64,000 bases of DNA from positions 1,280,001-1,344,000 of the forward strand of contig CAXXYH010000004.1 of assembly GCA_963677925.2 (NCBI GenBank). The letters run 5' to 3'. The translations under genes and the position numbers were made by a program. The notes below the pieces were generated by a model. That model saw nothing but the letters and a program-made list of their open reading frames with translations. It was not told where the DNA came from and did not search any database. How positions within the stretch are numbered: the stretch's first letter is position 1; every line of letters begins with the position of its first letter. Shown here piece by piece: positions 1-64,000 of the stretch. The stretch comes from Spirochaetia bacterium (GTDB lineage Bacteria > Spirochaetota > Spirochaetia > UBA9216).

Positions 1-1718
1 AGGATGTTGCCGCAAGACTTGAAGAGGGAATGTCTGAACCTGTGAATCTGAAATTTGCTATTGAACCTGTCTCATATATTTTCGGTACCGGAAGCCGGCT
101 CAGAATTACAATAACCTGTGCTGATAAGAATACATATCAGCATATGTATAATGAAAACAACCTTCCTGTTATTACTGTACATACAGGCGGAGAGTTCAAC
201 TCAAGCATTACTGTTCCCTTTGTTGAGCATATAAATAATGTCTACAACGGAAGATTTGAAAGCTCTACGTATTCGGGGCCGGGAACTATGTATTTCTTTG
301 ACCGTAATATCTATGCATATAAAAATGGAAGCTGGGACAAGCTGCCTGCAGATTCAAATTCCGCGGAATACACAATTATTGACGGTGTTGCATGTTTTGA
401 GAATGCAGGTTTTACATTTGTGCATGAGGGGTTGCCACTAAAAGACGGTATTATGCAGGAGTATGAGGGCGGCGATGAACAGATTCAGCCTCTGCCTGTG
501 TTCAGGCATGAACATCTTGATACGGTTCCTGTTCAGCTCCGGGAGGAAACCCTGTATGTTCCCACTGAAAAAACTCTGTTTCTGGATCTTTTTGTAAAAG
601 AGCATAATCCGTTAGAGAAAAAGCCCTGTGTTATCTATATACACGGCTATGGAGCGAGCTTTTCAGTATTTACACCCCAGCTTCAGCTGCTGTATGAAAA
701 TGATTACATAATAGCAGGCATTGATCTTCGTAATTATCCGCCAAATTACTTCCCGGACTATATCCACGATATTAAAGGTTCGGTCAGATTTTTACGTGCA
801 AATGCTGAACGTTTTGGTATAGATCCGGAGCGAATAGGCTCATATGGAGTATCGCTCGGCGGGAACTCTACTCTTATGCTCGCTGTGTCAGCTGAAGTTC
901 CTGAACTCGAAGGCGAGGTAGGAGGAAACCTTGAGTTTTCAAGCCGCATACAGGCCGCCGGAGCCGGGTATGCCTGGAGTGATCTTCTTTATATGGGCAG
1001 TGATATAACTGAAGAATACAGCGGACTTCCTGAACTGCAGAAGGAGAAATTTGACCGCACTGACGGAGAATATGCCCCTTGTGCAGAGGTAATAGATTTT
1101 GCCGGTAAGGAAAAAGGAATTGCTGTTCTGCGTGAGTACCTTGAATCAGGATGTCGCGGAACGAATCAGTATCTTGATAGTAAACTTGATGACGCATTTA
1201 GAGCCAGTCCAATTAATTACTGCAGACCTGACTGTCCTCCTATAGCTCTGGTAGGCGGACTTGGGATGTATAAGGTCGATATAGCAAATAATCAGACCAT
1301 ACGGACCTTCAACGAGATGGAAAAAAATAAAGTTTCCTGTTTTATGTACAGCAATACAAAGGGAAATTACGCCAGATTGCCGGAGATATGTATGTCAGTT
1401 CTGCAGTTTTTTGAAAATAATCTCAAAAATAAAATATTTACAGAAAAAACTGTTTTTGTAAAAGATTCGAACCGCATGATACATAACTACCTGCATCACA
1501 AAACAGAAAATCCTGCTATTCATTTTGAAGGTGAGATGTTAATTCCCTGGAATGATATAAAAGCTGTACATGAACTTCCGGAGGGTGTTTCCGTTAACGG
1601 TGAGATAAGAGAAATAAAGGGCTGTAAATATATCGAGGCCTCGGATGCCGCAGCATTATTTGATCTTGAATACAGTAATTTTCCTGACAAATCAATGCTT
1701 GTTTTTGAGAAAAAGTAG
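1..1718 (+). CDS. 5'-truncated multidomain hydrolase: CocE/NonD C-terminal domain end, alpha/beta hydrolase (BD-FAE-like), C-terminal stalk-like domain
   Basis: Frame is open from the window edge (DVAARLEEG before ATG 30). EPVNLKFAIEPVSYIFGTGSRLRITI...VHTGGEFNSSITVP matches the CocE/PepX_C end; IHGYG, GIDPERIGSYGVSLGG and ASPINY..PDCPP match alpha/beta esterases. Confidence 0.75.
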   Translation, partial: DVAARLEEGMSEPVNLKFAIEPVSYIFGTGSRLRITITCADKNTYQHMYNENNLPVITVHTGGEFNSSITVPFVEHINNVYNGRFESSTYSGPGTMYFFDRNIYAYKNGSWDKLPADSNSAEYTIIDGVACFENAGFTFVHEGLPLKDGIMQEYEGGDEQIQPLPVFRHEHLDTVPVQLREETLYVPTEKTLFLDLFVKEHNPLEKKPCVIYIHGYGASFSVFTPQLQLLYENDYIIAGIDLRNYPPNYFPDYIHDIKGSVRFLRANAERFGIDPERIGSYGVSLGGNSTLMLAVSAEVPELEGEVGGNLEFSSRIQAAGAGYAWSDLLYMGSDITEEYSGLPELQKEKFDRTDGEYAPCAEVIDFAGKEKGIAVLREYLESGCRGTNQYLDSKLDDAFRASPINYCRPDCPPIALVGGLGMYKVDIANNQTIRTFNEMEKNKVSCFMYSNTKGNYARLPEICMSVLQFFENNLKNKIFTEKTVFVKDSNRMIHNYLHHKTENPAIHFEGEMLIPWNDIKAVHELPEGVSVNGEIREIKGCKYIEASDAAALFDLEYSNFPDKSMLVFEKK

Positions 1719-1765
1719 TTCCGGATTTTTGCCGGTTCTTAAATATATTAAGAGGAGAAGGTTAA

Positions 1766-2722
1766 ATGGGAAAATATATTATCAGAAGACTTCTTTTGAT
1801 GATTCCTGTTCTTTTAGGAGTAACATTATTTGTATTCACACTGCTTTATTTCACCCCCGGTGATCCAGCCCAGATAAAACTGGGAGCAGATGCAACACCG
1901 CAGGAAGTTGATGAGCTCCGTGCTGAATGGGGACTTGATGATCCCTTTCTTGTGCGTTTCGGACGCTACTGCTATAACGCTTTTATAAGATTTGATTTAG
2001 GAAATTCTTATATCAACAACCGAAGCGTTACTGAAGAGATTGTTTCAAGATTTCCAAATACTTTTCTGGTAGCGGCTCTGAGTGTACTTCTCTCTGTTTT
2101 GATTGGTATGCCTCTTGGTGTAGCCTCTGCTGTTAACCAATATTCCTGGAAAGATAATGCATCGATGCTGATAGCTTTGATAGGGGTCTCCATGCCCGGC
2201 TTCTGGGTAGGGTTAATGCTTTCGCTGCTGTTTGCCCTGAAATTGCGGTGGCTGCCGGCAACCGGTTTCAATGGAATTGAATATCTTATAATGCCGTGCT
2301 TTTCAATTGCATTAAATGCGGCAGGAAGAATAGCACGTCAGACCCGTTCGAGTATGCTTGAGGTTATCCGCCAGGATTATATAACCACAGCCCGTGCAAA
2401 GGGTCAGACTGAACGCAACATTATCTATGTTCATGCCCTCAGAAACGCCCTTATACCGGTCATAACTACAGTTGGAGCACTTCTGGGCATACAGATGAGC
2501 GGTGCTATTGTTGCGGAATCGGTCTTCTCAATTCCGGGACTTGGGACTTATATGGTTGGTGCTATCAAGAGCCGTGACTATCTTGCCATTCAGGGAAGCG
2601 TGCTGGTCATTTCAATAACTTTCAGTGTGGTAATGCTTCTTGTTGATATTCTCTACGCCTATGTGGATCCGAGAATCAAGAGCCAGTACCACAAAACTAA
2701 ATCAAAAAAGAAGGCGGCATAG
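1766..2722 (+). CDS. Opp/Dpp-family ABC transporter permease (DppB-like)
   Basis: PGDPA, TRSSMLEVIRQDYITTARAKG EAA loop, DPRI end; AGGAG RBS. Confidence 0.93.
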   Translation: MGKYIIRRLLLMIPVLLGVTLFVFTLLYFTPGDPAQIKLGADATPQEVDELRAEWGLDDPFLVRFGRYCYNAFIRFDLGNSYINNRSVTEEIVSRFPNTFLVAALSVLLSVLIGMPLGVASAVNQYSWKDNASMLIALIGVSMPGFWVGLMLSLLFALKLRWLPATGFNGIEYLIMPCFSIALNAAGRIARQTRSSMLEVIRQDYITTARAKGQTERNIIYVHALRNALIPVITTVGALLGIQMSGAIVAESVFSIPGLGTYMVGAIKSRDYLAIQGSVLVISITFSVVMLLVDILYAYVDPRIKSQYHKTKSKKKAA

Positions 2723-2723
2723 A

Positions 2724-3587
2724 ATGGCAGATGCAAAAAAACAGAGAAACAGCTATTTCTGGCTTATCTTAGGTCGACTGAAAAAGAACAAGGTCGCAAT
2801 GGCGGGACTCTTTTTCATGATCTTTATTATCCTTGTCGCGGTTTTTGCAGATTTTATAGCACCATATCCCTATGAACAGCAGGATATTGATAATGTACTT
2901 TCACTGCCCAGCCTCTCTCATCCTATGGGAACTGATAATCTGGGACGCGATATACTCAGTCGGATTATTTACGGCGGACGAATGTCTCTTCGTATGGGAA
3001 TTATCTCAGTTGGTATAGCCGCTATTATTGGCATATTTCTGGGTGCGCTGTGCGGATACTATGTTGGAAAGGTTGACCAGATAATAATGCGTACCCTGGA
3101 TATCTTTCAGTCAATTCCGCCAATACTTACTGCAATTGCAATTGCGGCGGCACTCGGGCCGGGAATCGGAAACGCGATGCTTGCTGTAGGAATATCATTA
3201 ATTCCTTCATACGCCAGAATGACCAGAGCCTCATTCTTAAGTGTCCGGGGAATGGAATATGTTGAAGCTGCAAAAGCTATCAACGCGAAAGATATGAGAA
3301 TAATCGGCAAGCACATCCTGCCTAATGCAATGTCTCCGCTCATTGTCCAGATGACAATGGGAGTTGCCGGTGCAATCCTCATAGCCGCAATGCTCAGCTT
3401 TATCGGTCTCGGTGCCCAGCCTCCGGTTCCGGAATGGGGAGCAATGCTTTCAGGCGGACGAAACTATATTCGTGATTACTGGCATATCGTTTTCTTTCCG
3501 GGAGTGACCATAATGCTGACGGTTCTCTCTCTTAACATGCTCGGTGACGGTCTTCGTGATGCGCTTGACCCAAGGCTTAAGAACTAG
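2724..3587 (+). CDS. Opp/Dpp-family ABC transporter permease (DppC-like)
   Basis: HPMGTDNLGRD, EYVEAAKAI, LGDGLRDALDP; start moved to ATG 2724 just after the upstream stop. Confidence 0.92.
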   Translation: MADAKKQRNSYFWLILGRLKKNKVAMAGLFFMIFIILVAVFADFIAPYPYEQQDIDNVLSLPSLSHPMGTDNLGRDILSRIIYGGRMSLRMGIISVGIAAIIGIFLGALCGYYVGKVDQIIMRTLDIFQSIPPILTAIAIAAALGPGIGNAMLAVGISLIPSYARMTRASFLSVRGMEYVEAAKAINAKDMRIIGKHILPNAMSPLIVQMTMGVAGAILIAAMLSFIGLGAQPPVPEWGAMLSGGRNYIRDYWHIVFFPGVTIMLTVLSLNMLGDGLRDALDPRLKN

Positions 3588-3599
3588 GAGGCCTGTCAT

Positions 3600-4631
3600 A
3601 TGGAAAATACTATTGATTCTACGCTTGAACGGGAAGAGCTGATGGAAAATAAAACTGAGAAAAAGGTTCTTCTTTCTATTAAAGGTCTAAACGTACACTA
3701 CTCAACAGATGAGAACCGGGTTTATGCAGCCAATGATGTTTCATTTGATCTTAATGTGGGAGAAACCCTTGGTCTGGTAGGAGAAACCGGAGCGGGTAAG
3801 ACAACAATAGCCAAGGCTATCCTTCGTATTCTGCCGGATCCTCCAGCAGTAATTGACAGCGGTGAGATTGTTTTCGATGGACAGGACCTTTTAAAGCTTT
3901 CCGATGCAAAGATGCGTAAGATAAGGGGAAATAAGATCTCCATGATCTTCCAGGATCCGATGACCGCTCTAAACCCGATTTTTTATGTCGGTAAGCAGAT
4001 ATCTGAAGTAATCAGGCTTCATGAGAAAATTTCACGGACAGATGCCGAGCAGAAGGCTGTTCAGATTCTTGAAAAAGTAGGAATTCCGGGAGACCGGTTC
4101 AACGAGTATCCTCACCAGTTTTCCGGAGGAATGAAACAGAGGGTAGTTATCGCAATGGCTCTTGCCTGCAACCCGGCACTTCTTCTTGCTGATGAACCGA
4201 CTACTGCTCTTGATGTGACAATTCAGGCCCAGGTGCTTGAGATGATGGCGAAGCTTAAGGAAGAGCTTAGTACCTCAATGGTTATGATTACCCATGACCT
4301 TGGTGTTGTTGCGGAAATCTGCGACAAGGTTGCGGTTGTCTATGCAGGAAGCATAGTTGAGATGGGAACAAAGGAAGACATTTTCGACCGGACTTCACAT
4401 CCCTACACCAAGGGGCTTTTTGGTTCCCTTCCTTCGCTCAGTTCGGAAGAAACAAGACTTAACCCTATTCAGGGAATGATGCCCGACCCGACTAATCTGC
4501 CTAAGGGCTGTGCGTTTAATCCCAGATGTCCGATGGCCACAGATAAATGCCGTGAGGGCGTGCTGGAGTTCGAAGAGTTGAATCCGGGACATTTTGTTAA
4601 ATGTATCTACGCAAAGGGGGATTCCAAATAA
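3600..4631 (+). CDS. Opp/Dpp-family ABC ATP-binding protein (DppD-like)
   Basis: Walker [29 protein letters not shown] plus C-terminal Cys cluster. Confidence 0.93.
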   Translation: MENTIDSTLEREELMENKTEKKVLLSIKGLNVHYSTDENRVYAANDVSFDLNVGETLGLVGETGAGKTTIAKAILRILPDPPAVIDSGEIVFDGQDLLKLSDAKMRKIRGNKISMIFQDPMTALNPIFYVGKQISEVIRLHEKISRTDAEQKAVQILEKVGIPGDRFNEYPHQFSGGMKQRVVIAMALACNPALLLADEPTTALDVTIQAQVLEMMAKLKEELSTSMVMITHDLGVVAEICDKVAVVYAGSIVEMGTKEDIFDRTSHPYTKGLFGSLPSLSSEETRLNPIQGMMPDPTNLPKGCAFNPRCPMATDKCREGVLEFEELNPGHFVKCIYAKGDSK

Positions 4632-5617
4632 TGAGTGCAATTTTAGAGGTGAAAAACCTTAAAAAATATTTCAAAAATCCAAGGGGAATGCTGCATGCAG
4701 TGGATGATGTGAGCTTCCAGATAGAAAAGGGAACTACCCTTGGAGTTGTCGGAGAATCCGGCTGCGGAAAGTCAACTCTGGGCAGAACCATCCTTCAGCT
4801 GGTTGAGAGCACTGGTGGACAGATTCTCTTTGAAGGAGAGGATGTAACCAATGCCGATGCAAAAACACTCAACCGGCTACGGCAGGATATGCAGATAATC
4901 TTTCAGGATCCATTTTCCTCGCTTAATCCGCGGATGACGGTCAGTGAAACTATAATGGAGCCGCTGAAGCTTCAGGGAAAGATGAAGAAGGCTCAGATGG
5001 ATCTGGAAACCGCAAAGGTTATGGATACTGTAGGGCTTGCAAAGAGACTTGCAAACTCCTACCCGCATGAGCTGGACGGCGGGCGAAGACAGCGAATCGG
5101 AATAGGCCGCGCACTTGCGCTGGATCCTAAATTTATCGTATGCGATGAACCTGTTTCCGCCCTTGATGTTTCAATTCAGGCACAGATTCTCAACCTGATG
5201 CAGGACTTGAAAGCTGAACGCGGACTGACCTATATTTTTATCACCCATGATCTGTCAGTGGTAAAATACATCTCTGATGAAATCACTGTTATGTACCTTG
5301 GACAGGTTGTTGAGAAGGCTGCATCAAAAGAACTGTTCAAAAACCCTATGCATCCATATACAAAAGCGCTGCTTTCGGCAATTCCAATTCCGGACATTCA
5401 CGTAAAAAAAGAGAGAATAATTCTACGAGGTGAAATTACATCACCTATCAATCCCAAGCCCGGCTGCCGCTTTGCCGCCAGGTGTATATATGCAGAAGAA
5501 AGCTGCAAAGCCCCCCAGGCTCTTCGGGAGGTTGTTCCAGGACACCATGTGCTGTGCAGCAGGATTGAAGAAATTGCTGCGCAAAAAGGGGACAGGATAG
5601 AGGCATTTGTCCGGTAA
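4631..5617 (+). CDS. Opp/Dpp-family ABC ATP-binding protein (DppF-like)
   Basis: GESGCGKS, variant signature LDGGRRQR, VCDEPVSALD; TAATG stop/start overlap at 4629-4633. Confidence 0.92.
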   Translation: MSAILEVKNLKKYFKNPRGMLHAVDDVSFQIEKGTTLGVVGESGCGKSTLGRTILQLVESTGGQILFEGEDVTNADAKTLNRLRQDMQIIFQDPFSSLNPRMTVSETIMEPLKLQGKMKKAQMDLETAKVMDTVGLAKRLANSYPHELDGGRRQRIGIGRALALDPKFIVCDEPVSALDVSIQAQILNLMQDLKAERGLTYIFITHDLSVVKYISDEITVMYLGQVVEKAASKELFKNPMHPYTKALLSAIPIPDIHVKKERIILRGEITSPINPKPGCRFAARCIYAEESCKAPQALREVVPGHHVLCSRIEEIAAQKGDRIEAFVR

Positions 5618-5657
5618 AACCGGTTCAAAAATAAATTCGTCAAATACAGGAGGACGT

Positions 5658-7199
5658 ATGAAGTTTAGAAAAAGAGAAATAGTTTTACTGCTTCTTGCAG
5701 CTGCTATGCTGTTTGCTGTGAGCAGCTGCAGTAAAAAGGAGTCGTCAGAAGCTGCCGCTGAACCCGCACGTGATACAATAGTGGTTCAGATTGCTGCAGA
5801 TCCGAGTGACTTGAATCCGTATACACTAAATACTAATGAATCTTCACGTGTAAGAAACCAGATTCTGGAACCATTGCTCGGTCAGGGCTACAACATGAAG
5901 ATGACTCCCATGCTGGCCACCGGTTATGAGAGAGAGGATGACACACATTACATCTTTCATCTGCGGGAAGGTGTAAAGTTTCATAACGGAAATGATTTTA
6001 CAGCCGAGGATGTTGTATTTTCACTTAAAACTGCAGCATCAATTAAACTATCTAAAAAGTATGTCGAGTTCGTTGATGTTGAAAATACCGTAGCCGTTGA
6101 TGACCACACAGTAAGGGTTGCACTTACTAAACCTGACCTGTTTTTTCTGACATCTATTTCAGGACTTCAGATGGTAGATAAAGACGCCTACGAGGCAGAC
6201 CCGGATCTTATGTCAAAACAGCCGGTAGGTACCGGACCTTATGAACTGGTGGACTGGAAACTCGGCAGTGAAGTAGTTCTTAAAAAATTTAATGATTACT
6301 GGGGTGAGCCGGCAAAAATTGAAAATGTAGTTTTCAGGCCGATAGGTGAACCTTCGCAGAGAGCTATCGAACTGGAAACCGGAGGTATTGATGTCATTCT
6401 TGATCTTCAGGCAAGTGACTTTACACGTTTCGATGGAGACCCCAAATTTGAAACATATAAGAGAGTAGGGTTTCGTACACAATCTTTATATTATAACAAC
6501 TCTGATGCATCTATTATGAAAAGCAAGCTTTTAAGGCAGGCTCTTTCATATGTATTTGATACAAATGCAATTGCCAAGGTCGGTTACAACGGATTTGCTA
6601 AACCGTCTGTAACATTTTTCACCGAAGGTTTTGTAAATTACGATGAGCGATTCAACAAGGGAGTATTTTACGAACAGGATATTGAAAAAGCTAAAAAACT
6701 GCTGGCTGAAGCAGGATATCCGGATGGGTTTGAAGTTGAGTTCTATATAAGCGATTCGAACCTTGATGTAATTGTATCAGAGATTATGCAGAACCAGCTG
6801 GCTCAGATTGGAGTAAAAGCAACAATCAGCTCCTATGAAGGTGCAATCTACAGAACAATACTTAATGATCCGAATTCAGGATGGGATGTTGCTCTGACTA
6901 ATATGCAGGCGCCAAGCGGCCATTCAATCGACTACTTTAATGCCTTCCTGGCTGAAGACGGCCTTAACAGGCCCGCATACCGGAGCGCTGAATTCAACAA
7001 GTTAATTAAAACAGCACTTATAACTACAGATGAGCAGAAATCACTCGATTTGGAAGACCAGATTTTGGAAATTCTCAACGAAGATGTTCCATTCAGGCCT
7101 CTTGTTCAGGTTGAAATGCTTTATGCATGGACCAGTGATTTGAAGAATATGGATATATGGGGACAGAGTAATGTACATCTTTCTGATGTCTCGTTTTAA
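5658..7199 (+). CDS. Family 5 ABC substrate-binding lipoprotein
   Basis: AGGAGG RBS before ATG 5658, lipobox AVSSC, LREGVKFHNG, PVGTGPY, KAKKLLAEAGY. Confidence 0.92.
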   Translation: MKFRKREIVLLLLAAAMLFAVSSCSKKESSEAAAEPARDTIVVQIAADPSDLNPYTLNTNESSRVRNQILEPLLGQGYNMKMTPMLATGYEREDDTHYIFHLREGVKFHNGNDFTAEDVVFSLKTAASIKLSKKYVEFVDVENTVAVDDHTVRVALTKPDLFFLTSISGLQMVDKDAYEADPDLMSKQPVGTGPYELVDWKLGSEVVLKKFNDYWGEPAKIENVVFRPIGEPSQRAIELETGGIDVILDLQASDFTRFDGDPKFETYKRVGFRTQSLYYNNSDASIMKSKLLRQALSYVFDTNAIAKVGYNGFAKPSVTFFTEGFVNYDERFNKGVFYEQDIEKAKKLLAEAGYPDGFEVEFYISDSNLDVIVSEIMQNQLAQIGVKATISSYEGAIYRTILNDPNSGWDVALTNMQAPSGHSIDYFNAFLAEDGLNRPAYRSAEFNKLIKTALITTDEQKSLDLEDQILEILNEDVPFRPLVQVEMLYAWTSDLKNMDIWGQSNVHLSDVSF

Positions 7200-7212
7200 T
7201 TTCTAATGATTC

Positions 7213-7242
7213 AAAAGGCGGGGAACATCCCCGCCTTTTTTT
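7213..7242 (+). terminator. Intrinsic terminator after SBP gene
   Basis: AAAAGGCGGGGA-ACA-TCCCCGCCTTTT hairpin followed by T run. Confidence 0.85.
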
Positions 7243-7298
7243 GATTATAAAACCATGGCAGTACGAAATCTGTTCGGCCTTGAATACTGGAGTGACAA

Positions 7299-8465
7299 AT
7301 GATAAATAATGAAATAATTGAGAAAATGAGAAAATCGCCAATCACCGGCCGGCCTTATTCCTTTTCGATGGAGACCCTGTTGCTTATTAAAGATTCAGTA
7401 ATTGTCCTGATTGATAATTACCGATACGAACTCTCCAGGCCTGCAGAGACTCATGGTGATGATATTTTTATAAGCATAAAAGATCTTGAAAAGATTTTTG
7501 CTCCTGATATGAAGGTTGAAGCCTCAGGTGAAGATCTTGCAATCACCTTTCTTGGAATGAAAACAGTGCTGCCTTCTGATGAAATGATTCCTGTAAGGCG
7601 GGTGATGTCCGGGATTTTCGGCATGACCTTCGATGCCAGGGATGACATTTTTGCTTTAAGCTACCTTCCGGAATACAGCATATCTCCGGATATGATAAAA
7701 TATAAGCAAATGTGTCTTGGAGGTAAGACCATTGGCGATTTCCGGATGGCTTACTGGAATTCAGAAGTTAACAGGATAAATACATACCGTTTTTATATCC
7801 CTTCATCGTATAACCCGGCGGTTCCTTCCAGGCTGGCTGTATGTCTTCATGGAGCAGGCGGCAACAGCGACAGCCCTTTTGATACATCAGAAAATATGCT
7901 TTCATACTATGCAGAGAAGTTTAATTATCTGCTGCTTGCTCCTAATTCCTATGTTATGTCCAGTAATTATGGCGGCGGGATTCCGCCCTTAGGGATGTTC
8001 CGCTATGATCCTGAGAAAAAAGTTTCAGTTGATCCGGGATATTATTCTGAAACCGTGATGGGAGAAAATAAGACAGCAGAGAACATGGTTTTTGAAGTTT
8101 TTGAAAAGTTTTTCAGCAGTTTTAATGTCGATCCTGATCATGTATATATAATGGGTAATTCAATGGGGGCAATCGGAACCTTTCACCTCGTCTCTGAAAA
8201 ACCTGAGATGTTCAGGGCTGCAGCTCCGGCAGGGGCTCTGCCGATGCTTGAATATTTACCATATGAAAAATTTAAAGAGGTGCCCATGATGGTTATATCA
8301 GGTACAGAAGATACCGGCTGTGTGCACTATATGAGACCCTCCTGTGATTTCCTTTCAAAGAAAGGAATGAATATAAAACTTGTATTTGTCGGCGGCGGTA
8401 ATCACAAATTTGCATGGACTTATGAAATTGAAGAGATTTTTAGGTTTTTTGAACAAAATGTCTAA
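7299..8465 (+). CDS. Alpha/beta hydrolase (esterase, PHB-depolymerase-like) with N-terminal stalk-like domain
   Basis: LHGAGG, GNSMG nucleophile, GTED, GGNH give a complete triad; no signal peptide; GGAG RBS. Confidence 0.8.
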   Translation: MINNEIIEKMRKSPITGRPYSFSMETLLLIKDSVIVLIDNYRYELSRPAETHGDDIFISIKDLEKIFAPDMKVEASGEDLAITFLGMKTVLPSDEMIPVRRVMSGIFGMTFDARDDIFALSYLPEYSISPDMIKYKQMCLGGKTIGDFRMAYWNSEVNRINTYRFYIPSSYNPAVPSRLAVCLHGAGGNSDSPFDTSENMLSYYAEKFNYLLLAPNSYVMSSNYGGGIPPLGMFRYDPEKKVSVDPGYYSETVMGENKTAENMVFEVFEKFFSSFNVDPDHVYIMGNSMGAIGTFHLVSEKPEMFRAAAPAGALPMLEYLPYEKFKEVPMMVISGTEDTGCVHYMRPSCDFLSKKGMNIKLVFVGGGNHKFAWTYEIEEIFRFFEQNV

Positions 8466-8475
8466 TTAGCTGTGG

Positions 8476-9915
8476 CTATGTTGTTATGACAGCCCCGGCT
8501 GTATGAGAATACAAGTCCCACTTCAGATATCTTGTTACGGCTTCTTCTAATATTCCCGAAACCCTTCCCCTGACCATCGCAACATGATGTTCAAACCCGT
8601 TTCTTACGATATGGGTCATCAGTTTTCTCATTTCAGGAATGTTGCATACCGCTATGCCTCCGTCCATTTCGAAAGGATCGTCGGTAAATACACCTTCTCC
8701 GACATAAGTTTTGATTCTACCCAGGTTATCATCAGTTGATACTCTGAAAAACGTAAAGTCGCCGGCTGCTGCCTTGCCTTTTATTGCCCCGAAGCATTTC
8801 TCCGGGCCTATTGTATTACCTAGAATATCAAGATTTGAAATCTCAATCTCTGTACCTATAAAACTTCTCGGATAATTTGAGCAGTGAGTGCATACGCAAA
8901 GGTGCTGCTTGCCTTCGTAATTATTGTTCCAGTCAAGAAAGCCCGGAGCATTCCCGGAGGCTAGCCGAAGGGCATACATTGAGACAGCCCCTGTTACATC
9001 AACTTCACATGCAGAAGGCCGCCCTGACTCGCCCATCATGCTCATAGACAGGCAGGCTGCAGTTCCGTAATTATACTCAAGGCTGTCCCAGCATTGGATT
9101 GCAGAAGCCTGGACTTCGTTTATTTTCATCCAGGTATCAATGGCCACTGAAAGCCTTGCTTGTTTTATAATATTTTCACCGGCAATTTTATCAGGGATTC
9201 TTCCATATGATTTAATTTCCTGAATTTTTCTGGTTACCGGCTCTGATGCGGAATCAAGTTTTTCCGCCGCTGATATGATTTCTGAAAGGTCAGCTGTTAC
9301 AACAGAAATCCCGGCTCTATCGAGCATTTTCTCGCTGTATCTTACAGTCTGGAAGGCTGCTGGTCTGGCGCCGATTGCGCCGATTCTGAGATTTCGCATG
9401 CCCTTTACCACCCGGCAAACGGCGGCGAAATTCATCACGTCTGTCCGGAATTCACTGCTGTCTATATCAACCGTGTGGGAGCTGGTGTCGGTGAAGGGTA
9501 TATTATGGTGGTATAAATTATTACAGACGCTTATTTTTCCGCAGAAAGCATCCCTCCGGCCTTTTACATCAACCTTCGACAGTATGTCGTTTGATGCCTG
9601 TACAAGAACCGGTACATCCAGCCTGCTTCGTTTAATGGTTTCAATAATACCGATTTCATCACCGAAGTTGGGAAGAAGAACAATGATTCCATCAATATCG
9701 TCCTGGTGTTTCCTGAAATAGTCACCGTATTTAGCCGCATCAGACAGGGTTTCTACCGCTCCATTTGGAGTCTCATTTTCAGGTAATATAAACATCCCCA
9801 TATTAAGACTATTAAGAAGTTTTGAAATCTCAAGCCTGGAAATACCTGTATATTCAGGATTGAAAATTCCTCTAGTTCCTATTATTACTCCAAGTGAAAC
9901 CGGTTTGTCTGTCAT
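8476..9915 (-). CDS. L-fucose/L-arabinose isomerase family protein
   Basis: LPNFGDE, RRDAFCGKIS, AIQCW, SACEVD, FLDWNN, HCSN, GFEHH motifs. Confidence 0.88.
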   Translation of the reverse strand: MTDKPVSLGVIIGTRGIFNPEYTGISRLEISKLLNSLNMGMFILPENETPNGAVETLSDAAKYGDYFRKHQDDIDGIIVLLPNFGDEIGIIETIKRSRLDVPVLVQASNDILSKVDVKGRRDAFCGKISVCNNLYHHNIPFTDTSSHTVDIDSSEFRTDVMNFAAVCRVVKGMRNLRIGAIGARPAAFQTVRYSEKMLDRAGISVVTADLSEIISAAEKLDSASEPVTRKIQEIKSYGRIPDKIAGENIIKQARLSVAIDTWMKINEVQASAIQCWDSLEYNYGTAACLSMSMMGESGRPSACEVDVTGAVSMYALRLASGNAPGFLDWNNNYEGKQHLCVCTHCSNYPRSFIGTEIEISNLDILGNTIGPEKCFGAIKGKAAAGDFTFFRVSTDDNLGRIKTYVGEGVFTDDPFEMDGGIAVCNIPEMRKLMTHIVRNGFEHHVAMVRGRVSGILEEAVTRYLKWDLYSHTAGAVITT

Positions 9916-9943
9916 CTGTATTCTCCGTTTTTTTTGTGATTAC

Positions 9944-10064
9944 AACGTAAATCGGCATAGAGGTTTTGTCAATGAGGAATTGAGTAAAACTTATTTAAAT
10001 TTAGTTTTAATTGCGTAATATTTAGTTTTATGTTGACAAAGACAGCTGTGACTCTTAGTATAAC
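9944..10064. promoter_or_regulatory. Divergent sigma70-type promoters with repeated operator-like boxes
   Basis: TTGACA(10033)-N17-TAGTAT on plus; TTGACA(9972-9967)-N17-TACGTT on minus; ATTTAGTTTTA at 9999 and 10020. Confidence 0.6.
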
Positions 10065-10083
10065 CCTGTATTAGGAGATCTCA

Positions 10084-10908
10084 ATGTTTTATAACTATGA
10101 AATACCTGAAATAATAAATAAAACTAAAGAAATACGAAAAAATATTATAATGATGAATGCCTATGCAAAGGGAGGGCATACAGGCAGTGATCTCTCTGAA
10201 GCTGATATTCTGGCATCATTGTTTTTCAGGGTATTACAGATTCCCATATCAGATAAGCATGACTATGGTGATAATACCTTTATTCAAAGTAAGGGGCACG
10301 GTGTAGGCGGATTTTATGCTACACTTGCTGCCATGGGGGTCTTAAAGCAGGAAGATCTGAAAACCTATCTTTCTTTTAACTCATTTTTACCGGGGCATCC
10401 GGTAAAAACAAAACAGCCCTTCATAAATCTTAATACCGGAGGTCTGGGGCACGGGCTGCCGGTTGCTGTCGGGATGGCCATAGGAAAGAAAAAGAAGGGT
10501 GCAGACGGTGTTGTGTATGTTCTCACGGGTGACGGTGAGCTTCAGGAGGGAAGCAACTGGGAAGCTGCCATGGCGGCATCCAGATTCGGTCTTGATAATC
10601 TTGTAGTGATTGTGGATCGAAACAGGCTGCAGCTTGCTGATAAAACAGAGAGTATTATGGGGCTGGAGCCTTTGTGTGAAAAATGGGAAGCTTTCGGCCT
10701 TGAAGTTCTGAGTCTTGATGGAAATAATGTAGCTGAAATTGTCTCCGGACTTGAATCGCTTGACCATCGCAACGGGGTTCCCAAGGTTGTAATTGCCAAT
10801 ACGGTTAAGGGGAAGGGGATCTCATTTATGGAGAATGTTCCTGAATGGCATCATAAGTATCCTGATAATAAACAGCTTAAACAGGCTTTATTGGAGATAG
10901 CGGAATGA
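10084..10908 (+). CDS. Transketolase N-terminal subunit (AptA-like, apulose-4-phosphate transketolase candidate)
   Basis: GGHTGSDLS, SKGH, TGGLGHG, ThDP motif GDGELQEG...DRN, TVKGKG, WHH. Confidence 0.9.
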   Translation: MFYNYEIPEIINKTKEIRKNIIMMNAYAKGGHTGSDLSEADILASLFFRVLQIPISDKHDYGDNTFIQSKGHGVGGFYATLAAMGVLKQEDLKTYLSFNSFLPGHPVKTKQPFINLNTGGLGHGLPVAVGMAIGKKKKGADGVVYVLTGDGELQEGSNWEAAMAASRFGLDNLVVIVDRNRLQLADKTESIMGLEPLCEKWEAFGLEVLSLDGNNVAEIVSGLESLDHRNGVPKVVIANTVKGKGISFMENVPEWHHKYPDNKQLKQALLEIAE

Positions 10909-11849
10909 CAGGTTTACGTGAGACAATAATCAGTGAACTGATGGCAATGGCCGAAGAAGGCTGGAATATTCAGGTGCTTGTAAGTGATTCTACCTCTACT
11001 TCCAAAGTGAAGCCCCTGCAGGATAAATATCCCGACAGAATAATCAATGTAGGGATTGCTGAGCAGAATCTTATTGGTGTTGCTGCCGGTCTGTCTCTTG
11101 AGGGCTTTATTCCGGTAACCGCGAATGCTGCACCATTTCTTGTGGGAAGAGCAAATGAGCAGGTAAAAAATGATATAGCGTATTCAAACAGCAATGTCAA
11201 AATGCTTGGACTTAACGCCGGTGTCAGCTATGGGGCCTTGGGGAGTACTCATCACGCGATAGATGATATTTCGATTATGATGGGGTTCGGCAATATTGAA
11301 ATTTATTCACCTTCTGACCCTGTAGAGGCGGCAGGAATGATTCGTTATGCAGTTGAGCATACCGGGCCTGTGTATATAAGGCTGGACAGTCAGGCATATT
11401 CCAGCCTGCATGATGATACATATGTATTTTTACCGGGTGAGCTGGATGTCCTTATACCCGGCGATGATGCTGTTTTATTTGCAACCGGTTCGGTTGTATG
11501 CGAGGCGGCGGCAGCGGCTGAGAAACTGAAAGCATGCGGAATTGATTTGAAAGTTGTTTCAGTACCTAGTTTACACCCCCTGCGTAAAGAGGCTGTAATT
11601 GAACAGATAAAACCAGGCTGTTTAGTTTTTACAGCGGAAGAACATTCTGTACACGGAGGACTTGGTTCAATTATATCAGAGATAATAACTGAGGCAGGTT
11701 TATCTGCGAAATTATACAGATGCGGAATACCATCTCATGAATTTTCTATTGCCGGCCCTCAGAAAGAAGTCTGGGCCTATTACGGGTTTGATGCAGAGGG
11801 TCTCTGTCTGAAAATTAAAAATGCATTAAAGGGTAAACATGATGGATAA
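10905..11849 (+). CDS. Transketolase C-terminal subunit (AptB-like)
   Basis: NVGIAEQN, GSTHHAIDD, GPVYIR, EEHSVHGGLG; ATGA overlap with upstream gene. Confidence 0.9.
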   Translation: MTGLRETIISELMAMAEEGWNIQVLVSDSTSTSKVKPLQDKYPDRIINVGIAEQNLIGVAAGLSLEGFIPVTANAAPFLVGRANEQVKNDIAYSNSNVKMLGLNAGVSYGALGSTHHAIDDISIMMGFGNIEIYSPSDPVEAAGMIRYAVEHTGPVYIRLDSQAYSSLHDDTYVFLPGELDVLIPGDDAVLFATGSVVCEAAAAAEKLKACGIDLKVVSVPSLHPLRKEAVIEQIKPGCLVFTAEEHSVHGGLGSIISEIITEAGLSAKLYRCGIPSHEFSIAGPQKEVWAYYGFDAEGLCLKIKNALKGKHDG

Positions 11850-13332
11850 AATTATTCTTGCTGTTGATCAGGGAACCAGTGGAACAAAAGCTATTGTTTA
11901 TACTCCGGAAGGTGTTCCGTTGGCAAAGGGCTTCACTCCTGTTAAAACAAATTACCCGGCTTCTGGTTTTGTTGAACAAAGTCCAATTGAGATAGTGTCT
12001 AGCTGTATTGAATCTGTTAAAAGGGCCCTTGAAAATCTTGAAAGTGCAACTGATTATAATCGTGACGATATTTTTTCCTGTGCTATTACCAACCAGCGTG
12101 AATCATTTCTTCTCTGGGATGCTGAAGGGGTTCCTCTTTCTGAAGTCATAAGCTGGCAGTGCAAGAGGTCTGTTGATATCTGTCGAGAGATTAAATCTGC
12201 CGGAAAAGCCGGTCTGATCAGGGAAAAGACAGGGCTGCCGGTGGACCCGTATTTTTCCGCTTCCAAGCTGACCTGGCTTTTACGGAATAAGCCGGCATTG
12301 AAGAAAAGAAATGATGTATACTTTGGTACTATCGATACATGGCTTTTATTTTTTCTTACCGGCGGACAGCGTTATGCATCTGATTTTACCAACGCCTGCC
12401 GGACTCAGCTGTTTGATATACACTCTCTTGCCTGGGACCACGAGCTTGTTTATTTATACGAGGCCGATAATATAAAATTTCCCGAGCTGCTGCCTTCCGA
12501 TGCTGAATTCGGAAGGTCTGATTTTAACGGCTTATTTAAAAACAAGCTCCCTATTCATTCCGTAATCGGAGATTCGCACGCTGCGGCATTCGGTGAATTG
12601 TGCTTTGAACCGGGAGCTGCAAAGATAACGATGGGGACAGGCAGTTCTTTGCTTATGAATGTGGGAAATAAGCCGGTAAAGTCCTGTTCAGGTATGGCTG
12701 AAACTCTATGCTACACAGCCGGAACAGAAACTGTGTATGCACTCGAAGGGATAATTGTTTCCTGCGGTTCACTTATAACCTGGCTTAAAGATTCTCTGGG
12801 AATTATCGAAGGTTCTGCAGATTTATATTCTGCTCCAGGGGATATCTTAGACAGCGGAGGTGTACAGTTTGTCCCTGCATTAGGGGGGCTTGGTGCTCCT
12901 TTCTGGAAAATGGATGAAAAAGGTTCCTTTCACGGGCTTGGCTTTGATACCTCAAAAGCTCAGATACTGCATTCGGTTTTTGAGTCGATAGCATTTCAGG
13001 AAGTTTCAGTAATAAGAGCTATGGAAGCGGATGCTGCTGAAATTGCAGAGATGGGTAAAAATGGTCCCCTTTATATTGACGGCGGGGTTTCCGGAAACCC
13101 ATTAATAATGAAAATGATTGCTTCGCTTCTCGGCCGTCCTGTACATGTTGTTCTTTCACCCGACACATCACCTCTGGGCGCAATGCTGCTTGCATGTCTG
13201 GGTTCCGGGATATATAATAGCATCAACGAAATTCAAAGGCTGGAACTTCCACGGCAAACATATATTCCTACAGAAAATGACAATCTTCAGAAAAGTTATC
13301 ATGCATGGGAGAGCACAGTTAAAAGGTCGTAA
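11839..13332 (+). CDS. FGGY-family (glycerol-kinase-like) sugar kinase, apulose kinase candidate
   Basis: AVDQGTSGTK, ITNQRE, SWQC.R, DPYFSASK, GDSHAA, GLGAPFW, IDGG. Confidence 0.87.
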   Translation: MMDKIILAVDQGTSGTKAIVYTPEGVPLAKGFTPVKTNYPASGFVEQSPIEIVSSCIESVKRALENLESATDYNRDDIFSCAITNQRESFLLWDAEGVPLSEVISWQCKRSVDICREIKSAGKAGLIREKTGLPVDPYFSASKLTWLLRNKPALKKRNDVYFGTIDTWLLFFLTGGQRYASDFTNACRTQLFDIHSLAWDHELVYLYEADNIKFPELLPSDAEFGRSDFNGLFKNKLPIHSVIGDSHAAAFGELCFEPGAAKITMGTGSSLLMNVGNKPVKSCSGMAETLCYTAGTETVYALEGIIVSCGSLITWLKDSLGIIEGSADLYSAPGDILDSGGVQFVPALGGLGAPFWKMDEKGSFHGLGFDTSKAQILHSVFESIAFQEVSVIRAMEADAAEIAEMGKNGPLYIDGGVSGNPLIMKMIASLLGRPVHVVLSPDTSPLGAMLLACLGSGIYNSINEIQRLELPRQTYIPTENDNLQKSYHAWESTVKRS

Positions 13333-14094
13333 ATGCTTGCGGAAGAGAGAAGACAGAAAATATACAGGCTGATAGAAGAAGAGGGAAGCGCCCGGGTCAG
13401 CCGCTTAAGTGAAGTATTCAAGGTTACTGAAAACACTATCAGAGTTGATTTGGATTTTCTGGAAAAAGATAATCTGATAGTGAAAAAGCACGGCGGGGCT
13501 GTTCTGGCTAATGTATCGCAGAAGGTCCGGCAGCTATCGCTTCAGCACTGTGAAAATATGGACTTGAAAGAACGTATTGCCTTAAAGGCTGCTGAGTTTG
13601 TAGAGAACGGTGAAACCATTATCATTGATTCAGGTACCACGACAACAGAACTGGCCAGAAAGCTCATTCATAAACATAATCTGATAGTTATTACCAATTC
13701 TCTTAACATAGCACTCATTATAGGAGGTGAAACCAGTTTTGAGCTGCATGTAACCGGCGGTGAATTTAAAGCCCCGACTCTTTCTCTTACCGGAGACCGG
13801 GCTGCTATGTTTTTTTCGAATCTGCATGCCAGTAAGCTTTTTCTGGCTACCGGAGGAATTGCTGAAGGCGGCGGATTAACCTATCCCGGACTGAATGATA
13901 TCCCGGTGAAAAAGGCTATGCTTGAGTCGGCAAAAGATGTCTATCTTCTGGCTGACTCAACCAAAATCGGAAAGAATGCGTTCGCAGCAATTCCTGATGC
14001 CATGCAGTATGTTGATTACCTGATCACCGATCAGATGGTTGTTGATCCTGAAAAATACGGGCTGACTGAAGATCGTATTATTATTGCAGATTGA
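13333..14094 (+). CDS. DeoR/GlpR-family transcriptional regulator
   Basis: ERRQKI, VTENTIRVDL HTH, HGGA, IDSGTT, TNSL, ADSTKIG. Confidence 0.93.
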   Translation: MLAEERRQKIYRLIEEEGSARVSRLSEVFKVTENTIRVDLDFLEKDNLIVKKHGGAVLANVSQKVRQLSLQHCENMDLKERIALKAAEFVENGETIIIDSGTTTTELARKLIHKHNLIVITNSLNIALIIGGETSFELHVTGGEFKAPTLSLTGDRAAMFFSNLHASKLFLATGGIAEGGGLTYPGLNDIPVKKAMLESAKDVYLLADSTKIGKNAFAAIPDAMQYVDYLITDQMVVDPEKYGLTEDRIIIAD

Positions 14095-14110
14095 CCGCAG
14101 CCTGTAATAA

Positions 14111-14154
14111 CTGAGACAATTTTAAAACCTGGAAAGTTTTGAAATTGTGATCTT
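14111..14154. repeat. REP-like palindromic element, copy 1, between convergent genes
   Basis: ACAATTTTAAAAC-CTGGAAA-GTTTTGAAATTGT hairpin; related inverted copy at 51267-51310. Confidence 0.7.
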
Positions 14155-16400
14155 TATCTGTTTTTCAGTTTACTGAGTAGTTCCTGAACCTTCTTCTCCG
14201 GCACCATTTCGGGGTTGAAGAGTGACAGCGCTCTCAATGGCATGAAATGTGCCATCTGTTCGAGCATGTCGTTTTCGCCCAGATCGAGTTCCGGAAAAAT
14301 CTGCAGATCAAAGTCCTTCATTACGTCTTTGAGATCAGGATCAGACATCAGATCTCCGAACATTGTGTTTTGATCATAGTGTTTTTTTATAGATGCTGTT
14401 GATTTTACATTTACCGAAACACTGCGGCGAATATCTGCTGATGAAGCTCCTGCCAGGATTTCAAACTCACCTGATTCCACATACCAGTCTCTTATATCTG
14501 TATTGTAGAAGGCAAAAGCCCTTTTCCGAAGTTCAAATTCAATAATCTGAGACTCACCTGGCTCAAGGGAAATCTTGTTGAATGCTTTAAGTTCCTTGTC
14601 GGGCCGGACTACTGAGGATTTGGAATCTCTGATATAAATCTGTACAATTTCTTTTCCTGCAACTGTTCCGGTGTTTTTTATTGTCAGGCTGATTTTGACC
14701 GTTTCGTTATCAGAGATAGAGTTTTTATCCACTCTTAATTCTGAATATTCAAATGAGGTGTATGACAGCCCGTGACCGAAAGGGAAGAGGACGGGGATTC
14801 CTGTTTTGTCATAGTAACGGTAACCTATAAACAGGCCTTCACGGTATTCAACTTTGTTATGTCCTCCCGGAAAGTTTGTATGAGACGGGTTCTGGCCAAG
14901 AAATACCGGAAAGCTTTCAGCCAACTTTCCGGAAGGGTTAACCTTTCCGAATATAATGTCTGCGACAGCTCCGCCTGCGGCCTGGCCTCCGAGGTAGCCT
15001 TCGAGGATCGCTTTGACTCTGGAAATCCACGGCATCTCGACAGGGGCTCCGTTGGCCAGAATTATAACTATATTATTGTTTACTTCAGCTATCGCATTTA
15101 CGAGAGTGTTCTGGTTGGAAGGCAGCCCCATATCGGATCTGTCATATCCTTCTGATTCGATCCGTTCAGGAAGGCCGATATACAAAATTACAGTATCAGC
15201 TTCTGATGCGGCTTTAACTGCTTCTGAAATCAAAGCACTGTCGGCATCATCGGTGCTTAATGAGTACCCGCGTGAATAGGTTATGTCCGCACCGGTTCCG
15301 GCATTCTGAAGCTCATCAAATGGAATTTCGATTCTTGTAGGATTAATGTGAGAACTGCCTCCGCCCTGGTATCTGGGTTTCTTTGCAAGTTCACCGATGA
15401 CTGCTATTTTTCCTGATTTTTGAAGGGGCAGAACTGAATCTTCATTTTTAAGCAGAACCAGACATTCACCGGCAACTTTGCGTGCGAGTTTGTGATGTTT
15501 TTCGCTGTCAAAAACTGAAACTTCTTTTTTCTCTGAAACTGCCTTGTTTATTATTCCAAGTAACCTGCGTACTGCTTCATCCAGGACGTCCATCTCAAGC
15601 TCGCCGGAGTTTACTGCTTCTATGATTTTTCGTATACCTGTTCCGTTGCTTGACGGCATTTCAAGCTCAAGGCCGGCTTTAAGTGCATCAGCACGCTCAT
15701 TGACGGCTCCCCAGTCCGAGACTACAAATCCTTTATATCCCCATTCCTTTCTGAGAATTTCATCCAGAAGGTAGGCATTTTCGGAACAGTATTCGCCGTT
15801 GAGACGGTTGTATGCGCACATAACAGTCCATGGCCCGGCATTTTTAACCGGCCCCTCAAATCCGGGGAGATATATCTCCCTCAGGGTTCTTTCGTCAACC
15901 TCGGAGGATATTGTCATTCTTCTTGTTTCCTGGTTGTTTGCGGCGAAATGCTTTATGGATGTTCCTATGCCTTTACTTTGAACTGCATTAACGTAACTTG
16001 CAGCAAGTTCTGAAGTTAAATACGGATCTTCCGACAGGTATTCAAAATTTCTTCCGCAGAGAGGTGATCTTTTAATGTTGAGAGCCGGTCCAAGCAGTAT
16101 TGATACGTTTTCAACAAGCGCTTCAACAGCGAGTGCATTCCCTACTTTTTCCAGAAGGGTCCGATCCCAGGAACAGGCCAGACCTGCTCCTGAAGGAAAA
16201 CATGTGGCGGGTACACTTTTCGATACACCCAGATGATCAGCTTTTTCGGCCTGTTTTCGCAAGCCGTGTGGGCCGTCACTGACCATTATTGAAGGAACTC
16301 CAAGCCGTTCTATACCATGAAGATGCCAGAAATCTTTTCCGCAGCACATTGCTGCCTTTTCTTCGAGAGTCATCCCGCTTATTATCTTTTCTATATCCAT
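14154..16400 (-). CDS. GH3 beta-glucosidase with C-terminal Fn3-like domain
   Basis: DGPHGLR, GRNFEY.SEDP, KHFAAN, SDWG nucleophile, ESEGYDR, FPFGHGLSYT; no signal peptide. Confidence 0.93.
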   Translation of the reverse strand: MDIEKIISGMTLEEKAAMCCGKDFWHLHGIERLGVPSIMVSDGPHGLRKQAEKADHLGVSKSVPATCFPSGAGLACSWDRTLLEKVGNALAVEALVENVSILLGPALNIKRSPLCGRNFEYLSEDPYLTSELAASYVNAVQSKGIGTSIKHFAANNQETRRMTISSEVDERTLREIYLPGFEGPVKNAGPWTVMCAYNRLNGEYCSENAYLLDEILRKEWGYKGFVVSDWGAVNERADALKAGLELEMPSSNGTGIRKIIEAVNSGELEMDVLDEAVRRLLGIINKAVSEKKEVSVFDSEKHHKLARKVAGECLVLLKNEDSVLPLQKSGKIAVIGELAKKPRYQGGGSSHINPTRIEIPFDELQNAGTGADITYSRGYSLSTDDADSALISEAVKAASEADTVILYIGLPERIESEGYDRSDMGLPSNQNTLVNAIAEVNNNIVIILANGAPVEMPWISRVKAILEGYLGGQAAGGAVADIIFGKVNPSGKLAESFPVFLGQNPSHTNFPGGHNKVEYREGLFIGYRYYDKTGIPVLFPFGHGLSYTSFEYSELRVDKNSISDNETVKISLTIKNTGTVAGKEIVQIYIRDSKSSVVRPDKELKAFNKISLEPGESQIIEFELRKRAFAFYNTDIRDWYVESGEFEILAGASSADIRRSVSVNVKSTASIKKHYDQNTMFGDLMSDPDLKDVMKDFDLQIFPELDLGENDMLEQMAHFMPLRALSLFNPEMVPEKKVQELLSKLKNR

Positions 16401-16406
16401 ATTTAT

Positions 16407-17534
16407 TTACTTTTCAACGACAATTACTTCGTTTCCCCTTACTTTATAATTTGTTATTATCTCCTGATTGGCGGAAATCTCTTCCATGTAGGACACTATT
16501 TCGTTAAATTCGGGGTTCTCTGCGGTAAGGACAAAGGGGTTTGATGCTTCATCAAGCTGAACAGGCAGAAATGAGACCGCTTTTATTTCCTTGTCACGAA
16601 TATTTACCTTGATAATCAGGGACTTGTAAGAGTCGGGAGGCATGGGCCTGTTAGGAGCATCCTTCCATGCTTTGTTCAATTCCTGAAGTTCCTTATGCTG
16701 GGCGGTATTATGAAGATCCAGATTCTCTGCAAACAGGAAGGGAGGATCAAGCGCAAAGTTGGCCATACTGTAGATTATTGCTTTGCCCTTATATATCTCA
16801 ATAGGTTTGAGAATGTGGGTGTGATGACCCAGGATTATATCCGCGCCGGCTTCAATTGCTGCATAGGCCCCGATTTTCTGATATTCGGCGAGTATTGCAG
16901 GTACAAAGTGAATACCCCAGTGGAAAGACACTGCGACGATATCCGCCTGCTTGCGGATCTCTTTTATATCGCTGGTCATTGCCTGAAGATCCTCCCACAG
17001 CGGAAAGCTGTGCAGTCTCACCGGTGTTTCAGGCTGATCGTGTTCTATCCGCTCAAATGCAGTTAATGCCCGAAAGGGGGCGCATCCCGGGCGATCTTTA
17101 GTTGCGAAATAATTCTGTGGAATTATTGAATTGTAGCCCAAAAAGGCTATTTTTGTATCCCCCAGGGTGACTATTACCGGTTTTCTGGCTTCCTGCAGAT
17201 TTGCTCCGGCTCCGATAACCTTCAAATCATTCGCTTTAAGGTTTTCAATAGTATCGAAGAAGGCCTCACGGCCCCAATCCATGCAGTGGTTTGTTGCAAA
17301 ACTTATAACATCAAATCCGGCTGCTTTAATAGCTTCGGCGCCTGCGGGGTTTCCTCTCATCGGAAGCCTGGCCTGGGGTAGGGGCGTTCCAACATTTGAC
17401 AGACATGGTTCGAGCTGGCCGAACAGCAGATCCCCGTTTTTGAGTGTTTCCCGTACTCCATTAAAAATTGAATCGGGGTTATCCCTGTTCGTACCGATAT
17501 CTCCGACAGCAAGTAGATTGTATTCCTGTTTCAT
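16407..17534 (-). CDS. CapA-family metallophosphoesterase-like protein (cytoplasmic)
   Basis: AVGDI, GQLE, ATNHCMDWG, SFHWG, GHHTH, YSMANF; no N-terminal TM segment. Confidence 0.85.
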   Translation of the reverse strand: MKQEYNLLAVGDIGTNRDNPDSIFNGVRETLKNGDLLFGQLEPCLSNVGTPLPQARLPMRGNPAGAEAIKAAGFDVISFATNHCMDWGREAFFDTIENLKANDLKVIGAGANLQEARKPVIVTLGDTKIAFLGYNSIIPQNYFATKDRPGCAPFRALTAFERIEHDQPETPVRLHSFPLWEDLQAMTSDIKEIRKQADIVAVSFHWGIHFVPAILAEYQKIGAYAAIEAGADIILGHHTHILKPIEIYKGKAIIYSMANFALDPPFLFAENLDLHNTAQHKELQELNKAWKDAPNRPMPPDSYKSLIIKVNIRDKEIKAVSFLPVQLDEASNPFVLTAENPEFNEIVSYMEEISANQEIITNYKVRGNEVIVVEK

Positions 17535-17560
17535 TTTTCAGACTTCCTTTTAATATTTAT

Positions 17561-19585
17561 TTAGTAAAGAAAACATGAGGCAAAATGGCCCGGTTTAACT
17601 TCTTTAAGCTCCGGCACTTCTTCGCTGCAGCGTTTTGTTGCGTGTTTACACCGGACATGGAAGGGGCATCCCGAAGGTATATCCTTTGGGCTTGGAACTT
17701 CGCCGGGCAGCATTATCCTGTTTCTGGTCAGTTCAATATCGGGATCCGGGATTGGGATCGCCGAGAGCAGTGCCTGGGTATAGGGGTGCATTGGATTTGC
17801 ATATAGCTCATCCCAGCTGGTTTTCTCCACAATTCTTCCGAGATACATGACTATGATCCGATCACTTATATGCTGGACTACTGAAAGATCATGAGCTATA
17901 AACAGAAATGACAAGTTCAGTTCTGCCTGCAGCTTTTCCAGAAGATTGATAATCTGGGCCTGTATTGAAACATCAAGAGCTGAGACGGGTTCGTCGCAGA
18001 TTATAAGTGAAGGTTTGCTGGCTAGTGCACGTGCAATACCGATTCTCTGGCGCTGGCCGCCGGAAAGCTCATGAGGCGACATCGGCATCAAGGATGGATT
18101 TAGTCCGACCTGTTCAAACAGCTCGGCTACCTGAGTATTATAATCCTTCTTATCCTTTACATACTTGTGCACTATAAGCTGCTCGCCGACAATGTTGCCG
18201 ACTGTCTGCCTTGGATTAAGTGAGCTGAAAGGATCCTGAAAAATCAGCTGGAATCTGCTTCGTTTATGTCTCAGCTTTCGATGCGGCATAACGGCAATGT
18301 TGTCGCCCTCAAACATGACGCTTCCCGCTGTAGGATCAACCAGACGAAGTATGGAGCGTGCAATAGTAGTTTTTCCGCATCCGCTTTCACCGACAAGCCC
18401 CAGGGTTTCACCTCTGCGTACCTGGAAAGACACATTATCGACAGCTTTTACGTATTTCTGTTTTCGGCTGCCTGCAAATGCCTTTCTTTTAACCGGGAAA
18501 TAGGTTTTCAGGTTTTGTACGTCAAGAAGAATTTCATCTGAGATTTCCCGATTCAATCTGAAATTCAGTGTAGCTTCGGCTCCCTGCTTGCTTATTCTTC
18601 TGTTGTAGCAGGCTGCAAAATGGCCCGGAGAAACTTCCGACAGCGGCGGTCTGCCGCTATTCCGGCATACATCAAGAGCCTGGCAGCACCTCTCCATGAA
18701 ACTGCATTCTTCCGGTTTCTCCTTCAGTGACGGAGGCAGGCCGGGGATGGGTGTAAGGTTATGGTCCTTGCTGGCATTCAGGCTGGGTATTGAATTAAGC
18801 AGTCCTACTGTATATGCGTGGCGCGGGTTCCTGAATAATTCGGTTGTAGGTCCTGATTCTACAATGGAGCCTGCATACATTACATAGATCCTGTGAGCGT
18901 ATCTTGCTACAATTCCAAGATTGTGGGTAATGATGATAAGGGCTACCTGAGTTTTGTTCACTATATCCTGCATCAGTTCCAGAATCTGGGCCTGAGTTGT
19001 TACATCCAGGGCTGTGGTTGGTTCATCTGCTATAAGGAGTTTAGGGTCGCATGAAAGCGCCATCGCGATCATGATTCTCTGTCTCATACCTCCTGAAAAC
19101 TCATGCGGATAGGAGTCGCAGCGTTCTTCGGCGTCCGGAATTTTAACCATTTTCAGAAGCTCAATCACACGGCTGCGGGCTTCTTTCCTGTTCATACCTT
19201 TATGGCGTATAAGTGATTCTGAAATTTGATCGTTAACGGTCATTACAGGGTTCAATGAGGTCATCGGTTCCTGAAAGATCATCGCAATCCTGCCGCCGCG
19301 AATGTCCTTGAGTTCTCTGCTCTTTCGTTTCAGGCTGAGCAGATCTTTTTCTTCAAACAGGACCTCGCCATTTTCAATCATGGCAGGCGGCACCTGCAGA
19401 AGCTGCAGTGCACTGAGGTTTGTTACTGATTTACCGCTGCCGCTTTCTCCGACAATGCTTATTATTTCACCGGGATTCACATGAATAGAGACTCCGTTTA
19501 CTGCATGCACAGTACGGTTTCTGGTTTTAAATGTAGTTTCAAGATCTTTAATTTCAAATAACGGCTTCTGTTCTGTCTGCACCAT
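17561..19585 (-). CDS. Fused double ABC ATP-binding protein (DppD+DppF)
   Basis: Two NBDs (GESGSGKS/FSGGMRQR and GESGCGKT/LSGGQRQR), each with a Cys-rich tail; AAGGAG RBS before ATG 19585. Confidence 0.92.
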   Translation of the reverse strand: MVQTEQKPLFEIKDLETTFKTRNRTVHAVNGVSIHVNPGEIISIVGESGSGKSVTNLSALQLLQVPPAMIENGEVLFEEKDLLSLKRKSRELKDIRGGRIAMIFQEPMTSLNPVMTVNDQISESLIRHKGMNRKEARSRVIELLKMVKIPDAEERCDSYPHEFSGGMRQRIMIAMALSCDPKLLIADEPTTALDVTTQAQILELMQDIVNKTQVALIIITHNLGIVARYAHRIYVMYAGSIVESGPTTELFRNPRHAYTVGLLNSIPSLNASKDHNLTPIPGLPPSLKEKPEECSFMERCCQALDVCRNSGRPPLSEVSPGHFAACYNRRISKQGAEATLNFRLNREISDEILLDVQNLKTYFPVKRKAFAGSRKQKYVKAVDNVSFQVRRGETLGLVGESGCGKTTIARSILRLVDPTAGSVMFEGDNIAVMPHRKLRHKRSRFQLIFQDPFSSLNPRQTVGNIVGEQLIVHKYVKDKKDYNTQVAELFEQVGLNPSLMPMSPHELSGGQRQRIGIARALASKPSLIICDEPVSALDVSIQAQIINLLEKLQAELNLSFLFIAHDLSVVQHISDRIIVMYLGRIVEKTSWDELYANPMHPYTQALLSAIPIPDPDIELTRNRIMLPGEVPSPKDIPSGCPFHVRCKHATKRCSEEVPELKEVKPGHFASCFLY

Positions 19586-19616
19586 TTTCTCCTTTTGTAT
19601 CTTCAGCAAATATTTG

Positions 19617-20459
19617 TCATGCCAGGTTTTTAACATGGGGATCCAGAGCATCACGAATCCCGTCACCAAAGAGATTGAATGATAAAACTACAACCATAAT
19701 TGCCGCACCCGGTGCTATTGCCTGTACAGGGTTCGTAAAAAGATAGCTGGCTCCATCGCTGACCATGCTTCCCCAGGCTGCGGTAGGCGGTTCAACGCCT
19801 AAACCCAGAAAGCTTAGTGTTGATTCAACCATAATTGCCATACCCAGATTCATTGTGATCATTACAAGCAGCGGAGAGATTGTATTGGGAATTAAATGCT
19901 TTAGAATTATTCTTGCCTCACTGCTTCCTACTACCTTCTGTGCTGTTATATAGTCGCTTTTTCGAACTGCTATAACCTGGCCGCGCATCATTCTGAGATA
20001 AGCTGGAATAAGTGTGATGCCTAAGCCTATCATTATGCTTTTCAGGCCGCCTCCGATCGCCGTACCGACTGCCATGGCAAGCAGTATTGGAGGTATAGAA
20101 AGCATGGCATCTGTGAATCTTGAGAGAATAGTATCTATAATTCCTCCGAAGTATCCGGCAAAGATGCCAAGTGTGCATCCGATCGAGCCGGCAATAAGGA
20201 TTGCGACTACTGCTATCAGCAGAGAACTTCTGGTTCCGAACATGATCCTTGAAAGCGTATCCCTTCCGAACTGGTCAGTTCCAAGCAGATGTTTTGCAGA
20301 AATCCCCTGCAGCCGCTGTGTCAGATCTATTTTATAGGGATCGTAGGGGGATAAAAGAGGAGCAAATAAAGCGCATATCAGCAAAAGCAGGATAACTGCA
20401 AAGCTGACGATAATAATTTTACGAATAAACAGTGTTCTCATTATTTCCTGAATTTTCAT
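19617..20459 (-). CDS. Opp/Dpp-family ABC permease (DppC-like)
   Basis: HLLGTDQFGRD, DYITAQKVVG, GDGIRDALDP. Confidence 0.92.
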   Translation of the reverse strand: MKIQEIMRTLFIRKIIIVSFAVILLLLICALFAPLLSPYDPYKIDLTQRLQGISAKHLLGTDQFGRDTLSRIMFGTRSSLLIAVVAILIAGSIGCTLGIFAGYFGGIIDTILSRFTDAMLSIPPILLAMAVGTAIGGGLKSIMIGLGITLIPAYLRMMRGQVIAVRKSDYITAQKVVGSSEARIILKHLIPNTISPLLVMITMNLGMAIMVESTLSFLGLGVEPPTAAWGSMVSDGASYLFTNPVQAIAPGAAIMVVVLSFNLFGDGIRDALDPHVKNLA

Positions 20460-20476
20460 TTAAGTACCTGTTCCCT

Positions 20477-21436
20477 TTAATTTTTCCGAATTCTTGGATC
20501 AACCCAGCCGTAAGCAAGATCCACCAGCAGGTTTGCCAGTACTACTACGAATGCAACAAGCAGAACGCAGCCCTGGACCATCGGGAAGTCCCGGTTCTGT
20601 ACGCTTGCAATAATCAGCCGGCCCATTCCCGGTATATTGAAGATTTGTTCAGCAAGCAGAGAGCCTCCGACAAGGCTGCGCACGATCATCCCCAGCAGGG
20701 TTATTACCGGAATCAGCGAGTTCCGGAGAATATGTTTAATTATGACGACATGCTCCAGCAAGCCTTTTGATACCGCCGTACGGACATAATCCTGAGCAAG
20801 GGTTTCAAGTACTGCTGATCTGGTCTGGCGTGTGATAATTGCCATTGGCCCCAGAGACATGAGTACAACCGGCAGGATTGCTTTTCGAAGACTATCCACC
20901 AAATCTACCGTAGGTGAAGTGTATCCCTGCGTCGGCAGGATACTTAGTTTCAAAGCAAAAAGATAAATACATAGAATACCTATCCAGAATTGCGGCATGG
21001 AAACACCGATATTTGCAAACACATTGACCAGCGAGTCGATTATCTTTCCCCTGTTCATTGCTGCAATGATTCCCAGTGTAATGCCGAAAAGAACGCCTCC
21101 TATAAGGGCTATCCCGTTAAGGTAGAGTGTAATGGGCAGCCGTTTGAGGAACATCCCGAGAACCGGTTCGTTGTAGTAGATGGATTCACCCAGATCTCCC
21201 CGAACTGCATCTTTTAGCCACAGGTAATACTGTGTCAGGAATGGTTTGTCCAGGTTCAGTTCTGCCCTCAGTGTCGCAACTTCTTCCGGGGTGGCATCTA
21301 TTCCCAGCATGGCAACTGCGGCATCGCCGGGGATGAAAGCAAGTACAGAGAAAGCGATAAATGAAACGAGGATAAGAACAATAACAGCCTGCGGTAATCT
21401 GTTAAATGCATATTTTAGCAACTTTGACTCCTTCAA
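20477..21436 (-). CDS. Opp/Dpp-family ABC permease (DppB-like)
   Basis: IPGDAA, QDYVRTAVSKG, DPRIR; TTG start. Confidence 0.9.
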   Translation of the reverse strand: MKESKLLKYAFNRLPQAVIVLILVSFIAFSVLAFIPGDAAVAMLGIDATPEEVATLRAELNLDKPFLTQYYLWLKDAVRGDLGESIYYNEPVLGMFLKRLPITLYLNGIALIGGVLFGITLGIIAAMNRGKIIDSLVNVFANIGVSMPQFWIGILCIYLFALKLSILPTQGYTSPTVDLVDSLRKAILPVVLMSLGPMAIITRQTRSAVLETLAQDYVRTAVSKGLLEHVVIIKHILRNSLIPVITLLGMIVRSLVGGSLLAEQIFNIPGMGRLIIASVQNRDFPMVQGCVLLVAFVVVLANLLVDLAYGWVDPRIRKN

Positions 21437-21661
21437 ATCCTTATTGTCTTGAGATATTTGTGTTTTTGTAAAAACTGAACTGTGTTTAAAAACAGAATTT
21501 TAGTCTAATTATAGATATGCCCGTCTTTAGATGTCAAGGAAAAGTTTTTATCAGCAGAGTTGTGTAAAGGAGTCTCAAAATTAAGAAAATTTTTAAATAT
21601 ATACATTATAGAAGTATATGAATCTAAAACTGAGTGAATGTACGAACTTGCTTATTGTTTC

Positions 21662-21726
21662 TTGACATCTGAAGTATTCGGGTTTATCGTTAAGTAATTC
21701 ACAATATGAATCAAGTTCATATTGTG
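21662..21726 (+). promoter_or_regulatory. Promoter and perfect inverted-repeat operator upstream of SBP gene
   Basis: TTGACA(21662)-N17-TATCGT, then CACAATATGAA-TCAAG-TTCATATTGTG (21700-21726). Confidence 0.7.
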
Positions 21727-21764
21727 GACTATCTTCAATAAAAAGAGGAAACGGAGGAAGATTT

Positions 21765-23393
21765 ATGAAAAAAGGGAATTGTGTGCCTGCAGGCATAATG
21801 ATGTGTATGCTGGTTTTTCTCATGCTGTTCATGGGCAGTATGAATCTGGCTGCCAGAGGTAATCAGGAGGGGGCTGATACTGGAGCAGATTCAGCCGTAT
21901 CGGGTACCAGCCCCGGGGAACCTGTTTATGGCGGTGTATTAAAGCTTGGGCAGAATAGAGATGTGGCTGTTTTCGGCTACCCTGCTGCAAACGGCTGGGG
22001 AGGGGCAACATATTACTATGACCCTGTTATGGAGACTCCTTTAAAACTTAATCCGGACGGATCTCTTTCAGGTAAATTGGCAACTGATTGGGGTTATATA
22101 AACGATGAAAAAACTGAACTAAAACTGACGGTTCGTCAAAATGTACGCTTTCATGACGGCTCTGTGCTCAATGCGGAAGTCATGAAGTGGAATCTTGAGA
22201 ATGCAATGGAAGAGCAGAAAACTGCCGCCAAGAGATTTGATCATATTGATGTTACCGGTGAGTATGAGCTAATTATTTATCTGACTGAACCCGATTATAC
22301 TCTGGTAAGTTATCTGGCTTCTAATACCGCTTTTTATATGATTTCAAAAGAAGCTGTTGAGAAAAATGGTGTTGACTGGGCTAATTCTCATCCGGTTGGT
22401 ACCGGCCCGTTCAAGCTTGTAAGCTGGGAACAGGATGTTAAGACTGTATTTGAAAAGAATGATGACTACTGGCAGGAAGGTCTTCCTTATCTTGACGGTG
22501 TTGAAATATACACAATGCCTGAGGAAATGGTACTTGTGGCAAGTATGCAGTCAGGCGATATCGATGTACTATTCGATCCTGTTGCTCAGTCAGTTGAAAC
22601 ACTGAAAGCTACCAATAAATTTAATATTGTCGGCTCCAGGCTTCCGGCAACACTCAACCAGCTCTTCCCGAGCTCCGGAACTCCGGGTGATATTCTGGAA
22701 AACAAGGATCTTCGTCTTGCTGTATGGCATGCGGTTGATTTCAAGGGAATTGCTGAAATGTTTCTGGGTGAATATGAGGATTACGCATATCAGCTGGTTT
22801 CAGAGGAATCGCCCGGTTTTAACCCCGAGATACCCGAGCATCAGTATGATCCCGATCTTGCAAAAGAATATCTTAAAAAAGCCGGTTATCCTGATGGCTT
22901 CGAGTGTGATCTGTATATTAAGAATCTTGGTCTTTTTCCCGATATTGCTACAACAATACAGGCATACTGTGCTGAGGTCGGGATTAAGCTCAATGTTGTG
23001 ATGAAAGACTCTACCGGATATGACGCGCTTATTATAAAAGAAGGCTGGAAGAATGGATTTCTTCTGATGAATTACAATCCTACGCTCCCGACTATGTCAC
23101 GTATCTATGACTTCGGTTTCCAGAGATCCACAATAAAAATCTTTTACAGATCAATGGCGCTTAATGATGCAATCTATGATGCGGTTGATAAGGTTGTTCA
23201 TCAGGAACCTTCGGGTGAGCAGTTCTACAAAGACTTTCAGGAAATGAACAGGCTATGGATTGAAGAGGCTGCTACAATACCTATCTATTTCAAAAAAACG
23301 GTCTGTGTTAAAAATCCAAAAGTTCATGATGACGGAAACGGTGATTTGCCGACAGGTATATGGACACCTGCTACAGCATGGATGGAAAAGTAG
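21765..23393 (+). CDS. Family 5 ABC substrate-binding protein
   Basis: Signal peptide ending AARGNQE, PVYGGVL, VRFHDGS, PVGTGPF, YWQEGLPYLD; GGAGG RBS. Confidence 0.92.
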   Translation: MKKGNCVPAGIMMCMLVFLMLFMGSMNLAARGNQEGADTGADSAVSGTSPGEPVYGGVLKLGQNRDVAVFGYPAANGWGGATYYYDPVMETPLKLNPDGSLSGKLATDWGYINDEKTELKLTVRQNVRFHDGSVLNAEVMKWNLENAMEEQKTAAKRFDHIDVTGEYELIIYLTEPDYTLVSYLASNTAFYMISKEAVEKNGVDWANSHPVGTGPFKLVSWEQDVKTVFEKNDDYWQEGLPYLDGVEIYTMPEEMVLVASMQSGDIDVLFDPVAQSVETLKATNKFNIVGSRLPATLNQLFPSSGTPGDILENKDLRLAVWHAVDFKGIAEMFLGEYEDYAYQLVSEESPGFNPEIPEHQYDPDLAKEYLKKAGYPDGFECDLYIKNLGLFPDIATTIQAYCAEVGIKLNVVMKDSTGYDALIIKEGWKNGFLLMNYNPTLPTMSRIYDFGFQRSTIKIFYRSMALNDAIYDAVDKVVHQEPSGEQFYKDFQEMNRLWIEEAATIPIYFKKTVCVKNPKVHDDGNGDLPTGIWTPATAWMEK

Positions 23394-23416
23394 AAATACT
23401 TCCTTAATCCCCCTAT

Positions 23417-23451
23417 ACTGCAGCCGTCGTATTGTGTCGGCTGCAGGTTTT
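23417..23451 (+). terminator. Possible terminator or stabilising hairpin after SBP gene
   Basis: CTGCAGCCG...CGGCTGCAG followed by GTTTT. Confidence 0.5.
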
Positions 23452-23539
23452 GTTGACTTTGATTTTATAAATGCTTTTAGTTTGCTGAAATCACTAATGA
23501 TCTTATCAACCTGTTTATTACCATAGGAGCCTATTAAAA

Positions 23540-25084
23540 ATGCAAGATATTCTCTTTGACGGAAACTGCTATGTTAAGGCCAGTCCTGAGTCACAGGGCG
23601 TTGAGTCCTCTGCAATACAGAATTTTCTGGATGCTGCCCGTGAGCACCGTATTGATCTTCATGCACTATATATTTTCAGGCATGGATATAACCTTGCCGC
23701 AGGCGTTGCCGCCCCCTGTGAGAAGGATGCTTATCATAGAATTTATTCAGCAGCCAAAGTTATTACGGGTATTGCGGCGCTGTTCGCGATTCAGGAAGGT
23801 TTGATTTCGTTTGAAGATAAACTTATTGACTTTTTTCCTGATGAAATCCCCGCTGAACTCAATGATAATATAAAGGCTGTTAATATTTACCACTTGCTGA
23901 CGATGAGTATCGGTCAGACTGATGATGCATTTCCGAAGATGATTCAGGAAAACAGGAACTGCATTCCAAGCTTCTTTGAGAAGCCGTTTGTTCGAAAACC
24001 CGGAACGGTATTTATGTATAATAACGCTGTCCCTCACGTTCTTAATATGATTATTGAGAGGGTTTCCGGTGTGGATTACATGGAATATTTACGGCCTAGA
24101 TTTTTTGAACCGGTCGGGTGCAAATATCTTGTTCAGGAGACCCTGGACGGCGAGAAGGAATCAGCTACCTGTGTCTGTACACCTGACAGTCTGGTAAGAA
24201 CTACTCTGTTTCTGGCACAGAGAGGTATGTGGGGCGGTAGGCAGCTTATCAAGCCTGAATTAATAGATATGCTCGGAGAAAGCCAGATCCCCTCTGTTTC
24301 AGTCGATTATCCTTTCAACAGTCCATCGCATGGCTACGGCTACGGTTTCCAGGTATGGAGAAATAATTTCGGCGGGTATCGAATCTCCGGCGGGAGGGGG
24401 CAGTATGGAATCGTAATTCCGGAACTGGATCTGGTTATTGTCGCCATGGCCTGGGAGTCAAGCAGTGCATTGATACCGGAGCTTCTGGCTGAGCATATAA
24501 TAAGCAGAATGTACGGTGCGCCTGTTGAAGAAAATGAAGAAAATAAACAGTCATATTTAAGCCTGTCTCAGCAGCTTGAAGAATGGAGTCTTGGACCTTG
24601 CGGGCTTTCGGCAAGTTCAGCAAAATCGGGAAAATTTTCCAGGCAGTCCTTCCTTCTTGAGAAAAGTGTATACCAAATGGAGAAAATAAGGTTTGATTTC
24701 AGTCAGGCGCTGCCTGAAATACGTATCAGTACTGAAGGTAATGAGCTTGTTTTTAAATGCGGTTTAGACTGCAAATGGAACATTAACCCGGACTCTGAAT
24801 TTATCAGGATGCCGCCGCGCAGGAATGAACATATGCCTGTAAATTACGGATATAAAACTAAAGAAGTCTACTTGACCGGCGGCTGGGAGGATGATGATAT
24901 CTTTGTATTTCAGGTGCGTACCAATTACTGTATGTCATATGATACATTCACCTGCCGATTCAGGGGAACTTCATTAACTGTGACGGTCGTCAATGCTGAA
25001 AGAGCGCAGGGAGAGTTCCGGAAAGTTGATGAAAAAATGATAGATGCTCCCCCTGTTACTGTTATAAATGGAAGGAAAATATAA
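23540..25084 (+). CDS. Beta-lactamase-fold serine hydrolase (esterase/amidase)
   Basis: SAAK (SxxK), HLLTMS.G, FMYNN, GYGFQVW, GGRGQ; no signal peptide. Confidence 0.85.
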   Translation: MQDILFDGNCYVKASPESQGVESSAIQNFLDAAREHRIDLHALYIFRHGYNLAAGVAAPCEKDAYHRIYSAAKVITGIAALFAIQEGLISFEDKLIDFFPDEIPAELNDNIKAVNIYHLLTMSIGQTDDAFPKMIQENRNCIPSFFEKPFVRKPGTVFMYNNAVPHVLNMIIERVSGVDYMEYLRPRFFEPVGCKYLVQETLDGEKESATCVCTPDSLVRTTLFLAQRGMWGGRQLIKPELIDMLGESQIPSVSVDYPFNSPSHGYGYGFQVWRNNFGGYRISGGRGQYGIVIPELDLVIVAMAWESSSALIPELLAEHIISRMYGAPVEENEENKQSYLSLSQQLEEWSLGPCGLSASSAKSGKFSRQSFLLEKSVYQMEKIRFDFSQALPEIRISTEGNELVFKCGLDCKWNINPDSEFIRMPPRRNEHMPVNYGYKTKEVYLTGGWEDDDIFVFQVRTNYCMSYDTFTCRFRGTSLTVTVVNAERAQGEFRKVDEKMIDAPPVTVINGRKI

Positions 25085-25107
25085 TTTTTAAGTTCTATCT
25101 ATTCTAT

Positions 25108-25154
25108 AAAAAGGCCTGAGTATCCATATTTATGAAACTCAGGCCTTCTTTTTT
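25108..25154. terminator. Bidirectional terminator between convergent hydrolase genes
   Basis: AAGGCCTGAGT...ACTCAGGCCTT flanked by A and T runs. Confidence 0.75.
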
Positions 25155-25179
25155 GGATCAGCTGGTTTTTCAGCAGGTT

Positions 25180-26700
25180 TCAGTCGTTTTTTAATCCTTT
25201 AAGACCGCAGTCTGCAAGATATCTGACAAATGGTGATATGGGTATTTCCATCATATCGTTATTACCGCCGAATTCCATAGCTAAAGGCTGCTGCTCTGTG
25301 AACGGAGACCATTGCGGATGTATTGGGCTGTTCGGGTCGCCGCTCTTCATGAAATTACACCAGGTATCCGACATTCTCATAGACAGTTCGTAGTCTTCTC
25401 CGGTGTATCTGCGATCCATATGATGGAAGCTTTCATTTATGTATGGGTGTTCAGCTCCGTGATAAGCACCGTTCAGACCGGGGGGTGTCTGATTGAACCA
25501 GTACTGATATGCAAGACGGCTGCGTCCGATTCGCTCCTGATTGATGCAGAAAGCGAGAGAGCCTGCGAGCATATAGTTTCTTATATAGTTTCGATTATGC
25601 TGGACAAGGCTTGGTACGTCGGTTATTCCGGCGGCATTCAGGTAATCACCGGTTTCATCGCCGTAGGTTTCCCGTGTCGCTTCAATAAAAGCGTTGTAAT
25701 CAGGATTCTGGTCCAGAGGGTAGAGTCCGTCCTCATCCGATGTCGAGCCAATCATATATGCTATATCATGATGGTGACCGCTTCGGATACATTCAACAGG
25801 AGATTCAGGAGATAGGTACCCGTCTACAAGCGGTGTGAATACGATGCGTGCTCCAATCTTCAGTTTGAAATGAGTGGTGAACAGGTTGAGAACTTTTGCA
25901 GGATCCATCTCCCGTGCTTCTTCAATAGAGACGATACCTGCCGATTTGAACAGCTCAAGACCCTCTCTTTCTCCGTCTTCAATGGTCTTTCTCATGCCGC
26001 CATGAAGATAGCTCAGACCGCTTCCGCTCATCATTATGGCTCTTTTAACGATTCCCTTTGTGAGGGGGGTAGTTACCATGCTTCGAACACAGTCGCCGCC
26101 GGCTGACTGGCCGAAGATTGATATGCTGTCGGGATCTCCGCCGAAATTACTGATATTTCGGTTAATCCACTGCAGTGCTGCAACCATATCCAGTGTTCCG
26201 TAGGAGCCTGATGTGGCATTCGATGATTCTTTGGTAAGATCCGGGTGTGCGAAATACCCAAACAGGTTTACACGATAATTAAAATTAACATAGACCATAT
26301 CCCGTCGGGCAAAGGCTTCACCGTTCATTGCGAGGGTATGGCTGTAGCCCTGACGCATTCCACCTCCGAACATATATACTGCTACAGGAAGTTTGTCCTC
26401 TGTGGACTGGGCCGGAGTCCAGATGTTCAGGTAGAGGCAGTCCTCGCTCATCGGCCAGTCTATCTCCTTTCTCCTCTGCATGTCATTTGTTTTATATCTG
26501 GGCGGCTGGAAGGGGATCGGTGCGAAATTGACTGCCTGACGAATGCCGTCCCATTTTTCAACAGGCTGGGGTTCGGTCCATCTTTTTTTTCCTACCGGCG
26601 GAGCTGCGTAGGGGACTCCTCTGAATACGCTGATTGTATGATTGGAGGAGGGGATGCCTTCTACTATGCCGCCTTCGGTTTTTGCTCTTAAAATTGCCAT
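25180..26700 (-). CDS. Type-B carboxylesterase
   Basis: FRGVPYA.PP, SEDCLYLNIW, FGGG, GQSAG, GSTSDE, AYHGAE; AAGGAG RBS before ATG 26700. Confidence 0.92.
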   Translation of the reverse strand: MAILRAKTEGGIVEGIPSSNHTISVFRGVPYAAPPVGKKRWTEPQPVEKWDGIRQAVNFAPIPFQPPRYKTNDMQRRKEIDWPMSEDCLYLNIWTPAQSTEDKLPVAVYMFGGGMRQGYSHTLAMNGEAFARRDMVYVNFNYRVNLFGYFAHPDLTKESSNATSGSYGTLDMVAALQWINRNISNFGGDPDSISIFGQSAGGDCVRSMVTTPLTKGIVKRAIMMSGSGLSYLHGGMRKTIEDGEREGLELFKSAGIVSIEEAREMDPAKVLNLFTTHFKLKIGARIVFTPLVDGYLSPESPVECIRSGHHHDIAYMIGSTSDEDGLYPLDQNPDYNAFIEATRETYGDETGDYLNAAGITDVPSLVQHNRNYIRNYMLAGSLAFCINQERIGRSRLAYQYWFNQTPPGLNGAYHGAEHPYINESFHHMDRRYTGEDYELSMRMSDTWCNFMKSGDPNSPIHPQWSPFTEQQPLAMEFGGNNDMMEIPISPFVRYLADCGLKGLKND

Positions 26701-26889
26701 AGAATGGTCTCCTTTTTTTACTGTTAGTATGTCTATATAAAACTGACCGCGTTCCAAAAATGAACGTGGTTCGATAAGTAGTATAGGGTATGAAATTGTA
26801 TATGTCTACATAAAGTTGAGATATGAAATGGCAGTTATCTCAATTTGTAATTTTTGTCCAGAGTCCGGATAATGTAAACTTATTATTTC

Positions 26890-26951
26890 TTGACAATAAA
26901 TTTTTTAAAGTTTATCCTTGAAAAGTTCTAAATATGAATTGAGTTCAGATT
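26890..26951 (+). promoter_or_regulatory. tetR promoter and operator
   Basis: TTGACA(26890)-N17-TATCCT, then AATATGAA-TTGAG-TTCAGATT (26931-26951). Confidence 0.65.
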
Positions 26952-26995
26952 AATTGAAAGAGATGTATAAACGAAATTATTAAAAAGAGGGTATT

Positions 26996-27601
26996 ATGAA
27001 GTCTCAACGGCAGCATATGACACATCAGCAGATGAAAGCTCAGGAAACAAAAGAACTGATCTGGAAAACCGCTGAAGGTCTTATTAATAAAATGGGAACA
27101 GAGAAGGTAACCATTAAGGAAATTTGCAGGACTGCAAATGTATCTGTCGGGACGTTTTATTATCACTATAAATCAAAAGTAGATATATTGCTTGATCACA
27201 GAGATGTTCTGGACAAGGTTTTTCTTGAATGGATTGAGAAGGAATTTAAGCCTGAATCAGTTGTGGATTGTTTTATGCAGTTCTGGCTTTACTATGCCAG
27301 GCAGAATGAAACAATTGGTCCCGGACTGGAAACACGAATTGTGATGCACAAGCAGGCAAGAGACGATGAAAGAAAGCGTCAGCAATTCCTCAGCTGGATG
27401 GACAACTACATTGAAGAAAAGCAGAAAGAACACAAAGTAAAAGATGATAAACCGGCACGTGAGATTACTGACCTTTTTTATATTGTTTTACGCGGGTTTA
27501 TTTTTGAATGGTGTGTACGTTACAAAGATGATATGAGCCTTGTTGAAATGGTGAAAGACGGAATCATACCTTATATTGACTATTTTGTGTTAGAAAAGTA
27601 A
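26996..27601 (+). CDS. TetR/AcrR-family transcriptional regulator
   Basis: VTIKEICRTANVSVGTFYYHYKSK HTH. Confidence 0.93.
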   Translation: MKSQRQHMTHQQMKAQETKELIWKTAEGLINKMGTEKVTIKEICRTANVSVGTFYYHYKSKVDILLDHRDVLDKVFLEWIEKEFKPESVVDCFMQFWLYYARQNETIGPGLETRIVMHKQARDDERKRQQFLSWMDNYIEEKQKEHKVKDDKPAREITDLFYIVLRGFIFEWCVRYKDDMSLVEMVKDGIIPYIDYFVLEK

Positions 27602-27836
27602 GAAAAGTATTTTTTAGCTGCCTCTGTCTCCCTCTTTTTCCATAATTGTACAACTGGGAAGTGTGAGCTTCAATAGCTTGTTTGTGATTTAAAACCGAAT
27701 AACATTCATAAAAAGAATTAGAAGATTGTATGCATATAGAACAGCAATAAAAATCTAAAAATGCTCATATTTAAGGCCAAATATACTCAAAAATGCTGGT
27801 TTTTGGGGTTGTTGACGATGATCTCATGAAAAAATC

Positions 27837-27894
27837 TTGACAACACGAAGATCTAAGGTATTATTATCTGTATAAACTGAATCTAATTCAGAAA
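27837..27894 (+). promoter_or_regulatory. ABC operon promoter and operator
   Basis: TTGACA(27837)...TATTAT, then AAACTGAA-TCTAA-TTCAGAAA (27874-27894). Confidence 0.62.
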
Positions 27895-27939
27895 TAGAAT
27901 AAGCACCAATAATGTTACAGGTAAAGGCAGGTTGTTTTA

Positions 27940-28884
27940 ATGCTATTATTTATTACTAAGCGGTTGCTCTGGCTTATTCCAATTCTAATAGGCGTTTCAA
28001 TTCTTATTTTTGTCATAACAAGTTTTACGCCCGGAGACCCGGTCCGTATCATGCTTGGAGCTATGGCCACAGAAGATCAGATGGATGCAGCCAGGGAAGA
28101 GTTGGGATTGAATGACCCTCTCATAATCCAGTACTTCAATTACATGAAAAGTCTGATTCTTGAGGGAGAACTGGGCATATCCTATGTTACTCATGAAAGT
28201 GTTATGACCGAAGTTCTGCACAGGCTTCCATATACACTCATCATTGCTCTGGTCAGTCTGGTTATCACAATAATCGCCGGTATACCTCTGGGGGTTCTTG
28301 CCGCTGTGAATCAGTTTACATGGAAAGACAGTGCGGCCATGTTTGTTTCAATGGTCATGGTTGCAATACCCGATTTCTGGCTGGCACTGAACTTTGTTCT
28401 TCTGTTCAGTCTTACATTGGGCTGGCTTCCGGCGGTAGGAGTAGGCAGCTGGCTGAATTACATCATGCCCTGTCTTGCTATATCAATGCATGGAATAGCA
28501 ACCATAACACGACAGACAAGGTCAAGTGTACTTGAAGTTATCCGTCAGGATTATATCACTACTGCACGGGCAAAAGGACTGAGCCGACGTGATGTAATCT
28601 ATAAGCATACACTCAAGAATGCACTTATCCCGATAATAATGACTATTGGCGGCGGAATAGCCATGCGGCTTGGCGGCGCTCTTATTGCCGAAACTATCTT
28701 CTCTATACCTGGAATGGGTGTTTACATGATGGGAGCTATCCGGGCAAGGGATTATCCGATAATCCGGGGATCTGCACTTGTTATAAGCGTCTGGTTCTGT
28801 CTTGTAATGCTGCTTGTCGACATTGTTTTTGCTCTGGTCGATCCTCGTATCAGGGTTCAATTCGTAAAAAAGGGGAATAAGTAA
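27940..28884 (+). CDS. Opp/Dpp-family ABC permease (DppB-like)
   Basis: TPGDPV, RQTRSSVLEVIRQDYITTARAKG, DPRIR. Confidence 0.93.
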   Translation: MLLFITKRLLWLIPILIGVSILIFVITSFTPGDPVRIMLGAMATEDQMDAAREELGLNDPLIIQYFNYMKSLILEGELGISYVTHESVMTEVLHRLPYTLIIALVSLVITIIAGIPLGVLAAVNQFTWKDSAAMFVSMVMVAIPDFWLALNFVLLFSLTLGWLPAVGVGSWLNYIMPCLAISMHGIATITRQTRSSVLEVIRQDYITTARAKGLSRRDVIYKHTLKNALIPIIMTIGGGIAMRLGGALIAETIFSIPGMGVYMMGAIRARDYPIIRGSALVISVWFCLVMLLVDIVFALVDPRIRVQFVKKGNK

Positions 28885-28890
28885 ACAACG

Positions 28891-29760
28891 ATGAAAATTA
28901 ATAATTCAAACTCCAAAGGTGAGAGTCAGTTTCATGAAACATTATATCGTCTTACCAGGAATAAATTAGCTGTTATCGGATTTGCCTATATTATCTTCAT
29001 GCTTCTGGTAGCTTTATTTGCTCCGGTCATAGCACCGTATGATTATGTTGAACAGGATTATGAGCATATTTTTGAAGCTCCAAGCAGCCAGCATCTACTG
29101 GGAACTGATAACCTTGGACGTGATGTATTAAGCCGGCTTATATGGGGTTCAAGGCAGTCATTGCAGATAGCCTTCCTCACAGTTTTTATTGCTGCAGCAA
29201 TAGGTATAGTTGTAGGTTCGATCGCCGGCTATTACGGCGGTCTTCCGGACAGTCTGTTGATGCGTTTTCTGGATATCTATCAATCGATACCGGTTATGAT
29301 TTTATCTATAGCCCTGGCAACAGCACTTGGCCCGGGAGTTCTTAATACAATTATTGCTGTCTCTATTACTATCAGCCCTCTTTTTGCAAGAATGATGCGT
29401 GCTTCAATCATGCGTGTAAGTAAAATGGAATATATAGAAGCTGCAGTAGCGATAAATGCAAAGAATCCCCGAATAATCTGGGATCACGCGCTTCCTAATG
29501 CTTTTTCTCCTATGATAGTCCTTTGTACTATGAGCTTCGGTCAGTCCATGCTGGTCGCGGCAACACTGAGCTTTATTGGTCTGGGCGCTCAGCCTCCTTC
29601 ACCGGAATGGGGAGCGATGCTCACTTCTGCCAGGGGATTTATTCGTGATTATCCATATCTCATCACCTCTCCCGGAGTCTGCATTTTTCTCGGCGTTTTA
29701 TCCTTTAACATGATGGGTGACGGGCTTCGCGATGCCCTTGACCCGCACCTGAAAAACTAG
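28891..29760 (+). CDS. Opp/Dpp-family ABC permease (DppC-like)
   Basis: HLLGTDNLGRD, EYIEAAVAI, GDGLRDALDP. Confidence 0.93.
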   Translation: MKINNSNSKGESQFHETLYRLTRNKLAVIGFAYIIFMLLVALFAPVIAPYDYVEQDYEHIFEAPSSQHLLGTDNLGRDVLSRLIWGSRQSLQIAFLTVFIAAAIGIVVGSIAGYYGGLPDSLLMRFLDIYQSIPVMILSIALATALGPGVLNTIIAVSITISPLFARMMRASIMRVSKMEYIEAAVAINAKNPRIIWDHALPNAFSPMIVLCTMSFGQSMLVAATLSFIGLGAQPPSPEWGAMLTSARGFIRDYPYLITSPGVCIFLGVLSFNMMGDGLRDALDPHLKN

Positions 29761-29772
29761 GGCGGCAGCAAT

Positions 29773-30753
29773 ATGAAAGAAACAACAAAGAATATACTGG
29801 ATATCAAAGATCTATATGTGCACTATACTGCATATAAAAATGTTATCAGGGCGGTAAACGGAGTAAGTCTTTCTCTGAAGCGGGGAAAGAGTCTGGGCCT
29901 TGTAGGTGAAACCGGAGCCGGTAAAACAACGATTGCAAAGGCTGTTATGGGTATTCTGCCTGACCGTCAGGCTCGTATCCCCGGCGGAGTTATCGAATTT
30001 GACGGTGAAGATCTGCTGAAATACACAGAAAAGAAAATGGAAAAAGTTCGGGGTAATAAAATCTCCATGGTTTTTCAGGATCCCATGACTGCATTAAATC
30101 CGATAGAGAAAGTTGGAGATCAGATTGCCGAGACTATTCGTAATCATAACAAAATATCCAAAACCGAGGCTGAGAAGCAGGCTATAGATATCCTCGAAAT
30201 GGTCGGAATTCCAGGCGACCGTTACAGCGAGTATCCGCACCAGTTTTCAGGCGGAATGAAACAGCGGGTTGTAATTGCAATAGCCCTGGCCTGTAAGCCG
30301 GAGCTCCTGATTGCGGATGAACCTACGACTGCCCTTGATGTCACTATCCAGGCCCAGGTTTTAAGGATGCTGGCCAAGCTGAAAAATGAGCTTCAGACTT
30401 CGGTTATAATGATAACCCACGATCTGGGGATAGTTGCAGAAATGTGCGACGATGTTGCAGTTGTCTATGCCGGTGAGATTGTTGAAATTGGACCTGTTGA
30501 AAGTATTTTCGATCATGCAAGCCATCCCTATACAATCGGACTTTTTAACTCACTTCCGGATTTGAAATCAAAAGAAGCCCGTTTAAAACCAATAAAGGGC
30601 TTAATGCCCGATCCTGCCAATTTACCTGAAGGCTGTAAATTTCACGACCGCTGTCCGAATGCAGATGAAGAGTGCAGAAAAAAATCTCCTAACACAATTG
30701 AATTGACGCCGGGACATTTTGTGATGTGCATGAAAGTGAAGGAGGAAAAATAG
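29773..30753 (+). CDS. Opp/Dpp-family ABC ATP-binding protein (DppD-like)
   Basis: [26 protein letters not shown] plus Cys tail. Confidence 0.93.
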   Translation: MKETTKNILDIKDLYVHYTAYKNVIRAVNGVSLSLKRGKSLGLVGETGAGKTTIAKAVMGILPDRQARIPGGVIEFDGEDLLKYTEKKMEKVRGNKISMVFQDPMTALNPIEKVGDQIAETIRNHNKISKTEAEKQAIDILEMVGIPGDRYSEYPHQFSGGMKQRVVIAIALACKPELLIADEPTTALDVTIQAQVLRMLAKLKNELQTSVIMITHDLGIVAEMCDDVAVVYAGEIVEIGPVESIFDHASHPYTIGLFNSLPDLKSKEARLKPIKGLMPDPANLPEGCKFHDRCPNADEECRKKSPNTIELTPGHFVMCMKVKEEK

Positions 30754-31710
30754 ATGTCGACCTTACTTGAGGTGCAGAACCTTAAAAAATATTTTAAGTT
30801 CAAACATGGATGGCTTCAGGCTGTTGATGGAATCAGTTTTAAACTGGAAAAGGGAAAAACTCTTGGAGTAGTAGGTGAGTCCGGATGCGGTAAGTCTACC
30901 CTCGGAAGAACAATTCTTCACCTGCTCAATAAAACTGAAGGAGAAATAATATTCGACGGTGAAAATATTTCCCAGCCCAGCGCGTCTAAGCTGAAGGAAT
31001 TCAGAGAGAATGCACAGATTATTTTTCAGGATCCGTATTCATCACTGGATCCCAGAAAAACAGTCAGCAAGATCATCATGGAGCCCCTGGCTCTGACAAA
31101 AAGAATGTCAAAGCCTGAGATGACCAAAAGGGTTGCTGAAATTATGGAAACGGTTGGACTTGCTTCAAGATTTGCAAATTCATATCCGCATGAATTGGAT
31201 GGAGGACGGCGTCAGAGGATTGGTGTTGCAAGAGCTCTTGCCCTTGATCCGAAGTTTATCGTATGCGATGAACCGGTCTCTGCTCTTGATGTTTCTGTGC
31301 AGGCTCAGATTCTGAATCTGCTCATGGACCTTCAGCAGGATCGCGGTCTCACCTACATTTTTGTTACACATGATCTCTCTGTTGTTAAACACATCTCAGA
31401 TGAAATTCTTGTTATGTACCTGGGAAAGATGATAGAGAAGGCGGAAACCGAAGAACTCTTTGAGAATCCGCTTCATCCTTATACCAAGGCTCTGTTGTCT
31501 GCAATCCTGGTTCCTGATGTTCACGCCAAAAAGGACCATATCATTCTGGAGGGTGAGATAAAGTCGCCAATTAATCTTGGTGATGAGTGCAGGTTTGCTC
31601 CCAGGTGCATTTATGCAAAAGAAGAATGTAAACAAGCTCAGAAGCTTGAAGAAATTAAGCCCGGACATTTTATTTCCTGCTGCAGAGCAAGGGAATTAAA
31701 TAATCTTTAA
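30754..31710 (+). CDS. Opp/Dpp-family ABC ATP-binding protein (DppF-like)
   Basis: [26 protein letters not shown]. Confidence 0.93.
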   Translation: MSTLLEVQNLKKYFKFKHGWLQAVDGISFKLEKGKTLGVVGESGCGKSTLGRTILHLLNKTEGEIIFDGENISQPSASKLKEFRENAQIIFQDPYSSLDPRKTVSKIIMEPLALTKRMSKPEMTKRVAEIMETVGLASRFANSYPHELDGGRRQRIGVARALALDPKFIVCDEPVSALDVSVQAQILNLLMDLQQDRGLTYIFVTHDLSVVKHISDEILVMYLGKMIEKAETEELFENPLHPYTKALLSAILVPDVHAKKDHIILEGEIKSPINLGDECRFAPRCIYAKEECKQAQKLEEIKPGHFISCCRARELNNL

Positions 31711-31753
31711 TTGTATTCTACAGGGTCTGAAGCCCTGAAAAAGGAGAAGATTT

Positions 31754-33280
31754 ATGAAAAGAAACGTGTTTATTGTTTTGCTGCTGATTTCTGCCGTAGC
31801 GCTTTTTGCAAGAGGTCAGAATGAAGCTTCCGGAGAAATGGAAGGTCAGGTTCAGGATACGCTGAATATTGCTATCAAGACTGACAGGGGTACTATGGCT
31901 CCTGTATGGGCTTCGCAGTATCAGGGTTACTGTGTTTTTGAGACACTTTATAAACTGAATGCTGAAACAAATGAGTTTATTCCATTGATTGCCGAATCAC
32001 TGGACTTTGTTGATGATGTTACCCTTGTGGCAAAAATTCGTGAAGGAATAACCGACAGCGCAGGTAATCCATTTACAGCAAGTGATGTTGTCTATAGTTA
32101 TAAATGGGGCCTTGGTGATTTTGTAACCGCCATGGGTATCTATGCAATAGATTTTGATAAAACCAGGGCTATTGATGATTACACTGTAGAAATAGTTTTA
32201 AAAGCACCGAATGTTTCGCAATGGTACCTTCTTGAGCAGCAGAGACTGTTTACCCAGGCTGCAATGGAAGCAAGTGAAAACGGAATGAAGGCCGATCCCG
32301 TAGGAACCGGACAGTATGTCCTTACCGAGTACATACAGGGATCAAGAGTTTCCTTCACACGTAATGAGAATTATTGGGGAACTCCTGCAGCGATTAAAAA
32401 TGTTAACTGGCTGATCATTCCGGAAACAAGTCAGAGAATGATGACTCTTGAATCCGGTGAAGTTGATTTTTCAGAAGATATTGCCGGTATAGATTATAAG
32501 CGAATGGAAAAAAATGACAAAATTGACGCTGATATTGTTCCCTCGTTTGCAAGTACCTGTATTTATTTTAACTGTTCTGAATATTCCATATGCAATGATC
32601 CTGCTGTCAGGCAGGCAGTTTCCTATGCGGTAAGTAAAGATGCAGTGAATAAGATTGTATACAGCGATCTCTTTGTTCCTTCAGTAATTCCCGGCTCAAG
32701 AGCTCTAATGGGAATTGATCTCAGCTGGAATGCAAAAGACGGCTATTATGATCTTGATCCTGCAAAAGCAAAGTCACTGCTTGCCAAGGCCGGTATAGCT
32801 GAAGGTACTGAGGTTGTGATTGGAATCCCGGGTGAAAATGCAATGATAGCAACTGCTGAAGTAATTCAGGGGGCACTAATCGGGTTAGGATTGGATGCGA
32901 AGATTCAGTCATATGAACCGGCAGTATGGAATGAGGTTCAGATAGATCCTCAGAGCGGTATAGATTTGGCAATTCACACTCCGGGATGCCCCGACGGATA
33001 TTTCGGAAATAAATTACAGGCGAATTTCAGACTGTCACAGACAATATTCTACGATAATGACGAACTGCTGGACATGATTGATGAATCACTAATGACTATG
33101 GATAAAGACGCTCAGCTCGTAATAAATAAAAAGCTGAATGATCTTGTTGTCAAAGATGTTCCCATTTTGAGTCTGGTAGACAACGGATACATATATGCAT
33201 GGGATTCAAATGTAAAGGGTGTTAAAAAGATGCATGCAGAAAGAGGACGTCAGTTAGATCTGTCTTATCTGTCATATTAA
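31754..33280 (+). CDS. Family 5 ABC substrate-binding protein
   Basis: Signal peptide ending LFARGQNE, IREGITDSAGNPFTASDV, PVGTGQY; AAGGAG RBS. Confidence 0.9.
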   Translation: MKRNVFIVLLLISAVALFARGQNEASGEMEGQVQDTLNIAIKTDRGTMAPVWASQYQGYCVFETLYKLNAETNEFIPLIAESLDFVDDVTLVAKIREGITDSAGNPFTASDVVYSYKWGLGDFVTAMGIYAIDFDKTRAIDDYTVEIVLKAPNVSQWYLLEQQRLFTQAAMEASENGMKADPVGTGQYVLTEYIQGSRVSFTRNENYWGTPAAIKNVNWLIIPETSQRMMTLESGEVDFSEDIAGIDYKRMEKNDKIDADIVPSFASTCIYFNCSEYSICNDPAVRQAVSYAVSKDAVNKIVYSDLFVPSVIPGSRALMGIDLSWNAKDGYYDLDPAKAKSLLAKAGIAEGTEVVIGIPGENAMIATAEVIQGALIGLGLDAKIQSYEPAVWNEVQIDPQSGIDLAIHTPGCPDGYFGNKLQANFRLSQTIFYDNDELLDMIDESLMTMDKDAQLVINKKLNDLVVKDVPILSLVDNGYIYAWDSNVKGVKKMHAERGRQLDLSYLSY

Positions 33281-33287
33281 CCAAGCT

Positions 33288-33315
33288 GAAGCCGGGAGTA
33301 TCTGCTCCCGGTTTT
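33288..33315 (+). terminator. Hairpin/terminator after SBP gene
   Basis: GAAGCCGGGAGTA-TC-TGCTCCCGGTTTT. Confidence 0.6.
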
Positions 33316-33331
33316 CATAAATGAGTAAATT

Positions 33332-33925
33332 ATGTTTTTAAATAGATACAAAAACTTTGATACATACTGGAAGAGAATAAGGGTTAAAGATGATTCATCG
33401 GAAGGCTCTCATTCCAAGTTTGTATATGTTGAAGATTACTATCATTACGATTTCGATGATGATGTTAAAAACAGAATAAAACGTATGCAGATTCAGCTTG
33501 CACTGTGTTTTGTAATTGTATTCGGGTTTTCTGTAACACGTCAGGTAAGTATTAATAGTATTCCATACATAGGCGGTTTCGCAATGATAGCGGCTGCTGC
33601 TGAATTGTTCTGTATAATCGGTATCTTTTCATTTATCAGGATTGAAGAAAATATGACGATTATGGATTTCAAGCGTGTCAGGGGGATGATTTACTATAGC
33701 GCTGCAGGTGTTGTTTTTGCACTGTCAGCTTTATTTGCTGGATATTTCTATTACCTTTTTACGCAGCATCCTGTAATAACTAAAATGGATTTTTTAGTTG
33801 CTGCAGGATATATTTTCGCAATCCTACTGGAAATACCGATACTTTTGTTCCAGAGCAGGAAGCATTATAAAGTTATTCTTAACAATAAAATGGATAAAAG
33901 GGAGATCGATATAAATGGTTACTAA
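33332..33925 (+). CDS. Hypothetical membrane protein (about 4 TM)
   Basis: Hydrophilic N-terminus then four hydrophobic segments; overlaps the start of the next gene. Confidence 0.7.
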   Translation: MFLNRYKNFDTYWKRIRVKDDSSEGSHSKFVYVEDYYHYDFDDDVKNRIKRMQIQLALCFVIVFGFSVTRQVSINSIPYIGGFAMIAAAAELFCIIGIFSFIRIEENMTIMDFKRVRGMIYYSAAGVVFALSALFAGYFYYLFTQHPVITKMDFLVAAGYIFAILLEIPILLFQSRKHYKVILNNKMDKREIDINGY

Positions 33926-35639
33926 GAAAGATGTCATGGTGGAAATGCCTGACGGTGTAAAACTTGCTACTGATATATTTTTACCTGAAGATGGAAAAGG
34001 TGCTTATCCTACCGTTCATGTAAGAACTCCGTATGTTAAAGATAATATTCTTAAACGTATTTTCGACGACATTCCGGCCAGCGAAAGACCTTTTGATATT
34101 CCCGGTTACACTGATAAGGGTTATGCGTTTGTTATTCAGGACTGCAGGGGAACCGGAAAATCTGAGGGGCTTTACAGACCCTGGCTTGGAGATGCTGAAG
34201 ACGGGTATGAACTTGTTGAGTGGATTGCAGCGCAGGATTGGAGTACTGGAAAAATTGGAGCTATCGGTTCTTCAAATCACGGTTCAGTACAGCTTTTAAC
34301 TGCTTCAATGCGGCCTCCGCATCTTGACTGTATTGTTCCCATGGGAACTTCCAATGCAATGCCATTTTTTGAAAATGGAATTTTAAATCTTGCCGGTTCC
34401 TCAATATGGTATATTCAGCAGGCTTTTAATTCCGCTCAGCGGGGCGGTATGAGTGAAGAGCGGTTCCAGCGTATGAAAGCAAAGCTCGATAAGATAATGA
34501 GTAATATGGATGAACAGTTTTACTGGCTGCCACTGAAGGATGTTCCATTTGCTAATGTTGAAGAAGTTGATATGGAGCTGTTCTTTCATGAGTTTCTTGA
34601 ATATCTTGATCAGCCGGCTCACTGGACAAGGATTCATAACCCTGCAGACATACTGAACATTGATATGCCTATCATGTTTATCGCTAACTGGTATGATCAT
34701 CTGGCAAGAAATGTTTTTGACATGTACAAAGTGTTAAAAAATCATGGAACTCCAAAAACACAGGAGAACCTTCATTTGTATATTGGTCCATGGCGAAAAT
34801 ATAATGGAATAGAAGGTACTGATGAGGGGCTCTGGGACAATCATAGAAGTCTTTTCGATGTGACCATCGGCTGGTTTGATTATTGGCTGAAAGGAGAATC
34901 AAACGGATTTGATAAATCCGAACCGGTTTTCCTCCATACTATGGGTGATGTCGCATGGCGGTTCGAGAAGAGCTGGCCGCTTCCGGATACTGATTTCACT
35001 AAATATTATTTTGATTCAGAAAATGGCGCCAACTCATTAAACGGTGATGGTGTTCTGACATTGAATAAGCCGATTGACGGATACGATGAATTTGATTATG
35101 ACCCCGCTAATCCGGTGGAAACCAGATCCGGGGTTGTAATCAACCCGAATGATTCGCTGAGGCAGAGTCAGAATGATGTTGAACAGCGTGAGGATGTGCT
35201 TGTTTACAGTTCAGAAGTACTTTCTAATCCGGTAGAGGTTACCGGGCCGGTTAGGGTTAAGCTCTGGGCTTCTACTAGTGCGGTTGATACTGATTTTACC
35301 GCAAAGCTTGTTGATGTCAAACCCGATGGAGAAACTTACAATCTGATCGAGGGAATAATCCGGGCCAGGTATAAAAACGGTGTGGACAGCGCTGAACTCC
35401 TTATTCCCGGTGCAGTTTATGAATATGAAATTAATTTGGGGGCTGTAGGAATTGTTTTTAAAGAGGGTCACCGTATCCGTGTTGAGATAGCAAGCAGCAA
35501 TTTTCCTAAACATGACAGGAATATGAACACAGGGCATAAGATCGGAGTTGATAAAGAAGGAATAATTGCAAGTCAGAAAATTTTTCATGATGATATGCAT
35601 CCTTCATACATAGAATTGCCGGTTATCCCGAAAAAATAA
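33915..35639 (+). CDS. CocE/NonD-family hydrolase (atypical catalytic residues)
   Basis: DGVKLATDI, RTPY, QDCRGTGKSEG, GSSNHG, NWYD, GPWRK, YDPANPV, DTDFTAKLVDV, SSNFP. Confidence 0.9.
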   Translation: MVTKKDVMVEMPDGVKLATDIFLPEDGKGAYPTVHVRTPYVKDNILKRIFDDIPASERPFDIPGYTDKGYAFVIQDCRGTGKSEGLYRPWLGDAEDGYELVEWIAAQDWSTGKIGAIGSSNHGSVQLLTASMRPPHLDCIVPMGTSNAMPFFENGILNLAGSSIWYIQQAFNSAQRGGMSEERFQRMKAKLDKIMSNMDEQFYWLPLKDVPFANVEEVDMELFFHEFLEYLDQPAHWTRIHNPADILNIDMPIMFIANWYDHLARNVFDMYKVLKNHGTPKTQENLHLYIGPWRKYNGIEGTDEGLWDNHRSLFDVTIGWFDYWLKGESNGFDKSEPVFLHTMGDVAWRFEKSWPLPDTDFTKYYFDSENGANSLNGDGVLTLNKPIDGYDEFDYDPANPVETRSGVVINPNDSLRQSQNDVEQREDVLVYSSEVLSNPVEVTGPVRVKLWASTSAVDTDFTAKLVDVKPDGETYNLIEGIIRARYKNGVDSAELLIPGAVYEYEINLGAVGIVFKEGHRIRVEIASSNFPKHDRNMNTGHKIGVDKEGIIASQKIFHDDMHPSYIELPVIPKK

Positions 35640-35652
35640 GGAATCTTTAATA

Positions 35653-37005
35653 ATGAAAAATATTACTGTACCTCTCAGGCTGGAGGTTCCTACACCATGT
35701 GCCGAAAGATGCGAGAATCTTATTGAGGTTTTTCAGAACGGTAATGAATACCGATGGACACAATATTTACCATCCTCTTTGAAATCGGGACTTCCCCTGG
35801 TTGTTGAAATTCATGGAGGCGGAGGGAACGGCGAGCGGCAGAGCAGAGTAACAGCCTGGGCTGAACTTGCAGAGAGGGAAAATTTTGTAGTCATTTATCC
35901 CTCGGCAAACAATATTGCCAGAGACAATAATATAAAGAACTGGAGATGCCAGCAGGATAATTTCCTAGATGATGCAGATTATCTTTATGACATAATTATG
36001 TTCATCTGTGGTAAGTATGAAATTGATAAAGAGAGAATTTACATATCCGGCATGTCCTTCGGTGATATGATGAGTTCCATTTTTGCTGCAAAATACGGGG
36101 GGATGCTTGCAGGATTATGCAGTTTTAACGGACCAACAGCACCTTGGGAATGGCATAAACTAAAACTGACAAGTGAACTCCCGGTTATTCAGATAAGGGG
36201 AGAGCTGGACCTCTCTCTTCCGTTTCCGGAACAGAATAAGCTCACAGAGGAAGAAGCTTTTAATCAGAAAAAAGAGTTTTATATTCTAAATCGTGAAAAC
36301 TGGATGGCTAAACTTGAGACCAGTAAAATTCCTCAGATTACTCTGAAAGAAAAAATTAACTTTGCATTATACGAAGGCAGAACATCAGATCTTCTATATG
36401 TTGAATGTAAATCAATGGGTCATGTTGAACCCGAATTCGGGATGGACCTTGCCTGGAGATACTGCTTTTCACGGTTCCGCAGAACAGCAGAGGGGATCGA
36501 ACGAATTAATGATTTGGCTCAAGTGAAGACCGGCAATGGTACTTTTGTTATTGCCTCAGGTGTGGATAAAATCTATTCCTCCAATGGAATAAGGAGAATC
36601 GCTTCAGCTCCGGTTATGGGAATACCTGAAGCTCTTCCAAAAGATAACTGGTGTATTGTAAGCAGAAATGATTATAAAAAAGAATCAGTACTGTATATAA
36701 AGCTTGAGCAGCTTGCAGAAATTATCTCTAGTGAATTAACAGATAACAGATTAAATTTCAATGATACCGTCTATACGTTTTATCCGGACAATTATCTTGT
36801 AGCCACAGATAAAGAACACTTTTCAATGAGCAGGCCGGCTTTGTTGATTGATAATGTTGTCTGGGTTCCGGCAGGTGATGCTCTTGAGGTGATGGGATTT
36901 AAATATTCTGAAAATGACGGTGTCCTGTACTGCTCTGATATGTGCAGCTATTTAACTCATGGTTTTGCTACTCTTCTAAGAAGAATGTTTGAGCAGACTC
37001 CATAA
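35653..37005 (+). CDS. PHB-depolymerase-like esterase with C-terminal stalk-like domains
   Basis: PLVVEIHGGGG, FVVIYP, IYISGMSFG, RGELD, MGH; C-terminal RPALLIDNVVWVP..DALEVMG. Confidence 0.8.
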   Translation: MKNITVPLRLEVPTPCAERCENLIEVFQNGNEYRWTQYLPSSLKSGLPLVVEIHGGGGNGERQSRVTAWAELAERENFVVIYPSANNIARDNNIKNWRCQQDNFLDDADYLYDIIMFICGKYEIDKERIYISGMSFGDMMSSIFAAKYGGMLAGLCSFNGPTAPWEWHKLKLTSELPVIQIRGELDLSLPFPEQNKLTEEEAFNQKKEFYILNRENWMAKLETSKIPQITLKEKINFALYEGRTSDLLYVECKSMGHVEPEFGMDLAWRYCFSRFRRTAEGIERINDLAQVKTGNGTFVIASGVDKIYSSNGIRRIASAPVMGIPEALPKDNWCIVSRNDYKKESVLYIKLEQLAEIISSELTDNRLNFNDTVYTFYPDNYLVATDKEHFSMSRPALLIDNVVWVPAGDALEVMGFKYSENDGVLYCSDMCSYLTHGFATLLRRMFEQTP

Positions 37006-37017
37006 CAAAGGCTTTTT

Positions 37018-38394
37018 ATGAACATTACCAGTAGACTTGTAAAGCACACGGCGAATTTACGTTATGAGGATCTATCTAAATCAGTAATAGAGGTGCAAAA
37101 GAAATCAATAGCCGATTCAATTGCCTGTATGATTGCCGCAACCGGAGCTGACCGGGGTATACATGCCGTCTATGATACCGCATTTGAGCTTGGAGGCCCC
37201 GGTAACTGCACCATGTTTTCAAGCATGCGCAAAACAACTCCAATGATGGCTGCTCTTGCAAACGGGGCTTTGTCGCACTTTCTTGATTTCGAAGATTCAC
37301 ATGAGCTTGCATTGGTACATCCCAATGAGGTTTCAATGCCTGTAATGGTGGCACTTGCTGAATATGAGGGGACCAGAAGTGGAAAAGATTTTTTAACTGC
37401 TCTTGTTGCAGCCAGTGACATATGCTGCCGGCTTGATTTTGGTATCAGCGAAGATGTCCTGAAATACGGGTGGAATATGCCGCCAATACACGGCGGTATG
37501 AGTGCTGTCATGGGAGCGTGCAATTTTCTCGGGTTGAGCGAAGAGCAGACTCTTGATGCAATTGCTATGAACATGAGTCAGGTGACATCGAGCGGAGAGG
37601 CTGCGTTCAGCTCTGAATCCGTAATAAGATCGATCCGTGACGGATTTGCTGCACAGGCTTCAGTTCTTTCTGTACTGACTGCCGCAAAGGGTATTTCAAC
37701 AAAATTTAATGATGCTTTTGGTGGAGACAACGGGTACTTTCACGCCTATGCTCGTGATGCGTATACACCGGATAAAGTTCTTGAAGGTCTTGGAGAGATT
37801 TTTCAGAGTGAGTATATCAGTTTTAAACCATGGCCCTGCTGCAGAGCTACTCATACATCAATAGAAGGTGTACAGAATATAATAGAAGAAAATGATATAA
37901 AAACTGAAGATATAGAGGAAATTCATCTTACTTTACATGAGGTAGGACGAATGGTCCTTGAGCCCAGAGAAATTAAATATAATCCGAAGACCGCGGCAAT
38001 GGCCAAATTCAGTATACCGTTTGCTCTTGGTACACTGATTAAATACGGAAAAGTCGACCTGCATAGTTTTTCTCAGGAAAGACTTGATGACCGCGAAATT
38101 TGTGAGCTGGGCAGTAAAGTTAGTTATAAAATTGATAATGAGCTTACAAAAGAAGAGAATAAGCTCACTGATATAATTATAAAAACAAAGAAGGGTCAGT
38201 TTAACAGGACTGTCAATCATCCTCTAGGCTGCAGAGAGAATCCGATGAGTGAACAGCATATGCTTGACAAGTTTAGAAGCTGCATGTCTTTCGCAAGAAA
38301 ACCCTATACTGATAAACAGGTCGATTCAATCTTTGATATGATAAACCACATTGATGAATTGGATAATGTTTGTGAGCTCTTTGAGCTTCTATAA
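37018..38394 (+). CDS. MmgE/PrpD-family protein
   Basis: ANGALSHFLDFEDSH, VHP, FKPWPCCRATH, AKFSIPF, PLGCRENPMS..MLDKF. Confidence 0.9.
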   Translation: MNITSRLVKHTANLRYEDLSKSVIEVQKKSIADSIACMIAATGADRGIHAVYDTAFELGGPGNCTMFSSMRKTTPMMAALANGALSHFLDFEDSHELALVHPNEVSMPVMVALAEYEGTRSGKDFLTALVAASDICCRLDFGISEDVLKYGWNMPPIHGGMSAVMGACNFLGLSEEQTLDAIAMNMSQVTSSGEAAFSSESVIRSIRDGFAAQASVLSVLTAAKGISTKFNDAFGGDNGYFHAYARDAYTPDKVLEGLGEIFQSEYISFKPWPCCRATHTSIEGVQNIIEENDIKTEDIEEIHLTLHEVGRMVLEPREIKYNPKTAAMAKFSIPFALGTLIKYGKVDLHSFSQERLDDREICELGSKVSYKIDNELTKEENKLTDIIIKTKKGQFNRTVNHPLGCRENPMSEQHMLDKFRSCMSFARKPYTDKQVDSIFDMINHIDELDNVCELFELL

Positions 38395-38491
38395 AAAGTA
38401 TAGCGGTCTGAAATCGCAGAAGAAAAATGTTTCAGGTTAATGGCTGACTGATTTTCTGATATTTGCTCTATGAAGAGTGCTTAATTTAAAT

Positions 38492-38523
38492 AAAAAAAGG
38501 GGTGTCTTCCAATAAGACACCCC
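38492..38523 (-). terminator. Intrinsic terminator of sugar ABC operon
   Basis: GGGGTGTCTT-CCAAT-AAGACACCCC with A7 on plus (U run on minus). Confidence 0.85.
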
Positions 38524-38546
38524 GTTAATCATAATTCCAGAATTAA

Positions 38547-39734
38547 TTATTTGTAAGGACTGAAATCGATGTCGGCAAAATCCGGATGATTTTCGTCTTT
38601 GTAGCCTGTAGCAAAGATTGTGTCATAGGTTAACTGGGGATTTGTTGCCAGCAGAGTATCAATTGGTGAATAAGCAGTTTTTGCACCGTCAATTGAAGGT
38701 CCGCTTGTTACACCCTTTAATCCGTCAACACCGTCAACGACATTTTTGGCGATAGTAACAGAATCTTTTACTAACTTTGATACATCTTTGAATACTGTCA
38801 TTGTCTGAGTACCCTTACCTGTAACAGTGTCTCCCATCAGACTTGCTAGAGTAACGTTTGAACCATCCTGGCCGGTAGTATAGTACTTGGCATATGGAGT
38901 TGCCATTTTTGCAAATTCCTGTCGGATTGCAGCAGAAGTGTCGTCATTCGGAGCAAGGACGAATACCTTGTCTGAAGTCGGTTTGATCTGTGCAACTACA
39001 CCGGCTGCTTTAATTCCTGCAGTTTCAGGATTCCAGTCGGTATCGATAGGCTGCATTGCTGCCTGAAGAGCGTCTTTAGCAGCATCATTAAATGTCGCTT
39101 CTGTATACAGTGCAAGCTTTTTGAATGCAGCAGGATCCTGGTTTACTATGTTGAACATATCAAGGTTCGGCTGTAGTTCTTCAAAAGCTCCGCCGAAGAA
39201 GTATGTTGCGTTTGGCCAGTCAGCAACACGTCCAGCAAAGATTGCCAGATCGCCCTTGTTGGATGGAGAGCATCCTTCTGCTTTTGCGGCGTCTACAAGG
39301 TGTTTACCCATAGCTTTACCAACATTCCAGCTGTTGAATGTAGTATAGTAATCTGCTACGTCTGAAGAGCCTTTTGCCATTCTGTCATGTGCAATTACTA
39401 CAACATCTTCAGCATGTGCAGCTGCAACCGCAGAAGCACCGGAGCCTTGAGCTGTAATAATAATTACCTGAGCACCCTTGGCTATTAAGGCTTCAACGTT
39501 CTGTTTTTCTTTGGCTTCATCACCCTCTGAGAATAAAATCTCAAACGGATAATCGGGACCTAAAGCTTCCAGATTTTCAAGGAAGAACTTACCATCCTGG
39601 TTTGCCCATCTTTCTTCAGATGCATCCGGTAAAACAACTCCAATTTTGATTCCGGCAGATTCCTGTGCACCGCCTGCAAAAGCAAACCCTGATACTAAAG
39701 CCAGGATAAGAACAGTGAATAGAAAACGTTTCAT
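38547..39734 (-). CDS. Sugar ABC substrate-binding protein (ChvE/XylF-like)
   Basis: Signal peptide FAFAGGAQE, IGVVLPDASEERWANQDG, IAHDR, APND, TGQDG, MTVFKD; AGGAGG RBS. Confidence 0.88.
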   Translation of the reverse strand: MKRFLFTVLILALVSGFAFAGGAQESAGIKIGVVLPDASEERWANQDGKFFLENLEALGPDYPFEILFSEGDEAKEKQNVEALIAKGAQVIIITAQGSGASAVAAAHAEDVVVIAHDRMAKGSSDVADYYTTFNSWNVGKAMGKHLVDAAKAEGCSPSNKGDLAIFAGRVADWPNATYFFGGAFEELQPNLDMFNIVNQDPAAFKKLALYTEATFNDAAKDALQAAMQPIDTDWNPETAGIKAAGVVAQIKPTSDKVFVLAPNDDTSAAIRQEFAKMATPYAKYYTTGQDGSNVTLASLMGDTVTGKGTQTMTVFKDVSKLVKDSVTIAKNVVDGVDGLKGVTSGPSIDGAKTAYSPIDTLLATNPQLTYDTIFATGYKDENHPDFADIDFSPYK

Positions 39735-39850
39735 GTTAACCTCCTATGAAACATTACAATTTACAGATACAATATTTTCTGCAAATTATTTTTTTGATAT
39801 CATTAGAGCTCAGTAATTGTTACTGAACTTTAATTCCAAATTAAAAATTG

Positions 39851-41284
39851 TTATTTGATAAAATCAGCTTCAATACTGCCTCTGATTTTATCTTTGATCT
39901 TATTGTACGCTCCCAATGCGTTTGTATACTTATATTCAAAATCTATAAGGTCTGTACGATTTTCTTTTTTGGCAGCTTTAAGTTCAGATTTGGCTATTGC
40001 AAAGTTCTTTTTGTCAGTTTCAAATTCTTTCTTATATTGCTTTTTTGCGTAATGTATTCCGACTAAATCAACAGGGTTGACATTCCTTGTATATATATCA
40101 AATACAACAGCAAGTAGTAATACTCCGCCTAATATGATTGGTTCGATATTTGCATCTATACCTGCAAGTGCCATTCCGTTCTTTAACGACATCATTACGA
40201 TTGCACCTATTACACCGTTAACAACTTTACCGACACCGCCGCTGGCGCTTGTTCCGCCGATAAAGGCTGCTGCAATTGCATACAGTTCCCAGAACGGACC
40301 GTGTTTCGGTGAAGCATTTTCCAGTCTGGATACATACATTACGCCGGAAATCATTGCGAGTATTCCCATCGAAATAAACACGATGATTAATATGCCTTCA
40401 ACATTTATACCTGACAGCTCGGCGGCTTCAGGGCTTCCGCCGACAGCATAAATTCGTCTGCCCAGTGTTGTTTGTGTTGTCATGAAAAAGTAGATAGCAA
40501 CAACGGCAACCGTAATCAGCAGCAGGTATGAAATACCTTTGTTGGCGCTGAAAACATAGGTTAAATAACCGATAACAGCGGTCAGTAAGAGTAATTTTGT
40601 GATGAATAATTCTATTTTTTCGCTTGGAATATTTAATTTTCTGTTTTTATTTCGCCTTAATATTCCTGATAACAGGGCAAAAATGAGTATTACGCTACCG
40701 ACAATAATTGAAACTATATCGTACCCGCCTATCTCTACAGTCGGTAAATAGCCTGTGCCGACTTTGATGAAAAACTCATTTGTAGTTGATATTGTTCTGT
40801 TTCCAGTTTGAATCATCAGGAAGCCTTTGAAAATAAACATGCCGGCAAGAGTTACAACAAAAGAAGGTACTTTGATTTTGGCGATGAAGTAACCTTTTAC
40901 AGCACCTACGAATACGGTTATTGCTAATGCGCCAAGTAAGGCAACTATTACAGACTGGCCGCCGGTTTCAACAGCAACTACAACATAGGCGCCAAGGAAA
41001 GCACCGATATAACCAACTGATAAGTCAATCTGTCTGGTGACTATGACAAGCGTCATTCCAACAGCCAGAACAGCTACATAAGCTGTCTGATTTAATAGGT
41101 TTGTAAAGTTAAATGGTCCGAGGAATATTCCGTTTGTCATGAAACCGAATACAATGAATATAACAACCAGTGCTATAAACATTCCGTAATCTCTAATGTT
41201 TGTTCTCAGCATAGAGATAAGCGTCAGGAAATATTTATAAATATGCCAGGCTGCCTTTTCTAAAATATTTTTATTTTCTACCAT
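39851..41284 (-). CDS. gguB: Sugar ABC permease (GguB/XylH-like) with extended C-terminus
   Basis: NIRDYGMFIAL, IDLSVG, PSFVVTLAGM, GRRIYAVGG, AAAFIGGTS. Confidence 0.87.
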   Translation of the reverse strand: MVENKNILEKAAWHIYKYFLTLISMLRTNIRDYGMFIALVVIFIVFGFMTNGIFLGPFNFTNLLNQTAYVAVLAVGMTLVIVTRQIDLSVGYIGAFLGAYVVVAVETGGQSVIVALLGALAITVFVGAVKGYFIAKIKVPSFVVTLAGMFIFKGFLMIQTGNRTISTTNEFFIKVGTGYLPTVEIGGYDIVSIIVGSVILIFALLSGILRRNKNRKLNIPSEKIELFITKLLLLTAVIGYLTYVFSANKGISYLLLITVAVVAIYFFMTTQTTLGRRIYAVGGSPEAAELSGINVEGILIIVFISMGILAMISGVMYVSRLENASPKHGPFWELYAIAAAFIGGTSASGGVGKVVNGVIGAIVMMSLKNGMALAGIDANIEPIILGGVLLLAVVFDIYTRNVNPVDLVGIHYAKKQYKKEFETDKKNFAIAKSELKAAKKENRTDLIDFEYKYTNALGAYNKIKDKIRGSIEADFIK

Positions 41285-41293
41285 CAATCTCTC

Positions 41294-42814
41294 CTAAATT
41301 GTTGCGCTTGCCATTATTTTTTCAGGGGTTGCATCTTTAATATCAAATTCAGCAGTCTGAACACCTTCAGAGATGACATAGACCCTGTCGCACATTCCCA
41401 GTATTTCGGGCAGTTCCGAGGAAATTATCATTATGCTCATGCCCCGGGCTACTAAATCATTGATAATTGTGTATATTTCGTATTTTGCACCGACATCAAT
41501 TCCGCGTGTCGGTTCATCAAGAATTAATATTTTCGGTTCAATAAAAAGCCATTTACTAACCTGAACCTTCTGCTGGTTTCCACCGCTGAGGTTTTTAACC
41601 TGCTGCAGGATTGACGGGGTTTTTATGCCGATGTCTTTTACATACTGTTCTGCATACTTGTTTTGTTTGAAGAAATCGATTACTCCCATTTTGGATATTT
41701 TCTTCAGTGAAGAAATTGTTATGTTCTGACCTATAGTCTCACTGAGTATCAATCCGTCATTTTTTCTGTCCTCAGAAACATAAGCGATTCCGTGAGCTAT
41801 TGCTTTTTTTGGTGAAGATAGTTTTACAGCTTTTCCGAATACTATTGTGGATCCTGTAATTTTATATTTTTTAGGATTCCCGAAAATGCTGTGTGCAAGT
41901 TCTGTTCTTCCCGCGCCCATTAATCCGGCAATTCCTACTACTTCGCCCTGACGGATTTTAATATTGGAATCATTAACAAGGTAGCGGTTAATGTTTGTGT
42001 CAAAAGCATTAAAATGGACCGTCTCAAGAACGACATCACCGCCTTTGTATTCAGGTCTTTTAGGGAATATGTCATCTATCTCGCGGCCAACCATGTTTTT
42101 AATTATTTCACGTTCATTGATTTCAGATTTTGTCATTCTTGCAACGGTCTTGCCGTCACGCAAAACCGTGATGGAGTCGGCAACAGCTTCTACTTCTTTT
42201 AACTTATGAGAAATCATAATTGAAGTAATGCCTTCTTTTTTAAGGCTAACCAGCAGTTGTAATAAATTGGCGCTGTCGTCCTCATTCAATGCCGCTGTCG
42301 GCTCATCTAAAATCAGCAGCTTTACATTCTGGCTTAATGCCTTTGCAATTTCGATCAGCTGCTGCTTTCCAACTCCTAATGATCCAACAAGACTGTATAA
42401 ATCAACATTAAGACCTACCATATCCAGGTATTTCTTTGCTTCTTTTTTGGTCCTGTCCCAGTCCATTAAAGAGAATTTATTATTCAGTTCGTGACCGACA
42501 AAAACGTTTTCATATACTGTAAGGTTAGGGAAAAGTTCCAGTTCCTGATTTATGATTACAATACCAACATTTACTGAATCTTTTATTCCATGAAAATGTT
42601 TTATTTTTCCATCAAATATAATATCTCCGTCATAATCTCCATAGGGATAGATTCCGCTCAGTACCTTCATCAAAGTTGATTTCCCGGCGCCGTTCTCACC
42701 GACTATAAAATGGATTTCGCCGTTTTCAACGGAGATATCCACTTCTTCCAGTGCTTTAACACCCGGAAACGTCTTTGTGATAGACTTCATCTGTAATATT
42801 AAATTGTTATCCAA
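41294..42814 (-). CDS. gguA: Sugar ABC ATP-binding protein (GguA/XylG-like)
   Basis: ITKTFPGVKAL, GENGAGKSTLMKVLSG, SEDRK, LSGGNQQKV, DEPTRGIDVGAK. Confidence 0.92.
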   Translation of the reverse strand: MDNNLILQMKSITKTFPGVKALEEVDISVENGEIHFIVGENGAGKSTLMKVLSGIYPYGDYDGDIIFDGKIKHFHGIKDSVNVGIVIINQELELFPNLTVYENVFVGHELNNKFSLMDWDRTKKEAKKYLDMVGLNVDLYSLVGSLGVGKQQLIEIAKALSQNVKLLILDEPTAALNEDDSANLLQLLVSLKKEGITSIMISHKLKEVEAVADSITVLRDGKTVARMTKSEINEREIIKNMVGREIDDIFPKRPEYKGGDVVLETVHFNAFDTNINRYLVNDSNIKIRQGEVVGIAGLMGAGRTELAHSIFGNPKKYKITGSTIVFGKAVKLSSPKKAIAHGIAYVSEDRKNDGLILSETIGQNITISSLKKISKMGVIDFFKQNKYAEQYVKDIGIKTPSILQQVKNLSGGNQQKVQVSKWLFIEPKILILDEPTRGIDVGAKYEIYTIINDLVARGMSIMIISSELPEILGMCDRVYVISEGVQTAEFDIKDATPEKIMASATI

Positions 42815-43025
42815 AAAACACCTCTTAACTAATTCTGTCTTATTGACAGTTTAAAAACTCCAATCAGGCAGTTAATCAATTCAAGATTTAAAATTATGAG
42901 CTTTTTATTACTGTATTAATTTTAATAGGGATATTATGAATCCGATACAGGACTTATCTGATATGCTTAGGCTATTATTGACATTGGGTAAAAAAAATTA
43001 AAAAATAATAGGACAATTTTATAAT

Positions 43026-44051
43026 TCAGGGTGTAATTTTGCGGTAAACATCATCTTTTGAATGAAATCCATCCTTTATAACTGTCTCATCCATTTTATC
43101 CTTATCAACTGCGATAGGGGTTTCAACAAAAAAAGGTATATCTCTCCCGCTGTTGTTGTTGATATACTGGTCCGGTTCCGGAGTTTCATTCATGGCCATA
43201 TTTACTGCAAGCTGAGCAGCGCGTTCTGCCAGTCTGGCTATTGGTTTATATACTGTAATCAGCTGAGTTCCTTCCATTATTCTCTGGCAGGAAAGGAGAT
43301 CGGCATCCTGGCCGACAACTGCAACCTGTCCGGCGAGTCTCCTTTCTGAGAGCAGACGAATTGCCGCTTCAGCTATCATATCGTTAGCTCCCGATATTGC
43401 CTGTATATCCTGTGTCCTTTCCAGGACTGCTCCAATCTTTTTTGTGGCTTCATCAAAACTCCACTCATCAAGCCATATCTCCTCAACCAGTTTGATTTCC
43501 CCACTTCTCAGATAAGGATCAAGTATTTGATGCAGGCCCTTGTTGACTTCATAACTGTTGTTGTCACGGACAGATCCGTTTACGATCAAATAATTTCCAC
43601 GAGGGCTGGCCTTCAGCAGTGCACGTGCAAGCAGTCTCCCGACTTCCTTGTTGTCAAAAGAAACATAGCCGGTAATGGGGACATTCATTACGGGTCTGTC
43701 ATATGATAAAACAGGAATACCTTTATCCAGAATTTTTTTAATTATTCCGGAAAGCATTTCCATATCTTCCGGGATAACGACCAGAACATCTATATCCTGC
43801 TCCAGTAGATACTGTATCTGTGGTATCTGTCCCATTGCATTTCCGGGTGATTTAGCAAAAATTACCTCTGCATCATATTCTCTTGCTGCGGCCATGAATA
43901 TCTTGATATCACGATCCCAGCGTTCAAGAAGAAATGTATCTGAAGCTGCAGAAAATCCTATCCTCACGCCTGATTTATCTTCTTCTTTCTTAGTGCATGA
44001 AATTGAGATAATTAGAATGAATAAAATGAAAATAATCCTTTTTTTTACCAT
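43026..44051 (-). CDS. XylF-like sugar-binding lipoprotein
   Basis: Lipobox ISISC, ERWDRD, SYDR, YVSFDN, GAND, GQDAD, TVYKPI. Confidence 0.88.
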   Translation of the reverse strand: MVKKRIIFILFILIISISCTKKEEDKSGVRIGFSAASDTFLLERWDRDIKIFMAAAREYDAEVIFAKSPGNAMGQIPQIQYLLEQDIDVLVVIPEDMEMLSGIIKKILDKGIPVLSYDRPVMNVPITGYVSFDNKEVGRLLARALLKASPRGNYLIVNGSVRDNNSYEVNKGLHQILDPYLRSGEIKLVEEIWLDEWSFDEATKKIGAVLERTQDIQAISGANDMIAEAAIRLLSERRLAGQVAVVGQDADLLSCQRIMEGTQLITVYKPIARLAERAAQLAVNMAMNETPEPDQYINNNSGRDIPFFVETPIAVDKDKMDETVIKDGFHSKDDVYRKITP

Positions 44052-44053
44052 TA

Positions 44054-45544
44054 TTATAAACCTTCTTTCTCCAGATCTGATGGTGATATGCCCATATGGC
44101 GCCTGAAAATTCTGCTGAAATAATTGGGGTCCTGATACCCGACAAGGGATGCCACTTCCTTAATGGAATATTTTTTTCCTTCAAGCAATGTGATGGCTTT
44201 ATTGAGTCGAAACTGATTTATGTAATCAACAAAATTGGTGCCCAAATACTCTTTAAACAACCGGCTTAGATAACTGCTTGTGACATTGCAGGCTTCTGCA
44301 ACCATTGAAAGCTGTATCGGTTTCTGAAAATTTTCTCTTATGTAAACTATCGCGGCGATAAGCGGTCTCGGGTAGGACTGATCTTTACCCAGCTGTATGT
44401 GCATTCTAAGGCTGTCAAAAATCTGTGTAGACCAGCGCTGCCACTCTTCGATGGAATTAAGAACCATGATTTCTTCAGCCGGATCAAAATTAAAATTGGA
44501 TGAAATTAAGACCTGTTTATCTATTCTGCTTAATACAAGAGAAAATAATGAAACCATTTTTCCAAGAGCTACCTGAAAGCTGAGTTTATTGAATATCTCA
44601 ATCCAGAACTCTTCAAAAATATTTTTAGCATTATCATTCTTTGTGTCTATGATGCTGCTGCATACTGACTTGATTTTTTCCCAGCCCGGGAAATAGGAAT
44701 CCTCTTTTTCAGAAGCTATTGCAAAAGGCTGGAATGCTTCAGAGAAAGAACTGTGTAATGAAGTTAAAGGATAAACCCCGCCCTTGCCCTGTATGAATGT
44801 ATAGGGATTGAGTTTTTTTATGATGTCATCAAGATAAAAATCCAGTTTGTTTAAGCTTTTTTCTTCAGGAAAGAAAATGAGCATTCTTCCTGCAACGATT
44901 GTACTGAGGCAGAAGAATTTATATTGTATTTTTTCTTTGATTATTTCGTAGTTTGAGTTTTTGATGTCTTCAGAAATATCGCCTGTAGCTTCAAGCAGAT
45001 AAATGGAACCGCGATCACTGTTTATTGAAAACAGGCTTAAAAACTTGTTCCAGTCATTTTTATTGTGGTCTCTCCACATCAAGCCGCATAAAAAACGTTT
45101 AGTTTCTTCGTTCTTTGTTTTCTTTAGAAGCTGGGTATCCTCAAGACTTCTCAGTTCCATTTCTCTTAAATTATCAAGATGGATTTTTACTCTCGAAAGT
45201 TCATCAAGGAGCCTCTGTCGTGAAACCGGTTTAACAATATAACTGAAAACACCCAGAGGGATTGCTTTTTGAGCGATATCAAAACGCTCATATGCAGTAG
45301 CCAGAATAAATACGGTCTTCGGGAAACTTTTTCTGACCTGCTCGATAGCATCAATTCCATTTATTCCGGGCATTTGAATATCCATGAAAACCAGATCGGG
45401 TGACAGCTCGTATATCAGCCTGACTGCTTCTGTTCCGGACCTTGCTTTTGCGCAAAGTTCAAAGTCTGTTGTATTGTTGCTGAGTATAAATGCAAAACTG
45501 TCTAAAACAGGTTCTTCATCATCAACTATCATAACTTGATACAT
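44054..45544 (-). CDS. YesN-type response regulator (REC + AraC HTH)
   Basis: IVDDE, FMDIQMPG, YIVKP; C-terminal YLSRLFK...VGYQDPNYFSRIFRR. Confidence 0.92.
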   Translation of the reverse strand: MYQVMIVDDEEPVLDSFAFILSNNTTDFELCAKARSGTEAVRLIYELSPDLVFMDIQMPGINGIDAIEQVRKSFPKTVFILATAYERFDIAQKAIPLGVFSYIVKPVSRQRLLDELSRVKIHLDNLREMELRSLEDTQLLKKTKNEETKRFLCGLMWRDHNKNDWNKFLSLFSINSDRGSIYLLEATGDISEDIKNSNYEIIKEKIQYKFFCLSTIVAGRMLIFFPEEKSLNKLDFYLDDIIKKLNPYTFIQGKGGVYPLTSLHSSFSEAFQPFAIASEKEDSYFPGWEKIKSVCSSIIDTKNDNAKNIFEEFWIEIFNKLSFQVALGKMVSLFSLVLSRIDKQVLISSNFNFDPAEEIMVLNSIEEWQRWSTQIFDSLRMHIQLGKDQSYPRPLIAAIVYIRENFQKPIQLSMVAEACNVTSSYLSRLFKEYLGTNFVDYINQFRLNKAITLLEGKKYSIKEVASLVGYQDPNYFSRIFRRHMGISPSDLEKEGL

Positions 45545-47010
45545 GGCTGAACCTCGGTATGTATTCTAATCTCAATGTTTGTTCCTTCGTCAGGATGAGA
45601 CTTTATATCAATGACATCTTTATGGTCAGGGTAAAAGAAATAACATCGCTGTATAACATTTTCCAATCCCATTACTTTGGAACTGAACTGGTAATCATGA
45701 ATATGCGAAGCTAATAATTTCCTGACTGTTTTTTCTGGAATACCATCCCCGTCGTCCTGAACTGAGATCAGCAGAACGGGATCGTTGAAGCTGATATGAA
45801 CTGTAATCGTTCCTATGCCTTCCTTATTCTTGAACGCATGAAGTACGGAATTTTCTACAAGAGGCTGCAGTATCATTGACGGGCATGTGTATTTATCAAG
45901 GAGTTCTTCATCTACATTAAGAACAAAATTCAGCGTTTTGGGAAATCTGATTTTCAGTATGCTGTAATAAGATTTCAAACCGTCAAGCTCATGACGCAGC
46001 GGGACAAAAAACTGTTTTTCTCTGATGTTGTACCGGAAAAGAGCCGCAAGACTTTCCATAAACTCTGCGGTCCTGTCGGCATTTTCTACTATGGCCAGCT
46101 GCACTCCGGTATTGATTGTATTAAACAGGAAGTGAGGATTCATTTGCGCCTGAAGTGTGTACAGTTCCATCCTTTTCAGCATCTGTTCCATTTTTAGATT
46201 TCTAACCCGTTCCGTCATAATCTCCTGTTCCATTTCTTTCTGTTTATGCAGCTCTTCAACAAACTGGCGGATATTAAGTTTCATGTCATTAAAAGCTTCC
46301 GAAACCTGATTGACTTCATTTACAGAATCAAAATGCATGTCAGGTATATCGAATTCGCCGTTTGAAAGTTTACCGGCCATGAGTGATAACTCGTACATAG
46401 GGGTTACGATATTATTGATTGTCTGCATCAGAAGGGTGAACGAGAAGGCGGTGGCAAGCAGTATCTGGATTATGCTGTAAAGCTGCATCCTGCGAAAAAG
46501 ACTCAGAAAATTCCTGTACTCTTCCAATTGAACGCGGAAACCAATCAGACTTGCGTAATTTATTTTATCAGTTATGTAGGTATACAGGTTGTAAAGGTTT
46601 TGATAGTTTTCAGTATATTCCTTCACCCTGTGCCCGCGTTTCTGTTCAATAATCTGGTTCAGCTGGATTAAATAATTTTCAAGTAGAAAGGACAATTCTC
46701 TTTTTATCAGATCTGAATCATTCGCTGTTATTTTGCGCTGAATAGGAATTGATTCATTTAATATTTCTATTTTATACAGGAGTTTTGAAAGTGATGAAGA
46801 AGAGTAGGTTGTCAGGTAATTTTCAAGGGGCGCCTGGATATCAGTCAGATGCATCTGAATTTCCTGAAGAAACTGTTCATCTTCAAACCTCTTGTCTGCT
46901 ATATTTTGAATCTTCAGTGAGTTGTAAAATACAAAGCCCAGAGACACCACAATGATTACCATACTGATGGTGAAATAGATCAGCAGTCTGTTCTTGATTG
47001 AATTATTCAT
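45529..47010 (-). CDS. LytS/YesM-type sensor histidine kinase
   Basis: Two TM segments, HAMP, LQAQMNPHFLFNT, LQPLVENS, DDGDG, MGLENV; start ATG 47010. Confidence 0.92.
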   Translation of the reverse strand: MNNSIKNRLLIYFTISMVIIVVSLGFVFYNSLKIQNIADKRFEDEQFLQEIQMHLTDIQAPLENYLTTYSSSSLSKLLYKIEILNESIPIQRKITANDSDLIKRELSFLLENYLIQLNQIIEQKRGHRVKEYTENYQNLYNLYTYITDKINYASLIGFRVQLEEYRNFLSLFRRMQLYSIIQILLATAFSFTLLMQTINNIVTPMYELSLMAGKLSNGEFDIPDMHFDSVNEVNQVSEAFNDMKLNIRQFVEELHKQKEMEQEIMTERVRNLKMEQMLKRMELYTLQAQMNPHFLFNTINTGVQLAIVENADRTAEFMESLAALFRYNIREKQFFVPLRHELDGLKSYYSILKIRFPKTLNFVLNVDEELLDKYTCPSMILQPLVENSVLHAFKNKEGIGTITVHISFNDPVLLISVQDDGDGIPEKTVRKLLASHIHDYQFSSKVMGLENVIQRCYFFYPDHKDVIDIKSHPDEGTNIEIRIHTEVQPCIKL

Positions 47011-47959
47011 TTGTCTTTCCTGAAAGGATGGTGATGCCTGTATCTGCATAGGCAGATGTGTACCCGTTTGTACTAAGTTCTTTCAGGGCCATAACAGTTG
47101 AAAAACCTATGCGGTAAGGGTTTCTGACTATACTGCCCAGAAGTACTCCTTTTTCAATATATGATTTTATTGTTTCATGCTCCCCGAAGCCGATTATCTG
47201 GACCTTGCCGACAAGGTTCATATCTATGATAGTCTGGACTGTCATTAGAGTGTCATTGGCATCTGTGAGGGCAATAATATCAATTGAAGGATCCGATCTT
47301 AATAAATCATAGGCAAGCATTCCGGTGGCAAGAGGATTTAAACTGGTTTCTTCTGTATTCAATACGGATAATTTATTGCCAAGAACTGTTTTAAGTCCCA
47401 TTTCAACAAGGTTTCTGTCGGACAGAACACCGGGGCTTTTTTTACTGTAAACAAGAACCATATTCAGCCTGTCGATTCCGGTATCAAGAGCCAGCTGACC
47501 TATTCCTTTTCCTACATCAAAATTATTTGTTCCGATGAAAATGGAATCGGTCCCCTGAATGATTTCATTTTCGATCTGTACTACAGGAAGTCCTTCTTTA
47601 AGAATTTCAGATACATACTGAAGTTTACTCCTGTCTTTTTCGTAAAGGTATAAGCCGAATCCGTCAAACCCGGAATATCTGGCCATTTCAAAACTGAGCG
47701 GATCGGAATCTATTGAATGAAAGCTGATTGCACAGTCCCTTGATTCTGCGGCTTCAATTGCCCCCTCTTTCAATCTGCTGAAATAAGAAGAATTCTCTGC
47801 AGGCAGGAAAAATGCATAGTGGTACATCTTCTCCTCTTCTGCATTTTTATTGTTATCAGAGACAAAAGGCGACTGCAGAAGGAGGCGGACTGAAAAAAAA
47901 AGCAAAACTATAAAGGAGATACCGAACATCAGGGCCATAATCTTGATTATCTTATTCAC
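47003..47959 (-). CDS. Membrane-anchored sugar-binding sensor accessory protein (XylFII-like)
   Basis: N-terminal TM anchor, periplasmic-binding fold (FIGTNNF, IIGF, RNPYRIG), directly upstream of the kinase. Confidence 0.8.
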   Translation of the reverse strand: MNKIIKIMALMFGISFIVLLFFSVRLLLQSPFVSDNNKNAEEEKMYHYAFFLPAENSSYFSRLKEGAIEAAESRDCAISFHSIDSDPLSFEMARYSGFDGFGLYLYEKDRSKLQYVSEILKEGLPVVQIENEIIQGTDSIFIGTNNFDVGKGIGQLALDTGIDRLNMVLVYSKKSPGVLSDRNLVEMGLKTVLGNKLSVLNTEETSLNPLATGMLAYDLLRSDPSIDIIALTDANDTLMTVQTIIDMNLVGKVQIIGFGEHETIKSYIEKGVLLGSIVRNPYRIGFSTVMALKELSTNGYTSAYADTGITILSGKTNE

Positions 47960-48159
47960 CCATAAATCTTACAATTCGAATATAAGAATTGTAAAGTTTT
48001 TTATCTATAAAATCAGTTATTCCTTTTTGTATATAAATCACGCCGAAATAAATATTTCACTAACAAACTGCAGAATGATAATATATGGATAAAAATAGAC
48101 TTTAATATTGTTTAAATATCAAAAAATTTACCTAAGACTTTTCAAGGAGATAGAATAGA

Positions 48160-49215
48160 ATGAAAGCTTTAGCATTATACGGTCCCGGTGACCTTAGGCT
48201 TGAAGACCGTCCAGTTCCGCATCCGGGTCCTAATCAGCTTGTTGTAAAGATGAACTATGTCGGCATCTGCGGTACCGATGTGGAATTTTATGCAGGACAT
48301 TATCCTCCTTTTATCGAGCTTCCTATGGTTCTCGGCCATGAAAATGCCGGTACTGTTGTTGAAGTAGGAGAGGGTGTAACCGGCTTTGCTGTCGGTGATA
48401 AACTGCTTTGCGGACCTCCGACGGCCTGTGCCGATATGTGTCCGTCATGCAGGGAGGGGAAGACCAATATCTGCATCAACGGCTTTCCGAATACCCCGGG
48501 TATAGGCGGTCCGGACGGCGGCTACTGCGAGTACTTTCTTGTGCGTGATGTAGCACACACCATGCTGATTAAGATTCCCGATGAAGTGGATATGAAGGAT
48601 GCAGTCCTGTTTGACGTAATCTGTGTTGCCCTTCACGGTATAAGAAAATCGACCTTCAAAACCGGTGATAATGTCGTTGTCAGCGGTACCGGCCCCATCG
48701 GACTGGCAGCAATCCAGTTTCTGAAAGCGGGAGGGGCTAACAGGATTATTGTTCTAGGTACCTCCGATGAGAAGGAACCGATTCTAAAGCAGTACGGTGC
48801 CGATTACTTTATAAACTCAAAAAAGTGTGAGGACCTCGGCGGCGAGATTAAAAAGATTTTAGGAACACCGGTAGGTGCTGATGTTGTCTTTGAGTGCGCT
48901 GGAAATCCGGCAAGTTTCAACAACTGTGTTTTTCAGGCGGTAAAACCCGGCGGACAGGTTGTGGTAATTGGAACAATCAACGAGCCCTTTGAAATTACTC
49001 CGGGCCGTTTCTCAATTTTTGAGCCGGATTTACTTTTCACCTTTGTCTACACTGAGGAAGAAGTCATTATGTACCTTGAAATGCTGGCTGCCGGAAAAAT
49101 TTCATTTCCGGGAATGGTAACGGGCGTTCTCAGCCTTGATGATGCCGTTGAAAAGTATATCGGTGCCGAGAGCCGCAAGGGTCATCTGAAAGTTTTAATT
49201 GACCCTAGTCTTTAA
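48160..49215 (+). CDS. Zn-dependent (MDR) alcohol dehydrogenase
   Basis: GICGTD, GHE, structural-Zn C..MC.SC...NIC, GTGPIG. Confidence 0.9.
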   Translation: MKALALYGPGDLRLEDRPVPHPGPNQLVVKMNYVGICGTDVEFYAGHYPPFIELPMVLGHENAGTVVEVGEGVTGFAVGDKLLCGPPTACADMCPSCREGKTNICINGFPNTPGIGGPDGGYCEYFLVRDVAHTMLIKIPDEVDMKDAVLFDVICVALHGIRKSTFKTGDNVVVSGTGPIGLAAIQFLKAGGANRIIVLGTSDEKEPILKQYGADYFINSKKCEDLGGEIKKILGTPVGADVVFECAGNPASFNNCVFQAVKPGGQVVVIGTINEPFEITPGRFSIFEPDLLFTFVYTEEEVIMYLEMLAAGKISFPGMVTGVLSLDDAVEKYIGAESRKGHLKVLIDPSL

Positions 49216-49234
49216 TTTAATGGAGTAATAATAG

Positions 49235-51151
49235 ATGAAACAGTTTCCGCATGTATTTTCACCTGTCCGTGTGGGCGGTGTTATACTGAAAAATAGAATA
49301 ATTTCTGCCCCGAGCACAATTCACAGTTCCTCTTCAGGGCAGCCTTACCCGACAGAGGAGGGGCTTCGTTTTTTTGAACAGCGGGCAATTGCAGGGGCGG
49401 GGCTGGTAACCTGCGCCGGTGTGAGCCTCGGCGGCGCGTTCAACGACGGCCTTCATTGTTCATGGGATACCAAGATGGGGAACAAGACAAACCGTCTGGT
49501 TGATTTGACCGAGAGGATACATCTCTACGGCGCAAAATGTACGATGGAGCTTATCGGAGTATTTCCTGACGGCTACACAGTATCCGACGGATGTTCCATC
49601 ATGGGTTCTCCACCTATCGGCCGCGAAATTCCAAAAGAAAAGATGGACTGGTTTCGTGACGAGTATATTGAAACCTCGGCTGTTTTAAAGAAGACAGGCT
49701 TTGACGGTGTGATGCTCCATTTTGGACACAGCATCCCGATTGCTCAGTTTTTAAGTCCGATTACCAATAAAAGGACTGATAAATACGGAGGCTCAACTGA
49801 AAACCGCTGCCGTTATATTGTAGAAATCCTTAAAGGAATAAGGGCTGCCTGCGGAAATGATTTTATTATCGATGTCAGGATGTCCGGTGACGAGTTTGAA
49901 AAGGGCGGAATTGATCAGGAAGAAGGTCTCCGCATAGCCGAAATGCTTCAGGAATACTGCGACATCCTCCAGGCCAGTGCCGGTATGCATAACCCTGACT
50001 GGATGACATGGACGCATCCCTGCGGATTCCTTCCTCCCAACCCGAATGTTTACATTGCCGAAGGCTGGAAGAAGTCAGGTAAGATCGATAAGTGCTTTGT
50101 TACTGCAATCGGGGGAATCTCGAAACTTCAGGACTGTGAGGATATTCTTGCAAACGGCAAGGCTGACTTTGTGATGGTGGCACGGCAGTTCTTTGCCGAC
50201 CCCGACTGGATTAAGAAAACTCTGGAGGGCCGTGCAGATGATGTTACTCCCTGTATCAAGTGCATGCGCTGCCACGACTCGGACAACTATGCCCAGCACC
50301 TGCTCTGTGCTGTAAACCCGCGCTGCGGGCTGGAGGAGGCGATTGAAAGAGTTCCTTTAACAACTGAAAGAAAGAAAGTTGCGGTAATAGGAGGCGGACC
50401 GGCCGGAATGTTCAGCGCAATGCAGGCTGCAGAACTTGGACATGAAGTTACTCTGTTTGAGAAAACTGATACTCTTGGCGGACTGCTTGAGTATGCAGAT
50501 CATATTCCCTTTAAATGGCCGCTTGCCAACTATAAAAACTGGCTGGTAGAGCAGCTTAAGAAAAGTCCTGTAACGGTGAAAATGAATACTGAAGCCATCC
50601 CTGAAATGGTTAAGGGCTTTGATTCGGTTGTTGTTGCTGTAGGTTCCGAACCCGTTATCCCTTCCTCGATTCCAGGGGTTGAAAATGCAATAACTGCCGT
50701 ATCTGCAGTAGGGCATGAGGATAAACTTGGAAAGAAGGTCACAGTTATCGGGGGAGGCCAGGTTGGTCTTGAAACTGCTGTTCATCTGGAAAGACTTGGG
50801 CATGAAGTTACAATCATCGAGATGATGTCCGAGCTTGCAGGCGATGCTTCAAAAACCCATCGTGATGAGCTTCTTGTTGAAGCACGCAATCATTCTGATA
50901 AAATTAATGTAATTCTGGATGCTGAATGTACAAAAATAGCTGCAGACTCTGTCAGTTATAAAAAGGACGGACAGTCAGCCGATGTTCCTTCAGACAGTGT
51001 TCTGCTTGCTGTAGGTTTGAAGCCTCTTCAGTCTCTGGCAGACAGCTTTATGAACTGTGCCGATGATTTCCATGAAATCGGAGACTGTGTGAAGCCGAGA
51101 ACTGTTGAGTGGTGTACCAAAGAAGGCTTCTACGCTGCGCTTAATATCTAA
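49235..51151 (+). CDS. NADH:flavin oxidoreductase (OYE barrel + [4Fe-4S] + FAD/NAD domains; FadH/BaiCD-like)
   Basis: LKNRII, QFLSP.TNKRTDKYGGS.ENR, CIKCMRC...C, IGGGPAG, IGGGQVG.E, IGDC. Confidence 0.9.
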   Translation: MKQFPHVFSPVRVGGVILKNRIISAPSTIHSSSSGQPYPTEEGLRFFEQRAIAGAGLVTCAGVSLGGAFNDGLHCSWDTKMGNKTNRLVDLTERIHLYGAKCTMELIGVFPDGYTVSDGCSIMGSPPIGREIPKEKMDWFRDEYIETSAVLKKTGFDGVMLHFGHSIPIAQFLSPITNKRTDKYGGSTENRCRYIVEILKGIRAACGNDFIIDVRMSGDEFEKGGIDQEEGLRIAEMLQEYCDILQASAGMHNPDWMTWTHPCGFLPPNPNVYIAEGWKKSGKIDKCFVTAIGGISKLQDCEDILANGKADFVMVARQFFADPDWIKKTLEGRADDVTPCIKCMRCHDSDNYAQHLLCAVNPRCGLEEAIERVPLTTERKKVAVIGGGPAGMFSAMQAAELGHEVTLFEKTDTLGGLLEYADHIPFKWPLANYKNWLVEQLKKSPVTVKMNTEAIPEMVKGFDSVVVAVGSEPVIPSSIPGVENAITAVSAVGHEDKLGKKVTVIGGGQVGLETAVHLERLGHEVTIIEMMSELAGDASKTHRDELLVEARNHSDKINVILDAECTKIAADSVSYKKDGQSADVPSDSVLLAVGLKPLQSLADSFMNCADDFHEIGDCVKPRTVEWCTKEGFYAALNI

Positions 51152-51156
51152 TAAGT

Positions 51157-51194
51157 GAGCTTCTTGCAAAACTCGGTTAGTTTTCAAGAAGCTC
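51157..51194. repeat. Palindromic hairpin with AAAAC-N7-GTTTT core directly after the oxidoreductase stop
   Basis: GAGCTTCTTG(C)AAAACT-CGGTT-AGTTTTCAAGAAGCTC. Confidence 0.55.
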
Positions 51195-51266
51195 TGAAGC
51201 AAAATTTTACATTATTATGTAAAATATTATATAATAACAAATTGTAAAATTTTCTTCATTTACATT

Positions 51267-51310
51267 AAGGTCGCAATTTTAAAACTTTCTAAGTTTTGAA
51301 ATTGCCTCAA
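51267..51310. repeat. REP-like palindromic element, copy 2 (inverted relative to 14111-14154)
   Basis: GCAATTTTAAAAC-TTTCTAA-GTTTTGAAATTGC; its reverse complement matches copy 1 at 36 of 44 positions by manual alignment. Confidence 0.7.
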
Positions 51311-51330
51311 GTAACCAAATAATTCAATTC

Positions 51331-51366
51331 AAGGCCTGTATGTTTTTAGCATACAGGCCTTTTTTT
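51331..51366 (+). terminator. Intrinsic terminator
   Basis: AAGGCCTGTATG-N7-CATACAGGCCTT followed by T run. Confidence 0.8.
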
Positions 51367-51506
51367 ATAAAAATCTGGTCAAAAATATAACCAATGGGGA
51401 TATAAGCATATTTGTCAAGAAAAAAATACAAATTCTCTTGATTGTTTTTGTAATTAGTATTATTTTATCGATAGAAGATAATTTCATAGATATATGAGGT
51501 AAAGAT

Positions 51507-51653
51507 ATGAAAACTATAAGAAAGATCAAAGCGATGTTCTCAAGCAGAAGCAATCATGACGTAATGATAAAGAATTACGACAACTGGGAAGATATTATTT
51601 CTACCCCGGAAATGAAACCTTATCTTAATCAGTCCATGAGTCTGCATTTTTAG
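51507..51653 (+). CDS. Small hypothetical protein, 48 aa (below the ORF-track cutoff)
   Basis: GAGGT RBS 6 nt before ATG; MKTIRKIKAMFSSRSNHDVMIKNYDNWEDIISTPEMKPYLNQSMSLHF; own downstream terminator. Confidence 0.55.
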   Translation: MKTIRKIKAMFSSRSNHDVMIKNYDNWEDIISTPEMKPYLNQSMSLHF

Positions 51654-51684
51654 TGTTGAAGGATTCATCGGAATCAACTAACTG

Positions 51685-51721
51685 AAGGCTGCCGGGTTAA
51701 TACACTCTGGCAGCTTTTTTT
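51685..51721 (+). terminator. Terminator between small ORF and OsmC-family gene
   Basis: AAGGCTGCCGGG...CTCTGGCAGCTTT followed by T run. Confidence 0.65.
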
Positions 51722-52127
51722 ATGTCTGTTCGGTGAACTCAATCTCAGTGGACATCTCTGCTACCCTGCTTAGTGTCTGAAAGATTGAACAGTATTTTGC
51801 AGCAAGATCGAAGGCCCGCTCAAATTTCTTTTGGTTGTCTGCTCCCTTCACTTTGAATTTAACACGGCAGTATTTCAGAAACTTCGGTACCTCTTCACGC
51901 TTTTCGCCCTCTATCTCAATATCAGTGGATTCACAGCTGATTCGCATTTTTTTAAAGACTTCTTCAAATGTTGCATACATGCAGGAGCCCAGCGCCATCA
52001 GAAGCATGTCATAGGGCTTCAGGCTGTTTTCCTTCTGCAGAACATTCACAGAGAATCCCGTTGAAGATTCCGCTGTCCCTCCCTCTTCAGTATTAAAATT
52101 GAGTTTCGCATTCAGAGTCTCGCTCAT
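51720..52127 (-). CDS. OsmC/Ohr-family protein
   Basis: PYDMLLMALGSC and AAKYCSI Cys pair; GGAGG RBS before ATG 52127. Confidence 0.88.
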   Translation of the reverse strand: MSETLNAKLNFNTEEGGTAESSTGFSVNVLQKENSLKPYDMLLMALGSCMYATFEEVFKKMRISCESTDIEIEGEKREEVPKFLKYCRVKFKVKGADNQKKFERAFDLAAKYCSIFQTLSRVAEMSTEIEFTEQT

Positions 52128-52280
52128 GCCTGCCTCCCGCATAAAATTTGAAAAAGTTAATATTTAATACAAAATATACTATTTATCAAATTATCTCCAT
52201 TGATTGTTTGACATAACAATCTAATTTATGGAATAATTCTTATAAAAGTGCTTCAGATTTAATTTTGAGGTATGTAAAAT

Positions 52281-53954
52281 TTGTATAAAACTGCGGGTAT
52301 TATGTCGTATTTAAATAATAACAGGATTATTAACAGAGCCGGCTGCACAGTCGCATTTTCTACCGGAACAGCTTCAAAGAACGGTGAGACACTGGTAGTT
52401 AAAAACGGTGATATTGATTCTCACTGGTATATGCAGATGGTTCTTTCAAATGGAACTTCCAGTGCTGCTTCAGAAGGTGATTTCTACAGCGGTCCGCTTG
52501 CTCAATTTTCGGGAAAAAAAAGGATTCCATGGGTCGGTCAGCGATGCATGTCATACTGGGCACCGCATATGGGAATAAACGATGCAGGGGTTTCAATCAG
52601 CCTTTTAGCCTCTCCCGGACGGGAGGATAAGGAGAATCCAGGTATTCTGGGCGGCTTTGATTATAACCGCATTGTCCTTGATTTTGCGTCTTCTGCAAGA
52701 GAGGGCGTGGAGCTGATTGCCGGGACAGCTGAGAAATGCGGTTTTGCCGAAACAAGCATGAGCTATGTCATAGGCGACTCTGAAGAGGTCTGGCTTATTG
52801 AAGCTTCCGGATATCACTGGGCCGCAAAGAGATACAGAGACCAGGTCGGAGCACATGCAAACAGTTATATTATTGAAACCGACTGGGATTTATGCTCAGC
52901 GGACCTGGAGGAGTATGCTTTTTCAAAGGGCTGGATAGGAAGGGGTGAACAGCTTAATTTCAGGGATGTCTATTCGGGAAGCGGCTATCTTCATAAACAT
53001 CAGGCACCCCGTCCTGATATTTTTTCAAGCATTGTGAGACAGCACAGGGCTGATGAGCTTATGCAGAGCAAGGCGGCTGCCGGACCTGTTACAGTTGCAG
53101 ATATGATGGAAGTAAGCCGGGATCAGCTTGATGTGTTTGTACTTCCTGATGGGAGCAGGCTTGAATTTAATCAGACACCCTGGCATTCAACCTCTTTTTT
53201 CCGTGATGAATTTGACGGCGGAGAATGGCTTGATGATATGCCGAAGGAAGGCTTTCTGCGTTCACCGGTTTTCATAAGGCAGATATGCTGCGACACCGCA
53301 TATGAAAAAACACTGGGCTCGGCAGTTTTTAATTCCGGCTCAAAGGACCGGCCTGCAGGAATCATGTATGGACTGGTCGGCGTTCCGACATTTTCAGCCT
53401 ACGTTCCCTACTTTCCTGGAATGAAAGAGCTCCATCCTGCATTTTCCGGAATTGAAGCGGCCCGACTCTTTGAAGAGATCGACCTTCATGCCTTCGGTAA
53501 ATACCAGGAATTCCATCCGATAGCCGAACAGGCCTTCAGTTTATTTGAGAGTGAAGTTCTGGTTGCCATGGATGCTGCTGCCGGTGGGAATTCACAGACT
53601 TCAGATTCAATGTCTTTCGCTTCTGCAGACAAACTGATAGGGCTTGGCCGTCAGGTTCTGGATAAGTTCTGGCTTTATGATCTGCGGATCCGGGAATGGG
53701 GCCGAAAGCGTCAGTCTGCGGACAGGGTGCCTGAAATCTATACAATAGTCGGACAGCCTTTCTGCATTGGCTTTACCGGCGGGCAGGTTGTAAGGCCAGT
53801 TGCAGTCAGGAAAGACGGCGAGCTGTTTATCGATCTGGAGCAGGGGCCTGATGAGGTATACCTGCCTGTAAAGGCCGCTTCTGAAAAATATAATTTTGAA
53901 TGGACCGATCTTCCCGACACGGGGGATCTGTTTATATATAAAAACATTAGTTGA
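52281..53954 (+). CDS. Peptidase C69 (dipeptidase/secernin, Ntn-hydrolase) family protein with C-terminal stalk-like segment
   Basis: CT nucleophile (GCTVAFSTGTASKNGETLVVKNGD), MGINDAGVSI, SAREGV, IGDSEEVWLIE, HWAA; start may be ATG 52302. Confidence 0.78.
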   Translation: MYKTAGIMSYLNNNRIINRAGCTVAFSTGTASKNGETLVVKNGDIDSHWYMQMVLSNGTSSAASEGDFYSGPLAQFSGKKRIPWVGQRCMSYWAPHMGINDAGVSISLLASPGREDKENPGILGGFDYNRIVLDFASSAREGVELIAGTAEKCGFAETSMSYVIGDSEEVWLIEASGYHWAAKRYRDQVGAHANSYIIETDWDLCSADLEEYAFSKGWIGRGEQLNFRDVYSGSGYLHKHQAPRPDIFSSIVRQHRADELMQSKAAAGPVTVADMMEVSRDQLDVFVLPDGSRLEFNQTPWHSTSFFRDEFDGGEWLDDMPKEGFLRSPVFIRQICCDTAYEKTLGSAVFNSGSKDRPAGIMYGLVGVPTFSAYVPYFPGMKELHPAFSGIEAARLFEEIDLHAFGKYQEFHPIAEQAFSLFESEVLVAMDAAAGGNSQTSDSMSFASADKLIGLGRQVLDKFWLYDLRIREWGRKRQSADRVPEIYTIVGQPFCIGFTGGQVVRPVAVRKDGELFIDLEQGPDEVYLPVKAASEKYNFEWTDLPDTGDLFIYKNIS

Positions 53955-53964
53955 GGAGTGCTTA

Positions 53965-55605
53965 ATGAACACACATCGAAATCCTTTAAGCAGGATAATC
54001 ACGATCTCAATTCTGTTTCTGTTGTTATTCGGAATATTCGCATATGCCGGAGGATCTCAGGAAGTAAAAGATGAAAAAGTCAGGCTGACTGTAGGTTTCA
54101 GGGACGGTGAAGCTCTTGATTCACTGGCTGTGGATATGGCCTGGAAGACCTCCTACATGGGCCTTGAATTCTGGCATATAGTTTATAATCAGCTCTGGGG
54201 CATCGGGCCTTCACCCGATTACGATCCGGTTCCGCTGCTGGCAACAAGCTGGGAAACAGAGGATCACATCACCTGGATTTTTCATCTCGATGAAGATGCC
54301 GTTTGGCAGGACGGAACTCCGGTAACTGCCGATGATGTAGGCTTTTCGCTCTACTATCTTCCGAAGGCAATTCCGGCTACCTACCTCGGTCCCGGTACTG
54401 ATGTTGCAAGCTGGGAGGCCATTGATGACAAGACTGTAAAGATTGTTCTTAATGCTGCTGTAAACGACGGTAAATATCCAATCCCGCTTTGGACACCAAT
54501 CCTTCCCAAGCATATTTTTGAACCTTATAAGGATACCTTTTCTGATTATCCGAATGAGGCTCCTGTCGGAAACGGTCCGTTCAAGGTTAAGGAGTTTGCT
54601 CCTTCAGAATATCTCTGGCTCGAAGCCGATGAAAACTACTGGGGTGAGAAGGCTGGCGTTGATGAGATTGTCTTCCAGACTTTCGGAAGTGATGATGCTT
54701 TGTATGCTGCACTTAAGAGCGGTGAAATCGATATGATAACATCCACCGGTGCAAGTCCCCAGATTGCCGCCGATCTTGATAAGGATCCAAATATAAGCGT
54801 TATAAGATCTCCGGGACTCAACAATCTCTGGATTTCATTCAATACTTATTCTGCAACCCCGCTTGCAGACAAGGATTTCAGAAAGGCCTTCATGTACAGC
54901 ATCGATAAAGATAATATCATCGACCTTGTCTACATGGGTTATGCCGAGAAAGCCAACAGTTTCATCTATCCTGAAATGGACACATACAATGACCAGATTC
55001 CGGTTTATGATAACGACCTTGATAAGGCTGCGGCTCTTCTTGATACTGCCGGTTATACAGATACCGACGGCGACGGTCTGCGCAATGATCCTGCAACCGG
55101 TGAAAACGTTAACATTGAACTGATGGTTTCATCCAGTGCAACTGCAGATGTAAAGATGGCATCACTTATTAAAGAGAATCTGCTCAGATCGGGAATTGAG
55201 GTTACAGTAAAGGCTGTAGACCTTGCCACTTACTGGGAGTTTATCGTTTCTGCAAAATCAGACGGTTACCAGGCTGCAATTGCTTACGGAGATCCGGGCC
55301 CCAATGGAAACTGGGTATGGAATTATGCAGACAGCCAGACCGGATGGAACACAGCCGCATATGCAAATCCTGAGTATGATGAGATTCTTGCAAAGATGAT
55401 ATCTGCTCCTGATTATGAAACACAGAAGGCTTATATCAAACAGCTTCAGGCAATACTTGCCGAGGACCTTCCCTACGGACTTCTTGTAAGACCTGAAAGC
55501 CTTGACCCTGTAAGAACAGACAGACTTGAGGGCTGGGTTCAGAGTATGGGAGGCCTTACTTCCTACATCAACCCCTGGACCTTCTCAAGCGTCCATCCAA
55601 AATAG
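53965..55605 (+). CDS. Family 5 ABC substrate-binding protein
   Basis: GAGGAG RBS, signal peptide FAYAGGSQE, WQDGTPVTADDV, PVGNGPF, DTDGDGLR. Confidence 0.92.
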   Translation: MNTHRNPLSRIITISILFLLLFGIFAYAGGSQEVKDEKVRLTVGFRDGEALDSLAVDMAWKTSYMGLEFWHIVYNQLWGIGPSPDYDPVPLLATSWETEDHITWIFHLDEDAVWQDGTPVTADDVGFSLYYLPKAIPATYLGPGTDVASWEAIDDKTVKIVLNAAVNDGKYPIPLWTPILPKHIFEPYKDTFSDYPNEAPVGNGPFKVKEFAPSEYLWLEADENYWGEKAGVDEIVFQTFGSDDALYAALKSGEIDMITSTGASPQIAADLDKDPNISVIRSPGLNNLWISFNTYSATPLADKDFRKAFMYSIDKDNIIDLVYMGYAEKANSFIYPEMDTYNDQIPVYDNDLDKAAALLDTAGYTDTDGDGLRNDPATGENVNIELMVSSSATADVKMASLIKENLLRSGIEVTVKAVDLATYWEFIVSAKSDGYQAAIAYGDPGPNGNWVWNYADSQTGWNTAAYANPEYDEILAKMISAPDYETQKAYIKQLQAILAEDLPYGLLVRPESLDPVRTDRLEGWVQSMGGLTSYINPWTFSSVHPK

Positions 55606-55615
55606 ATATCGTTTC

Positions 55616-55646
55616 AAGGCCCGGTACCAACGCCGGGCCTTCTTTT
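55616..55646 (+). terminator. Hairpin/partial terminator after SBP gene
   Basis: AAGGCCCGG-N8-CCGGGCCTT followed by CTTTT. Confidence 0.65.
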
Positions 55647-55662
55647 AATTCCGAGGTACCTG

Positions 55663-56631
55663 ATGAATAAATATATTCTAAAAAAGGTTATAGGCATGGT
55701 GATAACTGTTTTTGCGGTTTTATGTCTGAACTTTATTATCTTCCGCCTTGCTCCGGGTGATCCCATCAGAATGATGTTTCATGATCCCAGAAGCAGTGAG
55801 GCGCAGTTTGAGCTGCAGAAACAGAAATACGGACTGGACAAGCCTATCAGCTACCAGTTTGCTGTATACGTAAAAAATATTGCAAATGGGGATCTGGGCG
55901 AATCATTCTGGAAAAAGAAACCGGTTCTTTCCATTATTATGGAGCGGGTTCCGGCAACCCTGCTTCTGGTTCTTACATCCCTTGGACTTGCAATAATTCT
56001 GGGAATATTTCTCGGGGCTATTGCAGGATGGCGAAACGGATCGAAACTCGATTCGGTGATTCTGACCGCTTCGCTTACGCTCTACTCTGTTCCAAAGTTT
56101 GCACTGGGAATAGTGCTGCTGCTTATTTTTGCATATCTGGTTCCTGTTCTTCCCTTCGGCGGGATTAAAACCCCCGCAACCGGTTATACCGGAATCCGCT
56201 ATGCTCTGGATGTCGCAAAGCATATGGTCCTGCCGGTGTTTTCGATACTGCTGTGGTACTTCGGTGAATACATCATACTTACGCGTTCTTCGATGCTAGA
56301 TGTAATGCATGAAGAGTTCATCCAGACTGCCCACTCAAAGGGACTTCCGGACGGCCAGGTTCTCAGAAAGCACGCGCTTAGAAATGCAATGCTGCCGATT
56401 GCCACAATTACCGAAGTAAATATCGGGCTGGCTCTTGCCGGTGTAATTGAGGCCGAGACCGTTTTCTCCTGGCCGGGGATAGGGCGGCTTACCTATGAGG
56501 CCGTTATGAAAAGAGACTATCCTCTGCTTCAGGGTCTGTTTCTTGTCTTTGCGGTTTCAATAGTTCTGGCCAACTTTATAATGGATCTTCTCTATGTTTA
56601 CATCGATCCCCGTATCGGAAGGGAGCATTGA
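55663..56631 (+). CDS. Opp/Dpp-family ABC permease (DppB-like)
   Basis: APGDPI, EEFIQTAHSKG, RDYPLLQG, DPRI. Confidence 0.92.
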   Translation: MNKYILKKVIGMVITVFAVLCLNFIIFRLAPGDPIRMMFHDPRSSEAQFELQKQKYGLDKPISYQFAVYVKNIANGDLGESFWKKKPVLSIIMERVPATLLLVLTSLGLAIILGIFLGAIAGWRNGSKLDSVILTASLTLYSVPKFALGIVLLLIFAYLVPVLPFGGIKTPATGYTGIRYALDVAKHMVLPVFSILLWYFGEYIILTRSSMLDVMHEEFIQTAHSKGLPDGQVLRKHALRNAMLPIATITEVNIGLALAGVIEAETVFSWPGIGRLTYEAVMKRDYPLLQGLFLVFAVSIVLANFIMDLLYVYIDPRIGREH

Positions 56632-57503
56632 TTATGAGAGAAACCAAACTTACGGCAAAAGTATTCTTTAAGCAGATACTTATTCACCCGAAGGGGCGTA
56701 TCGGTCTTTTTCTTATTCTGCTTATTCTGATATTCGCTGTCTTTGCACCCTTCCTGCATACGGTTGATCCGCAGAAATCAGGAGAGGCTGCGAATGCCCT
56801 GCTTGCACCTAACACTGTTAATTTTTTCGGAACAGATGATATGGCCCGTGATGTCTGGAGTCAGACTCTGTACGGGGCAAGGATATCGCTTTTAATCGGT
56901 TTTATTGCCGCGCTTATAACTGTTGTTACCGGATCGGTTATCGGTCTTGTGTCCGGTTATTTCGGCGGAGCTGTGGATTTGATACTGGGACGTATAATTG
57001 ATTTTTTCATGATGCTTCCCGGACTGCCGCTGATGATTGTGCTTGCTGCCGTTCTGGGACCCAGCCTCTGGACCATCATCCTTGTTGTGTCCCTTATAAG
57101 CTGGCCCTCCACGGCAAGAATTGTGCGCTCACAGGTTCTGTCTCTTAAGGAAAGACCATTCATTGAGGCCTCACGCTGTATAGGTTCCGGTGATGCATAT
57201 CTTATGTTCATCGACATCCTCCCGGGTGTTCTTCCGCTGATGTTCGCCCAGGCAATCCTGATGGTTACAAACGCGATTTATTCAGAATCAGTTCTCAGCT
57301 TTCTGGGGCTTGGCGATGTTACATCCGTGAGCTGGGGGATGATGCTTCATTTTGCCTTTGCATCCGGACTGCTTGCAAAGGCTCCCTGGTGGATTGCTCC
57401 TCCGATTGTCTTTATCGTAATGATAATACTCGGGTTTACATTTCTGGGTACTGCTATCAACGATATTCTCAATCCCGGATACCGCAGGTCAAAGGGATTA
57501 TAG
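56628..57503 (+). CDS. Opp/Dpp-family ABC permease (DppC-like)
   Basis: FFGTDDMARD, PFIEASRCIG, LSFLGLGD..SWG; start TTG 56628 or ATG 56634. Confidence 0.9.
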   Translation: MIMRETKLTAKVFFKQILIHPKGRIGLFLILLILIFAVFAPFLHTVDPQKSGEAANALLAPNTVNFFGTDDMARDVWSQTLYGARISLLIGFIAALITVVTGSVIGLVSGYFGGAVDLILGRIIDFFMMLPGLPLMIVLAAVLGPSLWTIILVVSLISWPSTARIVRSQVLSLKERPFIEASRCIGSGDAYLMFIDILPGVLPLMFAQAILMVTNAIYSESVLSFLGLGDVTSVSWGMMLHFAFASGLLAKAPWWIAPPIVFIVMIILGFTFLGTAINDILNPGYRRSKGL

Positions 57504-57512
57504 GAGGACACT

Positions 57513-58475
57513 ATGGCATTACTTGAAGTTACTAACCTCAGTGTTCATTATGAAACACAGAGCGGAACAGCAAAGGCTGTTGAAAATATAAGTTTTTCTC
57601 TTGAGAAAGGTGAGACCATCGGCTTTATCGGTGAATCAGGCTGCGGAAAATCAACCACTGCAAGTGCACTGATCAGAATGGTGCAGCCTCCCGGATTTAT
57701 TGCGGGCGGAAGTATTGTATTTAAGGGAAAGGATCTGCTTTCGTACTCCGAGCAGGATTTTAAAAAGATCCGCGGTAAGGAAATAGCGATTGTACGGCAG
57801 CAGGCCCAGCATGCACTTAATCCGGTTATGCGGATAGGCGATCAGATTACCGAGATTATCAAAAATCATGAGGGGGTTTCCAACGCCGAAGCAGTTAAGC
57901 GTGCGAATGAACAGCTTGAACTTGTCGGTCTTGATTCCGGAAGGTTCAGAAGCTATCCGCACCAGTTCAGCGGAGGGATGAAACAGCGGACGATTATCGC
58001 AATTGCAACAGCATGCAGGCCGGGACTGCTTATTCTTGATGAACCCATTACCGGGCTTGATGTAATTGTTCAGCGTCAGCTTCTTACCCTTCTGAAGGAT
58101 CTGAAGGCAGAGCTGGATTTAACTACGATTTTCATCGCCCATGATCTTGCTGTAGTCTCGGAAACCTGCAGCCGGACCGCTGTGATGTACGGCGGTAAAA
58201 TAGTTGAAAATACTGAAACATCCATGCTTTTTAAAAAGCCCCTTCACCCATACAGCGAGGCTCTTGTAAAATCGTATCCAAGCATTCTGGGTGAAAAGCA
58301 GGAGCTCTACAGTATTCCCGGCAGTCCGCCGGATCTGATTAACCCGCCTGAGGGCTGCCGCTTCGCCGAACGCTGCGAAAAAGCAATGCCTGTCTGCAGG
58401 GAAAAAGAACCGGCAGAATATAGGATTGACGGCCGGACTGTGCTCTGCCACCTATACGGAGATAAAAATGACTGA
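57513..58475 (+). CDS. Opp/Dpp-family ABC ATP-binding protein (DppD-like)
   Basis: [25 protein letters not shown] plus Cys tail. Confidence 0.92.
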
Positions 58476-59421
58476 ACCTGTACTTGTAACGAAATCGCTT
58501 AAAAAGGTATTTAACTCCGGAAAGAATAATATAAAAGCCGTGGACGGTATTTCACTTTCAATCGGGCGCGGGGAGATCCTCGGCGTAGTAGGGGAGTCCG
58601 GCTGCGGTAAATCAACCCTCGGGCGGACAATACTCAGGCTGGTGGAACCCACATCCGGGGAGGTAAATGTCTGCGGAATGGATATAACCTCTCTGAACCG
58701 GAGGCAGCTTAAAGACGCCAGGCAGAAGATGCAGATGATATTTCAGGATCCCTTCGGTTCGCTCAACCCCAGGCGTTCCGTCTACGATATTATAGCGCAG
58801 TCGGTACGGACCCACCATCTTGCTTCATCGAAGGAAGATGAAGCACTGATGATTGAATATGTTCTTCGTGATGTAGGCTTGGACCCGGATGTGTTTCTGT
58901 CAAAATACCCGGCATCGATGAGCGGCGGGCAGCTTCAGAGAGTGAGCATGGCAAGGGTTCTTGTGCTGAAGCCTGAGTTCATAGTTGCCGACGAGCCGGT
59001 CTCTATGCTTGATGTTTCAATCAGGATCGGGATTCTGAAGCTGCTGAAAAAAATTAGGGATGAGCATAACATCTCATTTCTGTATATAACCCATGACCTG
59101 TCAACTGCAAGGTATATCTGCGACCGGATATCAATTCTCTACCTCGGTGCTGTAATGGAATCCGGACCGACCGAGACAATTCTTCAGTCTCCAATGCACC
59201 CCTACACAAAGGCTTTGATTGCGGCCGTGCCCTGTACGGACCCTTCATTAAAGGAGGAGGATATTCCTATCAAGGGTTTTGTTCCTGTAGACTACAGCCT
59301 GCTTGATAACCGCTGCCGTTTTGCCGACAGATGCCCGCAGGCTTTTGATAAGTGCTTCAGTGAAGCGCCGAAGGAATCGGAGCAGGGAGATAAGCACAGG
59401 GTGAGCTGTCATTTGTATTAA
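58468..59421 (+). CDS. Opp/Dpp-family ABC ATP-binding protein (DppF-like)
   Basis: [25 protein letters not shown]; GGAG RBS before ATG 58468. Confidence 0.92.
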
Positions 59422-59460
59422 TCTGATTTGAATTAAGGGCATGTCTAATAGCCCCGAACT

Positions 59461-59503
59461 AAAAAAAAGGGGCTGACTAAGATTCGTTTTTGTCAGCCCC
59501 TTT
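59461..59503. terminator. Bidirectional terminator between ABC operon and glycyl radical enzyme gene
   Basis: AAAGGGGCTGAC...GTCAGCCCCTTT with A8 upstream. Confidence 0.82.
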
Positions 59504-59525
59504 CTATTTTACAGGTCAGGATTTG

Positions 59526-61922
59526 CTACATCGCCTGTTCTGTCCGGGCAATTATTTCATCCTGAACTCTGGAAGTTAAGGTTACATAATAGGTGCTGTA
59601 TCCGGCAACGCGGATTATCAGATCCCTGTACTTGTCTTTTTCCACCTTTGCCGCTTCCAGGGTTTCCCGGCTGACGACGTTCAGCTGGATCTGCTTTCCC
59701 CCGCTTATAAGATATGTTTTTACCATTGATGCAAGCTTCCTGAGATCTTCATCCGTTTTCAGGGTTCCCGGATGAAACTTCATGTTCAGAAGTGTTGCCA
59801 TGTATTCATCCTGCGGGATCTTCATGGCGCTCTGCAGTGCTGCAAGCGGCCCCTTGCGATCCATGCCCTGAACCGGAGAAATCGAGCCGTCCGCAAAGGT
59901 TTCTCCGTCTTTACGGCCGTCCGGTGTTGCGCTTGTCATCGCACCGCCGGGGGCATGAGCAGTTATTGATATTGCTGTGGGCAGTACCTTTGCATCAAAA
60001 ATTGAAGTGAACTCCTGAACTATTTCAGCAAAATCATGCCAGAACCTGCCTGCTATGTCATCTACAAAGGCGTCGTTGTTTCCGTACTTCGGCGCATCAA
60101 GGCAGAGTTTTCTTAAATCTTCGTAGCCTTCCCAGTTTGCCCGAAGGGCTTTAATCATGGTATCGGCGGGAATGCTTTTGTCTTCAAAGACGAGCTTTTT
60201 AACGGCGGCCAGGGAATCTACTGTGTTGGCCATACCTACTACATTGATCGCAGAACCGTTTTCAAAAGGCAGTCTTCGATCAAGGCCGTCACGTCCCGCC
60301 TTCATGGCATCATGGAGGAAGGCGCTTGTCACTACATCGGGGTAGAGTTCCCTCTGAACCATCAGAAGGATATTGTGTTCCTCGACGACCATTCCAATGA
60401 AATGTCTGCACTGTTCAAGAAATGCCCGGTAAAAATCTTCAAAGCTTTCAAATGATTCGAACTCACCTGTTTCAAGGCCCAGCAGTTCACCGCTTTTAGG
60501 TTCACGTCCATTATAAAGCGCAGTTTCAAGGTACATCGGTATTATGCTCATTCCGAAGGCCTGATTGCGGGATTTCCCGGGCAGCATGAGATCCATGCAT
60601 CCGGCAATGGCAAACTCCCGGGCTTCCTCTACCGGAATTCCCTGCTTTGTTATGAAGTTTATATAACTGTCTTCAGATATAAAAGCAGGCATTCCTGCAC
60701 CGGTTCTAACGACCTCCATTCCCTTGGCTATAAAATCTATGGGAGTGTCTTTTCCGACCCGCATGGTAAGTGTATGGTGAGGCGTCTGGCAGTCAAGCGC
60801 GGCTTCAAGCATGAGATATGATAACTCATTGGTGACATCCTTGCCGCTGCTGTCGCAGCCTCCTATAATAAAATTATGCCAGCGTGCCATTCCAGCCCAT
60901 TTTTCACGCTGGTTTTTACCGCCGCCCACAAAATTAAGCTGCATTATCTTTAATCTGAGGCATTCGAAAAGTTCAAGAGCCTCATCCCTCGTGATTCTGC
61001 CTTCTTCGAGATCAGCCTTGTACAGGGGCCAGAGGTACTGATCCATACGGCCGCCCGGCTGGGCCCCGTGTGCAACCATCATCCAGTAGAAGAAGAAAAA
61101 CTGAATACCTTCCCTGAATGTCCGTGCGGGATGCTCGGGGATATGCCGGCAGATTTCAGCGATCTGAATAAGTTCTTTTTTCCGCTTCTCATCATTTTCG
61201 TCACTGGCCATGGTTTCGGCCAGATCAGCGTAGCGTCCTGCCAGTCTGATTATCGCCGGAAGCGCAATCAGGGATGCCTTGTAAAAATTAGCCTTTGTTA
61301 CTGATTCTGCATCATAATAACGGAGTTCAAGAAGTTTCTGACGGGCCTCTTCTATAAAGGGGCCGATTCCTGTATGTATGATTCTTCCGTAGTCGGGACA
61401 GTTCAATGTTGTCGGGCCCATTCCCAGGCCCCAGCCCATTCCGGCTGCTCCCTGTCCGCGGCCCAGATCTTTCCTCTCCCAGGGCGGGCAGAGAAAACCG
61501 CGTTTGATAAAGGGCCACAACCGCTCATCATTGTAATGGAAGCCCTGGCGTTCATCCTGTGTCCGCCCCTTTCCGCTGTAATAATCATCCATGCTGCGGA
61601 TGGTTTTTCTGTCCTCTTCCGAGAGATATATCTGTCCTCCGGACAGCAGGTCGTCGAGATCATCATCCGGCCACCCCGGTCCGCCTGAGCCCATCTCCAT
61701 GCCCATCGGCTTGCTGGCAATGTTTCCGATTATAAGTTCATCCGGTTCGATGAAGATTGTCTTGTTGTCAAGATAATCGGCAGTTGCCTGCGCACGTCTG
61801 ACTATCTGCGGCCATCCGTCATTCTGCTTGAAAGAATTTAAAACTATTTCTGCTTTCTCTACACAAATTGGAAACTTATCTACTCTTAAAGCTTCCCTGA
61901 GCCTTTTTATTCTGTCATTCAT
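59526..61922 (-). CDS. Glycyl radical enzyme (PFL2/eliminase-like superfamily), unknown reaction
   Basis: DELIIG, GRMDQYL, PKYGNND, C-terminal glycyl motif IIRVAGYS, single-Cys loop IAGCMDL. Confidence 0.9.
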   Translation of the reverse strand: MNDRIKRLREALRVDKFPICVEKAEIVLNSFKQNDGWPQIVRRAQATADYLDNKTIFIEPDELIIGNIASKPMGMEMGSGGPGWPDDDLDDLLSGGQIYLSEEDRKTIRSMDDYYSGKGRTQDERQGFHYNDERLWPFIKRGFLCPPWERKDLGRGQGAAGMGWGLGMGPTTLNCPDYGRIIHTGIGPFIEEARQKLLELRYYDAESVTKANFYKASLIALPAIIRLAGRYADLAETMASDENDEKRKKELIQIAEICRHIPEHPARTFREGIQFFFFYWMMVAHGAQPGGRMDQYLWPLYKADLEEGRITRDEALELFECLRLKIMQLNFVGGGKNQREKWAGMARWHNFIIGGCDSSGKDVTNELSYLMLEAALDCQTPHHTLTMRVGKDTPIDFIAKGMEVVRTGAGMPAFISEDSYINFITKQGIPVEEAREFAIAGCMDLMLPGKSRNQAFGMSIIPMYLETALYNGREPKSGELLGLETGEFESFESFEDFYRAFLEQCRHFIGMVVEEHNILLMVQRELYPDVVTSAFLHDAMKAGRDGLDRRLPFENGSAINVVGMANTVDSLAAVKKLVFEDKSIPADTMIKALRANWEGYEDLRKLCLDAPKYGNNDAFVDDIAGRFWHDFAEIVQEFTSIFDAKVLPTAISITAHAPGGAMTSATPDGRKDGETFADGSISPVQGMDRKGPLAALQSAMKIPQDEYMATLLNMKFHPGTLKTDEDLRKLASMVKTYLISGGKQIQLNVVSRETLEAAKVEKDKYRDLIIRVAGYSTYYVTLTSRVQDEIIARTEQAM

Positions 61923-61999
61923 AAAAAACCTTCCTCCGGAGGCAATTATCGCTGTTCCTATTGTGGGAAGGTCAAGTTTTTATTTGCTGATGAGAGTTT

Positions 62000-62902
62000 T
62001 CATTCCTCTTCATCCGCGCAGGCGGCCTGGTAGGTCTTTCTGAATTCGCTCGGGGTGTACTGCGTGGAATTATGAAACACAGTACAGAAGTAGTTGCTCG
62101 ATGAAAAGCCCGCGTCAAGGGCAATCTGGGTTACAGGCAGATCGGTTTCCGCAAGCTGCTGCTTGGCCCATTCGAGCTTTTTGAAGGTTATATAGTTTGC
62201 CGGCGGAAAGCCGACAATTTCCTTGAATTTACTTTTAAACCTGGACAGGGAATAGCCGGATATAGCCGCAAGTTCTTTAAGCTGCAGAGGTTCCTGAAAG
62301 TCCCTGTCGATAATATCAACAGCCCGTTTAATGTTCTCATCTGTAATATTTTTCTTCTGCTTGCGCACCGGAATGAATTCCGGAACCTTGAAAAGGAAGG
62401 TGCACAGGTACTGGACTCCCAGCATCAGAGAGAGGGGGTCTTTATCGCTGATATTGCTGAAAGCCAGGCTCAGCAGCTTCTGATCTGTTGAAGGGAAGCG
62501 CAGATGCCGGTATTCCAGGCTGCTGAGAATATCATAAAGAGCAAGGGAGTAGGTTTCGTTGAGTCCAAGCAGCTGCTTTTTTCTGCTTGTATCAATCTGC
62601 AGTGCAAAAAACGAGCAGGGGCTTAAATCAATACTGCTTGTATAATGAGGTTCGAAGGGGAATGAGATAAACATCTCGTTTCCGGTGATAGTGTAATCCT
62701 TATTATCAACATGACAGCTTCGTTTTCCTTTTATCAGGCAGTGTATCTCAATGATATCGGAATGGATATGGAGCGGGGTAGGCAGTGATGCTGTGGGCAT
62801 ATTCCAGTGTGCGAAGTTCTTCAGTCCGGAAATGCCGTGCTGGTCAAGAGTTATAACCTTGTTATGCTTCTCCCAGCAGTACTCATCTATGATTTCCAGC
62901 AT
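62000..62902 (-). CDS. AraC-family transcriptional regulator (cupin + HTH)
   Basis: LHIH...EIH...PFEPH cupin; LAAISGYS.SRF, GFSSSNYF..VF; AGGAGG RBS before ATG 62902. Confidence 0.92.
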   Translation of the reverse strand: MLEIIDEYCWEKHNKVITLDQHGISGLKNFAHWNMPTASLPTPLHIHSDIIEIHCLIKGKRSCHVDNKDYTITGNEMFISFPFEPHYTSSIDLSPCSFFALQIDTSRKKQLLGLNETYSLALYDILSSLEYRHLRFPSTDQKLLSLAFSNISDKDPLSLMLGVQYLCTFLFKVPEFIPVRKQKKNITDENIKRAVDIIDRDFQEPLQLKELAAISGYSLSRFKSKFKEIVGFPPANYITFKKLEWAKQQLAETDLPVTQIALDAGFSSSNYFCTVFHNSTQYTPSEFRKTYQAACADEEE

Positions 62903-63036
62903 TAAAAATCCCCTCCTGATGTTTGGAAAAGTACTAAAGATAATCCTGAATGTCCAATTTAAGCACACACTATTATACTACAAATGAATCCGAACCACTA
63001 ATAAAAATATGGATTCATACAGGAAGGACCTTGAGG

Positions 63037-63963
63037 ATGAGCAATTCAATTTCAAATGGTGTATGGCCGGTAATGCTTACACCGTATACGGAAGATAACA
63101 AAATCGATTATGACGGTGTACTTGAGATGCTTGACTGGTATGCAGCAGGCAAGGTAACCGGCATATTTGCCGTATGTCAGTCTAGTGAGATGTTTAAATT
63201 AACAAAGGAAGAACGTCTGACACTGGCTTCATTTATCATTAAAAACAGGCCGAAGGGTCTGGGTATAGTTGTCTCCGGACATGTTGCTCCGACTATAGAT
63301 GAACAGATTGAAGAAGCCCAGGCTGTTGTTGATGCGGGCGCCGATTCCTATGTTTTTATCTCAAACCAGTTTGCAGCTGCCGATGAGGGCGATGATGCTG
63401 CCAAAAAGAATATTGAGGCGCTTATCAACGGAGTTAAGGCAGACAGCTTCGGAATTTATGAATGTCCGCAGCCTTATAAAAGACTCATGTCTCCGGAACT
63501 TCTTGCATGGTGTGCACAGACCGGTAAATTCAGTTTTCTTAAGGACACCTGCTGCAGCCTCCCCGAACTGAAGGCAAAACTCAACGCCGTTGACGGAACA
63601 CCTCTTAAAATATTCAACGCAAATGCAGCAACACTGCTTGAGAGTCTGAAGATGGGTGCTGCCGGATACAGCGGTATCATGGCTAACTTTCATGCCGACC
63701 TTTACAGCTGGCTCTGCGCCAATTTTGAGAAAGAACCCAAAAAAGCTGAAATTCTTCAGGACCTGCTTGGTTTTGCAAGCACTATTGAATGCCAGATGTA
63801 TCCGGTTAACGCCAAGTATCACATGGAACTTGACGGACTGAATATTAATCTGTTCAGCAGGGTTCAGGATTTCACACAGTTCACTCCGAACCGTCAGATG
63901 GAGATAGAGCAGATGAGAAGATCGATAAATCTGATGAGATCTCAGATTGGAATTTGGAATTAA
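63037..63963 (+). CDS. Dihydrodipicolinate synthase/N-acetylneuraminate lyase family aldolase or dehydratase
   Basis: GVWPVMLTPY, FAVCQSSE, GIYECP, Schiff-base Lys in FLKDTC. Confidence 0.85.
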   Translation: MSNSISNGVWPVMLTPYTEDNKIDYDGVLEMLDWYAAGKVTGIFAVCQSSEMFKLTKEERLTLASFIIKNRPKGLGIVVSGHVAPTIDEQIEEAQAVVDAGADSYVFISNQFAAADEGDDAAKKNIEALINGVKADSFGIYECPQPYKRLMSPELLAWCAQTGKFSFLKDTCCSLPELKAKLNAVDGTPLKIFNANAATLLESLKMGAAGYSGIMANFHADLYSWLCANFEKEPKKAEILQDLLGFASTIECQMYPVNAKYHMELDGLNINLFSRVQDFTQFTPNRQMEIEQMRRSINLMRSQIGIWN

Positions 63964-64000
63964 CCCCAGACAGGGGAGATAATATATTCAACTAAAGGAG

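Follow-up and report, generated by a model that had tools for sequence, protein, structure and literature searches.

A spirochaetal glycyl radical enzyme with a Cys-X-Asp loop, a candidate for new radical chemistry

The gene and its surroundings

The analysed stretch of DNA (the window, 64,000 nucleotides of a Spirochaetia genome) carries near its end an intact open reading frame of 798 amino acids with an ATG start, which encodes an oxygen-sensitive glycyl radical enzyme (GRE). The features of the locus, in window coordinates, are as follows.

59461..59505, minus strand: intrinsic terminator after the stop codon, with a 14-bp stem and a U8 run (sequence and fold)
59526..61922, minus strand: GRE coding sequence (open reading frame; Pfam PFL-like and Gly_radical; AlphaFold2 model; Foldseek)
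59595..59612, minus strand: glycyl radical loop R771-V-A-G774-Y-S776 (translation)
59946..59963, minus strand: strand T654-A-H656-A-P-G659, aligned to the I644-G649 strand of glycerol dehydratase, just past Tyr640
60591..60602, minus strand: Cys loop G441-C442-M443-D444 (translation; aligned to C433-V-E435 of glycerol dehydratase)
60873..60908, minus strand: strand R339-E-K-W-A-G-M-A-R347-W348-H-N350, which carries clade-specific invariant residues
61407..61463, minus strand: Gly-rich clade-specific insertion, residues 154-172, GRGQGAAGMGWGLGMGPTT, spanning the dehydratase His position
61923..61975, minus strand: upstream spacer with TTGACC (61970-61975) and GATAAT (61945-61950), 19 nt apart, and the ribosome-binding site GGAGGA (61932-61937), read from the sequence
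62000..62968, minus strand: AraC-family regulator (Pfam HTH_18, HTH_AraC, AraC_binding), directly upstream on the same strand at a distance of 77 bp
62950..63963, plus strand: divergent gene of the DHDPS/class I pyruvate-aldolase family (Pfam DHDPS, E = 6.4e-13)

Pfam assigns residues 1-658 to the PFL-like family (PF02901; 509.6 bits, E = 1.9e-152) and residues 680-780 to Gly_radical (PF01228; 97.9 bits, E = 6e-28), and both matches are far beyond chance. The AlphaFold2 model has a mean pLDDT of 85.4 and a pTM of 0.88, with pLDDT below 50 at residues 158-170 and low confidence also at 343-346. In Foldseek it reached a TM-score of 0.90 to glycerol dehydratase (1R8W) and 0.85-0.90 across solved GREs. 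The protein has the hallmarks of the GRE superfamily: a PFL-like barrel, a C-terminal glycine radical domain, the Gly loop and a cysteine on the Cys loop.

The original prediction had named the motifs GQGAAGMGWGLGMG, GPTTLNCPDY, AHGAQPGGR and MARWHNF, and all of them are found in the translation together with AGCMD and RVAGYS. Conversion of residues to coordinates placed R771-S776 exactly at 59595-59612 and the single-Cys GCMD loop, G441-D444, exactly at 60591-60602, as had been claimed. RVAGYS is kept in all 120 of the best homologues, and Cys442 is the predicted thiyl radical site.

The gene does lie between an AraC gene, 77 bp upstream, and a terminator hairpin downstream. The latter folds at -22.6 kcal/mol (z = -3.58; 0 of 200 shuffles were as stable) and, having a loop of more than 8 nt, escaped a pattern scan. 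The TTGACC/GATAAT promoter is only a suggestion, since a scan with the promoter consensus found 5 sites against a shuffle mean of 4.7. Neither of the two short spacers around the gene holds another open reading frame of at least 80 amino acids, in agreement with the prediction that no small subunit adjoins it. Microcompartment genes are likewise not adjacent, the sole shell genes of the genome being at 1086457-1088784 of another contig (C3).

Past the end of the window (locus L021), the DHDPS-like gene is followed by TRAP DctP/Q/M genes, of which that for DctP lies at L021:1007-2017, and by a gene whose 1025-aa product matches GH106 weakly. The DHDPS-like protein has only distant solved relatives and therefore names no substrate. 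We infer that the AraC regulator probably controls both the GRE and the divergent DHDPS-like/TRAP operon; the arrangement of the regulator matches that of the sister-species locus (L034). From the other side, a peptide-type ABC operon with its own C69 peptidase gene converges on the GRE gene on the opposite strand. As a whole, this neighbourhood (AraC, DHDPS-like, TRAP, peptide-type ABC) is unlike that of the closest homologues (PucR, MatC), so context transfers poorly between them. Two 197-aa proteins that fall in no family (window 33332-33925; L021:7018-7611) are unrelated to each other.

Distance from characterised glycyl radical enzymes

With the NCBIfam model of the PFL2/glycerol-dehydratase subfamily (TIGR01774, cut-off 678.2) the query scored 538.7 bits. 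Across the genome, five paralogues with a Cys-X-Asp (CXD) loop scored 514-539 bits, and two with a Cys-X-Glu (CXE) loop passed with 794.6 and 984.1. Equivalog models were never reached to more than half of their cut-offs: CutC gave 462.9 of 1050 bits, HypD 448.9 of 1100, HpsG 493.3 of 1000 and HpfG 387.5 of 1000. The PflD-type model NF007437 gave 411.4 bits (cut-off 1109), and the decarboxylase models IAD and HPAD gave 444 of 1100 and 367.5 of 1150, with no PAD or AAD model among the query's NCBIfam hits. Among the solved GREs that Foldseek listed, none exceeds 31% identity to the query. Tight clustering with a characterised GRE is thus ruled out by the equivalog and TIGR01774 cut-offs and by identity within that listing.

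The established classes fit no better. Pyruvate formate-lyases have a Cys-Cys pair, and the query has a single loop cysteine and a TIGR01255 score of 124.5 against 994.2. It shares 25-26% identity with the alpha subunits of the X-succinate synthases BSS and MASS, and the small adjoining open reading frames of that class are absent. It falls outside the GRE decarboxylases by the equivalog scores given above and by flanking spacers with no open reading frame of at least 80 amino acids for an HPAD small subunit. The 1,2-eliminases and isomerases are marked by the CXE motif, in place of which the query has C442-M-D444; all characterised members (glycerol and propanediol dehydratases, HypD, CutC, IslA, HpsG, HplG, YbiW, PflD) keep CXE, and whole GRE clades are still without a function (June 2026 review). 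In the openly accessible main texts that we searched, we found nothing that links GREs to PrpD, MmgE or carrier-type neighbours or to a CXD loop.

No chain with GCxD turned up in the PDB when a 25-residue stretch of the Cys loop was used as the query. PDB entry 9RCO, which carries no label beyond 'Glycyl radical protein', proved to be a propanediol dehydratase.

A clade with its own loop rule

Among the 120 best homologues the Cys loop reads GCLD in 97, GCID in 8, GCMD in 7 and GCLE in 4, with 4 that did not match the pattern. The G-C-[LIMV]-D loop is therefore found in 112 of the 120. It is also shared by five of this genome's seven GREs and, within the clade alignment, by 76 of 77 members; GCxD further occurs in 8 loci whose GRE had been dropped from that alignment. 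In the tree, which was built without characterised GREs (HMM cut-offs and PDB identities were used in their place), the query nests within this group and GCMD marks a subclade. GCMD is thus the local form of a clade rule, which refutes the reading of it as a one-off variant among GCVE homologues. These results indicate that the query belongs to a large, widespread and uncharacterised clade, here named the CXD clade. By record titles its members come from Bacillota, Chloroflexota, Acidobacteriota, Desulfobacterota, Planctomycetota and Spirochaetia.

The marks of the clade are the loop G-C-[L/I/M/V]-D, a Gly-rich insertion that precedes the first barrel-strand position, Arg339, [K/R]347-Trp348-[H/N]-Asn350 and T-A-H-A/Q-P-G. 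The query carries all of them, and the first four hold in 93% or more of the 77 clade members. Arg339 and Trp348 are present in 77 of 77 and absent from both CXE paralogues of this genome, in which the Gly-rich insertion is represented by gaps; within the insertion at least 93% of members keep G156, G158, A160, G163, G165 and G167. TAHAPG occurs in 40 of 79 aligned sequences and T[AS]HQPG in 16 more.

At a greater distance, 13 of the 17 nearest 50%-identity representatives have CXD and all 17 keep Arg339. The other 4 clusters have P, E, Y or G in place of the Asp, which suggests that the Asp may not be a universal catalytic residue. Furthermore, 81 of the 150 nearest 50%-identity representatives (a count that includes two gapped at the loop) have non-CXE Cys loops. 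Such loops thus appear to be common among uncharacterised GREs, and some caution is due as to how distinctive CXD is. On the strength of the cut-offs, the identities and the clade rule, the part of the original prediction that proposed an uncharacterised GRE subclass stands, whereas new GRE chemistry is a candidate only.

Activation and selection

None of the genome's 27 matches to TIGR02494 (PFL2-type activase) lies inside the window, and the gene is indeed without a neighbouring activase. Only two of the 27 pass the cut-off of 174.35 (360.2 and 322.7 bits), both on contig C3, and these serve as the total for the seven GREs of the genome. By coordinates, four other GREs are also without an adjoining activase, so this arrangement is normal here.

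One of the two activases (C3:709331-710200) adjoins a clade paralogue at C3:710229. Its median identity to 28 activases found next to clade GREs elsewhere is 50.7%, against 36.6% for the other activase, at C3:1773658-1774533. This resemblance makes activation of the query in trans plausible and speaks against the idea that the genome has no cognate activase. The query has the Gly loop RVAGYST and the activase-linked paralogue RVAGYSA; GRE cross-activation follows Gly-loop similarity (review). With five CXD paralogues and one activase of the clade type, the organism is convenient for the study of activation of many enzymes by one activase.

The sister-species orthologue is a pseudogene, broken by two stop codons and a deletion of 80 bp amid neighbours of unchanged length. 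The function of the GRE is therefore dispensable at least there. Together with the distant activase, this could mean that the query is itself a decaying or silent paralogue, intact by chance and no longer activated or used. We regard this as very improbable, as the gene keeps a full-length frame, all radical motifs, a ribosome-binding site and a terminator, and the four other GREs mentioned above likewise do without an adjoining activase. Moreover, the dN/dS values of the query against the sister copy, 0.11 and 0.065, indicate purifying selection.

A remodelled active site

The active site was mapped by HMMER alignments to glycerol dehydratase (1R8W) and propanediol dehydratase (5I2A), that is, by sequence alignment only. 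Ser282, Tyr339, Asp447 and Tyr640 of glycerol dehydratase, which we take to be leaving-group and substrate-binding residues, correspond to Gly286, Trp348, Phe456 and Ala650 of the query. Glu435 is matched by Asp444, which thereby occupies the Glu position of eliminases and isomerases. His164 is replaced by Pro170, with which His166 of propanediol dehydratase also roughly aligns, an uncertain match within the insertion. For His164 and Glu435 the roles follow a review, according to which the Glu of CXE is hydrogen-bonded to the substrate. It appears, then, that the query has other residues at the substrate-binding and protonating positions of the glycerol and propanediol dehydratases.

These replacements bear on the simplest explanation, an ordinary 1,2-eliminase of the diol, glycerol or choline type in which Glu drifted conservatively to Asp. 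Its best sequence and fold matches do lie there (CutC, 463 bits; glycerol dehydratase, 407 bits and TM-score 0.90; propanediol dehydratase). However, all five further dehydratase positions differ in the alignment, that of the His lying inside the clade-specific insertion, and the two CXE paralogues exceed the TIGR01774 cut-off, which the query does not reach. The surroundings hold no microcompartment shell genes, the annotated flanking genes include no aldehyde or alcohol dehydrogenase, and CXD is conserved across phyla rather than sporadic. We therefore consider a drifted ordinary eliminase extremely improbable.

Homologue neighbourhoods and substrate class

The neighbourhoods of homologues, studied at 59 loci, show recurring partners: an organic-anion carrier (MatC/CitMHS, TRAP or TctA) in 24, MmgE/PrpD in 14, PGA_cap in 14, an Opp-type ABC transporter in 12, a CoA-transferase in 6 and an acyl-CoA ligase in 6. 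The four other clade paralogues of this genome adjoin MatC or TctBAC carriers. Carriers, MmgE/PrpD, PGA_cap and CoA enzymes as neighbours point to carboxylate substrates, and the candidate substrate of the query is probably a small organic acid. That a carrier is present in just 24 of the 59 loci counts against the carboxylate hint. No NCBIfam equivalog-level names were obtained for the TRAP, PrpD and PGA_cap neighbours.

The same neighbourhoods would also suit a radical decarboxylase of an aliphatic di- or tricarboxylate, in which thiyl attack would lead to loss of CO2 as in the arylacetate decarboxylases and the monocarboxylate would pass into CoA metabolism. Besides the frequent anion carriers and MmgE/PrpD, loci L027-L029 encode a GRE, MatC, a second GRE, an activase, a FadX-like CoA-transferase, an acyl-CoA ligase, an acyl-CoA dehydrogenase and ETF, the dehydrogenase being most like acryloyl-CoA reductase (419 bits, cut-off 640). 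The decarboxylase AAD (7E7L) is the best solved match for the Cys-loop region, and the IAD model (444 bits) is among the higher NCBIfam matches. On the other hand, arylacetates are the substrates of each of the four GRE decarboxylases that have been characterised (review, section 5.4), and these enzymes would seem to rely on stabilised benzylic radicals. Also, the query falls far short of the cut-offs of the decarboxylase equivalog models and is 30% identical to AAD and 23% identical to HPAD, and no CoA enzyme stands next to its gene in this genome. A decarboxylase is thus unlikely, but it deserves serious attention.

The Opp-type transporters suggest another candidate, a lyase or eliminase for a substrate derived from peptides or amino acids, taken up by an Opp/Dpp-type ABC system and supplied as the right stereoisomer by PGA_cap and MmgE/PrpD epimerases. 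Such transporters, present in the 12 loci noted above, are co-directional with the GRE in Anaerolineae (L051, L054, L055), and Peptidase_S15 genes come next in four Dehalococcoidia loci, three times after a GRE with an activase and once after a GRE only. One paralogue has a PGA_cap neighbour similar to MslH, which epimerises the C-terminal Trp of a lasso peptide (97 bits), and a peptide-type ABC operon converges on the query gene itself. Yet the MslH score is far below its cut-off of 700, most loci are without these genes, and the convergent operon, being on the opposite strand and having its own C69 peptidase, may be linked to the GRE by accident. We find this reading quite improbable.

Proposed function

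On balance, we think it probable that the gene encodes a functional CXD-clade GRE that is activated in trans and whose likeliest reaction is the 1,2-elimination or isomerisation of a hydroxy- or amino-carboxylic acid to an oxo acid. The radical-SAM activase at C3:709331-710200 would install the radical on Gly774 in trans. Clade-specific Arg/Lys residues would hold the substrate, and Asp444 would take over the hydrogen-bonding or general-base role of the eliminase/isomerase Glu. Elimination or isomerisation of the substituted acid would then yield the oxo acid, with decarboxylation as the main alternative. Expression of the GRE would be controlled by the adjoining AraC regulator together with that of the divergent DHDPS-like aldolase/TRAP operon.

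A broader reading, which we offer tentatively, is that the CXD clade might form a new GRE class acting on aliphatic polycarboxylic or hydroxy-carboxylic acids, by dehydration to 2-oxo acids or by decarboxylation. Its members might often work as tandem A/B pairs with one activase and be fed by epimerases or isomerases of the MmgE/PrpD and PGA_cap types, and the copy in the window might be a lineage-specific recruit to an AraC-controlled locus for acid uptake and aldol cleavage. To our knowledge, such dehydrations and decarboxylations depend on CoA-thioester or Fe-S chemistry wherever other anaerobes carry them out.

The clade has clear boundaries, extends over several phyla and combines a remodelled active site with gene neighbours that recur. 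If its reaction were assigned, anaerobic radical enzymology would gain a reaction type, or a substrate class at the least, and several genes of gut and sediment genomes that are annotated as 'pyruvate formate-lyase family' would be explained.

Comparison with known systems

The B12-independent glycerol dehydratase of Clostridium butyricum (1R8W/1R9D) and the propanediol dehydratases (5I2A/5I2G, 9RCO-9RCR) share with the query the ten-stranded barrel (TM-score 0.89-0.90), RVAGYS and the position of the catalytic cysteine, and all need a radical-SAM activase. They differ in sequence (29-31% identity) and in having CXE where the query has CXD, and, unlike them, the query has no adjoining activase or microcompartment genes. 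The choline trimethylamine-lyase CutC (9F3W, 5A0U, 5FAU) is the best full-length sequence match among solved structures (463 bits; TM-score 0.90). However, it has a GCVE loop and 28-30% identity to the query, and the cut gene cluster is absent from the query locus.

The arylacetate decarboxylases (AAD 7E7L, IAD, HPAD, PAD) act on carboxylates, and some are without the Glu of CXE: AAD has GCVL. The Cys loop of PhdB is GCVQ. AAD 7E7L is the best solved match when the 101-residue Cys-loop region of the query is used. These enzymes differ in their aromatic substrates and in sequence (23-30% identity), and the query has no small subunit gene.

The isethionate sulfite-lyase IslA/IseG and the DHPS enzymes HpsG/HpfG resemble the proposed enzyme in acting on small anionic substrates, and HpsG is the query's second-best NCBIfam match (493 bits). 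They anchor the substrate by two Arg and one Gln (review). Their loops are GCIE and identity is 28%, whereas the conserved Arg339 and Lys341 of the query clade lie on another strand; no sulfite reductase context was seen around the query GRE.

Finally, the isomerases YbiW, PflD and HplG have the fold of the query (TM-score 0.88-0.90) and differ by the CXE loop and 27-29% identity. They convert hydroxylated substrates to keto products that are then cleaved by aldolases (review). An isomerase product passed to an aldolase is a possible analogy to the DHDPS-like neighbour of the query.

An intact gene in a delimited clade

The gene encodes an intact glycyl radical enzyme (GRE) of a delimited, uncharacterised clade. 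It is one uninterrupted ORF of 798 codons with an ATG start, and its product matches the Pfam families PFL-like (E = 1.9e-152) and Gly_radical (E = 6e-28). The motifs quoted in the original prediction were all found in the translation, and converting residues to coordinates reproduced the positions of the glycyl motif and the Cys loop.

59526–61922 (−), query GRE
59595–59612, RVAGYS glycyl motif
60591–60602, GCMD Cys loop

The N-terminus agrees with those of homologues (M1 is invariant in a 32-sequence alignment), and a ribosome-binding site, GGAGGA, lies upstream of the start. As predicted, a co-directional AraC-family gene ends 77 bp upstream and a terminator lies directly 3′ of the stop. 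The latter is a 14-bp hairpin with U8 (−22.6 kcal/mol, z = −3.58), which a pattern scan missed because of its long loop.

The best 120 homologues in a collection of 5.8 billion proteins are 55–71% identical to the query. All 120 carry RVAGYS, and their Cys loops read GCLD (97), GCID (8), GCMD (7) or GCLE (4), the remaining 4 being unmatched by the search pattern. The genome itself has seven GREs. Five combine GC[L/M/V]D with a Gly-rich insertion and the strand A-G-M-A-[K/R]-W-[H/Y]-N (CXD enzymes); the other two have GCVE and GCIE loops (CXE enzymes). On the TIGR01774 model the CXE paralogues pass at 794.6 and 984.1 bits; all five CXD copies score 514–539.

We aligned 79 sequences (72 GRE frames of at least 700 aa from 59 homologue loci plus the genome's seven) and rooted a FastTree phylogeny on the two CXE paralogues. 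The query's subclade comprises loci L024, L025, L026, L031, L033 and L035, all with GCMD and a G-M-G-P-T insertion end. GCMD might have been a lone variant among GCVE homologues; its sharing across this subclade and the CXD loop of 76 of the 77 clade members (the other has GCLE) argue against that. The alignment omitted ten shorter frames and six loci where the ORF filter retained an antisense frame; eight omitted loci, looked at separately, all had GCxD. At L062, L063, L065, L066 and L067 the longest-ORF filter was misled because antisense open frames of 819–892 codons overlap intact GCLD GREs.

Among representatives at 50% identity, scores break after the top 17 (575–886 bits, next 494 and below). 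Arg339 is kept in 17/17; 13 are CXD, and in the remaining four the place of the Asp is taken by P, E, Y or G. Of the 150 representatives listed, 69 have CXE and 20 CXD; 59 carry another residue there, and 2 are gapped at the loop. Loops other than CXE are therefore no rarity in uncharacterised GREs.

A broken orthologue in the sister species

A search of 30 relatives showed an orthologue, 94–95% identical to the query, in G001, a genome of the same genus; it is split in two and contains one TGA and one TAG. In L034, the matching public locus, an 80-bp deletion causes a frameshift and takes out the FFFYWMMVAHGAQPGG strand; all neighbouring genes have the same length as in the window.

L034:8001–10317, sister-species pseudogene orthologue
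G001:C9:321440–323750, the same pseudogene in the relative's genome

Between the query and this copy dN/dS was 0.11 (263 codons) and 0.065 (506 codons). Together with the broken copy, these values point to purifying selection through most of the divergence and a recent loss in the sister lineage.

Gene neighbourhood

Divergent from the AraC gene are a DHDPS-family gene, TRAP DctP/Q/M genes and a gene whose 1025-aa product matches GH106 weakly. The query also faces a convergent peptide-type ABC operon, which includes a C69 peptidase gene. The four clade paralogues in this genome have other neighbours.

C3:710229, MerR, activase, MatC/CitMHS carrier
Second paralogue, MatC/CitMHS carrier
Third paralogue, TctBAC, MerR
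C4:1359312–1361720 (L021:16309–18720), PucR, TctBAC, MmgE/PrpD, PGA_cap

The last, about 17 kb beyond the query, has a GCVD loop and is 43% identical to it. It is preceded by a divergent PucR-type gene, then same-strand TctB/TctA/TctC, MmgE/PrpD and PGA_cap, a set that recurs in many other phyla.

The window also contains two Opp/Dpp-type ABC operons (14154–21436 and 27940–38394), without a GRE of their own, that include families which flank CXD GREs elsewhere. The first includes a PGA_cap gene (16407–17534) adjoining a GH3, the second Peptidase_S15 (33915–35639), PHB-esterase-like (35653–37005) and MmgE/PrpD (37018–38394) genes. Esterase-type genes (BD-FAE, beta-lactamase-like, carboxylesterase) also cluster among ABC transporters at 1–1718 and 23540–26757. 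This concentration of esterases suggests that plant-derived conjugates are taken up and de-esterified.

Neighbours of clade GREs, as numbers of the 59 homologue loci
Activase, 27
Any organic-anion carrier, 24
Second GRE, 22
MmgE/PrpD, 14
PGA_cap, 14
MatC, 12
Opp-type ABC, 12
PucR-type regulator, 10
TRAP, 9
CoA-transferase, 6
Acyl-CoA ligase, 6
2-Hydroxyacyl-CoA dehydratase component, 5
Acyl-CoA dehydrogenase, 4
ETF, 3
TctA, 3

Within the GCMD subclade the usual neighbours are PucR regulators and MatC carriers, not AraC; the query's local context is therefore lineage-specific. At L027–L029 a divergent PucR gene is followed by a series of genes on one strand, in the order GRE, MatC, GRE, activase, FadX-like CoA-transferase, acyl-CoA ligase, acryloyl-CoA-reductase-like dehydrogenase and ETF. 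One PGA_cap neighbour resembles MslH, the lasso-peptide C-terminal Trp epimerase, at a score far below cut-off. MmgE/PrpD proteins include aconitate decarboxylase, according to PMC13495696.

Clade GREs often form tandem pairs of distinct subtypes, A (MARW[H/N]N with TAHAPG) and B (MAKWHN with T[S/A]HQPG or SAQWPG), often served by one nearby activase. Such loci include L024, L026–L029, L036, L037, L040, L043, L044, L046, L049, L058, L059, L068 and others. The 22 loci with a second GRE have at least two frames of at least 500 aa, and L068 has four in a row.

Activation

The activase model TIGR02494 gave 27 matches in the genome, none within the window, in line with the predicted lack of an adjacent activase. 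Only two exceed the cut-off, both on contig C3.

C3:709331–710200, activase directly upstream of clade paralogue C3:710229
C3:1773658–1774533, activase adjoining the GCIE enzyme

With seven GREs to two activases, activation in trans must be the norm in this organism. Median identity to the 28 activases that accompany clade GREs in other genomes is 50.7% for the first (best 54%) and 36.6% for the second. A clade-type activase is thus encoded elsewhere in the genome. Known cross-activation tracks Gly-loop similarity, according to passages of a June 2026 review (PMC13450708), and the query's loop (RVAGYST) differs at 1/7 positions from that of the paralogue beside the first activase (RVAGYSA). 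Across homologue loci, an activase was present in the covered flanks of 21/34 of those of at least 15 kb. The proposed uncharacterised subclass activated in trans holds as a delimited clade; from the activase data we infer that the query is activated in trans.

No microcompartment gene adjoins the query either: the genome's only shell genes are on another contig. These are four PF00936 matches in three frames at C3:1086457–1088784, with none of the seven GREs nearby.

Comparison with characterised enzymes

The query reaches the curated cut-off of no NCBIfam model.

Query score and cut-off for GRE models
TIGR01774 (PFL2/glycerol dehydratase subfamily), 538.7, 678.2
HpsG, 493, 1000
CutC, 463, 1050
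HypD, 449, 1100
IAD, 444, 1100
PflD-type, 411, 1109
HpfG, 388, 1000
HPAD, 368, 1150
PFL, 125, 994

Among solved structures, the top sequence matches were CutC (463 bits), glycerol dehydratase (407) and propanediol dehydratase (406). An AlphaFold2 model from 32 sequences had a mean pLDDT of 85.4 and a pTM of 0.88, being unreliable at residues 158–170, 343–346 and 381–383. Foldseek gave TM-scores of 0.85–0.90 against all GRE structures at only 23–31% identity. The query thus has the GRE fold and no close relative among characterised enzymes, so that tight clustering with one of them, an alternative reading, finds no support.

Passages of the same review list the characterised eliminases and isomerases all as CXE enzymes, giving no Asp variant, and describe whole GRE clades without validation (PMC13450708). 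Structures 9RCO–9RCR are of propanediol dehydratase, according to part of PMC12756279; passages of PMC12507026 and PMC11528403 held nothing relevant. Our literature searches, whose coverage excluded subscription journals and supplements, found no paper on the CXD clade.

We mapped residues by HMMER alignment to glycerol dehydratase (GD, 1R8W) and propanediol dehydratase (PD, 5I2A), with numbers counted along the alignment.

Aligned active-site residues
GD Cys433, query Cys442
GD Glu435, query Asp444
GD Asp447, query Phe456
GD Tyr339, query Trp348
GD His281-Ser282, query His285-Gly286
GD Tyr640, query Ala650
PD His166 (equivalent of GD His164), query Pro170, within the Gly-rich insertion

As aligned, the query's active-site residues differ from those of diol dehydratases. 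GD Ser282, Tyr339, Asp447 and Tyr640 are among the dehydratase's substrate-handling residues; judged by alignment, the clade does not retain these and has a basic, Trp-bearing strand fixed instead. Several residues found in neither CXE paralogue are conserved in 93% or more of the 77 members; they include Arg339, Trp348 and Glu76 (each 77/77), Asp444 (76/77), and Lys341, Ala346, Pro146-Pro147-Trp148, the insertion glycines, Arg323, Arg549 and Glu514. The substrate is probably anionic, bearing carboxylate groups. As the reaction we favour, though not strongly, the elimination or isomerisation of a substituted carboxylic acid over decarboxylation. In glycerol dehydratase, Glu435 is the base and His164 the proton donor, according to passages of PMC13450708; in the query, Asp444 would replace the eliminases' Glu.
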